Source: Bacteroidota bacterium
Lineage (GTDB): Bacteria > Bacteroidota > Bacteroidia > NS11-12g > UBA9320
Assembly: GCA_013359235.1 (NCBI GenBank)
Contig: JABWCE010000009.1
Span: 8,796-72,795, forward strand
DNA: 64,000 nucleotides
Direction: 5' to 3'
The notes beneath the pieces were generated by a model. The model made no database searches. It worked only from the letters and a program-made list of their open reading frames with translations, and was not told where the DNA came from. Below, in pieces: positions 1 through 64,000 of this stretch; positions within the stretch are counted from its first letter, which is position 1; each line of letters opens with the position of its first letter. Position numbers and translations under genes: made by a program.

Positions 1-2
1 AG

Positions 3-1958
3 TTGTGTTTAAATAAAAAATATCTGATAGGTGCAGCAGTGTCTTCAATAGGCATTGCATTGCAGCTTCAGGCCAATCACTACCAAATTACTTATTATGT
101 ATTGATTATATTACTTTGCTGGGGAATTTCAGAATTCATAATAGCAATAAAAACAAAAGCTATAAAACAACTTGTAGTTTCGGTTTTAATTTTTGCAATT
201 TCTTCAATAATTGGCGTAGGAACAAATGCAGTATCATTATTACTAACAAAAGATTACTCCGAAGAAACCATAAGAGGAAAATCAGAGCTTACAATATCAT
301 CAGACAATAAGAAAAAAGAGGTGCAAAGCAGCGGGCTTGATATTGACTATGCATTTGACTGGAGCCAAGGCTGGGAAGATTTGCCCACTATACTTATTCC
401 TAATTTTGCCGGCGGTGGTAGCGGTACTGAATTAGGAAACAATGACCAAACCAAAAAATATCTTCAGCAAATGGCACAAAGCCAAGATCAACAGCAGGCT
501 CAGCAAGCTCAGTATTTTTTAAATCAAAAAACCAATCCATGGGCATATTGGGGGTCGCTGCCATTTACGTCAGGTCCTGTATATTTTGGTGCCCTAATAT
601 TGTTTTTGTTCACTGCCGGTATGTTTTATTTTCCCCGAAACGATATTCAAAAATGGTGGTGGCTTGCAGCATTGGTGCTTTCATTGTTTCTGTCAATGGG
701 TAAAAATCTTATGTGGTTTAATAGTATTTTCTTTCATTATTTTCCTATGTACAACAAATTTCGCTCAGTAAATATGTCATTGGTAATTGGACAAATTGTA
801 GTTGCAATATTCGCAGCCATTTCATTAAATAAAATTTTAGCTGAAAATGTTGACAAAGCAAAAGCCAAAAGTGCATTGAAAAAGGCACTTTATATTACAG
901 GAGGTTTTTGTTTATTGATGATTCTTTATTCGGGTGCAGCCGAACTGGGTGACCCTACAAAAGCTCCCGCCGAAACAATGGCTGACAGAGCTTCTTATTT
1001 AAGAAAAGACGCTTTGAGATCGCTTTTTTTCATTGTTGCCGGATTTGCTGCATTTTGGTATTATTTTAAGGAGAAATTAACATCAGTGCATATTAAAATT
1101 GCTGTTGGAATTATTATATTACTCGATCTTTGGCTTGTTGACCGCCGTTATCTGAATGACAAGAGTTGGGAAAAAGAAAAATCATATCAATCTGCAAATT
1201 TTACCCCAAACGAAGCTGATTTAGAAATATTGAAAGACAAATCGTATTACCGCGTTTTCGATGCTACAGCAAGTGCCTTCAATAGTGCAAGAGCATCGTA
1301 TTTTCATCATTCTGTCGGAGGCTATCACGCTGCAAAACTTCGCAGATTTCAGGAAGTTGTAGAATGGCATATTACAAAAAATGATATGGATATAATGAAT
1401 ATGCTAAATGTAAAATATTACATAATGCAAGACCAAACAACAGGTAAATATTTTGCACAGAAAAATGATAGTGCCTGTGGCAATGCATGGTTTGTAAAAG
1501 AGTATAAAATAATGAAAAACTCTGATGAAGAAATTAAAACCTTGGGTACAATAGCCCCTTCAAAAACTGCAATTGTTGACAAAAGATATGAAAATATGTT
1601 GAAGAATGAAAATTTTAGATTTGACTCTTCGGCAACTATAAAATTTGAAAAATACGACCCCGATAAATTGCAATACAGTTACACTTCTGCAAGCCCGCAG
1701 ATAGTAGTGTTTTCAGAAATATATTACAACGAAAAAAAAGGATGGAATGCGTATATTGATGGGAAAAAAGTACCACATTTCAGATGTGATTATATTTTGA
1801 GGGGCATGGTAGTTCCGGAAGGTTCTCATAAAATTGAATTCAGGTTTGAACCTCAAAATTTCAACGCATCAAAAAATATTGCACTAGCAAGTAATGCAGC
1901 TATGTATTTATTGCTATTTGCAGGAATTGGTTCTTTGTTTTTTAAGAAAAAAAAATGA
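3..1958 (+). CDS. YfhO-family polytopic membrane protein, 5'-truncated at the window edge
   Basis: The ORF runs from the window start. It has several hydrophobic transmembrane segments. The C-terminal beta-rich tail (…GWNAYIDGKKVPHFRCDYILRGMVVPEGSHKIEFRFEP) is typical of the YfhO family. Confidence 0.55.
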   Translation: MCLNKKYLIGAAVSSIGIALQLQANHYQITYYVLIILLCWGISEFIIAIKTKAIKQLVVSVLIFAISSIIGVGTNAVSLLLTKDYSEETIRGKSELTISSDNKKKEVQSSGLDIDYAFDWSQGWEDLPTILIPNFAGGGSGTELGNNDQTKKYLQQMAQSQDQQQAQQAQYFLNQKTNPWAYWGSLPFTSGPVYFGALILFLFTAGMFYFPRNDIQKWWWLAALVLSLFLSMGKNLMWFNSIFFHYFPMYNKFRSVNMSLVIGQIVVAIFAAISLNKILAENVDKAKAKSALKKALYITGGFCLLMILYSGAAELGDPTKAPAETMADRASYLRKDALRSLFFIVAGFAAFWYYFKEKLTSVHIKIAVGIIILLDLWLVDRRYLNDKSWEKEKSYQSANFTPNEADLEILKDKSYYRVFDATASAFNSARASYFHHSVGGYHAAKLRRFQEVVEWHITKNDMDIMNMLNVKYYIMQDQTTGKYFAQKNDSACGNAWFVKEYKIMKNSDEEIKTLGTIAPSKTAIVDKRYENMLKNENFRFDSSATIKFEKYDPDKLQYSYTSASPQIVVFSEIYYNEKKGWNAYIDGKKVPHFRCDYILRGMVVPEGSHKIEFRFEPQNFNASKNIALASNAAMYLLLFAGIGSLFFKKKK

Positions 1959-1967
1959 AGAAAAATA

Positions 1968-3098
1968 ATGCTTTTTGAAGAAATACCCGGGCAGGAAGTT
2001 GTAAAAGAGAAACTTTTAAGTTTATACAATCAACAAAGATTGCCTAATACTCTTATGTTAAGCGGTGGCGAAGGTTGTTGTTCACTTGCACTTGCTGTTG
2101 CTTTTGCACAATACATAATGTGTGTGGGACAAAAAGGAAATGATGCCTGCAACCAGTGCGATAATTGCTCAAAAACTTCATCGTTTATTCATCCTGATTT
2201 GCATTTTAGTTTTCCGGTTATAAATTCGGAAGGTGCAAAAACAAGTGATGCCTTTATTACAGAATGGCGAAACGAATTTGCCCAAAATCCTTTTTTGAGC
2301 TATAAACAATGGATTGAAGCTATAAAAGATAAAGATGAGCAAAATAAACAAGGAAATATAACCGCCGAAGAATGTAGGGCAATTATTAGAAAATTAAGCC
2401 TTAAATCTTATGAAGGAGGGAAAAAAATAATGATTATCTGGCTTCCCGAATTTATGGGAAATTCATCTAATATTTTACTCAAAGTATTAGAAGAACCTCC
2501 CGAAAACACACATTTTATATTTGTTACCGAAGAAATAAATAAAATATTATCAACTGTAATTTCGCGTTCACAGATTATAAATGTACCGCCTCTGAGTTTT
2601 GACGAATTAAAAGATTTTTTAATTGAAAAATATGAATTATCAACCACAGATGCTACCAATATTTCGTATATAAGCAAAGGAAATATTTGCACTGCAATAG
2701 AAATGACTGATGAAACAGATACTACATATACCGAAAATATAAGAAATTGGTTTTTGTACTGTTACAGCCGCAACAATAAAAATATTTTTGAATGGATAAA
2801 CTCTACTTCGGCAATGGGAAGAGAAAAAATTAAAAAACTGCTCGAAAACTGTAATTATATACTCAACGAGTGTCTTCACTGTATTCACATTGTTGATTAC
2901 AAACCCAAAGTACCATCGGCAAATGAAAAATTTGTAATTGATTTAAGTAAAATTTTAAACTCAGAAAAAATTCAAAAAATATACACAGAAATAAATCAAA
3001 CAATTTATCATATAGAACGTAACTCAAATGCAAGAATATCATTGACAAACCTTTCGTTTTTAGTTAGAAATATTTTTCATAACAAAACATTCAATTAA
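1968..3098 (+). CDS. holB: DNA polymerase III delta-prime subunit
   Basis: AAA+ clamp-loader motifs are present (LSGGEGCCSLALA; ILLKVLEEPPENTHFIFVTEE). It also has the Cys4 zinc module CVGQKGNDACNQCDNC. Confidence 0.85.
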   Translation: MLFEEIPGQEVVKEKLLSLYNQQRLPNTLMLSGGEGCCSLALAVAFAQYIMCVGQKGNDACNQCDNCSKTSSFIHPDLHFSFPVINSEGAKTSDAFITEWRNEFAQNPFLSYKQWIEAIKDKDEQNKQGNITAEECRAIIRKLSLKSYEGGKKIMIIWLPEFMGNSSNILLKVLEEPPENTHFIFVTEEINKILSTVISRSQIINVPPLSFDELKDFLIEKYELSTTDATNISYISKGNICTAIEMTDETDTTYTENIRNWFLYCYSRNNKNIFEWINSTSAMGREKIKKLLENCNYILNECLHCIHIVDYKPKVPSANEKFVIDLSKILNSEKIQKIYTEINQTIYHIERNSNARISLTNLSFLVRNIFHNKTFN

Positions 3099-3159
3099 TT
3101 ATTATAAATTTAATATTTCAATTTAATATATCTTCGCTCCAAAATTTGAAATAAATAAA

Positions 3160-4368
3160 ATGGGGTGCGGAACATGTGCTACTTCCAAAAATGGTTGTGG
3201 CAACTCAAATATATACGGAACGAAGGGTTGTAATAAATTAAATACATTCAATTGGCTGCAGGATATAGAACTGCCCGATAATTTCACACCTTTTGATATT
3301 GTAGAAGTGAGATTTAAAGGTAGCCGAAAAGAATATTACCGGAATACAAACAATCTTGAACTGTACAATGGCGATGCTGTAGTTACCGAAAGTGACCTTG
3401 GGCATGACTTAGGCCATATTTCACTCACAGGCGAACTTGTAAAATTACAACTCAAAAAAGCTGAACTTACACAAGATAGTCAACAAATTAAAAAAATTTA
3501 TAGAAAAGCTACACAAGCCGATATTGACAAATATGATGAATATAAAGCAAAAGAATCTTCTACCCTCGAAAAAGCAAGAACAATTGCTCTTGAACTAAAG
3601 CTAGATATGAAGTTGAGCGATATAGAATTTCAGGGTGACGGAAGAAAAGTCATATTTTTCTATACTGCCGAAGAAAGAGTAGATTTTAGAGAACTTATTA
3701 AAAGATATGCTGCTGATTTTAAAACCAGAATAGAAATGCGTCAAATTAGCTATCGTGAAGAAGCAAGCCGCTTGGGCGGAATTGGCTCATGTGGAAGGGA
3801 GTTGTGTTGCAGCACTTGGTTTACCGATTTTAAAAATGTAAATATTTCTGTTGCACGACATCAGAATTTGAGCATCAATTTGCTTAAACTCTCTGGGCAA
3901 TGTGGCAAACTAAAATGTTGTTTGAACTTTGAACTTGATACATATTTAGAAGCAATAAATGATTTTCCGGGATTAGAAAGAATAAGTTTAAAAACCAAAG
4001 TTGGTATTGCAAATCTTCAAAAGGTAGATATTCTTAAAAGAATAATGTGGTTTACTTACAATGAAGCACCCGGAGATTGGATACCAATTGATGTAGAAAA
4101 AGTTAAAGAAATAATTGCAAAAAACTCAAAAGGCGAAATTCCAGAAACCCTAATTGACAAACCTATGGGAGCCGAAGTACAATCAAAAACAAATTTTAAA
4201 GTGGATGATATGCTTGAAGATTCAAAAATTGATAGGCTTGAGAGAAAAAATAACTCCCAGAACAAGAAGAGTTTTAGTAATAAAAACAACAACCCCAAAG
4301 GCAATCAAAACTTTAAAAGAAAAAACAAAGACAAAAGAAATAAACCCAAACCACCCCATAACAAATGA
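3160..4368 (+). CDS. PSP1 C-terminal domain protein (RicT/YaaT-like), with a Cys-rich N-terminus and a Lys/Asn-rich basic tail
   Basis: The conserved PSP1 core is present (GGIGSCGRELCCSTWF…LSGQCGKLKCCLNFE). It lies immediately downstream of holB, as in many bacteria. Confidence 0.8.
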   Translation: MGCGTCATSKNGCGNSNIYGTKGCNKLNTFNWLQDIELPDNFTPFDIVEVRFKGSRKEYYRNTNNLELYNGDAVVTESDLGHDLGHISLTGELVKLQLKKAELTQDSQQIKKIYRKATQADIDKYDEYKAKESSTLEKARTIALELKLDMKLSDIEFQGDGRKVIFFYTAEERVDFRELIKRYAADFKTRIEMRQISYREEASRLGGIGSCGRELCCSTWFTDFKNVNISVARHQNLSINLLKLSGQCGKLKCCLNFELDTYLEAINDFPGLERISLKTKVGIANLQKVDILKRIMWFTYNEAPGDWIPIDVEKVKEIIAKNSKGEIPETLIDKPMGAEVQSKTNFKVDDMLEDSKIDRLERKNNSQNKKSFSNKNNNPKGNQNFKRKNKDKRNKPKPPHNK

Positions 4369-4535
4369 TTTTAAGTAATATTTAGGGATTATCTTCTAAA
4401 AATATGAAATGAAAATATTATTAAAATATTTTCTACTGTTTTTATATTCATTCAATACATATTTTAATAATTTATAACAAAAAACTACTCATTTTGATTT
4501 TATCAATTTAAAATTATATATGTTTTGAAAATGAC

Positions 4536-4549
4536 ATGATAATTATCAT
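4536..4549. promoter_or_regulatory. 14-bp perfect palindrome ATGATAATTATCAT ending 35 bp upstream of the activase start codon; candidate operator with Fur-box-like GATAAT/ATTATC half sites
   Basis: The reverse complement is identical to the forward sequence. It sits inside the AT-rich leader of the 4584 gene. Confidence 0.3.
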
Positions 4550-4583
4550 ATTATATTAATCAATATTCTTTTTTGTTTGTTTT

Positions 4584-7500
4584 ATGGAAATTTCATCTAA
4601 TACGCAAAAAAACGAAAACAAAGACTTGTATTTAGGTTTAGATCTTGGTTCAATTTCGCTAAATACGGTTATTTTGGATCGTGAAAACAATATTCTTGAA
4701 AATTACTACGACCATTGCCATGGGCAACCTTTTTTGATGTTAAGAAAAAGATTAACCGACTTGCTTGAAAGATACGATATTTCACAATTTAAAATAGTAG
4801 GAATTACAGGCACAGGAGGAAAGTTAGCTTCTGACTTGGTCGGAGGGCAATTTATAAACGAAATTATAGCTCAGTCAAAATCTGTTTCAATTTTGTATCC
4901 TCATGCAAAAACAATAATAGAAATGGGGGGCGAAGATTCAAAACTTATTTTTATGGAAAACGGCAGCCAAAGCGAATCTTCAAGCCTTGCCGATTTTACC
5001 ATGAACGGTGTTTGTGCAGCCGGCACGGGTTCTTTCTTAGACCAACAGGCAAAAAGAATAGGAGTATCAATTGAAAAAGAATTTGGAGAAATGGCTTTAA
5101 AATCAGCTAATCCTCCACATATTGCAGGGCGTTGTAGTGTATTTGCAAAAAGCGATATGATACATTTGCAGCAAATAGCTACACCTGTACACGATATTGT
5201 AGCCGGATTGTGTTTTGCAGTTGCAAGAAATTTTAAAAGCAACTTGGCTAAAGGAAAAGAGCTTCAAAAACCGATAATTTTTCAGGGGGGAGTAGCAGCC
5301 AATGCCGGTGTAGTTCATGCTTTTGAAGATATTCTTAAACTTGAAAAGGGTGAATTGATTATTCCCCAATATCACGCTTCTATGGGTGCTCTCGGTGCAA
5401 TTTATTATGCAAAAGAAAATCCTGAAACTAATATTCCATTTAGGGGATTGAACGACCTTGAAGATTATTTACTTCAGTCTAATGGCAATAGTACAGGACT
5501 TACTCCATTAAAAGAATCAGAAGCTAAAGTAAATAAAACATCAACTTATAATTTTAACGGACATGGTAAAATACCTGTTTATCTTGGGATAGACGTAGGC
5601 TCATTGAGTACAAACGTAGTATTGATAGATGACAATAATAACGTAGTAGCCAGACGTTATTTGCCCACAGCAAGCCGTCCACTTGAAGCAATTCAACGTG
5701 GTTTAAGAGAAATTTTTGAAGAGTGTGGTAATAAAGTAGAAATAAGAGCTGCAGGTACAACAGGCTCGGGGCGATATCTTACCGGTGATTTTATAGGAGC
5801 AGATGTAATTCAAAACGAAATTACAGCACAAGCCACTGCTGCAATAGCTTACGACCCTACAGTAGATACAATTTTTGAAATTGGCGGGCAAGATTCAAAA
5901 TATATAAGTATTGAAAACGGCATTGTTATTGATTTTGAAATGAACAAAGTTTGTGCTGCCGGTACCGGCTCTTTTCTTGAAGAACAAGCCGAAAAACTTG
6001 ATATAAATATTGTTGAACAATTTGGAACTCTTGCATTGAGTTCAGAACAACCAACATCATTAGGTTGCAGATGCACTGTTTTTATTGAGTCAGAACTTAA
6101 TGCAAACCAGCAACGAGGCGAAAAAAACGAAAATCTTGTTGGCGGTTTGGCATATTCAATTGTGAACAATTACATACAGCGTGTGGTATGTAATAGAAAA
6201 ATAGGCGATAAAATTTTTTTTCAAGGAGGTGTAGCAAACAACAAAGGAGTGGTTGCGGCATTTGAAAAAGTTACAGGAAAATCAATCTTTATTCCACCAA
6301 ATTTTGATGTTACCGGAGCTATAGGAATGGCAATACTTGCAAAAGAAAAAGTTCAAGAAGTTGGGTATTCAAAATTTAAAGGTTTTGAAGTGAAAGATGC
6401 TTCATATACGCTTGATAAATTTATTTGCAAAGATAAAGATTGCCATGACTTTTGTGAAATAAGAATGGTAAAAATAGAAGGAGAAAAACGTCCTTTGTGC
6501 TATGGTGGAAGATGCGAAAAATATGAAATTGCAGAGCGAAAGAAAAAAACCGACGATATTCCAAACTTGTTTGACGAACGAGAAAAACTTCTTTTAGGTG
6601 ATTTTGATGAAGAGAGAAACAAAGGTGCAATTTCAATAGGCATTCCTCGTGAACTTGTTCTTTTTTATCAAGATTTTCCATTTTGGCGAACATTCTTTTA
6701 CGAACTTGGATTTAACATAGTAATATCAAAGCCAACCGATAGGGCTCTTGTTTCAAAATCGCTCGAAATGCTTACATCAGAAACATGTTTTCCTATTGAA
6801 GTAGTTCACGGACATATTTTAGATTTAATAAACCGCAATGTTGACCATATTTTTGTACCATTTGTAGTAAATGCTAAACCTGCTCCAAACAATCCCACTT
6901 CAAACTGCAATTGCCCTTGGATACAATCATATCCATTTATGGTAAAATCAGCCCTTGTTGGAAATCAGGGAAGAGATAAACTTTTGATCCCTACATTTCA
7001 CCCACGCTTTTTCGATAGAGTTTTTGTAAAAGAAGTTGTAGAATTTATGAAAACTCAGTTTGGTACAGACAAGTCAAAAGTGAAAAATGCCATTTACAAA
7101 GCACAAGAAAAACAAGTTGAATTTGAAAATTCTCTTGTTAAAAGAGGTAAAGAAATATTAGAAAACCTGCCTGAAGAAAGAGAGGCAATGGTAATTTTAG
7201 GAAGGTCTTACAATACAGGCGACCCTGAAATGAACCTACGACTTGTTGAAAAACTAATAAACTTAAATGTTTTGCCAATTCCGCTTGATTTTCTCCCGTT
7301 GAATGAAGAAAATATTTTTGATGAATTTCCTAATATGTATTGGCCCGGTGGCAGGAGAATTTTAGCCGGTGCCCGTATTGTAGCTAAAAACCCTAAACTT
7401 TATGCAATATACATGAGCAATTTCAGATGTGGACCCGATTCGTTTATAACACATTTTGCAACAGAAGTATTAAAAGGAAAACCTTCAATACAACTTGAAA

Positions 7501-8855
7501 TTGATGAGCACTCGGCTGATGCAGGATTAATCACCAGACTTGAAGCATTTCTCGACAGTATAAGAAAAAAAGGTAGAAAACCCCATGAATATAAACCGAA
7601 AACTGCGGTTGATTTTAAACAAGCCTCTCCTACAAACGACAGAGTTTTGTGGTGGCCTTATATGAATGATAGTTCATACATTGCAGCGGCTGCAGCACGT
7701 AGTTGTGGTATTGAATCTTATTCATTGCCAGTTCAAACAAAAGATGATTTGGAATTGGGCAGAAAATTTACAAATGGGAAAGAATGTTTCCCTCAAATAT
7801 GTACAATTGGTTCATTTGTGAAAAAATTACAACAACCGGGAATTGATGCAAAAAAAATAAGTTTCTTTATGCCCGACCATAATGGACCATGCCGTTTTGG
7901 ACAATACAACCAGCTTGACAAAATAATTTTTGAAAGACTTGGAATGAAAGATGTGAAAATAGTTAGCCCTTCAAATGATGGCTCATACTCTGATATTACA
8001 CCCGGAAGTGGTACAAAATTTAGAATGAATGTATGGAAAGGCTTTGTTGCTGTTGACTTGATAAGAAAATTACAACAACAATATCGCCCTTATGAAGTAA
8101 ATAAAGGAGAAACAGACATGATTTATAAAAATGCACTAAAGCAAATTGAAAATTGTGTGGAAAATGATTGCCGTGGCTTGTCGGAAGTACTTGAAACAGC
8201 AGGCAAAAATTTTAAAACTATAAAAATTTACGACATTCCGCGTAAGCCAGTTGTTTCGCTGGTTGGCGAAATATTTATGCGTGATAATGTGTTTTGCAGT
8301 GGAAATATTGTTGCCAGATTAGAAGAATTGGGAGCAGAAACATATATGGCTCCATTTTCTGAGTGGTTTTTTTACTCAACATATCGCTACACTCGTGACA
8401 GCAAATGGAAAGGCGATATTATGGGAATTATTAAATCAAAAATTCAACAATTCGGGCAGCATGCTTCATATCATAAATTGATGAAAGCTGTTGAAGATAT
8501 TGTTGATCATGAAAAAGAGGTTCCACTTGATGCTATGCTTGAACTTACAGCACCTTATGTACATAAAGATTATGATGGCGATCCGGTATTGGCAATCGGT
8601 TCGTCATCGGCACTATCTAAAAAAGGAGTTTCGGGTATTTGCAATATCCTTCCATTTACATGTATGCCAGGTACTTTGATATGTTCTGTTGCAGGCAGTT
8701 TCAGAAAAGACCACAACAATATACCTTGGGTTGATTATGCTTACGATGGCCAGCAGGATGTTTCTACCGATACAAAACTGCAGGCTTTTATGTATCAGGT
8801 AAAAGAATATCAGCAAAGAGAAAATGCTCATACAATGAAACCAATTCTTGTTTAA
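4584..8855 (+). CDS. CoA-substrate-specific enzyme activase fusion: two BadF/BadG/BcrA/BcrD-type ASKHA ATPase domains plus a 2-hydroxyacyl-CoA dehydratase-like (YjiM/HgdB-like) domain
   Basis: The activase signature occurs twice (MNGVCAAGTGSFLDQQA and MNKVCAAGTGSFLEEQA). There is a Cys-rich linker (CKDKDCHDFC…CYGGRCEKYE). The C-terminal region resembles dehydratase D-components. Confidence 0.8.
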   Translation: MEISSNTQKNENKDLYLGLDLGSISLNTVILDRENNILENYYDHCHGQPFLMLRKRLTDLLERYDISQFKIVGITGTGGKLASDLVGGQFINEIIAQSKSVSILYPHAKTIIEMGGEDSKLIFMENGSQSESSSLADFTMNGVCAAGTGSFLDQQAKRIGVSIEKEFGEMALKSANPPHIAGRCSVFAKSDMIHLQQIATPVHDIVAGLCFAVARNFKSNLAKGKELQKPIIFQGGVAANAGVVHAFEDILKLEKGELIIPQYHASMGALGAIYYAKENPETNIPFRGLNDLEDYLLQSNGNSTGLTPLKESEAKVNKTSTYNFNGHGKIPVYLGIDVGSLSTNVVLIDDNNNVVARRYLPTASRPLEAIQRGLREIFEECGNKVEIRAAGTTGSGRYLTGDFIGADVIQNEITAQATAAIAYDPTVDTIFEIGGQDSKYISIENGIVIDFEMNKVCAAGTGSFLEEQAEKLDINIVEQFGTLALSSEQPTSLGCRCTVFIESELNANQQRGEKNENLVGGLAYSIVNNYIQRVVCNRKIGDKIFFQGGVANNKGVVAAFEKVTGKSIFIPPNFDVTGAIGMAILAKEKVQEVGYSKFKGFEVKDASYTLDKFICKDKDCHDFCEIRMVKIEGEKRPLCYGGRCEKYEIAERKKKTDDIPNLFDEREKLLLGDFDEERNKGAISIGIPRELVLFYQDFPFWRTFFYELGFNIVISKPTDRALVSKSLEMLTSETCFPIEVVHGHILDLINRNVDHIFVPFVVNAKPAPNNPTSNCNCPWIQSYPFMVKSALVGNQGRDKLLIPTFHPRFFDRVFVKEVVEFMKTQFGTDKSKVKNAIYKAQEKQVEFENSLVKRGKEILENLPEEREAMVILGRSYNTGDPEMNLRLVEKLINLNVLPIPLDFLPLNEENIFDEFPNMYWPGGRRILAGARIVAKNPKLYAIYMSNFRCGPDSFITHFATEVLKGKPSIQLEIDEHSADAGLITRLEAFLDSIRKKGRKPHEYKPKTAVDFKQASPTNDRVLWWPYMNDSSYIAAAAARSCGIESYSLPVQTKDDLELGRKFTNGKECFPQICTIGSFVKKLQQPGIDAKKISFFMPDHNGPCRFGQYNQLDKIIFERLGMKDVKIVSPSNDGSYSDITPGSGTKFRMNVWKGFVAVDLIRKLQQQYRPYEVNKGETDMIYKNALKQIENCVENDCRGLSEVLETAGKNFKTIKIYDIPRKPVVSLVGEIFMRDNVFCSGNIVARLEELGAETYMAPFSEWFFYSTYRYTRDSKWKGDIMGIIKSKIQQFGQHASYHKLMKAVEDIVDHEKEVPLDAMLELTAPYVHKDYDGDPVLAIGSSSALSKKGVSGICNILPFTCMPGTLICSVAGSFRKDHNNIPWVDYAYDGQQDVSTDTKLQAFMYQVKEYQQRENAHTMKPILV

Positions 8856-8896
8856 AAAAAATGTTTTTTAAAACTGAAAGTTTTTAGATTTATTAG

Positions 8897-9263
8897 TGGA
8901 GTTGCGGGGATTCGAACCCCGGTCCGGCGATGGAATTAATTGAGCTTTCTACATGTTTATCGTTAATTGGTTTCAGTACTTTAGGAGGTTTAACGATTAC
9001 CGTTTAAAGTCTTGTTCTGATTAATAAATTCAACAAGTATCAGAAACCTTTGTTAAATTTCTTCGGATTTTCGACCGCCTTTTACCATACCTGCCGAAGA
9101 AGAGGTATGAAGGCGGATGACATTTACCTAATCTCTGATTAGGCAGCCATTGCGAAGTTGTATTCGCCTTTTATTTTTTGAACCTTCAGATTATAGAGCA
9201 ACAGGAACAACGCTCTACATGCTTACTCATCAATTGCTCAACCCGTCAATTCCGTTCAACCCC
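8897..9263 (-). ncRNA. ssrA: tmRNA (ssrA), CCA not encoded
   Basis: The minus-strand 5' end is GGGGTTGAACGGAATTGACGGG. The 3' tRNA-like end is CCGGACCGGGGTTCGAATCCCCGCAACTCCA (T-arm GGTTCGAATCC) and pairs with the 5' end. An internal tag frame, minus strand 9168..9139, reads GEYNFAMAA-stop. Confidence 0.8.
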
Positions 9264-9353
9264 AATTGATTTTTTTAAAATACAAAGTTAATAAAATATG
9301 CAAAATATATACCTTTATGGTTTAAAAATTTCATTTAAACTAACTTCGCAGCA

Positions 9354-10571
9354 ATGATTATAGGTTTAATTAGAGAAAACAAAAACCCACCCGACCGTCG
9401 CGTTGCTCTTACACCCTTGCAATGCAGCAAAGTTCAAAAATTATTCCCCAACTTAAAGATTATTGTTCAATGCTCGCTTCATAGAGTTTTTAGTGATGAT
9501 GAATATAGAAAATATGACATTTCTGTTGGAGAAAATATGGCAGATTGCGATATTTTACTCGGCATAAAAGAAGTGCCTTGTGAATATTTGATTGATGCAA
9601 AAACATATTTGTTTTTTTCGCATACTATAAAAAAACAAGACTATAACCGTGATATGTTGGTTGAAATTTTAAATAAAAAAATAAAACTTATAGATTATGA
9701 ATGCCTGCAAAACGAAAAAGGTTCAAGGATTTTGGGTTTTGGCAAATATGCTGGTATAGTTGGTACTTTCGAAATATTGAGAGCTTTTGGAAAAAAATAT
9801 AAGATTTTTGAACTTAAATCTCCATCAACTTTCAAAAATTATGAAGATTTAAAAAGTTCAATCATAAAATATACTTCTTTAATAAAAAAACAGAACAAAA
9901 AAATTGTACTTGCAGGAAGTGGCAGAGTAATATCAGGTAGCGAAGAGTTATTACAATTTATAGAAATAAAAAAAACGAACCCTTATGATTTTTTAAATAA
10001 AACTTTTGATGAAACTGTTTATACCCTTCTCGATATTGAAGACTTGTATGAAAGAATTGACAAATTAGAAACAACTCATCAGCATTTTTATAAAAATCAT
10101 GATATGTATTTATCAAAGTTTAAACCCTATACTGCAAAAGCCGATATATTGATAAATGGAGTATTTTGGGATAAAAACATTGTAAGGCATTTTGAAAAAG
10201 AAGATACCATGAAAGATGATTTTAAAATAAAACTAATAGCAGACATTTCGTGTGATATAGAAGGTTCAGTACCATTAACAATTCGCGAAACAACTATTGA
10301 AAATCCTGTAATGGGATGGGATGGTAAAATGCAAAAAGAATGTGAACCCTATACTGAAAAAAGTATTGATATAATGGCTATTTCTAATTTACCTACCGAG
10401 TTGCCTGCTGATTCATCTTTTGGATTTGGCGAAGACTTGATACAATACGTTCTACCCGAATTATTGAAAGAAAAAAGCAAAATAATAGATAATGCTACAA
10501 TTTGTGAAAATGGAAAATTAACCGATAAATTTAATTACCTTCAGGATTTTGTAAGTAAAAGAGATGAATAG
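9354..10571 (+). CDS. AlaDH/PNT-family NAD-dependent dehydrogenase (saccharopine dehydrogenase-like)
   Basis: The N-terminus (IIGLIRENKNPPDRRVALTP) matches AlaDH/PNT substrate domains. A Rossmann motif VLAGSGRVISG is present. Length 405 aa. Confidence 0.55.
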   Translation: MIIGLIRENKNPPDRRVALTPLQCSKVQKLFPNLKIIVQCSLHRVFSDDEYRKYDISVGENMADCDILLGIKEVPCEYLIDAKTYLFFSHTIKKQDYNRDMLVEILNKKIKLIDYECLQNEKGSRILGFGKYAGIVGTFEILRAFGKKYKIFELKSPSTFKNYEDLKSSIIKYTSLIKKQNKKIVLAGSGRVISGSEELLQFIEIKKTNPYDFLNKTFDETVYTLLDIEDLYERIDKLETTHQHFYKNHDMYLSKFKPYTAKADILINGVFWDKNIVRHFEKEDTMKDDFKIKLIADISCDIEGSVPLTIRETTIENPVMGWDGKMQKECEPYTEKSIDIMAISNLPTELPADSSFGFGEDLIQYVLPELLKEKSKIIDNATICENGKLTDKFNYLQDFVSKRDE

Positions 10572-11147
10572 AAGATTAATAATTTTAAAATTCATGATTT
10601 TTGTATTTGCTTATAGCTATTCACAAACTATTGATATTAAAATTTTAGATGCAATAAATAACAAACCCCAAAAAAATGATAATTTTTGGAAAGCCATTAC
10701 CTATACCGCAACCCCGGTTTCAATTGCTACTCCCGTCTCAATGTTTTTAATTTCTTATAAAACAAACGATAAATTTTTGCAATCCAAAAGTTTTGAAACA
10801 GCAACATCATTAGCAGCCAATGCTTTGATAACGTATAGCTTAAAATATGGGATAAACCGCCAACGCCCGTTTGTAAACAATAAATTTATATTTAAAAAAC
10901 AAAAGCAGGTTCCCCTTCATTTCCATCAGGACATACTTCTACTGCATTTGCAACGGCTATAAGTCTAACAATTGCCTACCCCAAATGGTATGTTGCAGCC
11001 CCCGCATATACTTGGGCTGCTGCATGTGCATACAGCAGAATGTATTTAGGGGTGCACTATCCAAGCGATATACTTGCCGGAATATTTATAGGCACACTTA
11101 GCGGTGTTTTGTCATATAAAATAAATCAAAAGTTTATTGCAAAGTAG
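10564..11147 (+). pseudogene. PAP2-family (acid phosphatase/phosphatidic acid phosphatase-like) membrane phosphatase disrupted by a single frameshift in an A-run near 10894-10910
   Basis: The upstream frame (ORF 10564..10962) reads …NRQRPFVNNKFIFKK. The PAP2 signature PSGHTSTAFA…SRMYLGVHYPSDILAG continues in another frame from 10896 to a stop at 11145-11147. Confidence 0.7.
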
Positions 11148-11186
11148 AATATATTAAAGCAGTTTTTATTTTGGCATACAAAAGCC

Positions 11187-11194
11187 TAATTTTG
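11187..11194 (+). promoter_or_regulatory. Candidate Bacteroidetes -7 promoter box TAATTTTG for typA
   Basis: It matches TAnnTTTG exactly, 22 bp upstream of the typA ATG. The same CTAATTTTGCAC 12-mer occurs upstream of tRNA-Asn. Confidence 0.3.
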
Positions 11195-11215
11195 CACCCT
11201 TTTATAAAAAATTGA

Positions 11216-13030
11216 ATGACACAACTAAGAAACATTGCAATAATTGCTCACGTTGACCATGGAAAAACAACACTTGTTGACAAAATGCTTTTGGCATCAA
11301 AAATTTTTAAAGACCATGAAACACCAGGCGAATTAATGCTTGACAATAACGAACTCGAAAGAGAAAGAGGAATTACTATTCTTGCAAAAAATGTTTCGGT
11401 AAATTACAAAGGAATTAAAATAAATATAATTGACACACCAGGTCACAGCGATTTTGGAGGCGAGGTAGAACGTGTTTTGAATATGGCTGATGGAGTGTTG
11501 TTGCTTGTTGATGCCTTTGAAGGACCTATGCCACAAACCAGATTTGTATTGCAAAAAGCAATTCAACTTGGCAAAAAACCTGTACTTGTAATTAATAAAG
11601 TTGATAAAAAAAATTGTACTCCCGATGCAGTTCACGATGCTGTTTTTGATTTGATGTTTAATCTTGATGCAACCGAAGAACAACTTGATTTTCCAACGGT
11701 TTTTGGTAGTGCAAAACAAGGCTGGATGAGTTATGATTGGGCAAAACCAACAGATAATATTGAAGCGTTATTCGAAACAATTATTAAACATATACCTTCA
11801 CCAAATCCACCACAGGGAAATTTGCAAATGCAGATTACATCACTTGATTATAGCAGCTATACCGGTAGAATTGCTATTGGAAGAGTACACAGAGGTATTT
11901 TAAAATCAGGGCAAACGGTTTCTTTAGTAAAAAAGGATGGAACGATTTTTAAAAATAAAATAAAAGAATTGTTTGTATTTGAAGGATTTGGAAAAACTAA
12001 AACAGATGAGGTAAAAGCAGGAGATATCTGTGCAATATTTGGACTTGAAAATTTTGAAATAGGCGATACAATTGCAGATAGTGAAAATCCCGAGGCAATG
12101 CCAGGCATTTCGATAGACGAACCAACGATAAGTATGGTTTTTACTATAAACGACAGCCCATTTTATGGGAAAGAAGGGAAATTTGTAACAAGCCGTCATT
12201 TAAAAGAAAGATTGGAACGTGAACTTGAAAAAAACCTTGCAATGAGACTTGCCGAAACCGATTCGGCAGATACCTTTATTGTATATGGAAGAGGAATTTT
12301 ACATTTATCGGTATTGATAGAGACAATGAGACGCGAAGGTTACGAACTACAAATTGGTCAACCACAAGTAATATACAAAGTTATAGATGGTAAAAAATGT
12401 GAACCTATAGAAGAACTTACTATTGATTTGCCAGAGAATATGGCTGGTAAAGCTATAGAAATGGCTAATCAACGAAAAGGTGAAATGAAAGAAATGAGTC
12501 CTAAAGGTGATAGAATGATTATTAATTACCACATTCCATCAAGAGGGCTGATTGGTTTGCGAAGCGAGTTGCTAACTGCTACAGCAGGTGAGTCTATAAT
12601 GAATCATCGTTTTGTTGGTTTTGAACCTGTAAAAGGAAATATTCAGGGAAGAATAAGCGGTTCGTTAATAAGCATGGATAATGGCGAAGCAATACCATAT
12701 AGTTTAAATAATCTACAAGACAGAGGCTTCTTTTTTGTTGATCCAGGAGAACCAATTTACGAAGGACAAATTGTTGGTGAACACACACGCCCAGGTGATT
12801 TGGTTGTAAATCTTACAAAGACTAAAAAACTAAGTAATGTTAGAGCATCTGGCTCTGATGAAAAAATGAAAATAGCACCCGCTGTAAAATTTTCACTCGA
12901 AGAAGCATTAGAATACATTCAGGCTGATGAATATGTAGAAGTTACACCAAAATCTATAAGACTGAGAAAAATTAAATTAAAAGAATCAGACAGGCGAAGG
13001 CTTTCAAAAGCAATAGTTTCATCAATTTAA
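11216..13030 (+). CDS. typA: Translational GTPase TypA/BipA
   Basis: The G-domain motifs are present ([18 protein letters not shown]). Full-length EF-G-like architecture, 604 aa. Confidence 0.95.
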
Positions 13031-13070
13031 TTTATTTTTTAAAAAAATTTGACTAAATAATATAAATTAC

Positions 13071-13078
13071 TAATTTTG
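13071..13078 (+). promoter_or_regulatory. Candidate -7 promoter box TAATTTTG for tRNA-Asn
   Basis: TAnnTTTG match 16 bp upstream of the tRNA 5' end. A TTTGAC -33-like element lies at 13048-13053. Confidence 0.35.
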
Positions 13079-13093
13079 CACGCCTTTAAATAT

Positions 13094-13167
13094 TCCTCCT
13101 TAGCTCAGCTGGTTAGAGCATCTGACTGTTAATCAGAGGGTCGCTGGTTCAAGTCCAGCAGGGGGAG
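13094..13167 (+). tRNA. tRNA-Asn (anticodon GTT), CCA not encoded
   Basis: Cloverleaf by eye: acceptor TCCTCCT/AGGGGGA, D-arm GCTC…GAGC, anticodon arm TCTGA-CTGTTAA-TCAGA, T-arm GCTGG-TTCAAGT-CCAGC, discriminator G. Confidence 0.9.
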
Positions 13168-13175
13168 CTAATCAA

Positions 13176-13211
13176 AAACACTTGCTCAAAAGGCAAGTGT
13201 TTTGTTTTTTT
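13176..13211 (+). terminator. Rho-independent terminator after tRNA-Asn
   Basis: Hairpin ACACTTGC-tcaaaag-GCAAGTGT followed by TTTGTTTTTTT. Confidence 0.7.
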
Positions 13212-13214
13212 AAA

Positions 13215-13523
13215 GTGAAGTATTACATATACATAATATACAATCCTGTTTCAAAAAAGTATTACGTAGGTCAAAGTAATGATCCATGGAAAAGATTAAT
13301 ACAACACAACGAAAGCACAAAGGAAAAATATACAGGATAATATAAAAACTGGGAATTAAGAGCAGTGTATGAGGTAGAAGGAGGAAGGGGAGAAGCAATG
13401 AAAATAGAAAGTTTTATAAAAAGACAAAAGAGCAGACAATTTATTGAAAAACTCATAGATAAGAATTTTAAACCAAGCGGAATTTTGACAAAGCTGGTTA
13501 GAGTCCCGCAGGTGCGGGATTAA
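13215..13523 (+). pseudogene. Small GIY-YIG nuclease-family gene (YhbQ/UPF0213-like, ~100 aa) interrupted by an in-frame TAA at 13338-13340
   Basis: A single frame reads (V)KYYIYIIYNPVSKKYYVGQSNDPWKRLIQHNESTKEKYTG-stop-YKNWELRAVYEVEGGRGEAMKIESFIKRQKSRQFIEKLIDKNF…. The GIY…YVG…R…HN and E…MK…E…K motifs are typical of the family. The 3' end runs into the duplicated tRNA segment. Confidence 0.65.
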
Positions 13524-13628
13524 TCAGAGGGTCGTCCCGACTTATTCGGGATCCAGCAGGGGGAGCTAATCAAAAACACTTGCTCAAAAGGCAAGTGTTT
13601 TGTTTTTTAAAGTGAAGTATTACATATA
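13492..13628 (+). repeat. Degenerate direct repeat of 13107..13231 (tRNA-Asn from the D-loop to the 3' end, plus terminator, plus 20 bp). The anticodon arm and T-arm are each replaced by GC-rich palindromic hairpins
   Basis: The copies are collinear apart from three differences. catctgactg is replaced by TCCCGCAGGTGCGGGA. ctggttcaagt is replaced by TCCCGACTTATTCGGGAT. One T is missing from the terminator T-run. The terminator hairpin and the trailing AAAGTGAAGTATTACATATA are preserved. Confidence 0.8.
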
Positions 13629-13668
13629 TTAGATATAATTTTATTTTTTGTAAATATAGAAAATAAGT

Positions 13669-13676
13669 TACATTTG
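13669..13676 (+). promoter_or_regulatory. Candidate -7 promoter box TACATTTG for the TolB-like gene
   Basis: Exact TAnnTTTG match 35 bp upstream of the ATG at 13711. Confidence 0.3.
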
Positions 13677-13710
13677 TTTAATATTTTATAAATCAAAACT
13701 CTTTATTTAT

Positions 13711-15016
13711 ATGAAAACTTTAAAAATTAAAATTTACTTAAATTATTTTGTTATTTGTTTACTTTTCTTACTTTTTATTAGATGTAATCAAACAAAGCAC
13801 GTTGTAATTTCAACATCACCAGCAGGTGCAGATGTATTAATTAATGATTTAAAATATGGAATAACACCTTATGTAGGAACATTAGTATTTAAAAAATCAT
13901 TTCCTACACATAGAATTAAATTGAAATTAGAAGGTTATTATGATACCAATTTTGTAATTCAATTTTACCCTCGTGAGCAAACAAATTTTAACGTTAGCCT
14001 TAATAGAAAAATGGAAAAAGTAATTACACTTGTTGATTTTCAGCCAGTAGTTAGTGATGGTCAAGCAAAATTACAAAAGGTAACAAAAAGTACTATTGCA
14101 TATTTAGAAACTATTGAAAGTTCTTCTTCTGTTAAAACAGTTCAAAGAGTAACAATAAATGAAGATCCTAACTTTTATATAAGTGGGCCTGTACTTGCTC
14201 CAAATGGTAAAATGTTATTATAAACTCTATATGAAGTATTTTATGATGGATTTAACAAATATGAAAAAAGTAATATATATATTCAAAATACTAATTCTAA
14301 AGCTAAAACCTCAATTACCAAAGGGAATCAGATAGATTTATTTCCTTGTTTTAATACTGATGGAGAATACATTTATTTTAGTTCAAATAGAACAGGTATT
14401 CCTACAATATGGAAACTAAGAACAGAAGGTGGGGGCGGAATTACGAGTATTACAAAGTACTACAGCCGAAGATATACAACCATCTCTTTCGCCTAATGGA
14501 GACTGGTTAGCATATACTTCAAACTTAAAGTCTTCGAATCAGCCTCAGATTTGGACTGTAAATACAAGCGGTACTCTACCAACACAATTAAGAGAAGGAG
14601 AAAGTCCATGCGTTTCAATTGATGGTGAAAAGATTGTTTTTTCACGTACTGATAATAATCATTCATATAATAGAAATGATACAATAATAAAGCCTAAACA
14701 AATTTGGATAATGAACAAAGATGGAAGTGGCGAAACACAAATCAGTCAAAATACAGATTATGATATTTCTAATCCACGTTGGTCACCTGATGGCAAATGG
14801 ATAATATACTCATGTGACAAAGCCAAAGATAATAAAGGTCGCAATAATTATGATATTTGGTGCATAAAAAGTGATGGTACCAGTGAAACTCAATTGACAA
14901 CAAATGGTTCAGTGGATGATTGCCCATACTGGGGTATAGATGGATTTGTTTATTTTCGTTCTAATAGAGGAGGTTTCTGGAATATTTGGAGAGTTGTTCC
15001 AATTTTACCAAATTAA
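13711..15016 (+). pseudogene. TolB-like periplasmic protein (signal peptide, PEGA-like domain, PD40/WD40-like beta-propeller repeats) broken by an in-frame TAA (14221-14223) and a frameshift near the G-run at 14440-14455
   Basis: ORF 13711..14223 continues in the same frame after the TAA as YEVFYDGF…IDLFPCFNTDGEYIYFSSNRTGIPTIWKL (PD40 repeat) up to 14496. PD40 repeats then continue in another frame (ORF 14429..15016: SLSPNGDWLAYTS, RWSPDGKWIIYSC). Confidence 0.6.
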
Positions 15017-15049
15017 ATTAATGAAATTTATTTTCAAAAGGATCCAAAT

Positions 15050-15078
15050 AAAAAAAGCCGTCAAAAACGGCTTTTTTT
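15050..15078. terminator. Bidirectional rho-independent terminator between convergent genes
   Basis: AAAAAAAGCCGTCAAAAACGGCTTTTTTT, with stem GCCGT/ACGGC, an A-run on one side and a T-run on the other. Confidence 0.7.
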
Positions 15079-15102
15079 ATAATATGAAAAAATATATATT
15101 TT

Positions 15103-15648
15103 TTATAATGGGTTTGCAACAACTTCAAATTCAACTTTTAATTTAATTTTTGTAGCCACAGTAACAGGTCCGTTTGTAATTAATTTGCCTGAAAAAGTTA
15201 AAATAGGCTTTTTAGCAAAAGGTAAAACATCAGCACTTGTTGCAGGTATTTCAAATTCCTGAACTGGACCTGGAGCACTTGAAATTTCTGCAATTCTAAG
15301 CAAATCAAAATCTGGGTCTCCAACAATTCCTGTTTGTACATCAATAAAACCACCTTGAATTATTTCAAAATTTAATGTTGGAGGATCAACTATTGTTGCG
15401 GTAACTTTTTTAATATAAACATGTTTTACTTTATTAAGTGTGGTGCCGTTTGCCTGTGCAATACTATCTAAATTTAATGCTTGCGAAGTTGGTTCAAGAA
15501 TTATATCACCAGCTTGTGTTGTGGGTTGTATGGTGTATGAAACTTCCTTTGAGTTTAACCCGAATTTTATATCAAATAAATCTTCGTTACAAGAAGTGAA
15601 AGTTGTTACAACTCCCAAGATAATTAGAATTAAATTAATTTTTTTCAT
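15103..15648 (-). CDS. Hypothetical lipoprotein
   Basis: Signal peptide with a lipobox-like TFTSC. 181 aa. No recognisable catalytic motif. Confidence 0.55.
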   Translation of the reverse strand: MKKINLILIILGVVTTFTSCNEDLFDIKFGLNSKEVSYTIQPTTQAGDIILEPTSQALNLDSIAQANGTTLNKVKHVYIKKVTATIVDPPTLNFEIIQGGFIDVQTGIVGDPDFDLLRIAEISSAPGPVQEFEIPATSADVLPFAKKPILTFSGKLITNGPVTVATKIKLKVEFEVVANPL

Positions 15649-15779
15649 GATAATTTTTTATAATATTTCTTACAAATCTAAATTAATAATATTAAAATCC
15701 AAAAATATTTCGTTTTTAAATTTACTTGTTAGGTTCTTAAATTATTAATTTTAAATTTTAAAGTTCAATTTTATAATAT

Positions 15780-16886
15780 TTGTCAGTTATGAAAACATAT
15801 AAATCTGTATATACAATTGTTTTTTGTTTGATTACCATTTTTTCATTTTCTCAAAGTAAAAACAGCCAATTTTTTGAAATGCAAGGAAATGAATGTAAAA
15901 TTTTTATTACAAAGGGTAATTCTAGAATTATAGTACCTTCAAATTGTTTTACATTAGATGGGAAACCATATAACGGAAAAATAAAAATTACATTCAGAGA
16001 GTATAAAGATCAAATTGATTTTATTTTAGGTGGACTTGATATGAGATATATAGTAAATGGCAAACTTAATTATTTGCAGAGTGGAGGAATGTTTGAAATA
16101 TTTGTAAATGCAGAAAACAATACAAAAAGCGAACTTTCATTTGCACAAAACAAGACAATAACAGTAAAATTTGCAATTGATAAAAAATTTGATGTTGCCG
16201 GGCTTGAGCCATTTTATTACGATAAAAAATTAAAAAAATGGACAAAGATTACAAGATTTGGTAATGACAGCAAAAGCAACAAACCTATTTCTGATAACCA
16301 AGAAGATTTGTGGCAAGACGACCCTCGAATTATAACGCAAGATGGAGGTGATTTTTACAATGGTGATAATGATTGTTATACAATTTTGGTTGCCGATAAA
16401 AATGATCCATCAAAATTTGTTGATTCTTTGATTTGTCCGGGAAATTATTCCATACTTGATAGCAGATATAATCAATATTTAGATGATCAAGCCTTTAAAA
16501 CTATGCAAATAGATATGATGGGTCTTTATAATTATGATAAAATTTTTAATGAAGAAAACAGCATACCGCTTTTTGTAAATTTAAAGACTAAAGATGGCAA
16601 GAAGCTCGAAATTACTGACCGTTTATTTGTTGTTTATAAAAATTCAAACTCTACAATATACTATTATCAGCACGATATTGATTCAAATTTTAAATTAATA
16701 CCGAGAAATGATATTAAAGTATTTGTTTATAATGCTGATGGTACAATATACAAAGTGCCAGACGACTTTTGGAATAATATTGAAATTAAAACTTTGAGAG
16801 GCAAAAAGATTGATTTAGTTTTTGAAAAATTGAAAATGTCAACAATTTCTAAAGAACAATTTGCATTGGTTACCGGAATTAAATAA
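15780..16886 (+). CDS. Hypothetical secreted protein
   Basis: N-terminal signal peptide. 368 aa. First gene of an apparent operon, since the next ORF starts 3 bp later. Confidence 0.55.
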   Translation: MSVMKTYKSVYTIVFCLITIFSFSQSKNSQFFEMQGNECKIFITKGNSRIIVPSNCFTLDGKPYNGKIKITFREYKDQIDFILGGLDMRYIVNGKLNYLQSGGMFEIFVNAENNTKSELSFAQNKTITVKFAIDKKFDVAGLEPFYYDKKLKKWTKITRFGNDSKSNKPISDNQEDLWQDDPRIITQDGGDFYNGDNDCYTILVADKNDPSKFVDSLICPGNYSILDSRYNQYLDDQAFKTMQIDMMGLYNYDKIFNEENSIPLFVNLKTKDGKKLEITDRLFVVYKNSNSTIYYYQHDIDSNFKLIPRNDIKVFVYNADGTIYKVPDDFWNNIEIKTLRGKKIDLVFEKLKMSTISKEQFALVTGIK

Positions 16887-16888
16887 AA

Positions 16889-17530
16889 ATGAAATCGAGA
16901 TTTATTATTTTATTAATTTTATTTTCGTCAATAAAAGTATATGCTCAAAACGAAGCAAACCTTGATGAATATAAGCATTTCCGCATACATCTTGATAACA
17001 GAACAAACAAACATCTGAAGGATATTCCACGTCAGATACTTGAAAGATATTGCAAAGGAAATATTAAGGCTTATTTTCCTAAAGCTATTTATAATGAAGT
17101 GAATTTTAATGATTTTTTATATCATTTCAGATGGAATGAACCTTTGTTTAATGAATCTATACTGTGTGGCGATGATTATTGCTCAAACCCTTCATTTGAG
17201 CAGCTTTTCAATAGTTTTAATGTTTATTTGGATTATTATAGTAAAGTAATTTTCGACTCAAAAACATCAGTAAAAGTTAATAAAACTGAATTTGTGCAAT
17301 TGGTGTATTCGGTTGAATATGCAGGAATGATTTATAATTTCTTAGGTCCTTTATTCAGACTTGATGAAATATCTAAATTGATTTTTGTTAAAATAGAACA
17401 AAATGATTCTCAAACTCAAAATCTTAAAACAGTTTTTGATATTGGAAGATTTTATTCGGTACAGATTGCCAATCCTGAAATTAAACCCAATGAAAACAAT
17501 AAGAAAAATTTTGATTACAACGAAAATTGA
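16889..17530 (+). CDS. Hypothetical secreted protein
   Basis: Signal peptide MKSRFIILLILFSSIKVYAQ. 213 aa. Confidence 0.5.
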   Translation: MKSRFIILLILFSSIKVYAQNEANLDEYKHFRIHLDNRTNKHLKDIPRQILERYCKGNIKAYFPKAIYNEVNFNDFLYHFRWNEPLFNESILCGDDYCSNPSFEQLFNSFNVYLDYYSKVIFDSKTSVKVNKTEFVQLVYSVEYAGMIYNFLGPLFRLDEISKLIFVKIEQNDSQTQNLKTVFDIGRFYSVQIANPEIKPNENNKKNFDYNEN

Positions 17531-17684
17531 CACAAATTTTACAGAGAAAATTTCATTTTTTTAATCTTTGATGATTTTTTTTTAAAAGTTCAAGTTTTTA
17601 GCTGTAAAAAATGGATAGAACAAGAAGATTGTGTTTCTTTGCAATCTAATTGGAATTTAACTTTGATTTTGTTTAAAATTTAAA

Positions 17685-18242
17685 ATGAAAAAAAATAATA
17701 CAACAATAGTATTTATTGCATTTGCAGTATATTTTTTATTGGTTGGCTACGCTTGCAATGATACATCAAAACCGACATTGCCAACAGATGATAATAAAGT
17801 AATTACAACACTAAAATTAGAACTTAAAGACACATTAAGCGGTTCATTGTTTTCATTTTTCTATCGCGATCCCGACGGAGTTGGTGGAAGTTTACCAATT
17901 CAATTAGATACTATAAAATTAGATACTCAAAGAGTTTATAAATCAACATTGAAAATCTTAAATGAAACTAATCCCAACTCTGTTACTGATGTATCAAGCG
18001 AAATAAAAACAGAAGCATCAAATTATATTATCTGTTATACTATTTCAAATACAAACCTTGTTATTAGCCGTACAGATACAGATGGCACATATCCACTGGG
18101 GCTTGAAAGTATTTGGAACACAAAAAAAAGTTCTTCAGGAATTTTAAATGTAAAATTAAAACATCAACTAAATCTTAAAAATGGAAGTTGCGAACCAGGC
18201 GAAACAGAAATAAGCGTTGATTTCCCTTTTATTATAAAATAA
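17685..18242 (+). CDS. Hypothetical lipoprotein
   Basis: Signal peptide with lipobox VGYAC. 185 aa. Confidence 0.5.
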   Translation: MKKNNTTIVFIAFAVYFLLVGYACNDTSKPTLPTDDNKVITTLKLELKDTLSGSLFSFFYRDPDGVGGSLPIQLDTIKLDTQRVYKSTLKILNETNPNSVTDVSSEIKTEASNYIICYTISNTNLVISRTDTDGTYPLGLESIWNTKKSSSGILNVKLKHQLNLKNGSCEPGETEISVDFPFIIK

Positions 18243-18377
18243 TTAATATTTTATGATAATAATCATATCAAGATAAGCTGCTATTTTCTTTATTTTGCTA
18301 AAAAAAGAACTAAATTTTTTTTTTAAAAAAAATAATTATAAGTTCGTGTTTTAAATTTTAATTGAAATTCTCTTTAT

Positions 18378-21300
18378 ATGAAAAATAGATTTTACTCTAA
18401 GCTATCTCAGCTATTTGCAACTTTATCGGTATTATTTTTATTTAGCGTTTCAAAAGTTAACGCACAAACTTCTGATACTAAAGTTTTTGATTATGATATT
18501 TCAGGAGGCTGCAATGTGTGTGCAGATTCTTTTAAATACAACTATTACACCTATGATAGTTTTCTTGATGCAACATCAAGTAAAAAATATATTGAAAGTA
18601 TTGAAGTAAAATTAAAGTTTTTTTCATGTTATTCAGGTCCATTATACCTTTATATGAATGGAAATTTAATTGCAACCAATGCTATTGGTTCAATGTGTTC
18701 TTGTAATTCGTGTGACTCATCAACTTTTATAATTAACTCAAACAATGTTATTAAATACTATAATTATAAACAAAAAAATTATTTTATGATTAAAACTAAT
18801 AACGATAATAATATTTATATTGATAGAACAATAATAAAAAGGAATTTTTCAGATAGATTCAATTATGATGCAGGTATATTTAGTATTGATTCACCAATAG
18901 TAAATACTTGTCCCGGATCAAAAAATATAAAGGTTAAAGTTTTTAATAATGGTAAGCAACCAATTAGTTCGCTTACAATAGACTGGAAATGGAATGGAGT
19001 ATCACAATCATCAGCATCAATTTCTGGTACATTAGACACAATTGGAGGTAGTGGAAGCAATAATCAGGTAGTTACAATTGGTTCTAAAACGTTTACAAAA
19101 GGAAAAATAGATACCTTAAAGGTTTGGACAAAAAATCCCGGTGGAGTATCAGATTCACTAAACTCAAATGACACAATGAATTATTTGTTTTATGGCAGCT
19201 ATAGTGATACCATTACTGTTGGAGGAACATCGCCTATGTTTACAACAGTTCAAGCAGCAGTAAACGCTTTAATGACTTATGGAGTTTGTGGTCCTACATA
19301 TATTAAAATAAGACCTGGAACTTATACCGAACAAGTAACCATAAACACAATTCCGGGTGTAAGTGCAAGTAATACTGTTACATTCTTATCTTCAACTCTC
19401 GATAGTTCAAGTGTAATAATTAGTTATAATTCTACTAGTAGTTCAAATAATTTTACGGTAAAAATTAATGAAACAAAATTTATAAATTTCTATAAAATAT
19501 CTATTAGGTCATTAAGTACCAGCTATTCTCGGGTAGTGTCTTTTACTGGAAATGTTGAAAACATAGTTTTTCAGAATTGTTACATTAATGCTGCAATTGT
19601 AACTTCTACAGGTTCATCAAGAACTGCAATTTATAGAAGTTATAATTCAAGTTCAGAAAAATTTAACAATATTTCAATTTTAAATTCTTTGATTAACGGG
19701 GGGTCTTATGGAATTTATTTTTCAAATTCATATGTAAATTATATGAATGGATTTTATGTAAGAAATTGTATTTTTCAGAATCAATACTATGTTAATATTC
19801 GATGTGATTATGCCGAGAATGTTGATATAAAAGGAAATACTTTAAATAAATCTAATTCATCATACACCTGGGGAGGTAATGCAATTTATTTTAATAACAT
19901 AAGCGATAGTATGTGGATTAGAGATAATATAATATCACATGATAACGCAGGTGAATGTATTTACATTAGCGGAGCTTCAGGTTCAAGTACTAATAGATTA
20001 GTAATTGCTAACAATTTTATTTCCGGTAATAATAATAATACAAGCGGTAATCTTATAAATCTTGATTATTGCTCATACATTGATTTAGTTTACAATAATA
20101 CTTTTTGCAGCTATGCAGATAATGCATATTGCTTAAATATAAGCGAAGGAAATAACATTAGATTATTTAACAACAACTTTTACAATGACAATTTAGGTGA
20201 AGTATTCAATATTATTTCCGAAACATCAAGTTGCGTAACTCAATCAGATAATAATAACTTTTATCACGAAGATTATGGACTGGGAAATTGGTATGGAAAT
20301 TATATTGATAATATAGATGATTTAAAAGTTTTAGGTATGGATTCAAACTCTGTAAGTGTAGATCCTAATTACACCTCTCAAGTCAACTTGCACACATATA
20401 ATGTTGACCTAAAAAGTAATGCAAAACCATATAGCGGCATTACAAAAGACATTGATGGAGAATCGCGAAATTCATCAACACCTGATATAGGTGCTGACGA
20501 ATTTAAACTTAAAACCTTAGATGCCGGTATTGTAGATAGAATAAGAGTTACACCAGGTACCAAATGTTTGAAAGTAGTGCTTAAAAATTTTGGTTCAAAC
20601 ACACTTACATCGGCAAAAATTGACTGGAAACTAAATGGAGTATCAAAAACTCAGGTAAACTGGAGTGGTTCACTTGCAAAAGGTGATACTGATATAGTTT
20701 GTTTAGGTAATGTTAATTTTTTGAAAGATTCGTTATATCTTTTAAAAGCTTGGACATCAGCTCCCAATAGCGGAACAGATTCATTAAGTGACAATGATAC
20801 ATTATTAACCGATTTTTATACTTCGCTTAGTGGTGAATACACTATTGGAGGCACAAGTCCTGATTTTACTACATTCACTGCTGCTGTAGATGCTCTCAAT
20901 GATTATGGAATTATAGATTCTGTTTTATTTAAAGTTAGAAATGGAACATATACAGAACAATTAGATTTTGGATATATTGATGGTGCAACACGCGCTAATT
21001 CGGTAATTTTCCAGTCAGAAAGCAAAGACAGTACTAAAGTTACTTTAGAATATGGCTCTTCAAGTTACTATAATAATTATGTTGTGAAATTGGATGAAAC
21101 CCGCGGGTTAACTTTCAGAAAGATGAGAATTAAAAACTTTTCTAGTACATACATGAGGGTTTTTGATGTTGTAGATAGATCAAAGTGGTTTACTCTTGAA
21201 AACAATATTATTACCAACTTAGATTCTACAAATACTTCAGATGAGACTGCTTTGGTATATATAAATTATAATAGTGGTTCAGATTATTTATTTAAACAAA

Positions 21301-24300
21301 ATGTTTTTCATAATGGAAGTTATGCAATTAATATTAATGGTTCTTGGGCAGCTTTTGATAATAAAATAAATATCAAAAACAATATTTTCAAAAACCAAGG
21401 TTATCAGACTATAATGTTGTATAATGTAAGAAATATTGATTTGTCAGGAAACAACATAAATGAAAACCGTCCATATTTTGCTAAAGGTATTTATGTAAGT
21501 TATATATATGGAAAAAACAATATTTACAACAATTACATTTATTTAACCGGAGTGCCCGAAATTGGAATTCAACTGTACAATCAATCAATGTATGCAGGTG
21601 ATTCTTTAAATCTATATAATAATATGATTAGTATTGGCGGAACTTATCCTGGTGTAGGAATATACGGATCAAATTTATACAATACAAATATATATTATAA
21701 TAGCGTATTAAATACATGTACCGACTCTACGTCAAATTCATGTGCTTTTTATTACGACTGGGGAAATATAAGAATGTATAACAATAATTTTGTTCATTTG
21801 AATAACGGATATTCATTATATATTAGTAGTGCGGCATATCAAAAATCAAATTTTAACAATCTATATACAAACGGGACTAAATTTGTATATTGGAACGGAA
21901 ATTCTTATTCAAATTTAAACAGTTATAAAACAGCCTCAAGCAATGATACTAGTTCAGTTTCTATAGATCCTTATTTCACTTCTGTATCAAATCTTCATAC
22001 TTCACATATTGGCTTAAACGCAAAAGCCAAAGTTATTGGAACAATAACCAAAGATTTTGACGGTGATACAAGAAATACAACCACTCCCGATATTGGTGCT
22101 GATGAATTTACCCCATTTTCAAGAGATGCCAGCATTACTAAATTTATAACACCAGGCAATATATTCAAAGCCGACTCTACAAATTTTGAAGTAGTAGTTA
22201 CCAATTTGGGTCTTGATACAATTAAGCAAATTACAGTTAGTGTAAAAATAAATAACGATACACTTCCAAGAAAGTATGTTACAAGGTCATTTGCTTCGGG
22301 TGATACAATTATTGTTAAAATAAATAAAAAATATTACTTACACAAAGACAGTACTTACAAATTTACAGCGTGGTCAAGCCTGCCAAATGGAAGCAGCGAC
22401 CAGAAACCTTCTAACGATACATTAACAAAATCAAACCAGAAGACAGCATTATCTGGAGTATATACTATTGGAGGAACTTCGCCCAATTACAATACATTTA
22501 AAGCAGCCGTAAACGATCTTAAATCGAGAGGAATAATTGACAGTGTGAGATTTAGAGTGAGAATGGGCACATATACTGAACAATTTAGAATACCTCAAAT
22601 AAGTGGAGCAAGCAAAAGAAACAGCATAATTTTTGAATCGGAAGATAAAGACACTACAAAAGTTACTTTAACGTATGCCTCATCTTATTATGATACAAAT
22701 TACGTAGTATATTTAGATGGTGCAGATGGTATTACTTTCAGATATATGACAATTAGTGCCACATCACCATACAGTTACAATAGAATTTTTAACTTGAGAA
22801 ACAATGCACATAACAATACTATATATAAAAATGTATTAATTGCACCAAATACAAATTACGCAGCAGATGAAAATTCATTGATTTACTCTGAAAATTCTGA
22901 TGATAATAATTTACTTATAAACAACAATCATTTTAAAAATGGTGACTATGGAGTTTACTTAAATGGATATGCACCTTACAGTTATGAACATGGACTCGAA
23001 ATTTCTGACAACGTGTTTCAAAATCAATATGGTTACGGAATTTATTTATATTATGGTGATAGTGTAAATATATATAATAATTATTTTTATTCTGATAAAT
23101 ACTATTATTATACAGGATTGTATGCCAATTATTTAAATTCAAATATTAAAATAAATAAAAATTCTTTTGTTATTAAACAGGGAAAAAATGGTATATATTT
23201 ATATAGTACAGGTAATAGTTTTAAGAGAAATTTAATTTCTAATAATGCTTTGTATATAAATAATAATTCATCAAGTTGTTACGGAATAAGATTAAATTAT
23301 TTCAATTATTTTGATGTAATACATAATACGGTAAATTTAGAAGGCACAAATAATTCATCAAGTGCAATTTATGGAGATTATGGAGGTAATAACACATTTT
23401 ATAACAATAACATTGTAAATAGCAGCGGTTATAGTATATATCTAACTTCTACATCTACTTTTACAAATCTAAATTATAATAATTATAAATCTTCAGGTTC
23501 GTATTTGGGATATTGGGCAGGTACATATTGCAGCAACCTTACAAGTTGGCAAACTACAAGTACTAAAGATACATTAAGTAAATCAGTAAATCCAATATTC
23601 TATTCAAATACAAATCTCCACGTAAAAGAAGTTGCATTAAATGGGGCAGCAAAATATTTTAGTATAGTACCCAATGATTTTGATGGACAACCCAGAAACA
23701 CCTCAACTCCCGATATTGGAGCTGATGAATTTGATTTGCCGGCAAATGATGGAGGAATTGCGGCAATAATTGTTCCCAAAAAACCTTTCCCTGCTGATAG
23801 TCAATGGGTAAAAGTCGTTTTGAAAAATTACGGTTCGAATGCTATAACAAGCGTTTCAATAAATTGGAAATTCAATGGTACTACTCAAACAACCAAATCG
23901 TGGACAGGCACATTAAATTCAGGTGATACAGTTCATGTAAAATTGTTAAAGAAATTTTTTGTTGGAGGTACTCCATACAGTACCAAAGTATGGACAACAA
24001 GCCCCAATGGCTCAACAGACCCTGAAAATACTAATGATACAACAGAAGAACTAAATCAATATCCGGCAATGAGCGGAGTATATACCATAGGTGGTTCGTC
24101 GCCTGATTTTGCTAATTTTAATGCAGCAATAAATGCTATGAAACTCGGTGGTATTATAGATTCAGTAAGGTTTGATGTAAGAGACGGAACTTATAACGAA
24201 CAGTTTAGAATTCCAAAAATTGCCGGGGCAGAAAATGAAAATTCAATTATTTTCCAAAGTCAATCAAAAGATAGCAGTAAAGTAATATTGACTTATGCAC

Positions 24301-27300
24301 CGTCTTACTCAAATAACTGGATAGTGAGAATAGATAGTGCCAGAGGTGTAACTTTCAGATATATGAGATTTAATTCAGGCGGAGGCTCATATAATAGAAT
24401 TTTTGTAGTTTATGGTGATGCACAAAACATAAATCTGCACAATTGCTTATTAAAAGGAATATATTCTTCTACAAGTGATTATAGTGCTTTAGTATATACA
24501 AATTATGAATACAGTGATTGTCCAAATTTCAACAATTTTAAGATATATAAAAATATATTTCTTTATGGGTCTTTTGGAGTATATTCATACGGATATTCTT
24601 ATAATAGTAGAGCAAATAATTTGAATATTTATGAAAATAAATTTGAGAACCAATATTATATGGGTTTATATATTTATTATAATAGAAATCTTATAATAAA
24701 TAAAAATAATATTTACCATACAAATTCATATACAGGATATACAAGCGGCTATGGAATTTATTTATACTATTTAACCGAAGGATATAAAATAACATCAAAT
24801 AAAATTTATAATCAAGAATACACAGCTATTTCTGCAACTAATTGTAATGGTGCTGTTGGAGATTCATCATTGGTAGCTAATAATTTTATACATTCAAGAA
24901 ATACAAGCAGCACAACAAATGCTGTTAATTTTTATAACAATTATTATTTAAATTTTTATTATAACAATATACACATAAAAAACACAAATGCAAATTCAAC
25001 ATCAGCATATTTTCAATACCTTGATTATTCAAATATTAATAATAATAATTTTGTAAATATTGGCAATGGTTGGGCTTTATATGCATATTATGGATCAATA
25101 ATTAAGTTTAATAATAATAATTATTATACAAATGGGTCAAAACTATTAAATAGAAACGGTAACAGTTATGCAAATCTCTCTGATTGGCAAACAGCAACTT
25201 CTTATGATTTAAATTCATTAAATGTTAACCCCAATTACACTACAGATACCGACTTGCATACAGATCAAATAGATCTAAATGGTAAGGCACGAAACATAAA
25301 ATATATTATAGATAAAGATATTGATGAACAGAGCCGAGATATTAATACACCTGATATAGGTGCTGATGAGTATGTACCACCAGCAATTGATGCTGGAGTT
25401 ACATTGCTTAAATCACCAGGTTCTACATTTAGTGCAACTACTTATGATATAATAGCAATAATTAAGAATTTTGGAACTGATACTATTAAAAAAGTTAAAG
25501 TAAAAATTAAAATAAATAATGACACTCTTGCTAGAAAGATAGTTACAAAATCAATAAAAACAGGCGATACCGCTCATGTTAAATTAGGTCAATTCACGTT
25601 TCATAAAGATAGTACTTACAATATGTATGTTTGGACTTTTGAACCCAATGATGTTTCGGACCAAAACAGCGAAAACGATACCTTGAAATTATTAAACAAA
25701 CAAACTGCTTTGTCCGGTGTATATACAATCGGTGGAACAACCCCTGATTTTACCAACTTTAAAGCTGCGGTTAATGCACTTAAAACAAGAGGAATAATTG
25801 ATAGTGTAAGGTTTAGGGTGCGAAGCGGAACATATACAGAACAATTAAAAATACCTGAAATAACAGGGGCAGGCAGTAGAAATTCAATAATTTTTGAATC
25901 TGAAAACAAAGATACTTCAAGCGTAACTCTTATGTATAATTCTGTATATTCAGATACGAATTATGTTGTATTACTTGATGGTGCTGATGGTATAACATTC
26001 AGATACCTAATAATAAAAGCCAATTCGAGTTCAAATTACAATAGAGTTATTAGCTTAAAAAATGGAGCCCATTACAATACCATATACAAAAACATAATTG
26101 AGGGTTCAAATACATCATGGGGTTCAGATTACAATGCATTGATATACTCCGGTTCTGATGCTGATAATAACACACAAATAAAAGACAATCATTTTAAAAA
26201 TGGCGACATTGCAATATTTTTATATGGGTATCCATCACAAGCACCATATACATACGAAAAAGGTAACGAGATATCAGGTAATAAAATTTTAAATCCTTAT
26301 TATCGTGGTATTCATTTACAATATCAAGATACTTTAAACATATCTGCAAATTACTTGTACATGGATAAATATAATGGCGCTACTGGTATTTACCTCGATA
26401 ATGCAAAAACCAATATCACTATTTACAGAAATATACTTGAATTAAAACAAGCATATTCTGGATTTAATTTTGATTATTTTGGAACCTCTTTCAACAGAAA
26501 TTTAGTGTCTAATAATGCCATATATATTAAAAACAATAGTTCAGGTTGCAATGGTATATATTTCTATTCGCCTCAATATGTAGATTTAATACATAATAGT
26601 ATAAACGTAGAGTCGTCAATTAACGGTTCAAAAGCTTTATATTTATATTATGGAAGTTACAACAACTTATTCAATAATAATTTTGTTAACTCCGGATATG
26701 GTTATTCTAACTATATATATTCTACATCAAACTTAACAAGTAACTATAATAATTTATTTTCAAATAGTACAACATATTTTGCAAATTGGAACGGAACAAA
26801 CATATCCAATATTTCAGCATGGAAATCAACAACAAGTAAGGATGCAAATAGTATATCTGTTGATCCACTTTATAAGGCAGCAAATAATTTGCACGTGAAA
26901 GAAATGTCATTGAATGCTGCGGGAACTTATTTTAGTTCAGTTCCTTTAGATTTTGATTATGAAACAAGAGATAATACTCATCCCGACATAGGTGCAGATG
27001 AGTTTCAATTACCTTCAAATGATGCAGGAGTTTATTCTATTATTGTACCAAAAAAACCATTCCCTGCTGATAGCCAGTATGTAAAAGTTGCAATTAAAAA
27101 TTTTGGCGGCAATAAAATTTATCAGGTAAATATAGGTTGGACATTTAATGGTGTATTACAAACTCCGATTACATGCACAGATTCAATAGAATCAGGAGAT
27201 ACATTACACATTAAATTAGCTAAAATGTTTTTTGCAAAATATACAAATCACAATGTTAAAGTATGGACATATAGCCCCAATGGAGCATCAGACGGATTAA

Positions 27301-30300
27301 TTACTAACGATACAATGCAGGTTTTAAATCAACAACCTGCAATGAGTGGTGTTTATACTATCGGTGGAGCATCGCCTGATTTTGCAACATTTAACGATGC
27401 TGTAAATGCAATGAAAACATGTGGTATTATTGATTCGGTAAGATTTGATGTGAGGTCGGGTACTTATTACGAAAAATTTATTATTCCGTATATAGCTGGA
27501 GCGAACAACGAAAATTCAATAATTTTCCAAAGTGAATTAAAAGACAGCAGCAAGGTGGTTTTAATGGGTACACCATCATATACAGACAATTATGTAGTAA
27601 GGTTTGATAGTACAATTGGTGTAACTTTTAGATATTTGACACTTAGAACTACTTTACCATTATATTACAACAGAGTTGTAGAAATGAATAGAGAATGTAA
27701 AAAAATTAATATACATGACTGTAATTTAATAGGTAATTATGCATCAGGAACAGATTATAACGAATCAGTAATTTATATTTATAACAGTAATACGGTTTTT
27801 AATTCATTTAATAATATTAAAATTTATAGAAACAATATAATTAATGGTTCTTATGGTGTATATTGTAATGGAAGTTCAAATTTTTCGAAAGGTATTGATT
27901 TGAAAATTTACCAGAATAATTTTTATAACCAATATTATATGGGAATGTTTTTATCGTACAATAGAAATATGTATCTACATAAAAATATAATTGATAGAAA
28001 TATTTCAGGTTATTATACTTGTTTTGGTGTTTATATACAAGAAATTACAGAAGGTTTTGTAGTTACAAATAACAAAATCTCAAATTACAATTATTATGGA
28101 CTATTCGCTTATTATAGCTATGGTTCATCAGGCGATACATCCTTAATAGCTAATAATTTTATTCATGCATCTTCAAGTAATTCAATTAATGGAGCATATA
28201 TTTATAATTGTAATTATATTAATTTCTTTAATAATAATATTAATGTAGTAAGCACTCAATCTTCTTCTAAATCAGCATATTTTTATTCGCTAAGCAATGC
28301 TTCGGTATGCAACAATATTTTTTCTATGAATGGTGCCGGATTTGCAATGTACAATTATTATGGTTCTTTTATAAGAAGTGATTTTAATAATTTTTATACG
28401 GGTGGCACATATTTGATGAATTATAATGGTACCTCGTACACTACATTAAGTGCTTATAAAAGTGCATCAGGTCTCGAAACAAATTCATTTAACGTTGACC
28501 CTGACTATGTAAGCAATACTGATTTACATATAAGAGCAACCGATTTAGACGGCAAAGGCAGAAATCATAAATATTTAATAACAAAAGATATTGACGACCA
28601 AAACAGAAATACTGCAACCCCTGATATAGGTGCTGATGAATTTGATATACCTGCAGCAAATGATGCCGGCATTCTTTCATATATTTCTCCGGTTGCAGCA
28701 TTTGCCGCTGGTAGCAATTCTGTATATGTTGTAATTAAAAACTTTGGTTCAGATTCATTAAAATCTGCAACAATAAAATGGAGAGTAAATGGTAATTTGC
28801 AAACAAGCAAAAGCTGGACGGGTAAACTCAAAACAGGTCAAACAGATACTGTAAATATTGGAAACTACAATTTTATTTCAGGAAAAGATCATGATTTGAA
28901 ATTCTGGACAACTGACCCCAATGGTGTAGCCGATACAACAAATTACAATGATACATTACTTAAAAATGATGTATTTGCAGCACTTGACGGAGTATATACA
29001 GTATATGGCACATTGCCAGATTTTGCTGACCTTAACGAAGCATTTAATGCAATAAAACTCGGAGGCGTAATTGATACTGTTTGGCTCAAATTAAGATCAG
29101 GAACTCATACAGTAAATGCAACATTAAATCAGTATTTGGGTTCAAGTCCCAATCATCCTGTAATAATTGAATCTGCTTCGGGCGATAGTTCTGATGTTGT
29201 ATTAACCGGTACCACAGTTATATATTTAAGTGGAAGTGATTATATAAAATTCAAAAAACTTACCTTCCAATCACATTATCGTTGTATTGAAATAAATAAT
29301 ATGTCTAATGGTATTTCATTTGAAAATTGTCATTTTATTATGGATGATTATTGGTGGTACACTACTTATGGAATTTATTCAGGAAGTTCGGCTGATGATA
29401 GCTTAACGGTAAAAAATTGTAAATTTTCGGATGGTGATATAGCAATTTATATTTATGGTTATCCAAATTCAGGAAGTATTTTAGAAAAAAACCATATAAT
29501 CTCAAATAATTCATTTGTTAATCAATCAAGTAAATCTATTTATGTAAGTTATGTAAATTCGTTAGAAGTAACAAAAAATTTAATTTCTACAACAAGTAGC
29601 AATTCAACATTTATTGTTGAATTTAATCATACACAAAACAAAATTAATTTCAGTTATAACAAGATTATTAGATATGCAGACTATAGTTCAGGTTTGGTAT
29701 TTTATAATCATGTTGGAACAAACACCACTAAGTCATTAATTTCAAACAATTTTATTTCAACTTATGGGTCAACACTTACAAAAGGTGTAGAATTATATAA
29801 TTCTCAATATATTAATTTTTATCATAATAGTTTGAATCAATATGGCAGCGCAACAGGAACAAATTCTTTTTCATTACATATTAACGGTGGTGCTAATTTT
29901 GATATTAGAAACAATGTAATTGCAAATACAGGAAGCGGATATTCGATGTTTTATGAGAATTCGCCATCTTCTGTAAATTCTGATTACAATGATATTTACA
30001 GTTCGGGAACTTATATAGGACGTATAAATACTACCGATTATTCAACTCTATCAAATTGGCAAAGTGCAACATCAAAAGAAGCAAATTCAATTTCTTTCAA
30101 CCCAAGTTACGTTTCTAATACTGATTTGCATTCAAATTTAGCCGCACTTGATAGTGCCTGCCTATATATTTCATCAGTAACTGATGATATTGATAATGAG
30201 TCTAGAAATACATCATATCCTGATATTGGAGCTGATGAATTCCAGAGTTTAGCAAATAATTTGGGAGTAGTTTCGGTAATTAAACCGGAAACAACATGTG

Positions 30301-33300
30301 GCTTAGACTCAACATATATAAAACTTAGAGTATTTAATTTTGGTAATCAAAACCAGGTTAATTACCCATTAAAATATAAATTGAGTTCGTCACCTACAAT
30401 TCAATCTGTGACAATTACAGATACTATTAAACCAGGCCAGTTTTACGAATATCAATTTGCTGCAAAAGAAGCCATTTCGTTTAATACAACTTTAAGCATT
30501 AAGGCATGGACAGATTTATCAGCAGAAATGTACCGAAATAATGATAGTATATTACAATCATTTATTAATTACTCAACACCTGATTCTGTTAAGTTTATGT
30601 CACCTTCTAATGGTACATCAAACATTGATTTTCCATTTACACTTTCATGGCTGCCTTCTACAGGTGCAACAAAATACGATATATATATTTGGGATACCGC
30701 AACTTCAAAACCACCCACACCAACAGTATCTAATCATTCGCAAATAAGTTATCAGATTACAGCTGGTTTAGCTTATGGCAAAACATACTACTGGCAGGTG
30801 ATTGCAAAAAATCCAATATGTTATACAAATGGTGTTGTACAATTATTTACTATTCGTCATTTACCCGATTTAATTGTTGATGAAGTGAATGGTCCTCATA
30901 CAGCTTTTTCAGGAACAAATATTAGTGTGTCATGGAAAGTAAAAAATCAAGGTCTTGGTGCTACAAATAAAAATTGGCATGATAATGTTTATTTATCTTC
31001 AGATACAATATGGGATATAACCGATTTAAATCTAGGAAATACTCAAAACGCTACCGCACTTAATCCATCACAATCATATAACTCTTCATTATCATTTACA
31101 ATACCAAATGGTACTACAGGAAATTATTATTTAATAGTATTTGCTGATAAATACACAAATTTAAAAGAAACAAATGATGACAATAATACAAAAAGAGATA
31201 CAGGAAAAATTAAAATAACTCTCACCCCACCACCTGATTTACAGGTTATGTCTGTTTCAAGACCTTCTGTAGTGTTTTCAGGTTCAACAGTAAACACTAC
31301 ATATACAGTAAAGAACAAAGGAACCGGTGATACACGTTACGGCGGATGGTATGATCATATCTACCTCTCTACCGAAAAGGTTAAAAACGGTAGCTCTTAT
31401 CATATTGGAACAAATTGGAGAAGTGGAAATTTGAAGGTTGATAGTTCGTATTCAGTTACAAAATCTGTTACAATTCCAAACTATATTTCAGGTAAGTATT
31501 TTTTTGTTGTAGTTACTGATTATAATAATAATGAATATGAATATGCTTTTGAAAGTAATAATTCAACAGGAAGCGATACAATTAAGGTATTATTAACACC
31601 TCCACCTGATTTGATTGTTAAAAATGTTGAATTAAAAGACACTGTAAGCAATTCAGAGAATGTATTAATTAATTATAATGTTATAAATGATGGTGGTACT
31701 TCTACCGGAAATAATTTTTATGATGCATTGTATTTATGTCCTACCCCTACATTCAATTTGTCTATTTCATCTTGGATAGGGCAAATGTTTCATTATAACT
31801 TGGCAAGTAAAGATACAAGTGAAGTAAGTAGTTATTTTCAAATGCCCAAAAATATTAATGGTAAATATTACTTGTTCGTTTTAACAGATTATTATAATAG
31901 TATAAACGAAGTAAGCAATGAAGGTAATAACACTTCAATACGTGATTCAATAATTATTTTTAGCCCTGATTTAATTGTTACAAAAGTAATTGTTAACAGT
32001 ATTGACTCAACAGGTTCTACTACCCCAATTAAATGGACTGTTAAAAACGTTGGAAAAGGCAATGATTATCAAGGATTAAGATATGACAGTATATTTATTT
32101 CGCCAAGTTCCACTTGGAATCGTTCTAATGCCAAAGCTTTAGGAAGGTTTAATTATTCAAACAATCTTTTAGTTGGCGACTCTATTGATAGAAATGAGAT
32201 AGTTACAATACCCGATGGTTATTTAGGCACTAAGTATTTTTATGTATTTACTGATGGTACAAATAATGTTTACGAATGGACTAAAGAAAATAATAATATA
32301 AATGTCAGCGACTCTATGGTTGTAAAATTATCACCTTATCCTGATTTATTGCCTTTAGTTTTAAGTTATTACGATTCTGCCGAAGCCGGTCAATTGATTA
32401 GCTTAATTTACAAAGTAAAAAATCAAGGAACTAATATTGCAAACCCAACTTGGAAAGATAAATTTTACTTGTCAAAAGATTCAACATTCAATCCTACCAA
32501 AGTAATTGAGTTGAATTCTGTTACAAAATCATCTATTTTAAAAATAGATTCATCATACTCATCTGCAATATATTTTACATTACCAAATTCAATAGCACGT
32601 GGTGATTATTATTATTGGGTATTTACTGATGCACAATTAAATGTTTTTGAATATACAAATGATTCAAATAACAAAGCAAGGTCACCTAAAGCATTTATTG
32701 ACGGGTATCCTCCGGTAGATTTAAAAGTTAATTGTCCTACAATATATAATGATACTTTAAAATCAGGAAGTACATATTCAATTGCATATTCAGTCACAAA
32801 CATCGGAGATGCAGAAACACAGCAGTCTTCATGGAATGACGGAGTTTATTTATCAACCGACTCTATTTTGAGTTCTGGAGATATAAAATTAAAAACAATA
32901 CCAACAAATAAATCTCTTAAAAAAGACAGTAGTTACAGCATATCTTCTACTATCACAATTCCAAATGGTACAGAGGGCAAATATTATTTGATTGTAAAAA
33001 CTGATGTTGGAAAAGTAATTACCGATGTTGACACAAATAATAATAAGAAAACAGTTTGTAAAGGCAATGGTTTTGCAAAATTATTTGTTATTGAACTTAC
33101 TCCTCCACCCGATTTGAGATTTATTTCATGGAATGTACCATCAACAGCTATATCAGGTCAAAAAATGAAAATAAAATGGAAAGTTGAAAATAATGGAACT
33201 GGCGCAACTCGTTCGGGCTCATGGACAGATAAAGTTTATTTATCAACCGATTATAATATTGATGGAAATGACTATGGTTTTGGCTATGTAAGACATTCGG

Positions 33301-34793
33301 GAAATGTAAGCAATGGCGGTAATTATACTGATTCAGTTGAAAATTATATTCCAATTGATATAACAGGAAACTATATTGTAATACTCAAAACTGATGATGT
33401 TAATGAAGAGTATGAACACACAAACGAAGGTAATAATACAGTTACAGGTATTACAACAATAAGTAAAGCACCTCCAGCAGACCTTATTGTTTCATATATT
33501 TCTTCTCCTGACAGTGTAATTAGTGGTAAAAATATTAATGTTACCTATAAAGTGAAAAACATTGGCAGCAATCCTGCTTCAGGGTATTTGAGAGACAATA
33601 TATATCTTTCTGTAGATAATAAGCAAGATGCCTCAGATTATAAAATAAATTCTGAATTGTATTCAATTTCGCTTGGAACAGGCTCCGAAAACACAAAAAA
33701 TCATACTTTAAATGTTAGCGGTGTTCCATTGGGTGATTATTATGTAATAGTTTCTACCGATGTAATGAATAATATAAACGAAATTAGCGATACCAACAAT
33801 TCATCGTATTCATCAAATAAACTTAATGTAAATGTTCCAATTCTTAAAATTGGTGTAAAGGAATTTGATACATTGCCTGATAATAGTAAAATTTATTACA
33901 GAATATTGATACCCGATGAATTAGAAGGAGAAACAATGCTCATTACATTAAAAGCTGATTCAATAAAGGGAAATAATGAAATGTATGTTAGATTTAACGA
34001 CATAGCAAGTTCATCGAGTTTTGATTATAAACATGGTGATCCATTTAAGGGAAATCAGGAAATTATTATCCCCGAACTAAAAAAAGGTACATATTATTTG
34101 TTAACAACTGGAAAAACTTCAGCTGGAGATACTCAAAAAATAAGTCTTTTAGCACGAATTTTACCATTTGAAATAAGAAAAGTTTCGCCTAAAAAAGGTG
34201 GAAACACTGGTGAAGTTACTGTATTAATTGAAGGTTCTAAATTTACTGATGAAACAATTTTCATGCTATTAGATACAGCTTTAGGCGGCTCTGGTATTAC
34301 TGATGGTGAAGAAGAAATGTATCAATATTCAACTTCTTCGCCATTAAATTCAAACTTTATTGATCCTACTAAAGTATATGCAACATTTAATTTAAAGGGT
34401 ATGAAAAAGAGCAAGTATCATGTAAAAGCTGTAAAAGAAATGGAAGAAACTATTCTGAAAAATTCATTTACAATAGAAGCAGGAACAAATGAAAATCTAA
34501 TTGTAACGATGGAAAGGCCCGGCAATACCAGACGCAATATGATATTGTATTGGGATATTATTTTTGCAAATTTTGGCAATACAGATATTGTAAATAAGAA
34601 GTTAAGAATTGTGAGTTCAGGTGGTGCTCCAATAGCTTTAGACCCCAACGATTTAAAAAAGGTATATAGAGAAATAGAAGTAACTGTTCAGGGCGATGAA
34701 GGTCCACCAAATAGATTGTCGCCTGGCGGATATGGAAAAGTAAGGATATATACAGAATCTTCAGGAGCATTAGGTATAACAATAATTAAATAA
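18378..34793 (+). CDS. Giant (5471 aa) secreted modular cell-surface protein: N-terminal Cys-containing domain, ~7-8 tandem ~540-aa modules (CARDB-like Ig domain plus right-handed parallel beta-helix ending in the …TPDIGADEF motif), an Fn3-like domain, ~10 tandem CARDB domains, and a PPC-like domain
   Basis: Single uninterrupted ORF with an N-terminal signal peptide. The PDIGADEF motif recurs at ~1.63-kb spacing. The C-terminal repeats carry the CARDB-like pattern LTPPPDL.V…SG…Y.V.N.G…W.D.VYLS. Confidence 0.85.
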   Translation: MKNRFYSKLSQLFATLSVLFLFSVSKVNAQTSDTKVFDYDISGGCNVCADSFKYNYYTYDSFLDATSSKKYIESIEVKLKFFSCYSGPLYLYMNGNLIATNAIGSMCSCNSCDSSTFIINSNNVIKYYNYKQKNYFMIKTNNDNNIYIDRTIIKRNFSDRFNYDAGIFSIDSPIVNTCPGSKNIKVKVFNNGKQPISSLTIDWKWNGVSQSSASISGTLDTIGGSGSNNQVVTIGSKTFTKGKIDTLKVWTKNPGGVSDSLNSNDTMNYLFYGSYSDTITVGGTSPMFTTVQAAVNALMTYGVCGPTYIKIRPGTYTEQVTINTIPGVSASNTVTFLSSTLDSSSVIISYNSTSSSNNFTVKINETKFINFYKISIRSLSTSYSRVVSFTGNVENIVFQNCYINAAIVTSTGSSRTAIYRSYNSSSEKFNNISILNSLINGGSYGIYFSNSYVNYMNGFYVRNCIFQNQYYVNIRCDYAENVDIKGNTLNKSNSSYTWGGNAIYFNNISDSMWIRDNIISHDNAGECIYISGASGSSTNRLVIANNFISGNNNNTSGNLINLDYCSYIDLVYNNTFCSYADNAYCLNISEGNNIRLFNNNFYNDNLGEVFNIISETSSCVTQSDNNNFYHEDYGLGNWYGNYIDNIDDLKVLGMDSNSVSVDPNYTSQVNLHTYNVDLKSNAKPYSGITKDIDGESRNSSTPDIGADEFKLKTLDAGIVDRIRVTPGTKCLKVVLKNFGSNTLTSAKIDWKLNGVSKTQVNWSGSLAKGDTDIVCLGNVNFLKDSLYLLKAWTSAPNSGTDSLSDNDTLLTDFYTSLSGEYTIGGTSPDFTTFTAAVDALNDYGIIDSVLFKVRNGTYTEQLDFGYIDGATRANSVIFQSESKDSTKVTLEYGSSSYYNNYVVKLDETRGLTFRKMRIKNFSSTYMRVFDVVDRSKWFTLENNIITNLDSTNTSDETALVYINYNSGSDYLFKQNVFHNGSYAININGSWAAFDNKINIKNNIFKNQGYQTIMLYNVRNIDLSGNNINENRPYFAKGIYVSYIYGKNNIYNNYIYLTGVPEIGIQLYNQSMYAGDSLNLYNNMISIGGTYPGVGIYGSNLYNTNIYYNSVLNTCTDSTSNSCAFYYDWGNIRMYNNNFVHLNNGYSLYISSAAYQKSNFNNLYTNGTKFVYWNGNSYSNLNSYKTASSNDTSSVSIDPYFTSVSNLHTSHIGLNAKAKVIGTITKDFDGDTRNTTTPDIGADEFTPFSRDASITKFITPGNIFKADSTNFEVVVTNLGLDTIKQITVSVKINNDTLPRKYVTRSFASGDTIIVKINKKYYLHKDSTYKFTAWSSLPNGSSDQKPSNDTLTKSNQKTALSGVYTIGGTSPNYNTFKAAVNDLKSRGIIDSVRFRVRMGTYTEQFRIPQISGASKRNSIIFESEDKDTTKVTLTYASSYYDTNYVVYLDGADGITFRYMTISATSPYSYNRIFNLRNNAHNNTIYKNVLIAPNTNYAADENSLIYSENSDDNNLLINNNHFKNGDYGVYLNGYAPYSYEHGLEISDNVFQNQYGYGIYLYYGDSVNIYNNYFYSDKYYYYTGLYANYLNSNIKINKNSFVIKQGKNGIYLYSTGNSFKRNLISNNALYINNNSSSCYGIRLNYFNYFDVIHNTVNLEGTNNSSSAIYGDYGGNNTFYNNNIVNSSGYSIYLTSTSTFTNLNYNNYKSSGSYLGYWAGTYCSNLTSWQTTSTKDTLSKSVNPIFYSNTNLHVKEVALNGAAKYFSIVPNDFDGQPRNTSTPDIGADEFDLPANDGGIAAIIVPKKPFPADSQWVKVVLKNYGSNAITSVSINWKFNGTTQTTKSWTGTLNSGDTVHVKLLKKFFVGGTPYSTKVWTTSPNGSTDPENTNDTTEELNQYPAMSGVYTIGGSSPDFANFNAAINAMKLGGIIDSVRFDVRDGTYNEQFRIPKIAGAENENSIIFQSQSKDSSKVILTYAPSYSNNWIVRIDSARGVTFRYMRFNSGGGSYNRIFVVYGDAQNINLHNCLLKGIYSSTSDYSALVYTNYEYSDCPNFNNFKIYKNIFLYGSFGVYSYGYSYNSRANNLNIYENKFENQYYMGLYIYYNRNLIINKNNIYHTNSYTGYTSGYGIYLYYLTEGYKITSNKIYNQEYTAISATNCNGAVGDSSLVANNFIHSRNTSSTTNAVNFYNNYYLNFYYNNIHIKNTNANSTSAYFQYLDYSNINNNNFVNIGNGWALYAYYGSIIKFNNNNYYTNGSKLLNRNGNSYANLSDWQTATSYDLNSLNVNPNYTTDTDLHTDQIDLNGKARNIKYIIDKDIDEQSRDINTPDIGADEYVPPAIDAGVTLLKSPGSTFSATTYDIIAIIKNFGTDTIKKVKVKIKINNDTLARKIVTKSIKTGDTAHVKLGQFTFHKDSTYNMYVWTFEPNDVSDQNSENDTLKLLNKQTALSGVYTIGGTTPDFTNFKAAVNALKTRGIIDSVRFRVRSGTYTEQLKIPEITGAGSRNSIIFESENKDTSSVTLMYNSVYSDTNYVVLLDGADGITFRYLIIKANSSSNYNRVISLKNGAHYNTIYKNIIEGSNTSWGSDYNALIYSGSDADNNTQIKDNHFKNGDIAIFLYGYPSQAPYTYEKGNEISGNKILNPYYRGIHLQYQDTLNISANYLYMDKYNGATGIYLDNAKTNITIYRNILELKQAYSGFNFDYFGTSFNRNLVSNNAIYIKNNSSGCNGIYFYSPQYVDLIHNSINVESSINGSKALYLYYGSYNNLFNNNFVNSGYGYSNYIYSTSNLTSNYNNLFSNSTTYFANWNGTNISNISAWKSTTSKDANSISVDPLYKAANNLHVKEMSLNAAGTYFSSVPLDFDYETRDNTHPDIGADEFQLPSNDAGVYSIIVPKKPFPADSQYVKVAIKNFGGNKIYQVNIGWTFNGVLQTPITCTDSIESGDTLHIKLAKMFFAKYTNHNVKVWTYSPNGASDGLITNDTMQVLNQQPAMSGVYTIGGASPDFATFNDAVNAMKTCGIIDSVRFDVRSGTYYEKFIIPYIAGANNENSIIFQSELKDSSKVVLMGTPSYTDNYVVRFDSTIGVTFRYLTLRTTLPLYYNRVVEMNRECKKINIHDCNLIGNYASGTDYNESVIYIYNSNTVFNSFNNIKIYRNNIINGSYGVYCNGSSNFSKGIDLKIYQNNFYNQYYMGMFLSYNRNMYLHKNIIDRNISGYYTCFGVYIQEITEGFVVTNNKISNYNYYGLFAYYSYGSSGDTSLIANNFIHASSSNSINGAYIYNCNYINFFNNNINVVSTQSSSKSAYFYSLSNASVCNNIFSMNGAGFAMYNYYGSFIRSDFNNFYTGGTYLMNYNGTSYTTLSAYKSASGLETNSFNVDPDYVSNTDLHIRATDLDGKGRNHKYLITKDIDDQNRNTATPDIGADEFDIPAANDAGILSYISPVAAFAAGSNSVYVVIKNFGSDSLKSATIKWRVNGNLQTSKSWTGKLKTGQTDTVNIGNYNFISGKDHDLKFWTTDPNGVADTTNYNDTLLKNDVFAALDGVYTVYGTLPDFADLNEAFNAIKLGGVIDTVWLKLRSGTHTVNATLNQYLGSSPNHPVIIESASGDSSDVVLTGTTVIYLSGSDYIKFKKLTFQSHYRCIEINNMSNGISFENCHFIMDDYWWYTTYGIYSGSSADDSLTVKNCKFSDGDIAIYIYGYPNSGSILEKNHIISNNSFVNQSSKSIYVSYVNSLEVTKNLISTTSSNSTFIVEFNHTQNKINFSYNKIIRYADYSSGLVFYNHVGTNTTKSLISNNFISTYGSTLTKGVELYNSQYINFYHNSLNQYGSATGTNSFSLHINGGANFDIRNNVIANTGSGYSMFYENSPSSVNSDYNDIYSSGTYIGRINTTDYSTLSNWQSATSKEANSISFNPSYVSNTDLHSNLAALDSACLYISSVTDDIDNESRNTSYPDIGADEFQSLANNLGVVSVIKPETTCGLDSTYIKLRVFNFGNQNQVNYPLKYKLSSSPTIQSVTITDTIKPGQFYEYQFAAKEAISFNTTLSIKAWTDLSAEMYRNNDSILQSFINYSTPDSVKFMSPSNGTSNIDFPFTLSWLPSTGATKYDIYIWDTATSKPPTPTVSNHSQISYQITAGLAYGKTYYWQVIAKNPICYTNGVVQLFTIRHLPDLIVDEVNGPHTAFSGTNISVSWKVKNQGLGATNKNWHDNVYLSSDTIWDITDLNLGNTQNATALNPSQSYNSSLSFTIPNGTTGNYYLIVFADKYTNLKETNDDNNTKRDTGKIKITLTPPPDLQVMSVSRPSVVFSGSTVNTTYTVKNKGTGDTRYGGWYDHIYLSTEKVKNGSSYHIGTNWRSGNLKVDSSYSVTKSVTIPNYISGKYFFVVVTDYNNNEYEYAFESNNSTGSDTIKVLLTPPPDLIVKNVELKDTVSNSENVLINYNVINDGGTSTGNNFYDALYLCPTPTFNLSISSWIGQMFHYNLASKDTSEVSSYFQMPKNINGKYYLFVLTDYYNSINEVSNEGNNTSIRDSIIIFSPDLIVTKVIVNSIDSTGSTTPIKWTVKNVGKGNDYQGLRYDSIFISPSSTWNRSNAKALGRFNYSNNLLVGDSIDRNEIVTIPDGYLGTKYFYVFTDGTNNVYEWTKENNNINVSDSMVVKLSPYPDLLPLVLSYYDSAEAGQLISLIYKVKNQGTNIANPTWKDKFYLSKDSTFNPTKVIELNSVTKSSILKIDSSYSSAIYFTLPNSIARGDYYYWVFTDAQLNVFEYTNDSNNKARSPKAFIDGYPPVDLKVNCPTIYNDTLKSGSTYSIAYSVTNIGDAETQQSSWNDGVYLSTDSILSSGDIKLKTIPTNKSLKKDSSYSISSTITIPNGTEGKYYLIVKTDVGKVITDVDTNNNKKTVCKGNGFAKLFVIELTPPPDLRFISWNVPSTAISGQKMKIKWKVENNGTGATRSGSWTDKVYLSTDYNIDGNDYGFGYVRHSGNVSNGGNYTDSVENYIPIDITGNYIVILKTDDVNEEYEHTNEGNNTVTGITTISKAPPADLIVSYISSPDSVISGKNINVTYKVKNIGSNPASGYLRDNIYLSVDNKQDASDYKINSELYSISLGTGSENTKNHTLNVSGVPLGDYYVIVSTDVMNNINEISDTNNSSYSSNKLNVNVPILKIGVKEFDTLPDNSKIYYRILIPDELEGETMLITLKADSIKGNNEMYVRFNDIASSSSFDYKHGDPFKGNQEIIIPELKKGTYYLLTTGKTSAGDTQKISLLARILPFEIRKVSPKKGGNTGEVTVLIEGSKFTDETIFMLLDTALGGSGITDGEEEMYQYSTSSPLNSNFIDPTKVYATFNLKGMKKSKYHVKAVKEMEETILKNSFTIEAGTNENLIVTMERPGNTRRNMILYWDIIFANFGNTDIVNKKLRIVSSGGAPIALDPNDLKKVYREIEVTVQGDEGPPNRLSPGGYGKVRIYTESSGALGITIIK
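18880..30250 (+). repeat. Tandem array of ~1.6-kb diverged coding modules inside the giant gene
   Basis: PDIGADE(F/Y) motifs end near 20500, 22105, 23730, 25370, 27005, 28645 and 30245. The modules are collinear at the protein level but diverged at the DNA level. Confidence 0.7.
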
Positions 34794-34801
34794 GAATAGC
34801 C

Positions 34802-37800
34802 ATGAAAAAATTAATATTAAATACAGCAAAAGTAATTTCGATAGCAATGTCACTTTTTGTGACAAACATATACGCTCAACAAAACAAAGAGCTGATTTTA
34901 GAAGCAGAATACAATAACTCTAATTTGCTATTTAGTTTCAAACCGCATCCATCTTGGAGTTATACTTCACTTGAAAACTTGCCTAAAGTTTTATCTGAAA
35001 TTTATAATGTCTCAGGAAACTTCACTTTCAAAGCAATGTCAACCGATAAAGGTGAAGGCTATACTGTCACAAAGTACATGCAAACAATAAATGGTTATCC
35101 TGTTGATGGCGGCGATATAATTATAAGCAGAAAAAGTAATGGACAAATTGAACAAATTATTGGTACTTTACGTGACCCGCTGACAATTGTTCCTCCAACA
35201 ATAAGTTCTGAAAAGGCATTAGAAATTGCAAATAATACTTTGGAAATTACACCAGATGATTATTTTAAAATTGCAAATGAACCAATACGACAACCAAAAA
35301 TTAATCTTAAATATGCAGCATTAAATGGAGTAGAAAATGCAAAAGTTGTACTTTGTTATGAAATTGAAATTTTAACAAATAAACCCACAAGAGTTTTTCT
35401 ATATATAAATGCAACCAATGGAAATGTGGAGTTTTATCACAAAGCAATGCATACTGCAAATGGTACCGGAAACTCGTTATATTCTGGCAATGGGTTAGCA
35501 GTAAATACTAAAAAGATAAGTAATACTAATTACAGATTAGAAGATACAGCCCGTAAAATAAGAACAATATATTGTTATAACGATACCCTTCATAATGGTA
35601 GTTGGATAATAGCTTGGGATGCAGATAATAATTTTACTTCCACTTGGCAAAAAGCGGGTATAGATGTTCATTATGGCATTGCAAAAACCTATGACTATTT
35701 TAAAACTAAACACAACAGAACATCTTATGACAATAATGGAACATTGATTAGGAATTTTTATGCATACTTACCTGTAGATGAAGCAAGAAATGGTGTAACA
35801 GGTTACAATAATGCATTTTGGAATGGATCAGAAATGATGTATGGAACAGGTGATGGAAATCTTTTTTCAGCACTGGTATCTGTTGATATTGCAGGTCATG
35901 AATTTTCACATGCCGTAGTAGAAAAAACTGCTAATCTTCAGTATCGCAATGAATCGGGAGCTTTAAATGAATCATTTGCCGATATTTTTGGTTATTGTAT
36001 TGAAGATTTTACCGAAGGTGGAAGTAATTGGCAAATTGGTGAAGATTGTTTTTCTCCAGCAACTGCAGGTGATGCATTAAGAAACATGCAAACACCAAAA
36101 ACACCCAATACTGTTCATAATGCTTTTAAACAACCAAATTGCTACGATGGAACATATTGGACATCGCAAGTAGGTTGTGTTCCAAATGACAATAATGACC
36201 TTTGTGGAGTTCACGGAAATTCAGGCGTCGGTAATTATTGGTTCTACCTACTTACCGCAGGAAGTGGAGGAGATAAACAAAATGACAAAAATAAAACCTA
36301 CAATGTTACCGGTATTACAAGAGCAAAAAGCGAAAAAATAGTTTATCGTGCTTTATCACAGTTTATGACTGCACATTCAGACTATAAAGCAGCAAGAAAA
36401 GCAACTTTACTCGCTGCCGAAAAACTGTACGGATATAAATCAAACGAATGGAAACAAGTATGTAATGCTTGGTATGCAGTAAATGTTGGAGATAAATGTT
36501 GTGATACATTAGAAGTAAAATTTGATGTAATCAATCCAAAATGTCATGATTCGCATGATGGAGAAATTGATCTTACAATAAAAAAGAAAGGTGGAGGAAA
36601 AGAACCTGAATACTATTGGCACAAAGGCGATACTACAAGTGTAGTATTTTCACGAAGTCAAGATGTTGTGGGGTTAGATTCAGGAAATTATGTGGTTGTA
36701 ATAAAAGATACTGTTGCAAAATGCGAAATTGTAGCAGATACAAATCTTGTAGCTCCTGATAAATTAAAATTGACTGTTTCAGGCAGCGGAGTGATTTTTG
36801 GAGCATGCCAAAGATCATTTACTGTTACTTTAACTGCTAATGCAAGTGGTGGTACTGAGCCATATACTTACAATTGGCCCAATGGAATAAAAGAAATTAT
36901 TTGTAGCGGTGGTAGTGGATTTTTCAGAACTTATACTGCAACAGTAATTGATAAAAATAATTGCACAGCCGAAGCAACGGCTTGGGTTATGTACATACCA
37001 ATTACTTGTTCGTACGACCCCAATGATATTATTGGTCCGCCAAGCTATGGTGATAAAAAATGGGTTTCGGTAAATGCTACTTTACCATATAAAATTAGAT
37101 ACGAAAATGATCCCAAATTTGCAACAGGACCTGCACAAAAAGTTTCAATTACTCATCCATTGGATACAAATGTAGATTTAACTTCGTTCAGGCTTTCAAG
37201 TTTTGGTTTTTATAAATACAATTTTGATGTTCCGAGCAATTCAACTACATATTCAGACAGATTAGATTTAAGAGATTCATTTGGGATATATCTTGATGTT
37301 ACAGCCGGAGTTGATATTAATACACGTGAAGCATTTTGGATTTTTGAAAGTATTGATCCTACAACCGGGGTACCTCCGCTCGATGGAAATAAAGGTTATT
37401 TAGCCATTAATGACACTATAACGCACAAGGGCGAAGGTTATGTAAATTATACCATAAAACCAAAATCAACTGCAAAAACACTCGATAGTATTAGAGCAAA
37501 AGCTACAATAGTTTTTGATGATAATACTCCAGTGCCTACCCCACGTATTCATAATATAATTGATGCAGTAGCACCAACAAGTTATATTAAAGATGTACCC
37601 GCTGTAATTGACTCAAATATTGTTGAAATGTATATCAAAGCAAAAGATGATACACTTGGTTCGGGTGTTGGTTACTTTAATATTTTTGTTTCTGAAAACG
37701 ATGGACCTTACAATTTAGTAGCAAACAAAATACAAGATACAATTTATAAATTCAGGGGCAATTTTGGTTCATCTTACAAAGCTTATTCTATTGCATTTGA

Positions 37801-40800
37801 TAATACAGATAATGAAGAAAATGATAAAACAAGCCCTGATATTACTTTCAGTATTGCTTCAAATGAATTTTTTAAACCTATTCCATCAAATACAAGCTTA
37901 TGTTCTGGTGATACCCTTAAAATAAGATGGCAACGCTCATTTTTCAATTCAATAAAATTACAATACACAGCAGATTCCGGAGTTTCTTATACAACTTTTG
38001 CAACAAATTTAAGCGGCTCGGATACACTGTACAAATGGGTAATTCCAAGCTCAATCAGCGGAATTAAAAAATATTTTATTAGATCATTAACATCTACTGA
38101 TGTGGTTTTTGATACTTCAGATATTTTCGAATTAAAACAAGGACCAATTGTTAATTTAGGCAGAGATACCTCATTGTGCGATGGTACTTCATTTTCATTT
38201 GTACTTGATGCCGGAAGCGGATACCCTTCTTACAAATGGAACGATAGCACTACAAACCAAACCAAAACAGTGAACACCTATGGAACATACTGGGTTAAAG
38301 TTACAGCTTCAACAGGATGTAAATCTACTGATGAGTTTAAGATTATTAAAAATTTACTACCTGTTGTTTCGTCAAAATCTACCTCAAATCCAATGTGTTT
38401 TGGAGATTACAACGGAAGCATAGATATTACTGTAGTTTCTGGAACCGCACCATACAAGTACAAATGGAACAATAATGATTCAACTCAAGATTTATCTTCA
38501 ATTGCCGCAGGTACTTACATCGTAACAATTACCGATGTTAAAACATGCTCAATCAAAGATACTACCTTATTGACCCAGCCTGCAAAACTTACAATAAGCC
38601 ATGTTATATCAAATGTAAAATGTTTTGGTGGAAGTGATGGCTCAGTTGATATTACAGTTACAGGAGGTACAGCACCATATACTTATGTTTGGAGCAATTC
38701 TGCAACAACTCAGGATTTATCAGGTTTGGCAATTGGTAAATATTACCTGCAGGTGATAGATGACCACGGCTGTTTTGCTTATGATACAATTGAAATTACT
38801 CAACCTCCAAAACTTGCAAAATCTCATACTCTTACTCATGTTAAATGTTTTGGGCAAAGTACAGGTGCATTTGATGTTACAATCACCGGAGGAGTTACAC
38901 CATACAGTTATAGTTGGAGCAATTCATCAACAAATGAAGACTTGACAAATGTCCCAGCCGGAACGTATTATTTAACAGTAACCGATGCAAATTTGTGTAT
39001 TATTAAAGATACCGGTACAATTACACAACCATCAGCACCATTGGCAAGTACAAAAACTCAAGTTGATGTGAAATGTTACGGTGATGCAACCGGTTCTATT
39101 GATTTGACAGTAACAGGCGGAACGCCCGGTTATACTTATTCATGGACAGCAAGCGGTGGAGGAAGTGTTCCTTCAGGTCAATCAATCAATCAGGATTTGA
39201 CAGGTTTGATAGCAGGAACATATTCTGTTACTATTACCGATGCCAATAGTTGTACTTTAAATAATAGTGCAACAATTACCCAACCTGCTGCACCTTTAGC
39301 AAGTTCAAATACAAAAGTAGATGTGAAATGTTTTGGAGATGCAACAGGCTCTATTGATTTAACAGTTACCGGTGGAACAACAAGCTATTCATATTCATGG
39401 ACAGCAAGCGGCGGCGGAAGTGTTCCTACAGGACAATCAACCAATCAAGATTTAACAGGTTTGATAGCCGGAACGTATTCTGTTACAATTACCGATGCAA
39501 ATAATTGTATAAACACAAGAAGTGTTACAATAAGTCAACCAACATTGCTTACAAGTTCAGGAACTCAAGTAAATGTAAAATGCTATGGCGATGCAACCGG
39601 TTCTATTGATTTATCAGTAACAGGCGGAACTCCAGTCTATACTTATTCATGGACAGCAAGTGGTGGAGGAAGTGTACCTTCAGGTCAATCAACAAATCAA
39701 GATTTATCTGGTTTAATAGCCGGAACATATTCTGTTACAATTACTGATGCCTATAATTGTATAAAAACCAACAGTTTTACAATTACACAACCTTCAGCAC
39801 CATTAGCAAGTACTAAAACACAGATAAATGTAAAATGCTATGGTGATGCAACCGGTTCTATTGATTTGACAGTAACAGGCGGAACGCCCGGTTATACTTA
39901 TTCATGGACAGCAAGTGGTGGAGGAAGTGTTCCTTCTGGTCAATCAACCAATCAGGATTTGACGGGTTTAATAGCAGGAACATATTCTGTTACTATTACC
40001 GATGCCAATAGTTGTACAACAAATAATAGTGCAACAATTACCCAACCTTCAGCACCACTATCAAGCAGTTTGACACAAGTAAATGTAAAATGCTATGGTG
40101 ATGCAACAGGTTCAATTGACTTAACGGTTACCGGTGGAACAACTGGATATACATATTCTTGGACAGCCAGCGGAGGCGGAAGTGTACCAAGCGGACAATC
40201 AACCAATCAAGATTTAACAGGTTTGATAGCCGGAACATATTCTGTTACAATTACCGATGCAAATAATTGTACAAATACAAAGAGTACAACAATTACTCAA
40301 CCTTCGGCACCAATAACACCTTCTTATACTCAAGTAAATGTTAAATGTTACAGCAATTCAACCGGTTCTATTGATTTAACAGTAACAGGCGGAACTCCAG
40401 GTTACACATATTCATGGACAGCAAGCGGTGGAGGTAGCGTACCTTCGGGTCAATCAACCAATCAGGATTTAACAGGTCTTGTTGCCGGAACTTATACAGT
40501 TTTGATAACAGATGCAAATAATTGTACTAAGACAGTAAACGTTACTATTACCCAACCATCGGCTGCTCTTTCAAGCAGTTTGACTAAGGTTGATGTGAAA
40601 TGTTATGGTGATGCAACCGGTTCTATTGATTTAACAGTAACAGGCGGTACTACAGCCTACTCTTATTCATGGACAGCAAGCGGAGGTGGAAGTGTACCTT
40701 CGGGTCAATCAACCAATCAGGATTTGACAGGTTTGATAGCTGGAACTTATTCAGTAACTATTACTGATGCCAACAGTTGTACAACAACTAACAGTTCTAC

Positions 40801-43426
40801 TATTACCCAACCTTCTGCTCCACTATCAAGCAGTTTGACACAAGTAAATGTAAAATGTTATGGAGATGCTACAGGTTCAATTGATTTAACAGTAACAGGC
40901 GGAACAACTGGATATACATATTCTTGGACAGCAAGCGGAGGCGGCAGTGTGCCAAGCGGACAATCAACCAATCAAGATTTGACAGGTTTGATAGCCGGAA
41001 CATATTCTGTTACAATTACCGATGCAAATAACTGTACAAATACTAAGAGTACAACTATTACTCAACCTTCGGCTGCATTATCAAGTTCTTATACTAAAGT
41101 AGATGTTAAATGCTATAGTAATTCTACAGGTTCAATTGATTTAACAGTAACAGGCGGAACAACAGGATATACTTATTCTTGGACAGCAAGCGGAGGTGGA
41201 AGTGTACCATCAGGTCAATCAACCAATCAGGATTTGACAGGTCTTGTAGCCGGAACATATTCTGTAACTATTACTGATGCTAACGGCTGTACTGCTACTA
41301 ATTCTGTTACAATTACTCAACCATCAGCAGCATTGGCTTCTTCAAAAACAAGAATTGATGTAAAATGTAATGGTGATCCAACCGGTTCTATTGACTTAAC
41401 AGCAACAGGCGGAACAACTCCATACTCTTATTCATGGACTGCAACAGGCGGTGGTAGCGTACCTTCTGGTCAATCAACCAATCAAGATTTAACAGGGTTA
41501 GTTGATGGTTATTATTTTGTTACAGTAACGGATGCAAATGGTTGTACTACAAACGATTCTTCAGTAATAAAAGAACCTACTAAGCTTGTAATTTCACATA
41601 CAATTACAGATGTAAATTGCTATGGTGGTAATGATGGAGCAGTAAATATCACTGTTTCTGGTGGTATTTTGCCTTATACATTCAACTGGAGCAATAGTGC
41701 AACAACTGAAGATATTAACAACTTAATTTCAGGCAACTATTCAGTTACAGTAACCGATAAAAACGGTTGTACCATAAATGATGCCGGATACGTTAATCAA
41801 CCAACATTACTTGTTGCCACTCATATTGTAAGTGATGTAAATTGTTTCGATGGAAGTGACGGTGCTATCAATTTAACGGTTTCGGGAAGTGTTGCACCAT
41901 ACACATTTAGTTGGTCAAGCGGTGATAATACCGAAGATATTAGCGGAAAAACATTTGGTTGGTACAAAGTAAAAATAACTGATAGCCATAATTGTATTTT
42001 ATTCGACTCGGCTTATATTTCACAACCTGCGGCACCACTGGCATCAAGCGTAACAATTTCTGCTGTAAAATGCTTTGGAGGTAATGATGGCTCTGTTGAC
42101 CTTACAGTTACCGGAGGAACCTCTCCATATACTTATGCTTGGTCAAATAGCAGCACTACTCAGGATATTAATAATTTAATATTAGGTACATATTACGTTA
42201 CAATTACTGATAAAAATAATTGTATTTTGAAAGATACAGCTGATGTTACTCAACCTTTAGCTCCATTAGCTACTATCATTTCTAAGATATATGTAAAATG
42301 CTTTGGTGATGCAACCGGCTCGGCTGATTTAACAGTAAACGGAGGTACTACACCATACACTTATTTATGGTCAAACAGCAGTACAAATGAAGATTTAAGT
42401 AATTTAATTACCGGAAAATACAAAGTTCTTGTTACAGATAAAAATATGTGTACAATTACAGATTCTGTCTTCATCAAACAACCTTCTGCACCACTTTCAA
42501 GTACTATAAGTGCGGTAGCTGTTAATTGCTTTGGAGGTAATGATGGTTCTGTTTTATTCAATGTTGCTGGTGGAACATTGCCTTATACTTATTTGTGGTC
42601 AAATGGCGCTACAACACAAAATATTACTAATTTAACTCAAGGTAAATATGTTGTAACCGTTAGCGACTCAAGTGCATGTATTTTGAAAGATTCAATTGTT
42701 GTAACACAACCTACTGCTCCACTTAGTACTTCTACAATTATTGCAAATGTAAAATGCAAAGATGGCTCTGATGGTTCTGTTAACTTGACAGTTACAGGTG
42801 GTACAACTCCATATTCATTCAGTTGGAGTTCATCTCAAACATCAGAAGATATTTCAAATGTTCCTGCGGGGCATTATGTAGTTACAGTTACTGATAAAAA
42901 TCTCTGTGTTATAAAAGACAGTGCTGATGTAACAGAACCAACCAAGCTCCTTACAACAACCGATGGAACTTCTGCAACTCCAAGAATCAATAATGGACAT
43001 GTTTGGGTTATACCTACAGGAGGTACTCAGCCTTATTCATATACTTGGAGTATGACTTCACAGAATAATGACACAATACACAATGTAGGTATAGGTACTT
43101 ATTATGTAACAGTAACCGATGCCAATGGTTGCTCTAATAAAGATACAATCTTTGTACCCGAAGCACCTGTTCTTGAACTTATTAAATTATACCCCAATCC
43201 TACAATTGGATTTATTACTGTTTCAGAACTTGAAGCATTTGGTTTAGACCTTCCTATTACATTTGAATTATACGATTTGAAAGGTAAACTTAGAATGACT
43301 TTTGAAGTAATTGGTGTAAATACATATACTTTCAGATTTGATGATGCATTATACAATGGCTCTTATATTTTGAGAATGTATAACGACAGATACGAAGAAA
43401 ACAGAAAAGTATATCTATTAAGATAA
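34802..43426 (+). CDS. M4 (thermolysin-like) zinc metallopeptidase with FTP/PepSY propeptide, fused to ~25 SprB repeats and a T9SS type A C-terminal sorting domain (2874 aa)
   Basis: Signal peptide present. The M4 motifs are HEFSH…GALNESFADIFG and CGVHGNSGVGNYWFYLL. The SprB repeat pattern recurs (KC.G…G.IDLTVTGG..PY.Y.WS…DL..L..G.Y.V.V.D…C). The C-terminus (KLYPNPTIGFITV…) is a type A sorting domain. Confidence 0.85.
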   Translation: MKKLILNTAKVISIAMSLFVTNIYAQQNKELILEAEYNNSNLLFSFKPHPSWSYTSLENLPKVLSEIYNVSGNFTFKAMSTDKGEGYTVTKYMQTINGYPVDGGDIIISRKSNGQIEQIIGTLRDPLTIVPPTISSEKALEIANNTLEITPDDYFKIANEPIRQPKINLKYAALNGVENAKVVLCYEIEILTNKPTRVFLYINATNGNVEFYHKAMHTANGTGNSLYSGNGLAVNTKKISNTNYRLEDTARKIRTIYCYNDTLHNGSWIIAWDADNNFTSTWQKAGIDVHYGIAKTYDYFKTKHNRTSYDNNGTLIRNFYAYLPVDEARNGVTGYNNAFWNGSEMMYGTGDGNLFSALVSVDIAGHEFSHAVVEKTANLQYRNESGALNESFADIFGYCIEDFTEGGSNWQIGEDCFSPATAGDALRNMQTPKTPNTVHNAFKQPNCYDGTYWTSQVGCVPNDNNDLCGVHGNSGVGNYWFYLLTAGSGGDKQNDKNKTYNVTGITRAKSEKIVYRALSQFMTAHSDYKAARKATLLAAEKLYGYKSNEWKQVCNAWYAVNVGDKCCDTLEVKFDVINPKCHDSHDGEIDLTIKKKGGGKEPEYYWHKGDTTSVVFSRSQDVVGLDSGNYVVVIKDTVAKCEIVADTNLVAPDKLKLTVSGSGVIFGACQRSFTVTLTANASGGTEPYTYNWPNGIKEIICSGGSGFFRTYTATVIDKNNCTAEATAWVMYIPITCSYDPNDIIGPPSYGDKKWVSVNATLPYKIRYENDPKFATGPAQKVSITHPLDTNVDLTSFRLSSFGFYKYNFDVPSNSTTYSDRLDLRDSFGIYLDVTAGVDINTREAFWIFESIDPTTGVPPLDGNKGYLAINDTITHKGEGYVNYTIKPKSTAKTLDSIRAKATIVFDDNTPVPTPRIHNIIDAVAPTSYIKDVPAVIDSNIVEMYIKAKDDTLGSGVGYFNIFVSENDGPYNLVANKIQDTIYKFRGNFGSSYKAYSIAFDNTDNEENDKTSPDITFSIASNEFFKPIPSNTSLCSGDTLKIRWQRSFFNSIKLQYTADSGVSYTTFATNLSGSDTLYKWVIPSSISGIKKYFIRSLTSTDVVFDTSDIFELKQGPIVNLGRDTSLCDGTSFSFVLDAGSGYPSYKWNDSTTNQTKTVNTYGTYWVKVTASTGCKSTDEFKIIKNLLPVVSSKSTSNPMCFGDYNGSIDITVVSGTAPYKYKWNNNDSTQDLSSIAAGTYIVTITDVKTCSIKDTTLLTQPAKLTISHVISNVKCFGGSDGSVDITVTGGTAPYTYVWSNSATTQDLSGLAIGKYYLQVIDDHGCFAYDTIEITQPPKLAKSHTLTHVKCFGQSTGAFDVTITGGVTPYSYSWSNSSTNEDLTNVPAGTYYLTVTDANLCIIKDTGTITQPSAPLASTKTQVDVKCYGDATGSIDLTVTGGTPGYTYSWTASGGGSVPSGQSINQDLTGLIAGTYSVTITDANSCTLNNSATITQPAAPLASSNTKVDVKCFGDATGSIDLTVTGGTTSYSYSWTASGGGSVPTGQSTNQDLTGLIAGTYSVTITDANNCINTRSVTISQPTLLTSSGTQVNVKCYGDATGSIDLSVTGGTPVYTYSWTASGGGSVPSGQSTNQDLSGLIAGTYSVTITDAYNCIKTNSFTITQPSAPLASTKTQINVKCYGDATGSIDLTVTGGTPGYTYSWTASGGGSVPSGQSTNQDLTGLIAGTYSVTITDANSCTTNNSATITQPSAPLSSSLTQVNVKCYGDATGSIDLTVTGGTTGYTYSWTASGGGSVPSGQSTNQDLTGLIAGTYSVTITDANNCTNTKSTTITQPSAPITPSYTQVNVKCYSNSTGSIDLTVTGGTPGYTYSWTASGGGSVPSGQSTNQDLTGLVAGTYTVLITDANNCTKTVNVTITQPSAALSSSLTKVDVKCYGDATGSIDLTVTGGTTAYSYSWTASGGGSVPSGQSTNQDLTGLIAGTYSVTITDANSCTTTNSSTITQPSAPLSSSLTQVNVKCYGDATGSIDLTVTGGTTGYTYSWTASGGGSVPSGQSTNQDLTGLIAGTYSVTITDANNCTNTKSTTITQPSAALSSSYTKVDVKCYSNSTGSIDLTVTGGTTGYTYSWTASGGGSVPSGQSTNQDLTGLVAGTYSVTITDANGCTATNSVTITQPSAALASSKTRIDVKCNGDPTGSIDLTATGGTTPYSYSWTATGGGSVPSGQSTNQDLTGLVDGYYFVTVTDANGCTTNDSSVIKEPTKLVISHTITDVNCYGGNDGAVNITVSGGILPYTFNWSNSATTEDINNLISGNYSVTVTDKNGCTINDAGYVNQPTLLVATHIVSDVNCFDGSDGAINLTVSGSVAPYTFSWSSGDNTEDISGKTFGWYKVKITDSHNCILFDSAYISQPAAPLASSVTISAVKCFGGNDGSVDLTVTGGTSPYTYAWSNSSTTQDINNLILGTYYVTITDKNNCILKDTADVTQPLAPLATIISKIYVKCFGDATGSADLTVNGGTTPYTYLWSNSSTNEDLSNLITGKYKVLVTDKNMCTITDSVFIKQPSAPLSSTISAVAVNCFGGNDGSVLFNVAGGTLPYTYLWSNGATTQNITNLTQGKYVVTVSDSSACILKDSIVVTQPTAPLSTSTIIANVKCKDGSDGSVNLTVTGGTTPYSFSWSSSQTSEDISNVPAGHYVVTVTDKNLCVIKDSADVTEPTKLLTTTDGTSATPRINNGHVWVIPTGGTQPYSYTWSMTSQNNDTIHNVGIGTYYVTVTDANGCSNKDTIFVPEAPVLELIKLYPNPTIGFITVSELEAFGLDLPITFELYDLKGKLRMTFEVIGVNTYTFRFDDALYNGSYILRMYNDRYEENRKVYLLR
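39029..41578 (+). repeat. Ten tandem near-identical 255-bp (85-aa) SprB-type repeat units inside the M4-SprB gene
   Basis: All units start PSA(P/A)L…VKCYGDATGSIDLTVTGGT…YSWTASGGGSVPSGQSTNQDLTGLIAGTYSVTITDAN.C. Units 5 and 8 are 100% identical in protein but differ at synonymous DNA positions. Confidence 0.85.
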
Positions 43427-43442
43427 TTATAAATTAAATAAA

Positions 43443-43477
43443 AGAACCTGTAAAATATTTTACAGGTTCTTTTTTTA
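43443..43477 (+). terminator. Rho-independent terminator after the M4-SprB gene
   Basis: Palindrome AGAACCTGTAAAATATTTTACAGGTTCT followed by TTTTTT. Confidence 0.7.
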
Positions 43478-43491
43478 GCAATTAAATTAAT

Positions 43492-44085
43492 TTGAAACTA
43501 AATTTAAAATTTCTATTTTTTATATTTATTACAGCATTTGCACTGATATTATTAAATTGTGGTGATTGCCATAATACATGTATTCATGGGACAAGAGATA
43601 ATAGTTGCAAATGTGAATGTAACAATGGATGGATTGGCGTGAGTTGTGATCAACCGGAAAGTTCAAATTTGATAAGTGCAGAAAGTTATTATCCCGGTTA
43701 TTTTAAATATCAGACAGTTGATATTGAAATGACAACAAAAACCAATAATAGTAGTGATGATACATTATTTATAGATTCTGAAACTACATTTGGCGAATGG
43801 ATGTATTTCAGACTAATTGTAGATGATATAAATGACATAAATAACAAAAAATTTCCTGTTACAAAATCAAGTCTTAAAAACGAAGTTTGGTTAAGTCATT
43901 TACATCCATCAGTTACATCAAACGTATTTACTCCAACAACAAAAAAAACAATTGCAGGGTATTTAGAAATTGATAGTTTTAATCTTAGCCCAAAATTTTT
44001 AAAAGCTAAATTTCATGCTTCGCTTGAAGCGTCAAACATTGATACTTGTTTTATAAAAAACGGAATAATAGAATATAGTGAATAA
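43492..44085 (+). CDS. Small secreted protein or lipoprotein with an EGF-like cysteine module
   Basis: Signal peptide ending LLNC. The Cys pattern is CGDCHNTCIHGTRDNSCKCECNNGWIGVSC. 197 aa. Confidence 0.45.
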   Translation: MKLNLKFLFFIFITAFALILLNCGDCHNTCIHGTRDNSCKCECNNGWIGVSCDQPESSNLISAESYYPGYFKYQTVDIEMTTKTNNSSDDTLFIDSETTFGEWMYFRLIVDDINDINNKKFPVTKSSLKNEVWLSHLHPSVTSNVFTPTTKKTIAGYLEIDSFNLSPKFLKAKFHASLEASNIDTCFIKNGIIEYSE

Positions 44086-44116
44086 CACTTTTTAATTTCT
44101 TCATTTTTAATTATTT

Positions 44117-47100
44117 TTGAATAAATTATTTTTGACAGAGATAAATATGAAAAATGTATCTATTAAATTGATTTTTATAGGCTTTATTTTGATTTTATGT
44201 TCTAATAAATCTTATGGACAGGTCAATATTTTCGAAGTTATGGAAAATAAAAGCCTAAAGCTAGAAGAAGTAGAAAAAATAGCCGATAAATATTTTTTGC
44301 AAGTTGGCACAGGAAGGGGCACAGGTTACAAACAGTATCAGCGTTGGTGGTATGAAAGAAAATTTCATATTGATGAAAAAGGAAATTATATAAACCCAAG
44401 TACTGAAAATGACTTTTACAGTCAATTTCTAAAAACTCAAAAGTTTTATAAAGCTTCATCTGTTTGGAAAGAAATGGGACCTTATGCAAAAAACCCTACA
44501 AGCAGTTGGAATCCGGGAGTAGGCAGAATAACATCCGTAGCTATTCATCCTTCTGATACAACTGTAATTTATGTTAGTTCTCCTGGTGGAGGAATTTGGA
44601 AAAGTACCAACAGCGGCTCATCATGGACTCCACTAATAGATTATGTAAATAGCGGTTGGATGAATGTATATAACCTTTGTATTGATCCCTCAAATACAAA
44701 TACAATTTATGCTGCACCTTCGGGTGTTATTAAATCAAACGATGCCGGAAAAACATGGAACAATACCGGAAGTGGACCAAGTTCAGTAAAAAAAATACTT
44801 GTACATCCCTCAAATTCAAATATTGTTTTTGCTACAGGTTCAGGTGGTATTTGGAGGTCGGTAAATGCCGGAACAAGTTGGACAAAAGTAAGTTCTGTTT
44901 CGTCAATGGAAGATATTGAATTTAATCCTTATAATGTTAATGTAATGTATGCTTCCGGTTCGGGCTCTACGTCTATTCTACGTTCAAAAGATAATGGAAT
45001 AAATTGGACAAGTTTAAATTCATCAAATGGCATTGAAGCATCAGGACGAACTTTACTTGGAGTTTCGCCTGATAATCCCGCAATTGTTTATGCTGCTCAG
45101 GCAAGTGGTAGTATTTTTGGCAGGTTTTACAAATCAACTGATACAGGATACACTTACAAAGTATTAATAAAGGGAAGTGCTACAAACGGTACTAATTTTT
45201 TTGGATACGAACCTAATGGAAAAGGCACTACCGGCCAAGCTTCTTACGATATGGCAATGTGTGTTAATCCTAAAGATGTTGATGAAATTCATATTGCAGG
45301 AATTATTTGTTGGAAAAGTATTGATGGGGGAGATTCGTTTACTGCCGAAACAGTTTGGTCATACCCCAATTCAGTTGGTTATAACCATGCTGACGTACAT
45401 TCTCTTGAATGGATTAACAGCACTATATATTCAACCAGTGATGGTGGAATTTATAAAAGTACTAATAATGGTGGAGATTGGACAGACCTGACAAATGGTA
45501 TAGGCATTAGACAATTTTATAGAATTTCTTGCTCAAAAACCGACCCCGAAATCATTAGTGGAGGTGCTCAGGATAATGGTACTTCTTATCGCCAATCTAA
45601 TGGTGACTGGATAGATTGGCTTGGGGCTGATGGAATGGATTGTGTAATAAGCCCAACAAACTCTGAAATTGCAATTGGTACAAGTCAAAATGGGGGTATT
45701 TATAAAACAACAAATGCCGGAAAATCCAGAATAGGTCTTTCACAACCATCAAGTGGAAATTGGATAACTCCCTTAGCTATGCACCCTTTTAGTCATGATA
45801 CTGTTTTTGGCGGGTGGACAGGTATTTGGAAATCTGTAAATGGCGGTACAAACTGGTCAAATCTTACAACTTTTATTAAAAGTAAAATGAACACTCTTGC
45901 CGTAGCTCAAAACCCTAATTACATTTATGGCTCGGTTTATACAAAATTGTATAGAACTGTAAATGGTGGTAAAAATTGGGATTCTACAATTGTAAGTTCT
46001 GAAATTACCTCAATTTATATTAGTAAAAAAGATCCTAAAAAATTATGGATTACATGCAATAGTAGTTCAAACAGAGTATTTATATCTACCGATGGTGGTG
46101 CAAATTTTACAAATATATCATCAGGTTTACCATCTGTATCTGCCCGTTCGGTAGTTGTTGACGAAAATGATTCTGAAGATGTTTATGTAGGAATGAATAT
46201 TGGAGTATATCAACGAAGCAAAAACAACAGTAAATGGAATCAATATGGTACAGGTTTGCCACTTGTAGCAATAAACGAAATTGAAATTCAGGAAAAATCC
46301 GGCAAATTAAGAGTTGCTACTTATGGTAGAGGGTTGTGGGAATGTGACCTGAGAAGCAAAATTGATTGTGCAAAACCTTGGGGGCTAAATAGTACCGTAA
46401 TTGGATTGAAAAAAGCAAAATTAGTATGGAATAATACCACTACTGCTCAGAGTTATACAGTTGAGTACAAAACATCAGCAGCATCGAGTTGGTCAGTAAT
46501 TTCAGACTTAAATGATACAACTGTTTTGATTGAATCATTAACCCCCGGTGAAAAATATTATTGGAGAGTAAGGTCAAACTGCCCAACATGGGGCGATTTT
46601 TCACTCGATTCTTTTCAAACTCCCGAAGCCTGTAAAATTATTGATGCTGTTATTGTTGACAGTATAACAATAAATTCGGCAATTATTAACTGGAGCAATG
46701 TAAATTCATTAAGCTACATTGTAGAATACAAAGAAGTAAATTCCTCAACTTGGATAAGTTTGGGCAATGTTACTCAAAACCGCTTAGTATTATCGGGCTT
46801 AAAAGGTTTTACCGAGTACGATTTAAGAATAAAATCAATTTGTACTTATGATAGCAGCAATTTTTATAACACAACATTTATTACCGAAAGTTGTTCTATG
46901 GGTACGGGATTGCTTACCCGAAATCTTGGTTCAAATAGTGTAACTCTATACTGGGATAAGGTTTTTGGTGCAAACGAGTATCATGTTGAGTACAAAAAAG
47001 CAATTTCATCAGTTTGGGATAAAAAAATTAATACAATTGATACATTTTTAAATATTTCAAACCTTGAACAATTTACAGATTATGACTGGATGTTGCAACC

Positions 47101-47434
47101 ACTTTGTAGTAATGCAGAAACATATTCGACTTTCAAAACCAAAAAAGGTTCTGAAATTGGCGAGCATATTCCATCAAATTCATATTTAATTATAAATCCG
47201 GTACCTGCTGGTGATTTTATTAAATTTTCGTTTTTTATAAATAAAGATATGAAAAACATTGGAGTTGATGTAATTGACCTGCTTGGCAAGAAATTAATTT
47301 CAAAAAATATTGATTGTAAAAATGGCAAAGTATCAGAAACCTTGAATACAGAACAACTTGCAAATGGAATTTATTTCCTGATTTTGAAAACCCAAAATTC
47401 AGTTTATGTTCAAAAATTTATAATAGAAAAATAA
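44117..47434 (+). CDS. BNR/Asp-box repeat (sortilin/Vps10- or GH74-like beta-propeller) protein with fibronectin type III domains and a T9SS type A C-terminal domain
   Basis: There are at least ten S.D.G.(T/S)W Asp-box motifs (STNSGSSWTP, SNDAGKTWNN, SVNAGTSWTK and others). Fn3-like segments follow. The C-terminal …GIYFLILKTQNSVYVQKFIIEK is a beta-sandwich sorting domain. Confidence 0.75.
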   Translation: MNKLFLTEINMKNVSIKLIFIGFILILCSNKSYGQVNIFEVMENKSLKLEEVEKIADKYFLQVGTGRGTGYKQYQRWWYERKFHIDEKGNYINPSTENDFYSQFLKTQKFYKASSVWKEMGPYAKNPTSSWNPGVGRITSVAIHPSDTTVIYVSSPGGGIWKSTNSGSSWTPLIDYVNSGWMNVYNLCIDPSNTNTIYAAPSGVIKSNDAGKTWNNTGSGPSSVKKILVHPSNSNIVFATGSGGIWRSVNAGTSWTKVSSVSSMEDIEFNPYNVNVMYASGSGSTSILRSKDNGINWTSLNSSNGIEASGRTLLGVSPDNPAIVYAAQASGSIFGRFYKSTDTGYTYKVLIKGSATNGTNFFGYEPNGKGTTGQASYDMAMCVNPKDVDEIHIAGIICWKSIDGGDSFTAETVWSYPNSVGYNHADVHSLEWINSTIYSTSDGGIYKSTNNGGDWTDLTNGIGIRQFYRISCSKTDPEIISGGAQDNGTSYRQSNGDWIDWLGADGMDCVISPTNSEIAIGTSQNGGIYKTTNAGKSRIGLSQPSSGNWITPLAMHPFSHDTVFGGWTGIWKSVNGGTNWSNLTTFIKSKMNTLAVAQNPNYIYGSVYTKLYRTVNGGKNWDSTIVSSEITSIYISKKDPKKLWITCNSSSNRVFISTDGGANFTNISSGLPSVSARSVVVDENDSEDVYVGMNIGVYQRSKNNSKWNQYGTGLPLVAINEIEIQEKSGKLRVATYGRGLWECDLRSKIDCAKPWGLNSTVIGLKKAKLVWNNTTTAQSYTVEYKTSAASSWSVISDLNDTTVLIESLTPGEKYYWRVRSNCPTWGDFSLDSFQTPEACKIIDAVIVDSITINSAIINWSNVNSLSYIVEYKEVNSSTWISLGNVTQNRLVLSGLKGFTEYDLRIKSICTYDSSNFYNTTFITESCSMGTGLLTRNLGSNSVTLYWDKVFGANEYHVEYKKAISSVWDKKINTIDTFLNISNLEQFTDYDWMLQPLCSNAETYSTFKTKKGSEIGEHIPSNSYLIINPVPAGDFIKFSFFINKDMKNIGVDVIDLLGKKLISKNIDCKNGKVSETLNTEQLANGIYFLILKTQNSVYVQKFIIEK

Positions 47435-47435
47435 T

Positions 47436-48485
47436 TTACCACCAGAAAAAATCTGATGGTATTATTCCTGCCTTATAAGATTTTATAAAATGTCCGGTGG
47501 GAGAATATACCAGTATTTGTCCGCTACTTAAATAATCTCCAGCATCAGCAATCAAAATATTTCCGTTAGTTTTGTCAACTGTAAGCCCATAAAATGATGA
47601 ACCTTTTTTTTCGGCAATAATTGGATTTGAAGGCAATGAATTTGCATATTTCGAAAACTTGTAAATTCCCTTATATACAAACAAAAAGCTGTCATTTTCT
47701 TTGTTAAACTTTAATCGTATCGGATTAAAATCTGGTTTATCAAAAAGTATTTTCTTTTCAATTTTCATTTTCTTTTCATCAATGCAAAACAATCCGCCGG
47801 TTTTGTTTTTTGTAGCATCTCCCGAACACAAAACCCAAATTTTATTTGAATTATCATAGATTATAGATGAGCCTCCCCATGCTATTTCAAGGCTATCGCT
47901 TATTTTATCGGTCTCAGGATTTATTATATATACGTAATTGCTATTGTGGTTTGTAACCCAAACTTTATTGTTTACTAATATCATTTCTTCTGTCCAACCG
48001 CTACATTTTATTTCGCCCACTTTTGTAAAATTATTTGAGTTAACAATGCTTATAGCATTTGAATACAAATCAGAAACATATACTTTTTCTTCATTCACTT
48101 TTAAGGTATATCTGGGAGATTTAAAGTTTTTAATTGTTTGAACTGTCTTTAGATTTTCAGAATTTATTACTTCAATTTTTCCCGAATTGTTAATTACAAG
48201 CCATAGGTTTTCGCCAATCAAATTAATACTTTGCAATACATCGCCACACTTTCTGCCGTTTGCAGCATAAAACAAATCAGAATTGGTGTTTTTGCTTTCA
48301 TCTTTAAGATTTATGAAATACAAAGAAGCATTTCCAAGCCCAAATGTACCTTCGTTTGTAAGAAAAAATCCTTCATTTTTTGCAAAACCTGCTGGTGGTA
48401 TTTGCAATTTGACTTCATCTTCTTTGCAAGCTGAAAAAAATGTTATACAAGCAAAAAAGATAATTAACAATTTATAAAAATTCAT
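47436..48485 (-). CDS. Surface lipoprotein, predicted beta-propeller; BtuG-like B12-capture protein candidate
   Basis: Lipoprotein signal peptide (FFSAC). It is the last gene of the riboswitch-btuB operon and overlaps the upstream gene by 4 bp. It has repeated beta-strand-rich blades (YncE-like). Confidence 0.5.
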   Translation of the reverse strand: MNFYKLLIIFFACITFFSACKEDEVKLQIPPAGFAKNEGFFLTNEGTFGLGNASLYFINLKDESKNTNSDLFYAANGRKCGDVLQSINLIGENLWLVINNSGKIEVINSENLKTVQTIKNFKSPRYTLKVNEEKVYVSDLYSNAISIVNSNNFTKVGEIKCSGWTEEMILVNNKVWVTNHNSNYVYIINPETDKISDSLEIAWGGSSIIYDNSNKIWVLCSGDATKNKTGGLFCIDEKKMKIEKKILFDKPDFNPIRLKFNKENDSFLFVYKGIYKFSKYANSLPSNPIIAEKKGSSFYGLTVDKTNGNILIADAGDYLSSGQILVYSPTGHFIKSYKAGIIPSDFFWW

Positions 48486-49465
48486 AGTTTTATAGCTTTG
48501 TAGTAGTAATATGAGTTTTTACCTGCAAATTTTAATATAAAAAAACCAAAAGGTATATCACTTGGGTTTAAAGTAATTGAATTATTGTTAACTTCAAACT
48601 CTTTATAAACGCTACCTTTATAATCAATAACTATTAATTTTAAATTACCTGTGCTTTTTAATTTTATATTTATTGCACTGTTAAAACCAAGTGGGTTTTG
48701 AGTAGAAATTTCTATATTATCATCAATTTTATCAACTCCTGAAATTGGCTTTTCATTAATCACTCCAATTGCATCAAGATCAAAGCCACCAGAGGCAAAC
48801 AGTGTAGGGTAGGGGTCGTTTATTTTTCGTTTGGCAGTATCAAAAGTTGCAAATTGATTGTTTAAACTACCTATAACATCTACAATTTTTACAAATCTTA
48901 TATTTTGTTTGTCAAGGTCTTTGTAATATGGTAACTCGCCTATATCAAACGGCGTTCCGAAGCCAAACCGGTATTTACCCGCTAAATTATTAATTTTTTC
49001 AGCATTAGTAGTTCCAAAAGCCGTTGTTTGAGTGCTTGTATCATTTAGCGAATGACAAGGGAAACGAAAAAACTTATTACCATCACTACTTACTTCTACA
49101 AATGCCAACTCAAGGTATTCATCGCTAAATGAGTTTTCGAAAACTGCAAAATCCCAACCATCGCCATCTATTATAGGTTGTGAAAAGCTGCAAATAGCTA
49201 TACCGCTATCTCCAAGGCTTACTATTCCATTTTCGCCGGCTGCTCCTATTGCCGAAAGGCTGTCGCCAATGGTAGTAAAACCTGAATCTTTATGTGCAAT
49301 ATCTTTCCATCCTCTAATTATTTTGCAACTTTTAGCCCAGTTCTTAATAATTGATGAATCTTTATAAATTGCCGAGCTTCCTGTTTTTCCTGCCGGCGGA
49401 TGATACTGGCATAATCCAACTTTTGCCAATAATATTGCTTGTAATATTAAAATAATTTTTTTCAT
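48482..49465 (-). CDS. Secreted or surface protein of unknown function, co-transcribed with btuB (possible accessory B12-binding protein)
   Basis: Signal peptide present. It overlaps both neighbouring genes by 4 bp (ATGA). It has a C-terminal beta-sandwich-like tail. Confidence 0.45.
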   Translation of the reverse strand: MKKIILILQAILLAKVGLCQYHPPAGKTGSSAIYKDSSIIKNWAKSCKIIRGWKDIAHKDSGFTTIGDSLSAIGAAGENGIVSLGDSGIAICSFSQPIIDGDGWDFAVFENSFSDEYLELAFVEVSSDGNKFFRFPCHSLNDTSTQTTAFGTTNAEKINNLAGKYRFGFGTPFDIGELPYYKDLDKQNIRFVKIVDVIGSLNNQFATFDTAKRKINDPYPTLFASGGFDLDAIGVINEKPISGVDKIDDNIEISTQNPLGFNSAINIKLKSTGNLKLIVIDYKGSVYKEFEVNNNSITLNPSDIPFGFFILKFAGKNSYYYYKAIKL

Positions 49466-51414
49466 TTCTTATTTTTTTTAAACCTAATATTAATCCCTGA
49501 CTCGAAATTGCGGTTTGGCATTGGACGCCATGCAATTTCTGAATAGTTTGTATTCAAAATATTGTTAATTCTCAAAAACAAATCTGTTGTAGTGTTTTTG
49601 TGATTTAAAGTGTGTTTTAATGATGTGTTAAAAATGGTGTAAGCATTGATTTTCTCAGTATTGTCATTACTTGTAAACCTTTTGCTTACTGTAAACGTAT
49701 GGACAATAATTGATGTTTTTGAGATTACAAATGTGATAAATGATGAATGATTGTAAAAGGGCACATAAATAAGTTGCTTACCAAAGTTTTTATCGTTTTT
49801 GTAAATATTCTCTGATTTTATAAAATTTGAGTTAATTCCTAATTGACAATAAGCTTTTTTGGATATTTTAATTTTAATTGAATTTCGCAACTCAAAGCCT
49901 CTGCTATGCACTTTTCCTAAATTGAATGGTGACCATATTTGAGAACTTACAGGTTGCCATTGTATCCAATTATTTATAACTCTGCTGAAATAAGTTGCAG
50001 ATGATGAAACTTCAAAATTCTTATTTTTTTTATTAAAACTTATGCTTTGCTCAAATTGATAACCTGATTCAGGATTTAAAAAAGGATTGCCACCAGGTTC
50101 CCAATACAAATCATTCATAGTAGGCACTCTGTAAACTTTGCCCCATTGCCCGTACAGTACAAAATTATTGTTTATTTTGCTCCTAAAGCCTGCTGAAGGT
50201 ACTATGGGGAGCCATTTTTTCTCGTAAAAATCTTTTCTAAAAATTAAAGATATTTCGGTACGAAAGGGTTTTAGTTTTAAAATTTGACTTCCCCAAAACG
50301 AAATTTGATTTCTTACAGAGTTATTGTATAAAAAATGGTCAATTAATGAAACATTCTCAACCAAAGCAATAGATTTTGTTGCAGTTACACCAAAACCTGA
50401 AACAGATTGGTTGTGTAGGTAATACCTTAATTCAAAATCTCCAATATAAGTGTTATTGTTGGTAATTGAATTTATGTTTTGTTCTATATCATTGTATTTC
50501 AGATAGTCTTTTTGGTTTATTGAACTTAAATTTAAGCTTAGATTATTTATTTTTTTTGACCATTTTAAAGAAATTTTATTAGATTTATCATTTTGAAATG
50601 CCTTTGATTCCTGCATAATCATTGTAGGAGGTATTTGTCTTTCAGAGTGTGTTGTCCAATATGCAATTTTAAATTTGCCTATTTTTTTAACATCAAAATA
50701 CAATTCATCAATTAGTGTAAACATCAGGGTTTTTGCATTCTTCAATTTATATTCAGGGTTATTTTGTTCTGTAATATTTTTAAATGAATAATCATTTTTT
50801 GAAAAAGAATAAAAAGCCTTTAATGAATTTGTGAAATTTCGTTTATTAAAATTGTTTTTAAGTCCGGTATTAATCGAAGAAAAACTGCCGTAAGTCTGCA
50901 AAAATTCTGTGATATTTTCATTTGATTTTGAATTTGAAATATTAATGCCGCCACCAATACTGCCGCTACCTTGAATACCGGAGGGTATTCCCGGATTTAT
51001 TGATATTTCATCAAACAAAAATGAAGGTATAAGGTTAAAATCACATAAACCGTTTATATTATTGTTAAGCGAAAACCCATCCCACGAAACAGATGTTTGA
51101 TATGAGTTTCCACCCCTTAAACTCGAAGTAGAAATATTGCCCGGTCCATAGTTTCTTATCAGCAAACTACCACTAAAATTGAGTACTGACGATAATGATA
51201 GAAATTTGTACGAATTTTTAAAAATACTATCAGCAAAATCTTTTCTCGTGCCAGTTGCAAATGCTTGTTGACGCGATGCATTAATTATTATTTCATCAAA
51301 AGTTTTTTGCAGAGTTGTATCATTTTGCGATTTTAATTGCAAAAAACTTGTTGATAATATTAAAGCAAAAAGTGTTTTTTTCATGTCTGCATTTGCCTTT
51401 TTTCCCGAAAGCAA
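49462..51414 (-). CDS. btuB: TonB-dependent outer-membrane receptor, probable cobalamin transporter BtuB
   Basis: N-terminal plug domain (DEIIINASRQQ…) and a C-terminal beta-barrel. It is immediately preceded by a cobalamin riboswitch. Confidence 0.75.
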   Translation of the reverse strand: MLSGKKANADMKKTLFALILSTSFLQLKSQNDTTLQKTFDEIIINASRQQAFATGTRKDFADSIFKNSYKFLSLSSVLNFSGSLLIRNYGPGNISTSSLRGGNSYQTSVSWDGFSLNNNINGLCDFNLIPSFLFDEISINPGIPSGIQGSGSIGGGINISNSKSNENITEFLQTYGSFSSINTGLKNNFNKRNFTNSLKAFYSFSKNDYSFKNITEQNNPEYKLKNAKTLMFTLIDELYFDVKKIGKFKIAYWTTHSERQIPPTMIMQESKAFQNDKSNKISLKWSKKINNLSLNLSSINQKDYLKYNDIEQNINSITNNNTYIGDFELRYYLHNQSVSGFGVTATKSIALVENVSLIDHFLYNNSVRNQISFWGSQILKLKPFRTEISLIFRKDFYEKKWLPIVPSAGFRSKINNNFVLYGQWGKVYRVPTMNDLYWEPGGNPFLNPESGYQFEQSISFNKKNKNFEVSSSATYFSRVINNWIQWQPVSSQIWSPFNLGKVHSRGFELRNSIKIKISKKAYCQLGINSNFIKSENIYKNDKNFGKQLIYVPFYNHSSFITFVISKTSIIVHTFTVSKRFTSNDNTEKINAYTIFNTSLKHTLNHKNTTTDLFLRINNILNTNYSEIAWRPMPNRNFESGINIRFKKNKK

Positions 51415-51424
51415 TACGTTTTAT

Positions 51425-51575
51425 AATTTGAAAACAGACAGGTTTTCTGACTCATTCCGGCAGTTGCAGCCTTCCCGTTTTTGTTTGTTTTACAGTGGCT
51501 TTAAGGTAGCAACTCCTATTAGGAATATACAGCAGCGGGTACTGTCTCCGGTTTTTTTACGGAGTTCCCTATTTC
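51425..51575 (-). promoter_or_regulatory. Cobalamin (AdoCbl) riboswitch in the btuB leader
   Basis: The minus strand reads AATAGGGAACTCCGTAAAAAAACCGGAGACAGTACCCGCTGCTGTA…AAAGCCACTGTAAAAC…ACGGGAAGGCTGCAACTGCCGG. It contains the B12 box GCCACTG plus AGGGAA, CCCGC and GGGAAGGC consensus elements, and ends ~10 nt before the ATG. Confidence 0.75.
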
Positions 51576-51665
51576 TGTTTTCAATTGCAAATATATTTAC
51601 ATTTGTCAAATAAGCTTTAACGATTAAAAATTATTTTTTTGGAGCAATTAAATTAAACTAATATT

Positions 51666-52178
51666 GTGCTAACAGTTTTGAAAAAGTTTGCTTCATATTT
51701 TCTTACAGCAATTTTTACATTTTATGTTTGCGGTTTTTTTCTGTGTTTTAGTATTAGCAGGGCTTTTATAAGGGCTGAAAGCCACAAACCTTGCAAAATT
51801 TATTATCATCTAAAAGTTTCAAAAAAATTTTATTTTAATAATTTGCATAGAAAAGGTAAGGAAATTGTGGTAAACAATATTTTTTATGACATAAAAGAAA
51901 GAACAGATATTGGTGATTCTATTTCATTAAAAGTGAAATTAGACCTTAAAGAAACCTACTTGTTAAACAATTTGAAGACTTATCTATCGTCAAATAATAA
52001 GAAATCGGAAAACTCGCAAGGCTGGTTGGGCAAAATCATTAAAGATATTTATCTGTTAAGTACTTTTGATTTAGACAGTTTATACGAAAATTCTCAATTA
52101 TTAACATCTTGTTTTTTTCATTCAAAAGTTAAAAAAATAAAGACTGATTTTTTTCAACCCCCCGAATTTATTCTATAA
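51666..52178 (+). CDS. Hypothetical small membrane-anchored protein
   Basis: 170-aa ORF with an N-terminal hydrophobic segment. No homology is recognisable by eye. Coding status is uncertain. Confidence 0.3.
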   Translation: MLTVLKKFASYFLTAIFTFYVCGFFLCFSISRAFIRAESHKPCKIYYHLKVSKKFYFNNLHRKGKEIVVNNIFYDIKERTDIGDSISLKVKLDLKETYLLNNLKTYLSSNNKKSENSQGWLGKIIKDIYLLSTFDLDSLYENSQLLTSCFFHSKVKKIKTDFFQPPEFIL

Positions 52179-52434
52179 TCTAAAGACTTTTCGCTAATGA
52201 ATATAACCTGAAAAAACCATAAGTTGCTTTAAAGTAGCTTTGTTTTGATTTTTTTGGGTTAACCTTGAGTTACTTTAACTCTTTAAAGCAAAATATTGCC
52301 ATTTATTTTGGTAATGTAGCTTGGTTCAACATTTTATTAGGTTGAATTTTGGTTTAACTAAAAAATGAAGAATATTAATTTCTTCATTGTTGGAGTTTTA
52401 TTTTAATTTTTAAACATTTAAAAAAAATAATTAT

Positions 52435-54639
52435 ATGAAAAAAATAATAACGTTAATTTTTATACTAATAACGTTGCAAATACAAGCACAAACAAACACA
52501 AACGATACCATTCGCAAATCGGTAGATTTAGATGAAATTGTAATTTCTGTTAATAAAACCGAAGAAATTAAAAGACATTCATCGTCACAAATTCATGTTA
52601 TTTCATCAAAACAGATAAAATTTGATAATCCGCAAACAAGTGCTGATTTGATTTCAAATACCGGACAAATAATGGTACAAAAAAGCCAGCAAGGAGGCGG
52701 TAGCCCGGTGATAAGAGGCTTTGAAGCAAACAAAATTTTGCTTGTTGTTGATGGTGTAAGAATGAATAATCTTATTTACAGAGGCGGACACTTGCAAAAT
52801 GTAATTACTGTTGACCCCAATATTTGCGAAAGAGTAGAGGTAGTGTTCGGTCCTTCCTCAACCATTTATGGTAGTGATGCACTTGGTGGTTCTATACATT
52901 TTATTACACGCAAACCCGAATATAGAAATGCAAACAACAAAGAAACAAGTATTGGTTTTATGCAGAGATTTTCTTCAGTAAACAAAGGGTTATCCTCAAA
53001 TCTTAATTTTATTTTTCGATTTAAGAAATTGGCAACATTAACATCATTAACATACAACCAATTTGGCGACTTAAAAATGGGAAAGAAAAAGAATATCTTT
53101 TTTGATTCAATCTTTGGTTTGAGAAGAGTTTATGCCGAAAGAATTAATGGAAAAGATTCATCAATAATTAACAGCAATAAGTATGTGCAGGCTCAAAGTG
53201 GTTATAATCAGATTGACTTATTACAAAAATTTGTATTTAAAACAGGTAAAAATGCTGAACACACAGTAAATCTGCAATATTCAAACTCATCTAATGTACC
53301 CCGGTACGACCGATTATCTGAAGTGAAAAACGGTAAACCAAAATTTGCAGAATGGTATTATGGTCCGCAAACAAGATTATTGATGTCATACAATTTGAAT
53401 TTGAAGCCAATTTTTGGATTTGATTTGATGAATTTAAATATTAGCCAGCAAATGGTTAAAGAAAGCAGGATAAACCGCAATTTGGACAGTAATAATCTTT
53501 ATTCAAGGCTTGAAGAAGTAGGCGTAACAGGTGCTAATTTATATTTTCAAAAAAATATAAAAAAGCATAAAATACTCATTGGTTACGATGCACAATTCAA
53601 CACTTTAAAATCTACCGCAAACCGTTCTAATATTGTTTCAAAAAGTATTTCGCCATTGGACACAAGGTACCCCGATGGTAAAAATTTGTTAAACAATAAT
53701 TCAGTATTTGTAGCTCATACATGGTATGCTTCAAACAAAATTACTCTGAACGATGGTATTAGAGCAGGTTTTTCAAAACTCGAATCTGAAATTAATGATA
53801 ATAGTTTTTTTAATTTACCTGTAACAAAAATGGTTCAAAAAAATAAGCCTATTTCGGGAAATTTTGGTGTAGTTTACAATCCGTTTAATAATTTTAAAAC
53901 ATCCTATCAGTTTTCTACGGGGTACAGAATACCAAATATTGATGATTTATCAAAAATATTTGAATCTGCTGATGGTGCGTTAATTATTCCTAATTCTGAT
54001 TTAAAGCCCGAATACACAATAACCAACGAAATAGGTTTTAGCTACAAACCTACAAGAAATATAAGAATAGAAACTGCATTGTGGTACACTAATTATTTTA
54101 ATGCAATAATTACAAGTACTACAACTCTTAATGGCAAAGATTCAGTTTTGTATAATTCTGTAATGAGTCAGGTTTTAACTAATAAAAACACTCAAAAAGC
54201 GTATATAAATGGTGTGTCAGTTTCAGTAAATGCTAATGTTTCAAAATACGTCCAGGTATTTGCCAATTTTTGTACAATGAAAGGGAGAGTAACAACAGAT
54301 GGTGCCGAACAACCCTTAGACCATATTTCGCCTTTTACCGGAAACTTGGGAGCAAGCTATTCTGTAAACAAAATTACAACTGAAGCAATTGTAAATTTCA
54401 ACGGCAAAAAAGCATTATCACAATATTCGAGCAGTGGCGAAGATAATTTGAAATATGCAACACCTATTGGTATGCCAGCATGGGTAATAGCATCAGTAAG
54501 GGCAGGCTATAAAATAAATAAAATGTTTGCTGTTCAGGCAGGTTGCGAAAATATTTTTGATACAAATTACAGGGTATTTTCATCGGGAATTAATGCACCA
54601 GGCAGAAATTTTTATTTTACATTAAGATTTAATTATTAA
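52435..54639 (+). CDS. TonB-dependent outer-membrane receptor (substrate unknown)
   Basis: Signal peptide and a plug domain (DEIVISVNKTEE…GGSPVIRGFEANKILLVVDGVRMNN). The barrel is 734 aa. Confidence 0.8.
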   Translation: MKKIITLIFILITLQIQAQTNTNDTIRKSVDLDEIVISVNKTEEIKRHSSSQIHVISSKQIKFDNPQTSADLISNTGQIMVQKSQQGGGSPVIRGFEANKILLVVDGVRMNNLIYRGGHLQNVITVDPNICERVEVVFGPSSTIYGSDALGGSIHFITRKPEYRNANNKETSIGFMQRFSSVNKGLSSNLNFIFRFKKLATLTSLTYNQFGDLKMGKKKNIFFDSIFGLRRVYAERINGKDSSIINSNKYVQAQSGYNQIDLLQKFVFKTGKNAEHTVNLQYSNSSNVPRYDRLSEVKNGKPKFAEWYYGPQTRLLMSYNLNLKPIFGFDLMNLNISQQMVKESRINRNLDSNNLYSRLEEVGVTGANLYFQKNIKKHKILIGYDAQFNTLKSTANRSNIVSKSISPLDTRYPDGKNLLNNNSVFVAHTWYASNKITLNDGIRAGFSKLESEINDNSFFNLPVTKMVQKNKPISGNFGVVYNPFNNFKTSYQFSTGYRIPNIDDLSKIFESADGALIIPNSDLKPEYTITNEIGFSYKPTRNIRIETALWYTNYFNAIITSTTTLNGKDSVLYNSVMSQVLTNKNTQKAYINGVSVSVNANVSKYVQVFANFCTMKGRVTTDGAEQPLDHISPFTGNLGASYSVNKITTEAIVNFNGKKALSQYSSSGEDNLKYATPIGMPAWVIASVRAGYKINKMFAVQAGCENIFDTNYRVFSSGINAPGRNFYFTLRFNY

Positions 54640-54781
54640 AGTTCTAAAAAACCTCAATAAAATGAAATTTAATAAATCGCCCCCACTCAATCGAAATATT
54701 ATAACTTTTAAACGATATGAAAACTACTGAAGCTATATCAATGCTATACCTTCGTATTGTTATAGTTTTTATAAATAAAAT

Positions 54782-56548
54782 ATGAAGCAATTTTTCAAAT
54801 TTGTATTAGCGGCAATTACAGCCTACATTATTATTTGTTTAGTTTTTATAATTGTAATGCTTGGAGTAGTTGCATCAATTAGTTCTGAAGATGAAGTGAA
54901 GGTAGAAGATAACACTGTTTTAAAGCTTACATTTAATTATAATATAAACGATCAAGGAGTAGAACAACCCTTTAATTTATTTGGTAATATGGAACCGGAC
55001 ATGGGTAAACCAATTGGTTTAAACGAAATTCTGGCTTCGGTTAAAAAAGCTAAAACAGATTCTAAAATAAAAGGAATTTTTCTCGATTTGAATTTTATTG
55101 GAGCAGGCTTTGCAAAGACAGAAGAGATAAGAAATGCAATTTTAGATTTCAAAAAATCTGGAAAATTTGTAATTGCCTATGCCGAATATTACTACGAAAC
55201 AACATATTACCTTGCTACATGTGCCGATAAAATATACCTAAATCCAGAAGGCGAAATAATGTTTAACGGGCTTTCGGCAAAGGTTACATTTTTTAAAAAT
55301 GCACTCGAAAAACTTGGAATTGAAGTACAAGTTATACGTCATGGTAAATTTAAGGGTGCTGTTGAGCCTTTTATATTAGATAAATTAAGCCCTGAAAACA
55401 AGACTCAAATAAATGAATACCTAAATTCAATTACTTCAAACCTGTACAAAAACATTTCGATAAGCCGTAAAATATCAGAGCAAGAAGTTGAAAATATAGC
55501 TAATAAATGGTTGGTAAGAAACAATAACGATGCTGTAAAATATGGCTTAATAGATGATTTGAAATACAGAGACGAAGTACTTGAAGAAATTAAAAATAAA
55601 TTGGGTATTAAAAATAAAAAGATTAGAGATATAAAATTTATAACTTTAGCAAAATATAAAAAAACAATTACTCAAGAACAAAACAAAGGACCTGAAAAAA
55701 TAGCTATTGTATATGCTTCGGGCGATGTAGTAAGCGGCAAAGGAGAAGATAACCAAATAGGAAGCGATAAATATTCGGCTCTTTTGCGCAAGTTGAGAGA
55801 AGATGACAATGTAAAAGCTGTTGTTTTGAGAATAAACTCACCCGGAGGAAGTGCCCTTGCCAGTGAAGTAATATGGCGTGAACTTAAACTATTGAAGCAG
55901 GAAAAAACTCTTATAGTTTCAATGGCCGAAGTTGCAGCATCTGGTGGTTATTATATAGCAGCACCGGCTGATACTATTGTTGCTCATCCATACACTTTAA
56001 CAGGCAGTATTGGGGTTTTTGGTTTAGTTCCCAATATGCAGAAATTGCTTAATGAAAAACTTGGAATAAATCAAGATTATGTAACAACAGGTGAATTTTC
56101 TGATTTTGGAAGAATAGACAGAAAACTCAAAAATGAGGAAGCTGAAATGGTACAAAATTTAGTTGAAAGAATTTATGACAAATTTTTGACAAATGTTTCA
56201 GAGGGCAGAAAAATACCTAAAAATTTAATTGATTCTATAGGGCAAGGTAGAGTTTGGACAGGTGCCCAAGCCAATAAAATAGGGCTTGTTGATGTTTTGG
56301 GTGGAATTGATAAAGCAATCGAAATTGCAAAATTTAAAACAGGATTTAAAAAAATAAAAATTGTAGAATATCCACATCAAAAAAATCGTTTTGAACAAAT
56401 TTTAGAGCTGATTAATGGAGATGAACAAGCCCGCAATGCTGTAAAATCGGAGCTTGGAGAGTATTACCAGTGGTATTCAACTATCAAATTTTTATCAGAA
56501 TTGAAAGGTGTACAAACCAGAGTGCCTTTTTCTATTGATTTTGAATAA
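54782..56548 (+). CDS. sppA: Signal peptide peptidase SppA (protease IV, 67K type)
   Basis: N-terminal transmembrane segment and two ClpP/crotonase-like halves. It carries the …IVYASGDVVSGKGE… and …VAASGGYYIAAPADTIVAHPYTLTGSIGV motifs. Confidence 0.85.
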   Translation: MKQFFKFVLAAITAYIIICLVFIIVMLGVVASISSEDEVKVEDNTVLKLTFNYNINDQGVEQPFNLFGNMEPDMGKPIGLNEILASVKKAKTDSKIKGIFLDLNFIGAGFAKTEEIRNAILDFKKSGKFVIAYAEYYYETTYYLATCADKIYLNPEGEIMFNGLSAKVTFFKNALEKLGIEVQVIRHGKFKGAVEPFILDKLSPENKTQINEYLNSITSNLYKNISISRKISEQEVENIANKWLVRNNNDAVKYGLIDDLKYRDEVLEEIKNKLGIKNKKIRDIKFITLAKYKKTITQEQNKGPEKIAIVYASGDVVSGKGEDNQIGSDKYSALLRKLREDDNVKAVVLRINSPGGSALASEVIWRELKLLKQEKTLIVSMAEVAASGGYYIAAPADTIVAHPYTLTGSIGVFGLVPNMQKLLNEKLGINQDYVTTGEFSDFGRIDRKLKNEEAEMVQNLVERIYDKFLTNVSEGRKIPKNLIDSIGQGRVWTGAQANKIGLVDVLGGIDKAIEIAKFKTGFKKIKIVEYPHQKNRFEQILELINGDEQARNAVKSELGEYYQWYSTIKFLSELKGVQTRVPFSIDFE

Positions 56549-56605
56549 CTTGTTTTTATAATTATATATAAATAATTTCGACTTTTAATTATAAATCATT
56601 TTAGC

Positions 56606-59600
56606 ATGAAAAAGTCGGTTGTATTATTAATTTTTACAATTTTTTCTTTAAATCTTATTGCACAAAAAGAAGCAACTTGGTGGTATTTTGGCAAATATGC
56701 TGGTATTTCATTTACCGGCACCAACAATGCTCCTGTAAACCAAACCAATGGACAGATGAACAATTCTGAAGGGGTTGCAAGTATTTCAAACTCAAAAGGA
56801 CAATTGATTTTTTATACTGACGGTGAATATGTTTACGACCGTACCCATACATTGGTAAATTCAGGTAAAAGATTAAAAGGGCATAACTCTTCTACACAAA
56901 GTGGTGTAATAGTTCAACAACCTGGTAGAGGAAACAGGTATTGGATTTTTACAGTTGATGAAGAATGGGGAAATAATGGATTTCAGTATGCGATTTATGA
57001 TACATCAACAAGAAAATTAGTTCCAAACTTAGATGCCGGCAATTCACCATCAGAAAGTTGCCGTTTGCTTTGCAAATCGCTTAATAACAAATATGCACCT
57101 GAAAAAGTAGCTGCTGTAAAACATTCTAATAAAGTAGATATTTGGATTATCAATCACACGGGGGGCGATAATGATTTTTATGTATATAAATTAAGTGCCA
57201 AAGGTTTAGATGCTCCAATTGTACAATCAATTGGACCCGTTTGGTCAATGACAGGCACAGGGGCAAAAGGGTATTCAAAAGGCTATATGAAATTTTCGCC
57301 CGACGGAACAAAATTGATATGTGCTATTGCCGGACAACAATATGTTGGAATGGGAGGTTATGGTAATAATTCGGGAAGAATTGAAATATATGATTTTGAT
57401 AACGTTACAGGTAAACTCTCAAATGCTCAAATAATTGATAAAAACAATATAAATCCATCAGCAGGAAAAATAAGCTCGGTTTATGGAATTGAAGTATCAC
57501 CCAATGGAAGATATTTGTATGCTTCATTTTATATACCGGCTTGGTCTATTTCTGGTAGTGATGGTGGAGATGGACTATGGCAACTCGATTTACTTGCCGG
57601 AGGTGGTAATGCTGATTCAATTGGTAAGAGTTGCTTAAGAATTGTTAGTTCATTTTCAACCTACTCAGGTGGAGGTATGCAACTTGCACCTGATGGTAGA
57701 ATTTATTTAGCACGTTCGGGCCTGGGTAGCGGTGCAAAATATCTTTCATGTATTCAAAAACCTAATTGTAGAGGCTCTGATTGTTCGTTTGTAAACAATG
57801 CAATTGATATTTCGCCTCGTTCATCGCAATGGGGTGTACCCACATTTATCAATTCATTTTTTAACAAGGCAGAATTTGAATGGGGAAGCAATGCTGCTAA
57901 CCTTTGCGAAGGTCAATTGACAAAATTATTTATTACAGATTCTACAGGTGTTGACTCCGCAAAATGGAATTTTGGAGATACAGCATCAGGCTCATATAAT
58001 ACAGCAAAAGGTTTTACAGTATTTCATAAATTTTCATCTGCTAAAACTTACTCAGTTTTTGTTCAATTATACAGAAAAACTACAAGTCCTGATTGTTACG
58101 CAGATACTGCACGCAAAAAAGTTACAATTTTTCCAAATCCTAAAGTAAATATTGGTAGAGACACTTCTGTTTGCGATGGTGAAAGTATAGTAATGGATGC
58201 AACAACTACCAATGCAACATATATTTGGAGTAATAGTTTTACTACACCTGTAAATTCTGCCTCATCAAAAGGATGGTTTTGGGTAGATGTAAAAGTTGGT
58301 GGCTGCACAACTCGAGATTCACTCTACTTAGATGTATTGCAGTTTCCTGTAATATCGCTTGGTAATGATACTCTTATTTGTGAATATGACAGTATAAAAC
58401 TTACTGCAAATGATGGAACTAAATATTTATGGAGCAAGGGAGATACAACCTCATTAATTTGGGCAAAAGATACAGGAATGGTTTGGTTAAAAGCAAGCAA
58501 TGGACGTTGTAGCACTTTTGACACATTGTATATTAAACATTCAAAAAGACCTTATCTAAATATTGGACAAGATTCATTGCTTTGTATTGGAGATAGTCTT
58601 GAATTAAGTGCAAAAACACAATTTTCAAAATCGTATTTGTGGAATGATAACAGTACTGATTCTGTTTTAAAAGTAAAAGCTTCTGGAATATATTGGGCAA
58701 GAATTAAAGATACCCTTTGTTACAGTAATTACGATTCGGCAAATATTACATTTCAAACAAAATTATCATTTGATATAGGTAAAGATACATTCATTTGCAA
58801 AGGTGGAAGTTTTGTTGTAAATGCAGCATTTTCAGGTATAAAAACATGGAAATGGCATGACAACAGCACCAAATCTACCTACACAGCTACAAATGCTGGT
58901 AAAAAATGGGTAAATGTAACAAATGGAACTTGCAAAGCAAGTGATACTATTGAAATTTTTGAAAACACAATACCTCCTTTTACTCTTGGAAATGATACAA
59001 CTTTATGCAAAGGAGAAACATTTAATCCTCTTTCGTCAGTATTAAAAGATATTGAATATACTTGGATGGGAATATCTGTAACAACAACCTTTCCAATAAC
59101 AAATTCAGGTAAATATTGGGTTGATTTGAGAGATGTTCCTAAAAAAGTTTGCCTATTTTCAGATACAATAAATGTTACTTTTAAAAATGCTACAGTTATA
59201 AATTTGGGAAATGACACATCTCTTTGCAAAAACCAAACAATTGACCTAAATATAGCAAAATATGCCTTCAAAAAATATAAATGGTGGGATGGAAATACAA
59301 GCACAGGTGTTCGAAAAACTACATATTCGCCTGGCACTACAAAATATTGGGTAGAAGGTGATGATGGCGTATGCAAAAGCAGCGATACAATAAAAGTAAC
59401 TTATAGATTGCCATTGAGTTTAAATGTAGGCCCTGATGTGAATTTATGTGATAATGCAACAAAAGATTTTGATTTAACAGGTACACCGGGAGCTACTGAA
59501 TACGAGTGGTTATCAAGCGTTGGTTTATCATTAACCAATATGCCAAAATATACAGTAAATACACCAGGAGGAACTTTTATAGCCAAAATTTCTGATGGTT

Positions 59601-60370
59601 ATTGTCCGGTTTACGATACTGTAAAAGTATTGTATAAAGTTACACCGATAGTTAATCTTGGTAATGATTTGGATATATGCGATAATGTTCCGAACCCTGT
59701 AGTTTTAGATGCGTCAGCAGCAGCAGCCGAAACATATTTGTGGAATACAGGCTCAAGTTCGCCTACAATTTCGGTTTCGGCTCCTGATGCAACTTATTGG
59801 GTGAAAACTTCAAATGGTAATTGCCAATCTGGCGATACCATTAATGTTACATTCCAATACAATCCTGCAACAAATCCTATTATGGATTTCGGATTTTCTG
59901 ATTCAATGTTTTGTAATAATCCCAGAATTTCATACGATTTCACTTCTCCCAATACAAATTATATTTGGCAAGACGGAAATACTTCTCCCAAACGTCAAAT
60001 TACCGAACCCGGTTTATATTGGCTTGTAGCTTCAAACAAATGCGGTAAAGACAGTTTCAGTGTTTTGATTACTGTTGACGAAAATGGTTGCAGATTGATG
60101 TTTCCAACTGCATTTTCACCAAACGACGATGGAACTAATGATAAATGGATGCCACGAGGTCAGGTTATTGAGTGGGTTGAACTTTTGATAATCAACCGCT
60201 GGGGTGAAATAATTTACAAAGGTGACCCTTCAAAAGGTTGGGATGGTAAAACAAGCAGAGGCGAAATGGTGCCCGATGGAGCTTATCCTACGGTTATCTC
60301 TTATCGCAAAGACAATGGAGGCTATGCTAGAATGTACGTTCAGAAAATGCTTATCCACGTAATTAAGTAA
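56606..60370 (+). CDS. Large secreted protein with T9SS type B (gliding motility-associated) C-terminal domain
   Basis: Signal peptide present. There are multiple ~75-aa repeats with the pattern N.G.DT..C.G…L. The C-terminus (FSPNDDGTNDKW…AYPTVISYR) matches the type B sorting-domain motif FSPNGDG.ND. Confidence 0.8.
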   Translation: MKKSVVLLIFTIFSLNLIAQKEATWWYFGKYAGISFTGTNNAPVNQTNGQMNNSEGVASISNSKGQLIFYTDGEYVYDRTHTLVNSGKRLKGHNSSTQSGVIVQQPGRGNRYWIFTVDEEWGNNGFQYAIYDTSTRKLVPNLDAGNSPSESCRLLCKSLNNKYAPEKVAAVKHSNKVDIWIINHTGGDNDFYVYKLSAKGLDAPIVQSIGPVWSMTGTGAKGYSKGYMKFSPDGTKLICAIAGQQYVGMGGYGNNSGRIEIYDFDNVTGKLSNAQIIDKNNINPSAGKISSVYGIEVSPNGRYLYASFYIPAWSISGSDGGDGLWQLDLLAGGGNADSIGKSCLRIVSSFSTYSGGGMQLAPDGRIYLARSGLGSGAKYLSCIQKPNCRGSDCSFVNNAIDISPRSSQWGVPTFINSFFNKAEFEWGSNAANLCEGQLTKLFITDSTGVDSAKWNFGDTASGSYNTAKGFTVFHKFSSAKTYSVFVQLYRKTTSPDCYADTARKKVTIFPNPKVNIGRDTSVCDGESIVMDATTTNATYIWSNSFTTPVNSASSKGWFWVDVKVGGCTTRDSLYLDVLQFPVISLGNDTLICEYDSIKLTANDGTKYLWSKGDTTSLIWAKDTGMVWLKASNGRCSTFDTLYIKHSKRPYLNIGQDSLLCIGDSLELSAKTQFSKSYLWNDNSTDSVLKVKASGIYWARIKDTLCYSNYDSANITFQTKLSFDIGKDTFICKGGSFVVNAAFSGIKTWKWHDNSTKSTYTATNAGKKWVNVTNGTCKASDTIEIFENTIPPFTLGNDTTLCKGETFNPLSSVLKDIEYTWMGISVTTTFPITNSGKYWVDLRDVPKKVCLFSDTINVTFKNATVINLGNDTSLCKNQTIDLNIAKYAFKKYKWWDGNTSTGVRKTTYSPGTTKYWVEGDDGVCKSSDTIKVTYRLPLSLNVGPDVNLCDNATKDFDLTGTPGATEYEWLSSVGLSLTNMPKYTVNTPGGTFIAKISDGYCPVYDTVKVLYKVTPIVNLGNDLDICDNVPNPVVLDASAAAAETYLWNTGSSSPTISVSAPDATYWVKTSNGNCQSGDTINVTFQYNPATNPIMDFGFSDSMFCNNPRISYDFTSPNTNYIWQDGNTSPKRQITEPGLYWLVASNKCGKDSFSVLITVDENGCRLMFPTAFSPNDDGTNDKWMPRGQVIEWVELLIINRWGEIIYKGDPSKGWDGKTSRGEMVPDGAYPTVISYRKDNGGYARMYVQKMLIHVIK

Positions 60371-60373
60371 GAT

Positions 60374-61621
60374 TTATTTTTTCTTTTCATGAAAACATAA
60401 ATAATCTGCAACAGTAAAAGTACTGCCACCAATAAATATTACATCATTTTTGCCGGCAACTTCTATTGCATGATTTGCTGCATTTACAGTATTTTCAAAT
60501 GTTTTACCAATAATTCCATTTCTTTTAGCTTCGTCATACAAACTATGAGAATCTCTCCCCCTTGGAATCTCTGGTTTGCAAAAATAATATATCGCATTTT
60601 TAGGTAAAAAACCCCAGTATTTAAAGGTTTCTTTGTCATTTACTACCCCAAAAACAATATGCAACTTATCAAATTCCATTTTTAAAAGCTGATTTATTAC
60701 AAGTCTCAAACCTGCTTCGTTGTGGGCAGTGTCGCATATTGTAAGAGGTTTTTTTGAAATTATTTCCCAGCGACCTCGTAAACCTGTAAGTTTTTTGATA
60801 TTTTTTATTGCATAAATATTTTTACTGTCATTTAATTTATAACCCTTTTGTTTCAATATTTCTATACATTGCCAAACTGTATTCATATTTTTCTTTTGAT
60901 AATCACCCTTCAAATCAGATGATATTTTCAGGTTTTTAAAATTTATGTTTTTATCGGCAAAAAATATTTCTGAAGAATTTTCCATAGCTTTTTCTTTGAA
61001 AATATCAGCTATTTGATTTTGAGTTTCGCCAATTACTACAGGTGTATTTTTTTTAATTATACCTGCTTTTTCTTTAGCAATTTTTTCTAGTGTATTTCCC
61101 AATAGAGCAGTGTGGTCAAAACTTATATTTGTTATTACAGAAAGTTCGGGAGTAATAATATTTGTACTGTCAAGTCTGCCGCCAAGTCCTGTCTCTATTA
61201 TAGCAATATCAATATCTTTTTTTGCAAAATAATTAAATGCCAAAGCTACAGTTACCTCAAAAAATGAAGGGTTTATCTCTTCAATTTCAATCTTGTATTT
61301 ATTAATAAAACCGCAAACAAAATTTTTACTTATTTTCTTGCCATTTATTCTTATTCTTTCTCTAAAATCAACAAGATGAGGCGAAGTATAAAGTCCGGTT
61401 TTGTAGCCGTTTGCCTGAAACACAGCCGCTAAAGCATGGGAAACTGAACCCTTCCCATTTGTGCCGGCAACATGAATACATTTAAAACTATTTTGAGGAT
61501 TATAGAGTAAATTGCAAAGTTTTACTGTGTTTTCAATATCGGTTTTATAAGCAGCAGCCCCAATTCTTTGATACATGGGCAACTTGTTGTACAGATATTT
61601 TAAAACATAATCGTAATTCAA
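60374..61621 (-). CDS. folC: Folylpolyglutamate synthase/dihydrofolate synthase
   Basis: Mur-ligase P-loop VAGTNGKGSV, 415 aa, FolC-like domain order. Confidence 0.85.
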   Translation of the reverse strand: MNYDYVLKYLYNKLPMYQRIGAAAYKTDIENTVKLCNLLYNPQNSFKCIHVAGTNGKGSVSHALAAVFQANGYKTGLYTSPHLVDFRERIRINGKKISKNFVCGFINKYKIEIEEINPSFFEVTVALAFNYFAKKDIDIAIIETGLGGRLDSTNIITPELSVITNISFDHTALLGNTLEKIAKEKAGIIKKNTPVVIGETQNQIADIFKEKAMENSSEIFFADKNINFKNLKISSDLKGDYQKKNMNTVWQCIEILKQKGYKLNDSKNIYAIKNIKKLTGLRGRWEIISKKPLTICDTAHNEAGLRLVINQLLKMEFDKLHIVFGVVNDKETFKYWGFLPKNAIYYFCKPEIPRGRDSHSLYDEAKRNGIIGKTFENTVNAANHAIEVAGKNDVIFIGGSTFTVADYLCFHEKKK

Positions 61622-61637
61622 AAAAAATTAAAATAAA

Positions 61638-62543
61638 TTATCTTGTTTTGAATGTAAATTTCACTTTTCCGCAAGTTTCAGAACTCGAGTTGCTAACAGG
61701 ACTATATGTGTTTTCTTTAACAGCTTTTAAAGCCAGATCAATAAAATATTTATCAGTCATTGTGCCACCGAGTAATGGTCTGGCAGATTTAAGCCTTCCA
61801 TCTTTGTAAACACATATTTCAATAATCACAGTACCTGCTCCAGAGCGATTAGTTTCTATATTAAATTCTTTATCGCGTTTAAACCCTGACAAATCAAATT
61901 TTATATTGTTTCCACTGCCTGGTCCTTTACCAGGTCCATCGCCAGGACCATCTCCGGGACCGTCACCAGGTCCATTTCCAGGTCCGTTGCCTGTTCCATT
62001 ACCAGGTCCTCCGTTTCCATCGCCTTTTTGGTTGTTCCCGTCTTTGTCGCCATATACACTGCCATCGGGCCTGCCTTCGTTTCCGGGTTTTGAACCATCG
62101 CCTTTGTTTCCGCCTTTTTTAAATAATCCTTTTGAATCTATCTTTTTTTCGGGAACTGTTGTTACCGGCTTAGTAGGTTTATATACAGGAGGTGTAATTT
62201 TAGGCTTTGTTTCTACGGGTGTTTTAGGTTTTGTTTCTGCTTCTTTGGTAGGTAAAACAGGGGCTTCAGTATTTTCTTCAGTTAAAATTGATTCTTCTGT
62301 TGTTGTTTCGGTTGCAATCGGTTCGGGTTGTTCTTCGGTATATCCGTTTATTTCATCATTTCCACCTAAATCTGGTTCGCCAAGAGATACTTCAAGCCCT
62401 CCAAGTGCTTCACCAATTGAGTTATTTCCACCGCCACCACCGCCTCCAGCTATTTCAGAAAAACTCATCAGAAAAACGCTAAGAAACAGTAATCCATGAA
62501 ATATTACTGTACCTATTAAACCTTTTTGATTTTCAGAGTTCAT
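61638..62543 (-). CDS. TonB-family energy transducer with a Pro/Gly-rich spacer
   Basis: N-terminal transmembrane helix. A Glu/Pro/Thr-rich then (GPGDGP)n spacer follows. The C-terminal ~90-aa TonB-like domain contains VIIEICVYKDGRLKSARPLLG. It lies directly upstream of folC on the same strand. Confidence 0.6.
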   Translation of the reverse strand: MNSENQKGLIGTVIFHGLLFLSVFLMSFSEIAGGGGGGGNNSIGEALGGLEVSLGEPDLGGNDEINGYTEEQPEPIATETTTEESILTEENTEAPVLPTKEAETKPKTPVETKPKITPPVYKPTKPVTTVPEKKIDSKGLFKKGGNKGDGSKPGNEGRPDGSVYGDKDGNNQKGDGNGGPGNGTGNGPGNGPGDGPGDGPGDGPGKGPGSGNNIKFDLSGFKRDKEFNIETNRSGAGTVIIEICVYKDGRLKSARPLLGGTMTDKYFIDLALKAVKENTYSPVSNSSSETCGKVKFTFKTR

Positions 62544-62581
62544 TTTTTTGTATATTTAAAGTTTATTTTGTTCCTAAATTA

Positions 62582-63631
62582 TTAATCAAATACTATATTT
62601 TTTTCAATATTGATATTTTTATATCCGTTTTGTTTTAAGATAACGCTGAAACCTTTGGCTGTATTATGAGTATAAAAAGTTTCTACTGTTATTGAATATC
62701 CTTTTTCTGTTTTTTCGTTTAATCTGGCGTTTAAAAACTCACTTTTTAGTTTAATAAGTATTTTATCGGCTTCTTTTTGGTTATTATAATATCCAACTAT
62801 TACATCATAAGTTTCGTTTGATGTTTGTTGTTGTTGGTTTATTTGTTTAAGTTTTGCTTTCAATTCACCTATTTTTTTGCGTTCGGCATTGAACTCAAGC
62901 TTTTCAATTGTTGTCTTTCTTACCTTTTCTTCCTTTTTTGAATTTGTATCTATATTAAATAATTGTGCTTTTTGCTCGGTTTTATTTTTTGATTTTTCAG
63001 CACTAAAATAATATACTCCAAAAATTAATAATATAGCAACTAATACCAATGATGCTACATTTAGTATTGGCTTTATTGATAAATTTAATGATGGTAATTT
63101 ATATTCAAATTCAGCATTATCAGTTTTAATTTCAAATTCATTTATTAACGTCTCTTCGTCTGTGTTCTCATGATTTTCTGCCGTAAATGTTGAAACTATT
63201 ACATTGTTCAACGATTTGATTTTTACAGGAAACAACCCATAACTCGACTCTAGAAAATTTAAGCCCTGATAGGGAACAAATAGAATTGTATTTTCTGTTG
63301 TCAGGTAAAAAGTTCCTATATTTTTAAAATCAAAACTCTTGTTTTCATTAATTTTTTCTTTAAGGTATAAGCTGAATTTATTTATATCTTCAAGTGCTGA
63401 TTGGTATGAAATATTTTTTGCTTTTGACCAATAATTTACAAGTAATCCGTCGTTTTCAATCAAACTTTGATTAAAGGCGACCTTTTTTGATGAAGGATTT
63501 ATTAAATTTCTGCTTTCTTCGAAACCTGAGCGTTTAAAGTTGGTAATAAAACCTCCAAAATCAGGAATTATAACACAATTATGCTTGTATAGCAAATCAG
63601 GTATTACATCAATCAGATTAATAAATAACAT
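62582..63631 (-). CDS. SPOR-domain protein with an HU/CCDC81-like N-terminal domain
   Basis: N-terminal DNA-binding-like domain, a central transmembrane segment and coiled coil, and a C-terminal SPOR-like fold (YDVIVGYYNNQKEADKILIKLK…GYSITVETFYTHNTAKGF). Confidence 0.5.
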   Translation of the reverse strand: MLFINLIDVIPDLLYKHNCVIIPDFGGFITNFKRSGFEESRNLINPSSKKVAFNQSLIENDGLLVNYWSKAKNISYQSALEDINKFSLYLKEKINENKSFDFKNIGTFYLTTENTILFVPYQGLNFLESSYGLFPVKIKSLNNVIVSTFTAENHENTDEETLINEFEIKTDNAEFEYKLPSLNLSIKPILNVASLVLVAILLIFGVYYFSAEKSKNKTEQKAQLFNIDTNSKKEEKVRKTTIEKLEFNAERKKIGELKAKLKQINQQQQTSNETYDVIVGYYNNQKEADKILIKLKSEFLNARLNEKTEKGYSITVETFYTHNTAKGFSVILKQNGYKNINIEKNIVFD

Positions 63632-63737
63632 TCGATATATTATTAAAGCAAATAAATGCTTATTCTTTTGAATTCTTTTTGCAACTTATAAACAATTTTA
63701 TAAATTATTGATTTTTAAAAACAGATTTTTTTAAAAT

Positions 63738-64000
63738 CTAAAATTTGAAAGTAATTCCACCAATTCCGTTGATTTTATATACCGGATAATTATACCAAAG
63801 TTGATAATCTTTGTTTGTCAAATTATTTAAGTTTATAAAAATTGAAAGTTTTTTATTCAAATTATAGCCTGCATTTATATTTATATCGGCTATTGGGCTT
63901 AGTTCTTTGCTTTGCCATGCTCCAACAGTTTTTGCATATCTTTTACCTATTACAAAAACATTTGCTCCAAGTGATATTTTACTGTTTAACATGGTCGAAA
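63738..64000 (-). CDS. C-terminal end of an outer-membrane beta-barrel protein (TonB-dependent receptor or PorP/SprF-like); the gene continues beyond the window
   Basis: Amphipathic beta-strands ending …GGITFKF, with a terminal Phe. Confidence 0.45.
   Translation of the reverse strand, partial: STMLNSKISLGANVFVIGKRYAKTVGAWQSKELSPIADININAGYNLNKKLSIFINLNNLTNKDYQLWYNYPVYKINGIGGITFKF

Follow-up and report, generated by a model that had tools for sequence, protein, structure and literature searches.

How did a gene for a GIY-YIG protein of about 100 amino acids come to lie directly behind an intact tRNA-Asn gene, and why is it followed by a partial second copy of that tRNA in which short stretches have been exchanged for GC-rich palindromes? 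In the window (the whole 64-kb stretch of DNA analysed, from an AT-rich host genome with 31.8% GC) tRNA-Asn(GTT) comes first, then a terminator and a GIY-YIG ORF interrupted by one in-frame TAA, then the partial second tRNA copy, and last the same terminator followed by the start of the ORF (Table 1). We consider it probable, with moderate rather than high confidence, that this locus is a degenerate copy of a selfish mobile cassette of about 0.4 kb, which occupies tRNA genes of Bacteroidota, mostly tRNA-Asn, and integrates by recombination inside the tRNA, stimulated by its nuclease.

The intact tRNA-Asn and its terminator, as proposed in the initial annotation, were confirmed by ARAGORN, Rfam and a terminator scan. 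The putative -7 box upstream fits TAnnTTTG, the promoter consensus of Bacteroidetes, and the same box stands ahead of tRNA-Asn in four other loci (L063, L066, L069 and L009). The second copy spans 13492–13628 and consists of three blocks collinear with 13107–13231, two of them identical (12/12 and 15/15) and the third (77 versus 78 nt) differing solely by one T in the T-run. The linkers between the palindromes are thus conserved base for base, as was first described. A duplicate reaching from the D-loop to the 3' end and carrying the same terminator also stood up to re-examination, but its tail is the first 17 nt of the ORF and the repeat ends at 13628 rather than 13632. As the ORF start recurs behind the second copy, the repeat unit is the whole cassette; this tail is probably what is left of a tandem array, a form that is common at other loci.

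The two palindromes do resemble each other, both being of the form TCCCG…CGGGA. Replacement was found at both arms as claimed, but not of whole arms: 10 nt are lost at each, comprising the 5' strand of the stem and most of the loop, while the 3' strands stay. The first palindrome (H1) stands in for the last D-stem base, position 26, the anticodon stem's 5' strand and the anticodon loop as far as G34. The surroundings of H1 allow extended pairing of the D-loop with the 3' side of the anticodon loop, which is possibly inherent to tRNA-Asn. An Rfam scan of 12000–15000 at E ≤ 10 matched the intact tRNA and returned no family for the pseudo-tRNA or the palindromes; weak matches to OrzO-P and STnc370 corresponded to the terminator hairpins only. 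A group I intron in the anticodon loop of the tRNA is out, the tRNA being uninterrupted and Rfam (E ≤ 10) showing no intron RNA.

Table 1. Features of the tRNA-Asn/GIY-YIG locus in window coordinates.
Feature	Position	Strand	Basis and remarks
Putative Bacteroidetes-type -7 promoter box TAATTTTG upstream of the tRNA	13071..13078	+	Read from the sequence; fits TAnnTTTG
Intact tRNA-Asn(GTT), copy 1	13094..13168	+	ARAGORN; Rfam RF00005, 69.2 bits
Intrinsic terminator 1, 12-bp stem then T-run	13175..13211 (hairpin 13175-13203)	+	Terminator scan and inverted repeat
GIY-YIG pseudogene, 102 codons, GTG 13215 to TAA 13521-13523, in-frame TAA 13338-13340	13215..13523	+	ORF reading, Pfam, hmmsearch
Pseudo-tRNA: D-loop and 3' strand of D-stem AGCTGGTTAGAG	13492..13503	+	12/12 identical to 13107-13118
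Palindrome H1 TCCCGCAGGTGCGGGA	13504..13519	.	In place of 10 nt CATCTGACTG (13119-13128)
Pseudo-tRNA TTAATCAGAGGGTCG: anticodon nt 35-36, loop remainder, 3' strand of anticodon stem, variable loop, first T-stem base	13520..13534	+	15/15 identical to 13129-13143
Palindrome H2 TCCCGACTTATTCGGGA	13535..13551	.	In place of CTGGTTCAAG (13144-13153), most of the 5' strand of the T-stem and the T-loop
Pseudo-tRNA: 3' strands of T-stem and acceptor	13552..13567	+	Within direct repeat, 98% identical over 60 nt
Terminator 2, equal to terminator 1 minus one T in the T-run	13573..13608	+	Repeat comparison and terminator scan
GIY-YIG ORF start repeated, first 17 nt GTGAAGTATTACATATA	13612..13628	+	Probably remnant of a further tandem cassette

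The ORF of about 100 codons with its premature stop was recovered as initially annotated. After replacement of the stop codon, PF01541 matched the repaired window ORF with E = 8.3e-15 (55 bits versus a cut-off of 22.6 bits), both in-frame halves matched the family HMM in hmmsearch, and the nonsense TAA aligned with a Lys in homologues. Because of this TAA the window gene cannot make the full protein. An independent assembly from another sample (L193) is identical in the ORF with its TAA, in the pseudo-tRNA and in the gene downstream; the pseudogene of the window is fixed. The GIY-YIG residues Y6, Y17-V-G19, R27, H31-N32 and E65 are invariant in the alignment of homologues, including the window copy. 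An NCBIfam search gave nothing beyond a sub-threshold match to 'group I intron endonuclease', and the family profile retrieved 6136 clusters (50% identity) at E ≤ 1e-3, with 671 at E ≤ 1e-10. The proteins have 100–105 aa, of which the profile covers residues 2–74 and the rest is a short helix and a tRNA-encoded tail; no separate DNA-binding domain is present in them, and long-site recognition of the classical homing type is therefore unlikely. Foldseek searches with an AF2 model of homologue P0001 (pLDDT 84) placed UPF0213 protein BH0048 (1ZG2), Slx1 (6SEH, 4XLG) and At-HIGLE closest, also matched UvrC domains, and matched the I-TevI catalytic domain more weakly than Slx1/UPF0213. As modelled, the protein is a minimal GIY-YIG putative nuclease that consists of the catalytic domain only and has a predicted Slx1/UPF0213-like fold.

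The ORF ends within tRNA-derived DNA. In the window its last 10 codons (KLVRVPQVRD) are the D-arm copy and palindrome 1, and its stop TAA is tRNA nt 36–38. Across the family this occurs in three registers: …AQLVRVPxxRD-stop, formed by the D-arm and then the palindrome; …SSAG-stop and …PVG-stop, via the TAG in GGTTAGAG; and …DC-stop, which is GAC TGT TAA in the anticodon loop. At least 120 metagenome contigs, but none of the viral contigs searched, contain the exact junction of D-arm, palindrome and anticodon loop (GGTTAGAG-TCCCGN6CGGGA-TTAATC), and at least 31 of 111 junction sites close a full-length GIY ORF that follows tRNA-Asn. More than 150 independent contigs share the architecture of the window locus.

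Linkage to tRNA genes extends through the family. Among the 43 assessable loci of Bacteroidota, Chlorobiota and Balneolaceae found by protein similarity, 28 have a same-strand tRNA at most 120 nt upstream of the homologous ORF and seven more have one further upstream, behind arrays; the tRNAs are of the types Asn (n = 26), Met (n = 3), Ala (n = 2), Val (n = 2), Thr (n = 1) and Pro (n = 1). No such upstream tRNA was found at the 12 loci from other phyla. Complete cassettes stand in tandem in L003, L006 (fourfold; Chryseobacterium sp. R2A-55), L007, L111 (threefold), L120 (threefold) and L163. At such loci tRNA calls can be truncated or spurious (a 'tRNA-His(atg)' in L012 is one), protein C-termini look odd and assemblies break, all of which annotation should allow for.

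Is the cassette mobile, or is it a resident part of the tRNA-Asn locus? Three relatives, whose TypA is 85–90% identical to that of the window organism, have an empty site: in L063, L066–68 and L069, typA is followed by a tRNA-Asn identical to that of the window and then by its own terminator, without the cassette. The presence/absence polymorphism called for when a tiny nuclease-carrying element with an att-like 3' duplication was first proposed here is therefore found, and the proposal is further supported by the cassettes of two lake contigs. L163 and L178 share terminator, ORF, D-arm and palindrome with 3–4 differences in about 400 nt (~99% identity), while their flanks of 5–12 kb have no similarity by blastn or tblastx. 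Contig breaks were dropped as a sign of occupancy; Logan contigs of an empty-site relative also break inside the tRNA.

The terminators carry information on what moves. Terminator 1 of the window is probably cassette-borne, because it is unlike the terminators that follow tRNA-Asn in L063, L066 and L069. In L178 the tRNA-adjacent terminator is of the L163 type and the one after the pseudo-tRNA is different; likewise, the related cassettes L007, L010, L016 and L126 have the proximal terminator in common but not the distal one. Proximal and distal terminators are clearly different in 16 loci and the same in 13, and the duplication stops at the tRNA 3' end in 16 loci. Both window terminators are of the same type, so that the simple picture of one integration needs an extra event here.

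Most locus pairs with alignable flanks (cassette pairs located by ARAGORN; for example L003/L136 and L016/L126) have a cassette identity similar to that of the flanks, and inheritance is therefore mostly vertical. Horizontal spread is supported by one clean pair (L163/L178) and a few weaker ones, and concerns relatives rather than the window copy. The prevailing vertical descent would also suit a resident module that serves the host, in which a structure-specific nuclease maintains, repairs, amplifies or defends the tRNA-Asn locus and the pseudo-tRNAs and palindromes are by-products. Such a role would agree with a tRNA linkage that is very old and wide across Bacteroidota, with purifying selection on the ORF (dN/dS ~0.14 from only six usable pairs, most pairs being saturated), and with the benefit that tRNA amplification by the phage endonuclease SegB can bring to its carrier (PMC13096335). 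Carriers that would move the cassette were also not found in the collections searched: phage records held no homologue and plasmid records one distant homologue only, and with the junction missing from viral contigs a phage or plasmid origin is unsupported. We nevertheless judge a host-serving module unlikely, because the cassette is entirely absent from the same site in three close relatives, the window copy has become fixed as a pseudogene, a 99%-identical cassette occurs between flanks without similarity, relatives have moved to other tRNAs, and the tandem arrays and truncated copies in L007 and L008 look like selfish turnover.

The palindromes raise the second part of the question. TCCCG-N4-12-CGGGA occurs in the 64 kb at just the two sites described here (0.03 expected), and elsewhere almost all palindromes lie within tRNA/GIY arrays; they are not generic repeats spread over the genome, the outcome that would have spoken against the initial annotation. 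About 174 copies from other genomes have a palindrome at the site of H1 with the same length of 16 nt, and its inner stem pairs covary; among 60 distinct sequences, 53 have a Watson-Crick stem pair 6, and four pair types occur. The anticodon-arm palindrome is thus no local substitution but an inherited, position-fixed part of the cassette family that, in this class, also provides the last ORF codons. On our reading the palindromes belong to the cassette. Between 5 and 17 nt are replaced by palindromes at the D-loop, anticodon arm, T arm, acceptor strand and terminators, and in 21 of 61 distinct pseudo-tRNAs at ORF ends elsewhere the T-loop motif is lost to a second palindrome.

Alternatively, the palindromes could themselves be the primary mobile agents, comparable to yeast mitochondrial GC clusters and Rickettsia palindromic elements, that invade spare tRNA copies, with the GIY-YIG protein as their mobilising enzyme (REPtron-like) or a mere neighbour. 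Conserved ends and a covarying inner stem, many independent insertion positions, an AT-rich host genome, identical palindromes at three different positions within locus L003, and one palindrome gained or lost between two 99%-identical cassettes would all fit this. So would palindrome-bearing 5' tRNA halves upstream of tRNA-Asn in loci that have no GIY gene within 10 kb, which the selfish cassette can explain only as relics. We still regard mobile palindromes as quite improbable, given that almost all of them lie in tRNA/GIY arrays instead of being dispersed, that target bases are deleted with no target duplication, and that the copy at the anticodon site is fixed in position and doubles as ORF codons.

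Could the locus act at the RNA level? In a system resembling type III toxin-antitoxins, the GIY-YIG protein would have tRNA-Asn or its precursor as target, and palindrome-bearing pseudo-tRNAs, made from the tRNA promoter with a terminator between them and the ORF, would be uncleavable decoy or antidote RNAs. L009, L078, L139 and others have a promoter, tandem tRNA-like repeats, a terminator and a small ORF, in this order, with the pseudo-tRNA units inside the transcribed leader; a layout of promoter, repeats, terminator and small nuclease recalls ToxIN-type loci. With the palindrome in place the anticodon stem is gone up to G34, yet the D arm can still pair (G-U for G-C), and possible RNA roles of prokaryotic Slx1-like proteins have been raised (Dunin-Horkawicz et al. 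2006). Against these points, the fold and its nearest structures are those of DNA nucleases, the pseudo-tRNA has no Rfam match, and upstream units are missing from the window and many other loci. Further palindromes, variable in position, lie in the T arm, the acceptor strand and the terminators, and palindrome stem mismatches have no asymmetry between G·T and A·C (small numbers), that is, no G·T excess as expected of an RNA helix. Taken together this makes an RNA-level system very improbable. It is extremely improbable that the locus is what remains of an ordinary island brought to tRNA-Asn by an integrase, or that it arose as a local duplication by chance, the hairpins being unrelated: a direct repeat of the tRNA 3' part, the classic attL/attR signature, is present at the distal end and the tRNA-Asn of relative L066 carries another island, but the 323 nt between the repeats have the GIY-YIG ORF as their sole coding content, no tyrosine or serine recombinase gene was detected between them (13231 to 13492; ORF list, hmmsearch), the architecture recurs in independent contigs, and the ORF-tRNA fusion is conserved.

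We therefore return to the selfish mobile cassette, which would work as follows. It would be made up of a terminator that it carries itself, a single ORF and an incomplete tRNA copy, in which one or more TCCCG…CGGGA palindromes overwrite short stretches. Integration would proceed via recombination inside conserved tRNA sequence, rebuilding a functional tRNA upstream and leaving the 3' tRNA fragment downstream as a direct repeat. Breaks made by the nuclease probably stimulate this recombination, as for SegB of phages T4/T6, and the ORF is probably expressed from the tRNA promoter by transcripts that read through the terminator. Tandem arrays would arise from repeated breaks together with unequal recombination. 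Classical homing immunity is doubtful, because the nuclease gene of an occupied locus still has an intact tRNA at its side; the palindromes would make the spare copy non-tRNA-like, and may shield it from cleavage or break up homology that would delete the cassette. In the window, a nonsense codon has inactivated the nuclease gene, and a second cassette has probably been worn down to 17 nt.

A more specific version is offered only tentatively, as we think it possible but rather doubtful in its entirety. The cassettes may form an undescribed selfish class of about 0.4 kb, in which a structure-selective Slx1-like GIY-YIG nuclease is the sole gene, the tRNA serves as a universal attachment site via host recombination, and palindromes patch the array: breaks at the D, anticodon and T loops of redundant copies would be repaired with TCCCG…CGGGA, leaving disabled arrays (decoy-like 5' halves upstream, tails downstream) around one intact gene.

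If the selfish cassette holds true, stand-alone Slx1-like GIY-YIG proteins of Bacteroidota would be the engine of a minute DNA parasite, which, if autonomous, would to our knowledge be among the smallest autonomous DNA parasites. An essential, universally conserved gene would be reached without integrase or intron, the cassette bringing a replacement gene piece and host recombination joining it. Palindromes that overwrite only spare tRNA copies could reveal a mechanism of break repair or immunity.

We found no published description of the arrangement of tRNA, GIY-YIG gene and palindromes in the searchable full-text literature, which leaves out most subscription journals, but several known systems share parts of it. 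The best matches in sequence and fold are the prokaryotic Slx1-like/UPF0213 proteins (B. halodurans BH0048, PDB 1ZG2), eukaryotic Slx1 and At-HIGLE, which have the same minimal fold; identity of Slx1/UPF0213 to the cassette protein is about 25–27%. Slx1 and HIGLE are structure-specific nucleases that cut branched DNA and junctions, which suggests that the cassette protein may cut structure-selectively as well. We know of no function for the bacterial Slx1-like/UPF0213 proteins. The cassette protein falls into the 'minimal variant' class of GIY-YIG proteins, whose description mentions no link to tRNA genes, tRNA-fused C-termini, palindromes or mobility (Dunin-Horkawicz et al. 2006).

Integrase-borne islands and prophages likewise target tRNAs, restore a functional tRNA, leave its 3' fragment as a distal direct repeat and accumulate in tandem at one tRNA. 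The cassette differs from them in its size of about 0.4 kb, with a single nuclease ORF and without tyrosine or serine recombinase, in an ORF that reads into the repeat, and in a spare repeat overwritten by palindromes. REP/RAYT pairs (REPtrons), yeast mitochondrial GC clusters and Rickettsia palindromic elements resemble it in that an AT-rich genome carries short, GC-rich palindromes whose ends are conserved and whose stems covary; these adjoin a small nuclease gene and can sit inside genes. The cassette palindromes, in contrast, are not dispersed, replace rather than insert, and are restricted to redundant tRNA copies, and the enzyme is of the GIY-YIG type and not a Y1 (IS200/IS605-like) transposase as in REPtrons. 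A layout of repeat, terminator and ORF, as would be expected of ToxIN-like type III systems, exists in some relatives but not in the window, and the fold of the cassette protein is that of a DNA nuclease.

The remaining system is SegB of phages T4/T6, a free-standing GIY-YIG homing endonuclease encoded in a tRNA gene cluster, which cuts preferentially within a tRNA-Asn gene and has the T-loop sequence GGTTCRANTCC as its recognition motif (PMC2330249). This phage enzyme has a DNA-binding part of its own and a recognition site of 27 bp, whereas the cassette protein has about 100 aa and the catalytic domain only, is chromosomal in Bacteroidota and is absent from the phage collections searched; their Pfam match reflects the shared domain only, the model being nearer to Slx1/UPF0213 than to the I-TevI catalytic domain. 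An ORF-tRNA fusion, a direct repeat of the tRNA 3' part or palindromes were not seen in the accounts of SegB (PMC2330249, PMC13096335). In both systems, however, a GIY-YIG gene lies among or next to tRNA genes; SegB is copied into alleles without it, its T-loop recognition motif is the stretch that H2 removes in the window, and its recombination-dependent tandem amplification of tRNA segments (PMC13096335) is similar to the tandem cassette arrays described here. If our reading is correct, the cassette would be a chromosomal counterpart to SegB and would extend the cutting and amplification of tRNA genes from phages to bacterial chromosomes.

The arrangement described in the initial annotation, an intact tRNA-Asn(GTT) followed by its terminator, a minimal GIY-YIG open reading frame (ORF) with an in-frame TAA and a second, partial tRNA copy (pseudo-tRNA), was confirmed. 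An independent assembly of the locus from another sample (L193) agrees exactly in the ORF with its TAA, the pseudo-tRNA and the downstream gene, which establishes the structure as real and the pseudogene as fixed in the samples examined. The ORF translates as VKYYIYIIYNPVSKKYYVGQSNDPWKRLIQHNESTKEKYTG-stop-YKNWELRAVYEVEGGRGEAMKIESFIKRQKSRQFIEKLIDKNFKPSGILTKLVRVPQVRD-stop and matches the Pfam GIY-YIG domain with E=8e-15 once the internal TAA, which corresponds to lysine in homologues, is replaced. The final ten codons differ from ordinary coding sequence in that they duplicate the D-loop and D-stem of the tRNA and then run through a 16-nt palindrome (H1); the stop is T36-A37-A38 of the tRNA copy. 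The linker between H1 and the second palindrome (H2) is conserved base for base, as originally noted. The palindromes had been read as replacing the entire anticodon and T arms; they do lie in these arms, but each displaces exactly 10 nt (CATCTGACTG and CTGGTTCAAG), namely the 5' strand of the respective stem plus most of the loop, and the 3' strands are kept. In the AT-rich window (31.8% GC), TCCCG-N4-12-CGGGA occurs at these two sites only (0.03 expected), and neither a further GIY-YIG gene nor a further tRNA-Asn fragment was found elsewhere in the 64 kb. Judged by its sequence, this copy of the cassette (terminator, ORF and pseudo-tRNA) is dead, and the 17-nt ORF start behind the second tRNA copy is best read as the stump of a second tandem cassette. 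Within 13494-13527, pairing is possible between D-loop CTGGTTA and TAATCAG from the anticodon loop's 3' side, which would give an H1 hairpin of about 14 bp interrupted by a 2-nt bulge; in comparison loci L001 and L012, a G-to-A change in the pseudo-copy D-loop (ttgAtta) makes pairing with their own taatcaa perfect. This extended pairing may reflect either chance or selection. A tmRNA gene (8896-9263, minus strand, tag peptide GEYNFAMAA) lies 2 kb upstream of typA, also in two other assemblies of the window species (L061, L062). The TypA of the window is 100% identical to a protein listed by NCBI under a Bacteroidetes MAG, in line with an uncultured Bacteroidetes source.

Coordinates of the window locus, of upstream units and of cassettes at other tRNAs
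Feature	Locus	Coordinates	Remark
typA	window	11216-13030	upstream of tRNA-Asn
TAATTTTG, putative Bacteroidetes-type -7 box	window	13071-13078	between typA and tRNA-Asn
Intact tRNA-Asn(GTT)	window	13094-13168	ARAGORN; Rfam 69 bits
Terminator	window	13175-13203	12-bp stem and T-run, 3' of tRNA-Asn
GIY-YIG ORF	window	GTG 13215 to TAA 13521-13523	internal TAA 13338-13340
D-loop and D-stem copy, AGCTGGTTAGAG	window	13492-13503	within ORF 3' end
Palindrome H1	window	13504-13519	16 nt, within ORF 3' end
Collinear tRNA copy block	window	13520-13534	15/15 nt, between palindromes
Palindrome H2	window	13535-13551	17 nt
77-nt repeat	window	13552-13628	T-stem 3' strand, acceptor 3' strand, whole terminator, first 17 nt of ORF
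Upstream units	L009	2170-2390	
Upstream units	L003	2235-2385	
Upstream units	L080	3630-3920	
Upstream units	L132	1-270	
Upstream units	L139	5930-6205	
Upstream units	L078	1-275	
Cassette at non-Asn tRNA	L054	2352-2860	
Cassette at non-Asn tRNA	L049	790-2450	
Cassette at non-Asn tRNA	L039	2360-2790	
Cassette at non-Asn tRNA	L037	2076-3050	

The closest proteins, 50-57% identical to the window ORF, are encoded directly 3' of a tRNA-Asn and terminator and end in …AQLIRVPMSRD, then stop, or …AQLLRV. In L001 the ORF passes through GCTCAGTTGATTAGAG, TCCCGATGAGTCGGGA and TTAA into a copy of the 3' half of the local tRNA-Asn and the terminator, behind which lies another remnant. A protein-alignment scan with one genome per species yielded 58 loci. 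Among the 43 assessable loci from Bacteroidota, Chlorobiota and Balneolaceae, 28 have a same-strand tRNA ≤120 nt upstream and seven have one further upstream behind arrays; the 12 assessable loci from Gammaproteobacteria and Spirochaetes have none at either distance. The linked tRNAs are Asn (n = 26), Met (n = 3), Ala (n = 2), Val (n = 2), Thr (n = 1) and Pro (n = 1). A profile search over 1.84 billion representative proteins matched 6136 clusters at E≤1e-3 and 671 at E≤1e-10, and among the best 150 matches three classes of tRNA-encoded C-terminus are recognisable: …AQLVRVPxxRD-stop (D-arm, then palindrome), …SSAG-stop or …PVG-stop (D-arm in another frame, stop TAG from GGTTAGAG) and …DC-stop (GAC TGT TAA, from the anticodon loop of tRNA-Asn). 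Fusion of the ORF 3' end to a tRNA copy that supplies the stop is thus a family trait. Soil, lake, sediment and reactor metagenomes contain the exact junction GGTTAGAG-TCCCGN6CGGGA-TTAATC in at least 120 contigs, and no viral contig has it; the protein matched no phage record and, among plasmid records, one distantly (Legionella). The window cassette belongs to a large family built to this plan. In tRNA-Met cassettes, which form an array in L049, TCCCGATAGCTATCGGGA stands in place of anticodon-loop ATAAT; at tRNA-Val the ORF reads into a duplicate of the 5' portion of the tRNA, and the tRNA-Pro case has a duplication of the 3' end together with a long flank. ARAGORN calls a palindrome-bearing full-length pseudo-tRNA-Asn in L012 (2774-2855) tRNA-His(atg), and L075 similarly gives 'tRNA-???' calls; cassette loci can yield spurious tRNA annotations.

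Relatives with 85-90% identical TypA have an empty site, consisting of typA, a tRNA-Asn of identical sequence, its own terminator and unrelated genes, and neither GIY ORF nor pseudo-tRNA is present there in L063 (GCA_020849295), L066-68 or L069. The terminator type common to L063 and L066 is unlike that of the window, so the window terminator was probably brought in by the cassette. SduA_C (Shedu-like defence) and PriCT_2/HRDC genes follow the tRNA-Asn in L066/L067 (4273-5815), so a different mobile island uses the same tRNA. Logan short-read contigs of the window species and relatives (L061, L062, L064, L065) all end inside tRNA-Asn; this break was rejected as a sign of occupancy, since a relative whose site is empty in its NCBI assembly also breaks there. 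Over about 400 nt covering the terminator, ORF, D-arm, palindrome and tRNA positions 36-50, two contigs from one lake series, L163 and L178, have 3-4 differences, and neither blastn nor tblastx finds similarity between their 5-12 kb flanks. Similarity stops at tRNA sequence on both sides, placing the junctions of this transfer pair inside the tRNA; the tRNA-proximal terminator of L178 is of the L163 type and the one after its pseudo-tRNA is different. A T-arm palindrome is present in L178 and absent from L163, indicating that such patches turn over quickly. The two terminators clearly differ in 16 loci, whose duplication extends no further than the tRNA 3' end, and are the same in 13 tandem or locally homogenised loci; related cassettes in L007, L010, L016 and L126 have the proximal but not the distal terminator in common. 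Tandem arrays of complete cassettes are common (four copies in L006, three in L111 and L120, two in L003, L007 and L163), and truncated arrays without a functional tRNA occur in L007 and L008. Cassette identity resembles flank identity in most locus pairs with alignable flanks, hence descent is mainly vertical with occasional transfer. Such descent would also suit a resident module serving the host at its tRNA locus, which we consider unlikely in view of the empty sites, the window pseudogene and the L163/L178 pair. We interpret the element as a selfish gene of the free-standing GIY-YIG type that targets tRNA genes; several of its features lack a described counterpart. With the empty sites, the transfer pair and the tRNA linkage, the original proposal of a nuclease element targeting a tRNA gene proved largely right.

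The palindromes are not generic repeats: at all loci examined, tCCCG…CGGGa palindromes cluster in tRNA/GIY arrays and always take the place of a short segment in a spare tRNA copy. Their main site is gene positions 26-35 (16 nt for 10 nt, about 174 copies), with a Saprospiraceae-type variant replacing 29-35; others are the D-loop (13-19), the variable loop plus T-stem (44-51), several slightly differing T-arm positions, the acceptor 3' strand and, in L003, even the terminator. Scoring of 61 distinct ORF-terminal pseudo-tRNAs found the T arm intact without a second palindrome in 28, the T-loop motif removed by a second palindrome, as in the window, in 21, both present in seven, and the T arm diverged or deleted in five. 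In L003 (2870-2900) and L027 (2475-2500) the hairpin of the intrinsic terminator is replaced, or provided, by a TCCCG..CGGGA palindrome that precedes a T-run, and one L003 pseudo-tRNA carries the identical palindrome TCCCGCACTTGCGGGA at three different positions. The metagenome search left the six central bases free and so provides an unbiased test of pairing: among 60 distinct sequences, stem pair 6 is Watson-Crick in 53 (CG 22, AT 18, TA 8, GC 5) and pair 7 in 45, with G·T mismatches no commoner than A·C. This covariation indicates that palindromy itself is maintained, and the lack of G·T excess means that an RNA helix is not specifically indicated. Folded as single-stranded DNA, both palindromes of the window are more stable than shuffled sequences (z = -4.1 and -2.5). 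Three roles fit the data: patches rendering the spare tRNA copy uncleavable, interruptions that leave no block of the direct repeat long enough for recombinational deletion (four palindromes in L003 leave blocks of 19, 13, 11 and 20 nt), or structured entry sites of the nuclease itself. That the palindromes are the primary mobile agents would agree with their turnover, but their confinement to tRNA/GIY loci makes this improbable. Slightly less probable still is an RNA-level, type III toxin-antitoxin-like system; it agrees with the repeat-terminator-ORF layout of some relatives, not with the DNA-nuclease fold or the scattered palindrome positions. A remnant integrase island was excluded, there being no recombinase.

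In many Bacteroidota, one to four units in tandem, 73-93 nt each, separate the promoter from the intact tRNA-Asn. Each unit comprises the 5' half of a tRNA, a TCCCG..CGGGA palindrome, TTAATCAGAGGG (positions 36-47) and a purine-rich spacer. No GIY-YIG gene lies within >10 kb of these units in L080 and L134; one L134 unit (7215-7295) has a ~70-nt insertion in the pseudo-tRNA D-loop, between GCTCAGT and TGGTTAGAG. The units may be relics, decoys or something regulatory.

Under the selfish-gene interpretation, the cassette would integrate via recombination within the near-universal tRNA-Asn sequence, by double-strand-break repair from an occupied donor or by Campbell-type insertion of an excised circle, and either route would restore the tRNA upstream and leave a 3' fragment downstream. 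The nuclease would cut tRNA-gene DNA and thereby stimulate integration, the ORF would be expressed by read-through from the strong tRNA promoter, and arrays would arise from repeated cutting of the still-intact tRNA and unequal recombination. This mechanism accounts neither for the upstream units nor for the presumably cleavable tRNA retained at every occupied locus.

The protein consists of the catalytic domain only, its invariant residues form the GIY-YIG site, and dN/dS is about 0.14 for the few unsaturated pairs. Its nearest solved sequence is UPF0213 protein BH0048 (PDB 1ZG2). Structural matches of an AlphaFold model of the homologue P0001 (pLDDT 84) to 1ZG2, Slx1 nuclease domains (TM about 0.6) and At-HIGLE, a plant junction resolvase, rank above that to the I-TevI catalytic domain. 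Stand-alone bacterial proteins of this kind were previously placed in an Slx1-like 'minimal' cluster with no function assigned (Dunin-Horkawicz et al. 2006). We infer that recognition of a long site in the manner of I-TevI or the phage T4/T6 homing endonuclease SegB is beyond a 100-aa domain; structure-selective cutting of hairpin, cruciform or branched DNA would be the more natural expectation.

Neither tRNA-fused minimal GIY-YIG cassettes nor their tRNA direct repeats or palindromes were described in the full-text literature searched, whose coverage was incomplete; the dead window copy points to a widespread, apparently unstudied element. A precedent for the proposed mechanism is SegB, a GIY-YIG homing endonuclease in a tRNA cluster: its best site lies within a tRNA-Asn gene and includes the T-loop motif GGTTCRANTCC (PMC2330249), and it causes tRNA segments to be amplified in tandem in a recombination-dependent manner (PMC13096335). 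This T-loop motif is exactly what H2 takes out of the spare tRNA copy in the window.

Follow-up and report, generated by a model that had tools for sequence, protein, structure and literature searches.

A giant Bacteroidota protein with a conserved C-terminal domain that matches no T9SS sorting model, encoded beside a sorting-domain-bearing partner

A gene at positions 18378-34793 (+ strand) encodes a giant protein of 5471 aa, NUM31917.1, that matches no model of T9SS C-terminal sorting domains (CTDs) and ends in a conserved beta-sandwich, here called CT. The gene lies in a 64-kb window from a Bacteroidota MAG, by which we mean the whole stretch of 64,000 nucleotides that was analysed (GC ~30%). 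It is followed by a gene for a secreted M4 protease with SprB repeats and a CTD of its own, which closes the transcription unit. This gene order is conserved in relatives, and in other lineages the two parts are fused. The terminal domain family is new, and the split/fusion relationship is clean. We tentatively propose, with a confidence somewhat short of even, that the giant protein and its M4-SprB neighbour form a split two-subunit fibre, in which the partner would supply the sorting tag and the TIG-CT unit would serve as the junction.

Architecture and conserved C-terminus of the giant protein

The reading frame runs uninterrupted from an ATG to a single stop codon, as the original prediction of a 5471-aa modular protein had it, and the product is sequence-identical to NUM31917.1, which NCBI labels 'right-handed parallel beta-helix repeat-containing protein'. 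All features of the giant gene, of the partner gene and of the terminator behind it lie on the + strand. The expected signal peptide is present: read by eye, the N-terminus MKNRFYSKLSQLFATLSVLFLFSVSKVNA|QTSD is of the Sec/SPI type (aa 1-30, 18378-18467), with cleavage predicted after VNA and Gln as the mature N-terminus. It is followed by a Cys-rich domain of 130 aa (aa 31-160, 18468-18857) that matches no family in Pfam or NCBIfam and is kept in the closest relatives only.

Seven tandem modules (aa 161-3955, 18858-30242) come next, each composed of a CARDB-like domain and a right-handed parallel beta-helix. The modular repeat had been recognised correctly, and the earlier count of seven or eight modules of ~540 aa is now fixed at exactly seven, of 533-549 aa apiece, with PDIGADE[FY] at every module end. 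Pfam matches CARDB within the modules and Beta_helix (PF13229) in module 7, the latter with an E-value of 6e-8 and 32.9 bits against a gathering cut-off of 25.9. Pairwise identity between modules is 30-54%. Modules 3 and 5 are 52-54% identical, as are modules 4 and 6, suggesting that a two-module unit was duplicated.

Directly after module 7 we find one CARDB-like domain and an Fn3-like domain (aa 3956-4160, 30243-30857), the latter matching Pfam fn3 with an E-value of 6e-4, under the gathering score. An array of eight CARDB domains (aa 4161-5150, 30858-33827) then forms the front of a C-terminal cassette that is conserved family-wide; CARDB (PF07705) is matched in eight stretches with an E-value of 8.5e-67 and 222 bits against a cut-off of 22.7. 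The domain types originally assigned to this region (Fn3-like, CARDB and PPC-like) are all matched, and the estimate of about ten CARDB domains is replaced by eight according to Pfam, plus the CARDB-like one that follows module 7. The cassette continues with a PPC-like domain (aa 5151-5261, 33828-34160), kept in relatives, and a TIG/IPT-like beta-sandwich (aa 5262-5368, 34161-34481), modelled with a pLDDT of ~90. Both are weak Pfam matches below the gathering score, with E-values of 0.027 and 0.055, respectively. The CT domain itself, a terminal beta-sandwich of ~103 aa (aa 5369-5471, 34482-34790), was delimited by profile search, alignment and structure modelling. AlphaFold predicts TIG and CT together as two beta-sandwiches with a pLDDT of 85, and CT alone with a pLDDT of 89.

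The last 150 and 220 aa of the giant protein have no Pfam or NCBIfam match at E<=0.1. A profile built from the last 210 aa and run against 1.84 billion cluster representatives retrieved 3889 proteins at E<1e-3, 1553 at E<1e-10 and 273 at E<1e-30, among them the giant protein as P0008 (E 4e-87). CT, with a length of ~103-104 aa, is present in 145 of the top 152 representatives, in a single copy each time. It lies no more than 30 aa from the C-terminus in 142 of these 145 proteins, the exceptions being P0072, P0102 and P0115, where CT is internal. Conserved positions in the alignment include N30, G32, N33, D35, S45, L79-R80-P81, G85 and Y90; a conserved Lys/Asp/Asn triad is not found. Judged by these profile matches, CT is a large, undescribed and unannotated domain family.

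The C-terminus of the giant protein is native and conserved. All seven close homologues of its last 332 aa (41-52% identity) stop at the same residue. Loss of a CTD by truncation, an alternative that the original prediction proposed to check against orthologues, is ruled out, as the relatives all end at the same place. Furthermore, the cassette of ~8 CARDB, PPC, TIG and CT domains is common to 96 of 97 long relatives, while the N-terminal passenger is variable, with beta-helix modules in 45 long relatives and something else in 51. The cassette therefore acts like a shared stalk or base on which distal regions can be exchanged. The giant protein belongs to this cassette family both by its CARDBx8-PPC-TIG-CT end and by the DUF7619/DUF7743 protein encoded downstream.

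Comparison of CT with T9SS sorting domains

The predicted absence of type A and type B sorting domains from the giant protein is borne out by Pfam and NCBIfam models, scans of homologues, HHalign (for type A) and Foldseek, all of which were negative. An HMM scan of the last 150 aa, the check suggested at the outset, matched no T9SS C-terminal domain model. For type A (TIGR04183/PF18962), neither the last 150 nor the last 220 aa give a match at E<=0.1; for type B (TIGR04131/PF13585, CHU_C), Pfam and NCBIfam give no match in the giant protein or its relatives. As positive controls, both neighbouring proteins match the type A model, and the window protein at 56606-60370 matches CHU_C at 1e-10. 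Three other large CTD-bearing proteins had been counted in the window. We find two, namely a glycoside-hydrolase-like protein with a type A CTD (44117-47434) and the large protein at 56606-60370, in which CHU_C represents a type B CTD.

When 32+46 diverse homologues were scanned singly at E<=10, no T9SS sorting model was matched, and the recurrent weak matches were to CARDB, DUF11, DUF7507 and choice-of-anchor repeats only. HHalign comparison of a 234-sequence CT profile with an 18-sequence profile of type A CTDs taken from the same loci gave a probability of 1.6%, the same as for the CARDB and TIG controls; this profile comparison covered type A only, type B being compared through the Pfam and NCBIfam models. 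NCBIfam gave no match to the ChiA-type type C domain (cl41395), a model that is possibly absent from the release. With the CT model, Foldseek found no match in the PDB at E<=1e-3 and no CTD structure among the top 50. Its best matches are generic E-set sandwiches, such as CBM3, a transglutaminase beta-barrel (TM 0.62) and CARDB (TM 0.50). The two-domain TIG+CT model matched Fab light chains only, a generic tandem-Ig match, and a PDB sequence search with a profile of the TIG-CT unit found no relative. None of these comparisons revealed a likeness of CT to known CTDs, be it in sequence, profile or fold.

A PorP/SprF carrier gene adjacent to the giant gene, a feature of type B loci, was not found among the downstream genes checked, namely the M4-SprB gene, a 197-aa ORF without a family and the gene for the glycoside-hydrolase-like type A cargo. 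Likewise, the 64-kb window contains no T1SS, TpsB, PorP/SprF or other dedicated exporter genes.

The partner gene, its relatives and the split and fused forms

The partner gene (34802-43426) starts with an ATG at 34802, which leaves 8 nt after the giant gene, one fewer than the 9-bp gap first reported. It encodes a signal peptide, an FTP/PepSY propeptide, the M4 and M4_C domains, an SprB-like region (aa 566-735), DUF7619, DUF7743, at least 20 SprB repeats and a Por_Secre_tail type A sorting domain (aa 2796-2870, 43187-43411), in this order. The HEFSH and NESFAD motifs of the M4 metalloprotease are intact, and the enzyme is apparently active. The DUF7619/DUF7743 block (aa 736-1010, 37007-37831) is the part that accompanies the CT cassette from phylum to phylum, either linked or fused to it. 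The literature counts DUF7619 among the CnaA-like intramolecular isopeptide domains, with a relationship to DUF11/CLIPPER (PMC12617251).

The junction between the two genes (34794-34801) contains no terminator-like hairpin. In contrast to this junction without a terminator, a canonical intrinsic terminator, GAACCTGTAAAA-TA-TTTTACAGGTTC followed by T7 (43444-43476), with a 12-bp stem and a 2-nt loop, sits 14 nt past the partner stop. The giant and partner genes thus look bicistronic, forming a two-gene unit closed by the terminator, and they are probably translationally coupled, since the gap is only 8 nt. Two small ORFs, at 15780-18242 and at 43492-44085 (197 aa, with only a sub-threshold EGF-like match), belong to no family of Pfam or NCBIfam and lack a counterpart in all related loci; they were therefore left outside the system.

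An orthologue of the M4-SprB gene lies 6-17 nt after the giant gene in loci L001-L003 and in at least seven genome loci, on independent contigs. More generally, a same-strand gene with its own signal peptide starts within ~100 nt of the giant stop in nearly every Bacteroidota locus, and in most of them within 60 nt. This next gene falls into several classes: M4+DUF7619 proteins resembling that of the window, for which the identity per region reaches 60-83%; DUF7619 proteins that lack M4; RHS/YD toxins with a signal peptide (12 loci; Pfam RHS_repeat x12 and DUF6531); and unannotated proteins of ~400 and ~450 aa, followed by a DUF7619 protein of ~884 aa. Downstream sequence of at least 2.5 kb was available for 52 loci, and 37 of them have a DUF7619 gene one to three genes downstream on the same strand. 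The other 15 include six RHS-only loci, all of which have an ORF running past the sequence end, and wherever the sequence continues a DUF7619 gene follows the RHS gene. A type A CTD was detected on the DUF7619 ORF in nine loci.

The M4 protease and the SprB repeats are replaced or absent in many relatives, and M4 is missing from most partner variants. As far as these comparisons of loci tell, the conserved partner element is the DUF7619/DUF7743 block with the type A CTD, and not M4 or the SprB repeats. A single conserved docking partner is not obvious, because the next gene varies and the DUF7619 gene is sometimes two genes away.

The taxonomic distribution was obtained with a hand-built degenerate DNA pattern for the conserved TIG motif, which matches 59 of 114 family members. 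In a control, the pattern gave one match in the window and none in shuffles. Scanning one genome per GTDB species yielded 94 loci, 88 of them with CT, and 85 of these belong to Bacteroidota. The carriers in this phylum include Bacteroidales, Saprospiraceae/Lewinellaceae, Chitinophagaceae, Flavobacteriales, Cytophagales, Lentimicrobiaceae and Sphingobacteriales, with four isolates (Spirosoma profusum BT702, Lunatibacter salilacus CUG 91308, Pseudoflavitalea rhizosphaerae KACC 18655 and Paraflavitalea pollutisoli H1-2-19X). Of the Bacteroidota loci, 82 have a complete end, and in all 82 the stop codon follows CT after 0-19 aa.

The three carriers outside Bacteroidota are the cyanobacteria Dolichospermum and Prochloron and one Chloroflexota MAG. 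In all three, the ORF extends more than 900 aa past CT into DUF7619/DUF7743. The order in these fused proteins is CT, a linker, a lipase-like alpha/beta-hydrolase (GHSLGAQ) and the DUF7619/DUF7743 block, which has 45-52% identity to aa 736-1010 of the partner. P0072 and P0102 resemble the cyanobacterial fused form. P0115, a Bacteroidota-type protein, continues after CT with ~25 residues, an SprB-like region, DUF7619 and a canonical type A CTD, with no signal peptide between CT and the fused SprB-like/DUF7619 region. That the giant and M4-SprB proteins act as a functional pair, as had been suggested from their tight spacing, is supported by the 6-17 nt distance kept in relatives, the absence of a terminator at the junction, and the fusion in other phyla and in P0115.

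No significant homology was found between the segment that follows CT in the fused proteins and the partner's mature N-terminus (HHalign probability 1%), so the split did not simply keep a contiguous interface. A 'P..W' motif shared by the two segments, noticed by eye, was rejected as not significant, with an E-value of ~0.05-0.1 in tiny databases.

The gap of only 8 nt and the fused versions elsewhere would also be expected if the stop codon at 34791 were an artefact or a recent pseudogenising split, or if the two ORFs were joined by recoding. We consider this extremely improbable and effectively refuted by the comparative data. The same split occurs in 82 Bacteroidota genomes and in several metagenome contigs (36-60% identity), with gaps of ~0-100 nt in nearly all loci. 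In addition, the downstream ORF lies in a different frame and has a signal peptide of its own at the start, with the full M4 propeptide behind it.

The main rival to the split fibre, which we regard as rather unlikely, is that CT, perhaps with the TIG-like domain, is a fourth, undescribed class of T9SS signal. Recognised by the translocon or a dedicated carrier, it would allow the giant protein to be exported without its neighbour. In all 82 Bacteroidota genomes and in 142 of the 145 representatives, the very C-terminus is formed by CT, a beta-sandwich of ~100 aa, and T9SS CTDs are known to be 7-stranded beta-sandwiches (PMC10994853). There is a precedent for unrecognised signal classes in the type C domain of ChiA, whose C-terminal ~100 aa are neither type A nor type B and yet are required for secretion (PMC10202324). 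Moreover, CT is never terminal in phyla without a T9SS, and co-option as a fourth class of CTD would account as well for its being strictly terminal in the phylum that has one. This position is a point against the split fibre, as it is also what is expected of a sorting signal.

However, the ChiA signal was shown experimentally, whereas CT matches nothing in NCBIfam or Pfam and also occurs internally outside Bacteroidota. Similarity of CT to known CTDs in sequence, profile or fold was not found, no PorV- or PorP-like carrier gene adjoins the CT gene in the window, and the constant split point could reflect one ancestral event and not selection. The internal CT copies of Cyanobacteria, Chloroflexota and P0115 cannot act as C-terminal signals, and they are equally conserved (E 1e-22 to 5e-30 in the phyla without a T9SS), which argues that the core role of CT is structural or an interaction, and not T9SS targeting. 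For the same reason, a primary role of CT as a T9SS signal is unlikely, and this equal conservation is the main support for the split-fibre reading.

A possible split fibre and its relation to known systems

The split-fibre reading would place the giant protein at the cell surface as the CTD-less large subunit of a split fibre. Its rear cassette (~8 CARDB, PPC-like, TIG-like and CT) would be the stalk, which is covalently continuous with an enzyme domain and DUF7619/DUF7743 in Cyanobacteria and Chloroflexota, and which in P0115 is likewise covalently joined to the partner-type half. For DUF7619, an Ig-like fold stabilised by an isopeptide bond is predicted. In Bacteroidota, the chain would have been cut exactly after CT, the second half becoming a separate secreted protein encoded by the next gene. 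Here, this second half would comprise the M4 protease, DUF7619/DUF7743, the SprB repeats and the type A sorting domain. The two genes would be co-transcribed and probably translationally coupled, and the partner would carry the sole signal for T9SS export and anchoring. The terminal TIG-CT unit of the giant subunit may dock on the partner, which would carry the subunit along in export or hold it at the surface. The seven beta-helix modules, probably glycan-binding, would then project outward, with the protease at the base.

Within this arrangement, we infer the physical docking of the two proteins, their co-export through the T9SS and the surface location of the giant protein. Because the fibre is one chain elsewhere and only the second half bears a T9SS signal, export or anchoring in trans via the partner is favoured. 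We know of no experiment in which the T9SS exported a CTD-less protein in trans. In the literature, we found no description of CTD-less piggyback export by this system, and no paper linking CARDB giants to the T9SS or describing the CT family.

Another explanation is that the giant protein leaves the cell by a route other than the T9SS (outer-membrane vesicles, lysis or another transporter), or that it is not surface-exposed, and that its linkage to DUF7619 reflects a shared function only, such as processing of the fibre by the protease. This would agree with the absence of a known sorting or anchor domain and with the apparently active M4 protease of the partner (HEFSH, NESFAD), which could process the giant protein; the fused cyanobacterial and Chloroflexota versions must also leave the cell without a T9SS. 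We nevertheless regard this explanation as distinctly unlikely. No gene for an alternative exporter is present in the window, and arrays of Ig-like and beta-helix domains preceded by a Sec signal, here 5471 aa long, typify extracellular fibres. M4 is missing from most partner variants, whereas DUF7619 and the CTD are retained, and P0115, fused as it is to a CTD-bearing chain, implies that both halves end up in the same place.

At present, a protein counts as T9SS cargo if it has a C-terminal sorting domain of type A, B or C. The CT family is large, widespread and apparently extracellular, and none of these is recognised in it; CTD-based predictions of T9SS secretomes would miss the giant proteins that bear it. 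These proteins are genetically tied to a CTD-bearing protein and are fused to a partner-type region in other lineages, which poses a testable question for the T9SS: are CTD-less subunits handled via a partner, or does another class of signal exist? Together, the CT domain family and a defined split/fusion pair provide new material that is suited to interaction studies.

The export of the giant protein proposed in the split-fibre reading would resemble hitchhiker or complex secretion by the Tat system and the T2SS, although the machineries differ. The T2SS exports assembled AB5 toxins; from the T9SS, a hitchhiker mechanism is not known. In Tat hitchhikers such as PaoABC, a signal-less subunit is exported bound to a signal-bearing partner (PMC4273604).

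The locus is reminiscent of the SprB and RemA adhesins of Flavobacterium johnsoniae (sprCDBF-type operons), which are also repetitive Bacteroidota surface proteins of several thousand residues, encoded in operons with accessory genes. The likeness to SprB resides in the partner, with its at least 20 SprB repeats and T9SS CTD. SprB and RemA have CTDs of their own (type B and type A, respectively), in contrast to the giant protein. SprB needs a PorP/SprF-like protein encoded downstream (PMC9143113, PMC10994853), and unlike in the SprB system no PorP/SprF gene is found near the giant gene. Tandem Ig-like stalk domains and a variable distal binding region are shared with fibrillar adhesins that have CLIPPER/DUF11-type isopeptide stalks. 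In contrast to these adhesins, the stalk would here be split over two polypeptides, and CT is without the conserved Lys/Asp/Asn triad.

A broader reading goes beyond this locus and appears to us somewhat unlikely, namely that the family represents an undescribed, widespread Bacteroidota fibre system with T9SS export or anchoring in trans or via a fourth class of C-terminal signal, with interchangeable payloads, acting as a device for contact-dependent foraging or antagonism. If it were true, the payloads would be the M4 protease here, the lipase in the fused forms and the RHS toxins in 12 loci. The resemblance to polymorphic RHS/YD toxin loci is limited to those 12 related loci, in which an RHS toxin gene directly follows the CT-bearing giant gene; unlike them, the locus in the window has the M4 protease instead, and no T6SS or Tc-toxin components are involved. 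The link between the fibre and RHS toxins in these relatives hints at a role in interbacterial antagonism.

Modules and N-terminal domain of the giant protein

In the module region of the giant protein (window 18858-30242), modules 3-6 (aa 1245-3422) form two pairs of closest relatives, with module 3 matching module 5 (54%) and module 4 matching module 6 (52%). This pairing indicates the duplication of a two-module block inside the gene. The Cys-rich N-terminal domain (CNVCADSF...SMCSCNSCDSS; window 18468-18857, aa 31-160) has no match in Pfam or NCBIfam and is common only to the closest relatives from the profile search, P0010, P0016, and P0017. This domain may form the distal tip of the fibre.

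Gene neighbourhoods and payloads in related loci

In 12 related loci (L007, L027, L039, L049, L065, L071, L072, L079, L085, L087, L088, and L097), the first gene downstream of the one bearing CT, the terminal beta-sandwich domain, encodes an RHS/YD-repeat toxin with a signal peptide. These toxins carry DUF6531 and 12 RHS repeats, and their C-terminal toxin ends differ. Where the sequence runs on, at L065, L087, and L097, the RHS gene is followed by a DUF7619 gene. This arrangement suggests that some CT-bearing fibres serve in toxin delivery.

In the fused non-Bacteroidota proteins (L038, L075, L084, P0072, and P0102), CT is followed by a lipase-like alpha/beta-hydrolase (GHSLGAQ), which holds the place of the M4 protease in the window's partner, the M4-SprB protein. 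In P0072, regions resembling SdrD-B, S8 peptidase, and Calx-beta are present as well. The enzyme carried as payload beside DUF7619 is thus interchangeable.

A Bacteroidales-type four-gene order recurs at L012, L019, L054, L058, L083, and L096, where the giant gene precedes genes for a ~400-aa protein, a ~450-aa unannotated protein, and a DUF7619 protein (~884 aa) that carries a type A CTD. The ~400-aa protein, which belongs to no Pfam family, has an 'AGPDK' PKD-like N-terminus and a C-terminal half rich in Gly and Ser.

Terminator and other genes of the window

A perfect palindromic hairpin, GAACCTGTAAAA-TA-TTTTACAGGTTC, followed by T7, is located at window 43444-43476, 14 nt past the M4-SprB stop codon. 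Because A-runs flank this hairpin, it could stop transcription arriving from either side.

Four small ORFs (368, 213, 185, and 197 aa; window 15780-18242 and 43492-44085) lie on either side of the giant gene/M4-SprB pair. No Pfam or NCBIfam family matches any of them, the ORF at 43492-44085 showing only a sub-threshold EGF-like match, and the related loci contain no counterpart of any of the four. The N-termini of several resemble those of signal peptides or lipoproteins.

The original prediction counted three other large CTD-bearing proteins in the window; we find two further T9SS cargo genes. The first (window 44117-47434) encodes an F510_1955-like glycosylhydrolase that carries Fn3 and a type A CTD; the product of the second (window 56606-60370) is 1254 aa long and has a CHU_C type B CTD.

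What the first reader, a model, noticed from the sequence alone, without database searches (positions are those of the whole stretch)
34802..43426. Thermolysin-family (M4) protease fused to a long SprB-repeat stalk and T9SS type A C-terminal domain
SprB repeats are the building block of the gliding-motility adhesin SprB and are normally found in non-catalytic adhesins. Here a complete M4 module is placed at the tip of ~25 SprB repeats with a T9SS sorting domain. The M4 module has an FTP/PepSY propeptide, HEFSH, the GALNESFADIFG glutamate and a C-terminal helical domain. This predicts a cell-surface-tethered, possibly gliding-track-mobile, metalloprotease, an unusual way to display a protease.
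Basis: partly seen in the sequence, partly recalled or inferred. Interest (0 to 1): 0.65.

Follow-up and report, generated by a model that had tools for sequence, protein, structure and literature searches.

The report
Long-stalked thermolysin protease, T9SS cargo
This gene encodes an intact thermolysin-type protease at the end of a roughly 90-nm stalk of about 26 Ig-like domains with a type IX secretion signal, and it belongs to a small, undescribed but conserved family in uncultured Bacteroidota that is always encoded directly behind a giant surface-protein gene.

Summary
ORF 34802..43426 (2874 aa) encodes a signal peptide, an FTP/PepSY propeptide and an M4 domain with every thermolysin catalytic residue. 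Then come an SprB-repeat pair, a DUF7619/fn3/Ig module, 19 tandem SprB repeats plus a degenerate one, and a type A T9SS sorting domain. There are 20 significant SprB repeats, not about 25, and the stalk is interrupted.

It is not an assembly chimera. At least eight independent MAG assemblies carry the same continuous ORF, and pN is far below pS in every region.

- SprB repeats are not confined to non-catalytic adhesins. The same scaffold carries M23 and RHS heads elsewhere, and M4 heads joined it more than once.
- Movement on the gliding track is unlikely. Published CTD-swap experiments show the CTD decides destination, and type A CTDs give static anchoring or release.

The new point is a conserved cassette. 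The gene always follows, within a few nucleotides, a homologue of the window's 5471-aa β-helix/CARDB giant, which has no recognisable CTD. In other phyla the giant's C-terminal module and DUF7619 lie in one polypeptide.

Most likely it is a T9SS-exported, stalk-borne active protease that works together with the giant. Whether it stays anchored or is released is unresolved.

The parts
34802..34876 (+). Sec signal peptide (aa 1-25, MKKLILNTAKVISIAMSLFVTNIYA|QQ). It has no Cys, so it is not a lipoprotein signal.
   Evidence: Read from the translation. The n-region, h-region and A-Q cleavage context are my inference; no predictor was run.
34877..35455 (+). Propeptide (aa 26-218) with an FTP motif and a PepSY-like domain. 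In M4 zymogens this region acts as intramolecular chaperone and inhibitor.
   Evidence: Pfam FTP 74-122, E 1.2e-9. PepSY 134-209 scores 18.7 bits, below its cutoff. It aligns to the thermolysin pre-pro region of 5a3y from residue 81.
35456..36496 (+). M4 (thermolysin-family) catalytic domain, aa 219-565. HEFSH lies at 366-370, E390 is the third zinc ligand, and Y381, R427 and H471 are present. It ends in the invariant K565-C566-C567.
   Evidence: Pfam Peptidase_M4 and Peptidase_M4_C. Thermolysin alignment E 8.7e-58. The catalytic residues are invariant in 6 orthologue clusters. dN/dS is 0.11 against L001.
36497..37015 (+). First SprB repeat (Cys at aa 581) plus a degenerate SprB-like domain, aa 566-738, joined directly to M4 with no linker.
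   Evidence: This is the most conserved part of the protein against L001 (87.9% identity, dN/dS 0.03).
37016..37816 (+). DUF7619 (PF24595) region, aa 739-1005. It is a CnaA-like beta-sandwich starting with the invariant DPN-x-I-x-GP, followed by an fn3-like beta-sandwich.
   Evidence: Pfam E 7e-15. AlphaFold2 model pLDDT 91.3. Fold hits are Ig/FnIII strings, AgI/II, SspB, PrgB and GhpA. The family is predicted to hold an isopeptide bond in PMC12617251.
37817..38371 (+). Two further Ig-like domains, aa 1006-1190, called MID_B and MID_C here. MID_B resembles Kre9_KNH; MID_C resembles an SprB repeat.
   Evidence: AF2 model. Collinear conservation in P0121-P0125. Kre9_KNH Pfam hit at the equivalent position in P0176 and P0199.
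38372..42958 (+). Tandem array of 19 SprB repeats (R2-R20, aa 1191-2719). Each is an Ig-like domain of 75-85 aa with two invariant Cys.
   Evidence: Pfam SprB E 5.6e-219. Repeat table. The AF2 model of a repeat pair has pLDDT 95.1 and shows two in-line beta-sandwiches. Its best TM-scores, 0.52-0.62, are to GhpA fragments.
39050..41593 (+). Sub-array R5-R14 (aa 1417-2264): an 85-aa repeat variant with the insertion TASGGGSVPSGQS. It explains the local rise in G+C.
   Evidence: TRF finds period 255 nt, 9.7 copies, 78% matches. Pairwise DNA identity is 66-92%. G+C is 0.37-0.39 here against about 0.31 elsewhere. The same variant occurs in P0122 and P0123.
42959..43186 (+). Degenerate last SprB-like domain, aa 2720-2795, which lacks the first Cys.
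   Evidence: Sequence. It is conserved at the same position in orthologues, mapped as 'LASTdeg'.
43187..43426 (+). Type A T9SS C-terminal sorting domain (aa 2796-2874) and the stop codon.
   Evidence: Pfam Por_Secre_tail 58.1 bits against a cutoff of 27. TIGR04183 59.5 bits against 23. Homologous CTDs are present in P0121, P0124, P0125, P0127 and in L001, L002, L005, L006, L007, L009 and L012.
43440..43473 (.). Perfect 15-bp palindromic hairpin with T/A runs on both sides, 14 nt after the stop codon. It is a likely bidirectional terminator closing the operon.
18378..34793 (+). Upstream partner gene: a 5471-aa secreted giant with beta-helix/NosD and CARDB repeats and a conserved C-terminal module. 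It has no recognisable T9SS CTD. Its stop codon lies 8 nt before the M4-SprB start codon.
   Evidence: Pfam and NCBIfam. Junction sequence. A homologue sits directly upstream in all 9 orthologous loci that have upstream sequence, and it is linked to or fused with DUF7619 in most of the other 29 loci.

Best explanation
The gene encodes a catalytically competent thermolysin-family (M4) zinc protease built as head, stalk and secretion signal. The proposed steps are as follows.

1. A Sec signal peptide takes the zymogen to the periplasm (inferred).
2. [quoted passage not shown]
3. The N-terminal FTP/PepSY propeptide is then cleaved off. This leaves the active M4 domain as the N-terminal, distal tip of a rod of about 26 beta-sandwich domains: 22 SprB-type domains, a DUF7619 CnaA-like domain, an fn3-like domain and two Ig-like domains.
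4. Scaling from the solved GhpA fibre puts the rod at roughly 90 nm (inferred).

The protein is either held statically at the cell surface by its C-terminus or released. In either case it does not ride the gliding track.

It is one member of a conserved family in uncultured Bacteroidota. The family is always co-transcribed behind a giant beta-helix/CARDB protein that lacks its own T9SS signal. The protease-tipped stalk therefore most likely works with that giant, either as its partner or anchor or as its processing enzyme. It is unlikely to be a free-standing digestive enzyme.

Shown: the architecture, the intact active site, purifying selection, the conserved family, the conserved cassette and the fold of the stalk. 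Inferred: the export route, maturation, length, surface retention and partnership with the giant.
For: Architecture and active site.

Real gene under selection: dN/dS is 0.03-0.13 in every region against the 82%-identical orthologue L001, with no gaps in the repeat array.

Conserved family: five 50%-identity cluster representatives align collinearly over aa 1-1190 and share the full architecture, including a homologous CTD. Twelve species-level MAGs encode it, eight or more as complete ORFs of 2110-3107 aa with 14-27 SprB repeats.

Stalk fold: AF2 models have pLDDT 91 and 95. The closest solved structure is GhpA, a T9SS fibre with an N-terminal functional head, an Ig-like stem and a C-terminal sorting signal, 240 nm long for 5898 aa.

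Destination: CTD-swap experiments (PMC12618676).

Cassette: an 8-nt gap to the giant gene. The giant's homologue lies directly upstream in 9 of 9 informative orthologous loci. Giant-DUF7619 linkage or fusion is seen in most of 29 further loci across phyla. The giant has a signal peptide but no CTD, even at E <= 10.
Against: There is no experimental evidence: all family members come from uncultured MAGs.

Anchoring versus release cannot be predicted from a type A CTD, and small M4+CTD proteases of F. columnare are found in spent medium.

M4 proteases often shed C-terminal extensions autocatalytically, so the head could separate from the stalk after export.

The presence of T9SS core genes, PorU and PorV in this genome was not checked; only other CTD-bearing cargo in the window supports it.

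The link to the giant rests on gene order and fusions, not on any demonstrated contact.

The length estimate is a scaling argument, not a measurement.
Confidence: 0.7

Rival explanations
1. One reading: the SprB repeats load the protease onto the gliding machinery, so it travels along the helical track like SprB.
For: The protein has 20 SprB repeats. RemA, an adhesin with a type A CTD, was reported in an earlier study to move helically (mentioned in PMC12618676).
Against: In F. johnsoniae the SprB body fused to a type A CTD (RemA or AmyB) is static or released. The SprB type B CTD alone drives an amylase onto the track. This protein has a type A CTD. No PorP/SprF-like gene follows it. SprB repeats occur in many non-motility proteins.
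Confidence: 0.05
2. It is a released, soluble protease. The CTD is cleaved and the whole protein leaves the cell. The stalk then acts as a substrate- or particle-binding extension, or as a spacer, rather than as a tether.
For: Many type A CTD cargoes in Flavobacteria are released. AmyB and the SprB-body-CTD(AmyB) fusion go to the medium. A thermolysin-like CTD peptidase of F. columnare is found in cell-free spent medium.
Against: A conserved rod of about 26 domains, whose sequence is more constrained than the enzyme itself (88% against 78% identity; dN/dS 0.03-0.09 against 0.11), is hard to explain as a mere appendage of a diffusible enzyme. The closest structural analogue is a surface-anchored fibre. 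Strict co-transcription with a giant surface protein also argues against it.
Confidence: 0.25
3. It is an armed appendage. The DUF7619/SprB scaffold protein and the giant form one two-protein surface fibre, and the scaffold supplies the T9SS signal or anchor that the giant lacks. The exchangeable head (M4 here; M23 cell-wall peptidase or RHS toxin elsewhere) arms the fibre for attacking prey, competitors or particulate substrate at a distance.
For: The same scaffold carries M23 heads (HxxxD...HxH; Pfam Peptidase_M23 3.8e-10), RHS heads and abhydrolase+M4 heads. L028 has an M23 head behind a giant homologue. The M4 heads are polyphyletic, so heads were captured repeatedly. The giant's C-terminal module and DUF7619 are fused in one ORF in Planctomycetota, Deltaproteobacteria, Binatia and some Bacteroidota. 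The giant has no CTD. The stalk fold is closest to the prey-catching GhpA fibre.
Against: No physical interaction has been tested. About 45 scaffold clusters have no head at all. Fusion partners are separated by 260-1100 aa, and in L025 and L036 by a hydrophobic Gly/Ala-rich segment, so the topology is unclear. The M23 assignment reached significance for only one of the two heads scanned. Predation is pure inference.
Confidence: 0.2
4. It is an artefact: an assembly chimera joining a protease gene to an SprB gene, or a collapsed or expanded repeat array.
For: The window presumably comes from a metagenome assembly, as all its relatives do. The gene is repeat-rich, and G+C rises inside it.
Against: The same continuous ORF with the same M4-to-SprB junction occurs in at least 8 independent assemblies and 5 or more protein clusters. 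L001 matches along the whole length at 82% identity, with no gaps in the repeat array. The repeat DNA copies are only 66-92% identical, so they can be assembled. The G+C rise is explained by the Gly/Thr/Ser-rich 85-aa repeats. pN is far below pS throughout.
Confidence: 0.01

Closest known systems
Thermolysin and bacillolysin (MEROPS family M4; PDB 5a3y, 1npc)
   Same: FTP/PepSY propeptide, HExxH plus the NExxSD glutamate, Tyr157/His231/Arg203 equivalents, and a two-lobed catalytic domain. E 8.7e-58 over 480 residues.
   Different: Classical M4 enzymes are free, soluble proteins of about 35 kDa. This one carries a C-terminal extension of about 2300 aa and a T9SS signal, and it has extra Cys residues, including an invariant KCC at the junction.
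Small M4 + type A CTD T9SS proteases of Bacteroidota (for example F. columnare C6N29_03390, 682 aa; many 650-1000 aa proteins)
   Same: An M4 head plus a Por_Secre_tail type A CTD. The best such hits are 41-48% identical in the M4 domain.
   Different: They have at most a few Ig, fn3 or PKD domains between enzyme and CTD. None of the top 120 has PF13573. They are found in spent medium. They are not linked to a giant gene, as far as was examined.
SprB, the gliding adhesin of Flavobacterium johnsoniae (6497 aa)
   Same: Built from the same SprB Ig-like repeat. It is a T9SS cargo and a long filament.
   Different: SprB has a type B CTD and a cognate SprF shuttle, which together target it to the gliding track. 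It has no enzyme head. This protein has a type A CTD and no sprF-like neighbour.
GhpA, the grappling-hook protein of Aureispira sp. (5898 aa; PDB 9flw, 9flp and others)
   Same: Same design: an N-terminal functional head at the distal tip, a stem of Ig-like repeats with disulfides, and a C-terminal T9SS sorting domain. It is the best structural match to the SprB-repeat pair (TM 0.52-0.62, 20-23% identity).
   Different: GhpA's head is an adhesin hook, not an enzyme. It forms heptamers and is anchored by the PorP/PorE homologues GhpB and GhpC, encoded downstream. No such genes are present here, and oligomerisation is unknown.
Gingipains RgpA and Kgp of Porphyromonas gingivalis (from my own knowledge)
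   Same: T9SS type A CTD cargo that combines a protease with non-catalytic adhesin domains on the cell surface.
   Different: They are cysteine proteases with haemagglutinin/adhesin domains that are proteolytically processed into a complex. They have no SprB repeats and no long rod.
Fhf1, a GH107 endo-fucoidanase of Formosa haliotis (PMC7698502)
   Same: A characterised enzyme with an N-terminal catalytic domain, an Ig-like domain, an SprB repeat and a T9SS CTD. This shows that SprB repeats do occur in enzymes.
   Different: It has a single SprB repeat and 1120 aa in total. It is a glycoside hydrolase.

Membership tests
Peptidase family M4 (thermolysin) | HExxH zinc-binding motif with the catalytic Glu | tested here: met
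   HEFSH at 366-370, aligned to thermolysin HELTH and invariant in 6 family members.
Peptidase family M4 (thermolysin) | Third zinc ligand Glu in NExxSD, 20 residues after the second His (Glu-zincin) | tested here: met
   N389-E390-S-F-A-D aligns to thermolysin N165-E166-A-I-S-D. E390 is invariant.
Peptidase family M4 (thermolysin) | Transition-state residues Tyr157 and His231, and Arg203 | tested here: met
   Y381, H471 (CGVHGNSG) and R427 (GDALRNM) align to them, and all are invariant.
Peptidase family M4 (thermolysin) | Both Pfam domains above the gathering score, plus an FTP/PepSY propeptide | tested here: met
   Peptidase_M4 111.2 bits against a cutoff of 22.4; M4_C 163.6 against 24.4; FTP 38.3 against 21. 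PepSY, at 18.7 against 24, is below its cutoff.
Peptidase family M4 (thermolysin) | Proteolytic activity | not testable with these tools
   This needs recombinant enzyme.
T9SS type A CTD cargo | C-terminal TIGR04183 / PF18962 domain at the extreme C-terminus | tested here: met
   aa 2796-2870 of 2874. TIGR04183 59.5 bits against 23; PF18962 58.1 against 27.
T9SS type A CTD cargo | N-terminal Sec signal peptide | tested here: inconclusive
   The sequence MKKLILNTAKVISIAMSLFVTNIYA|QQ looks like a classical signal peptide, but no predictor was available.
T9SS type A CTD cargo | Host encodes a T9SS (GldK/L/M/N, SprA, PorV, PorU) | not tested
   None of these genes lies in the window. Indirect support: two other CTD-bearing proteins are in the window, a type A at 44117..47434 and a type B CHU_C at 56606..60370.
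SprB-type gliding adhesin | SprB repeats (PF13573) | tested here: met
   20 stretches, E 5.6e-219.
SprB-type gliding adhesin | Type B CTD (TIGR04131 / CHU_C), which is what targets cargo to the gliding track | tested here: not met
   The CTD is type A. No TIGR04131 or PF13585 hit was found. The role of the CTD comes from PMC12618676.
SprB-type gliding adhesin | Cognate PorP/SprF-like shuttle gene immediately downstream | tested here: not met
   Downstream lie a 197-aa ORF with no significant family hit even at E <= 10 and an fn3 protein with a type A CTD.
GhpA-like grappling hook | Sequence homology to GhpA, heptameric stem, and ghpB/ghpC (PorP/PorE) genes downstream | tested here: not met
   The only similarity is at fold level in the repeats (20-23% identity, TM 0.52-0.62). 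No PorP/PorE-like neighbours are present. Oligomeric state cannot be tested.
DUF7619 (PF24595), a CnaA-like 'CLIPPER-related' isopeptide domain | Pfam match above the gathering score and a beta-sandwich fold | tested here: met
   55.7 bits against 27. AF2 pLDDT 91, all-beta. Fold hits include isopeptide-bonded adhesin stalks.
DUF7619 (PF24595), a CnaA-like 'CLIPPER-related' isopeptide domain | Lys-Asp-Asn isopeptide triad | tested here: inconclusive
   The triad was predicted for one family member in PMC12617251. In this clade the position where I expected the Lys, after DPN-D, is Ile in 70 of 82 homologues. That expected position is my own inference, and model coordinates could not be inspected.
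TANFOR polymorphic toxin (considered for the upstream giant) | N-terminal TANFOR domain (TIGR02542) | tested here: not met
   No such NCBIfam hit anywhere in the giant at E <= 0.01.

The most novel reading that the evidence does not exclude
The M4-SprB protein is the CTD-bearing subunit of a previously undescribed two-protein surface appendage. The appendage is conserved across Bacteroidota and is fused into one chain in Planctomycetota, Deltaproteobacteria and Binatia. A giant beta-helix/CARDB protein with no secretion signal of its own depends on the DUF7619/SprB scaffold for export or anchoring. Exchangeable enzymatic or toxic heads (M4, M23, RHS) arm the fibre for contact-dependent attack on prey, competitors or particles.
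Probability: 0.2. Interest if true: 0.8.

Novelty: new variant of a known kind. Interest (0 to 1): 0.52.

Why it matters
T9SS cargo is usually sorted into two kinds: soluble enzymes and fibrous adhesins. This family joins the two. An active protease sits on a rod of adhesin length, and the rod is more strongly conserved than the enzyme.

The same scaffold has repeatedly picked up different lytic or toxic heads, and it is always tied to a giant CTD-less partner. That pattern suggests a modular surface machine that nobody has described.

If the partnership is real, it would give a concrete, testable case of how a protein without a T9SS signal reaches the surface. That question is still open in the T9SS literature (PMC9936825 discusses 'nonCTD' proteins that need the T9SS). 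It would also offer a natural design for displaying enzymes at a fixed distance from a cell.

If it is not real, this is simply a long-tailed secreted M4 protease from an uncultured bacterium.

Tried and rejected
1. Assembly chimera or repeat mis-assembly. Rejected on orthologues in independent assemblies, diverged repeat DNA and a gap-free alignment of the array to L001.

2. The giant as a TANFOR polymorphic toxin. This lead came from the reported enrichment of SprB/CTD genes next to TANFOR genes (PMC7073777). There is no TANFOR hit.

3. Self-cleavage at the invariant DPN-x-I-x-GP start of DUF7619, by analogy with the RHS DPxGL motif. Nothing supports it. The module is a confidently predicted beta-sandwich stalk domain, and its relatives are isopeptide 'CLIPPER' folds.

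4. An intramolecular isopeptide bond in DUF7619. It could not be shown, because no conserved Lys lies at the expected column.

5. Enrichment of the Bacteroidota O-glycosylation sequon D[ST][AILVMT] in the stalk. There are 20 observed against 16.2 +/- 3.9 in shuffles, so no enrichment.

6. A weak or novel CTD at the giant's C-terminus. Nothing was found at E <= 10, and there is no sequence relative in the PDB.

7. Surveying fusions with the search for homologous proteins. Its word filter missed the long orthologues: the best M4 hit was 41% identical, and one search returned only short fragments, including one TARA Oceans M4_C+SprB fragment. The exhaustive representative search and the genome scan were needed.

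8. Literature. No paper in the library combines the SprB repeat, a protease and type IX secretion.
Full report
**1. What is there**

A single ORF runs from 34802 to 43426 on the + strand and encodes 2874 aa.

| Domain | Residues | Score |
|---|---|---|
| FTP | 74-122 | E 1.2e-9 |
| PepSY-like | 134-209 | 18.7 bits, below the 24-bit cutoff |
| Peptidase_M4 | 221-374 | E 7.8e-32 |
| Peptidase_M4_C | 377-562 | E 4.9e-48 |
| SprB | 20 stretches | E 5.6e-219 |
| DUF7619 | about 739-1005 | E 6.3e-13 |
| Por_Secre_tail / TIGR04183 (type A) | 2796-2870 | 58.1 and 59.5 bits |

Against thermolysin (E 8.7e-58) every catalytic residue is in place:
- H366, E367 and H370 (HEFSH)
- E390 (NESFAD)
- Y381, R427 and H471
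- the NNAFWNG substrate-binding strand

All of these are invariant across six family members.

My own repeat map corrects two details. There are 20 canonical SprB repeats plus two degenerate ones, not about 25. They also do not form one continuous stalk:
- One canonical and one degenerate repeat follow M4 directly (aa 566-738).
- A module of about 450 aa follows (aa 739-1190).
- Then come 19 tandem repeats (aa 1191-2719) and a degenerate one (aa 2720-2795).
- Ten repeats (aa 1417-2264) are an 85-aa variant with the insertion TASGGGSVPSGQS.

A strong palindromic hairpin follows the stop codon.

**2. Is it real?**

The repeat DNA copies are only 66-92% identical to each other, so the array can be assembled.

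An exhaustive HMMER search of 1.84 billion cluster representatives with aa 1-1190 found five proteins that align collinearly over the whole query at 42-54% identity (P0121-P0125). My domain mapping shows the same order in them: propeptide, M4, SprB pair, DUF7619 module, SprB array. P0121, P0124 and P0125 also end in a homologous CTD.

A scan of one genome per GTDB species found 12 MAGs with the M4+scaffold gene. In eight or more of them it is a complete ORF of 2110-3107 aa with 14-27 SprB repeats.

The closest, L001 (Bacteroidia bacterium SJ44), is 82% identical over the full length, with no gaps in the repeat array.

Codon comparison with L001 gives pN far below pS in every region, with dN/dS of 0.03-0.13. 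Synonymous sites are near saturation, so the ratios are approximate.

The chimera and artefact hypotheses are therefore rejected. NCBI names two members only 'M4 family metallopeptidase', and all members are from uncultured organisms.

**3. The stalk**

An AlphaFold2 model of aa 732-1115, built on 82 homologues, has pLDDT 91.3. It shows three consecutive beta-sandwich domains. Foldseek matches them to strings of Ig/FnIII domains, including:
- the isopeptide-bonded stalks of streptococcal AgI/II and SspB
- PrgB
- fragments of GhpA

DUF7619 has been predicted to be a CnaA-like intramolecular-isopeptide domain related to DUF11/'CLIPPER' (PMC12617251). I could not confirm the triad here, because the column where I expected the Lys is Ile in 70 of 82 homologues.

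A model of two adjacent SprB repeats (pLDDT 95.1) shows two in-line Ig-like domains. The best superpositions are to several fragments of GhpA, the T9SS-secreted grappling hook of Aureispira (TM 0.52-0.62, 20-23% identity).

[quoted passage not shown] It measures 240 nm for 5898 aa (bioRxiv 10.1101/2024.01.29.577165). Scaling gives about 90 nm for the 2230-aa stalk here. This is an inference.

The stalk is more conserved than the enzyme. Against L001 the stalk regions are 86-88% identical, against 78% for M4 and 72% for the propeptide.

**4. Where does it go?**

The CTD is type A. In F. johnsoniae the CTD, not the passenger, dictates destination:
[quoted passage not shown] No PorP/SprF-like gene follows this gene. 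Travel on the gliding track is therefore unlikely.

Static surface display and release both remain possible. Small M4+CTD peptidases are found in spent medium (PMC9936825).

**5. Is an enzyme on SprB repeats unusual?**

- None of the 120 best M4 relatives in the word-indexed search carried PF13573, so the fusion is rare among M4 proteases.
- Among the 149 best representatives of the N-terminal 1190 aa, 77 contain the DUF7619 module and 13 combine it with an M4 head.
- Ten others carry a head of about 650 aa with HxxxD...HxH. Pfam scored one of the two heads scanned as Peptidase_M23, at 3.8e-10.
- Two carry RHS repeats and one adds an alpha/beta hydrolase.
- About 45 have no head.
- The M4 heads are polyphyletic. 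The window's M4 is as close to stand-alone M4+CTD proteases (48%) as to its own family (47-50%). It is only 31-39% identical to the second scaffold-bearing group.
- A characterised fucoidanase also has an SprB repeat and a CTD (PMC7698502).

The scaffold is therefore a reusable display module, and M4 is one of several heads.

**6. The unexpected part: a conserved partner**

The gene starts 8 nt after the stop codon of a 5471-aa ORF (18378..34793). That protein has a signal peptide, beta-helix/NosD repeats and CARDB repeats. It has no recognisable T9SS CTD, even at E <= 10, and no sequence relative in the PDB.

In all nine orthologous loci with upstream sequence, a homologue of this giant lies directly upstream on the same strand. 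Identity is 42-65% over the roughly 3300 aa of upstream ORF that the 10-kb flank captures (less in L008 and L012), and the alignments run to the giant's last residues.

The pattern extends to the 29 further loci found through the DUF7619 pattern:
- In 11 Bacteroidota loci, a giant homologue is a separate upstream gene. One of these loci has an M23 head.
- In 9 loci, the giant's C-terminal module lies in the same ORF as DUF7619. These come from Planctomycetota, Deltaproteobacteria, Binatia, Rhodothermales and two Bacteroidota.
- In L036 and L037, only the non-CARDB part (aa 5035-5466) matches, so this is not a generic repeat hit.

The conserved partnership is therefore between the giant and the scaffold, and the protease head is an accessory. 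What the pair does is not known. In two fused forms a Gly/Ala-rich hydrophobic segment lies just before DUF7619, and in L036 an RHS core does too. I cannot explain this.

**7. Verdict**

The most likely reading is a T9SS-exported, active thermolysin-type protease at the tip of a rod of about 90 nm that acts together with the co-transcribed giant. Surface anchoring versus release is unresolved, and gliding-track mobility is unlikely.

It is a new variant of known kinds (M4 T9SS cargo; SprB/GhpA-type fibres) rather than something categorically new. The giant-scaffold cassette with exchangeable heads is the part that deserves follow-up.

Noticed in passing
window 18378..34793 (+) and loci L001-L004, L006-L009, L012: A 5471-aa giant (signal peptide, beta-helix/NosD and CARDB repeats, a conserved C-terminal ~430 aa, no recognisable T9SS CTD) ends 8 nt before the M4-SprB gene. 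A homologue occupies the same position in every orthologous locus that has upstream sequence.
   Followed up: partly
L025, L026, L030, L034, L036-L040: In Planctomycetota, Deltaproteobacteria, Binatia, Rhodothermales and two Bacteroidota MAGs, the giant's C-terminal module and DUF7619 lie in one ORF, a Rosetta-stone fusion. In L025 and L036 a Gly/Ala-rich hydrophobic stretch, and in L036 also an RHS core ending in DPxGL, lies just before DUF7619.
   Followed up: partly
P0127, P0129, P0164, P0167, P0170, P0191, P0194, P0211, P0234, P0235; L028 7652..12520: The same SprB-pair/DUF7619 scaffold is found behind a ~650-aa head with HEGVDI...HTHxH (M23-type metallopeptidase). P0127 is 3145 aa, has 27 SprB repeats and a CTD homologous to the window's. 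P0176 and P0199 carry RHS repeats instead.
   Followed up: partly
window 34802..43426 compared with L001 10001..18607: The stalk is more conserved than the enzyme. R1/R1b and DUF7619 are 88% identical (dN/dS 0.03-0.08), against 78% for M4 (0.11) and 72% for the propeptide (0.13). Repeat number is identical in the two species, although it ranges from 14 to 27 across the family.
   Followed up: yes
window 56606..60370 (+): A 1254-aa protein with a type B T9SS signal (CHU_C, PF13585) and no other Pfam domain. No PorP/SprF-like gene is adjacent, since the next genes are on the opposite strand. It is therefore an 'orphan' type B cargo in the same genome.
   Followed up: no
window 44117..47434 (+): A 1105-aa protein with a weak F510_1955-type glycosylhydrolase match (132 bits, below the 175-bit cutoff), fn3 domains and a type A CTD. 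It is conserved downstream only in L001 (72% identity), so it is not part of the cassette.
   Followed up: partly
window 43492..44085 (+): A 197-aa TTG-start ORF with no family hit (only sub-threshold EGF-like Cys patterns) and no counterpart in L001-L012. In L001 the corresponding intergenic gap is only 165 nt, so the window has about 500 extra bases here.
   Followed up: partly
L012 6359..8506 and 8256..14240: In this Chitinophagaceae MAG the orthologue is split into two overlapping ORFs of 716 and 1995 aa. The break lies between the first SprB repeat and DUF7619, and is either a frameshift pseudogene or an assembly error.
   Followed up: no
window 38000..42000: G+C rises from about 0.30 to 0.37-0.39. 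The rise coincides with the Gly/Thr/Ser-rich 85-aa SprB repeat variant and is not a sign of foreign DNA.
   Followed up: yes
P0374 (TARA Oceans fragment, 180 aa): A marine metagenome fragment carries the same M4_C-to-SprB junction (53% identity). The family may therefore extend beyond the wastewater and other MAG sources suggested by the isolate names.
   Followed up: no
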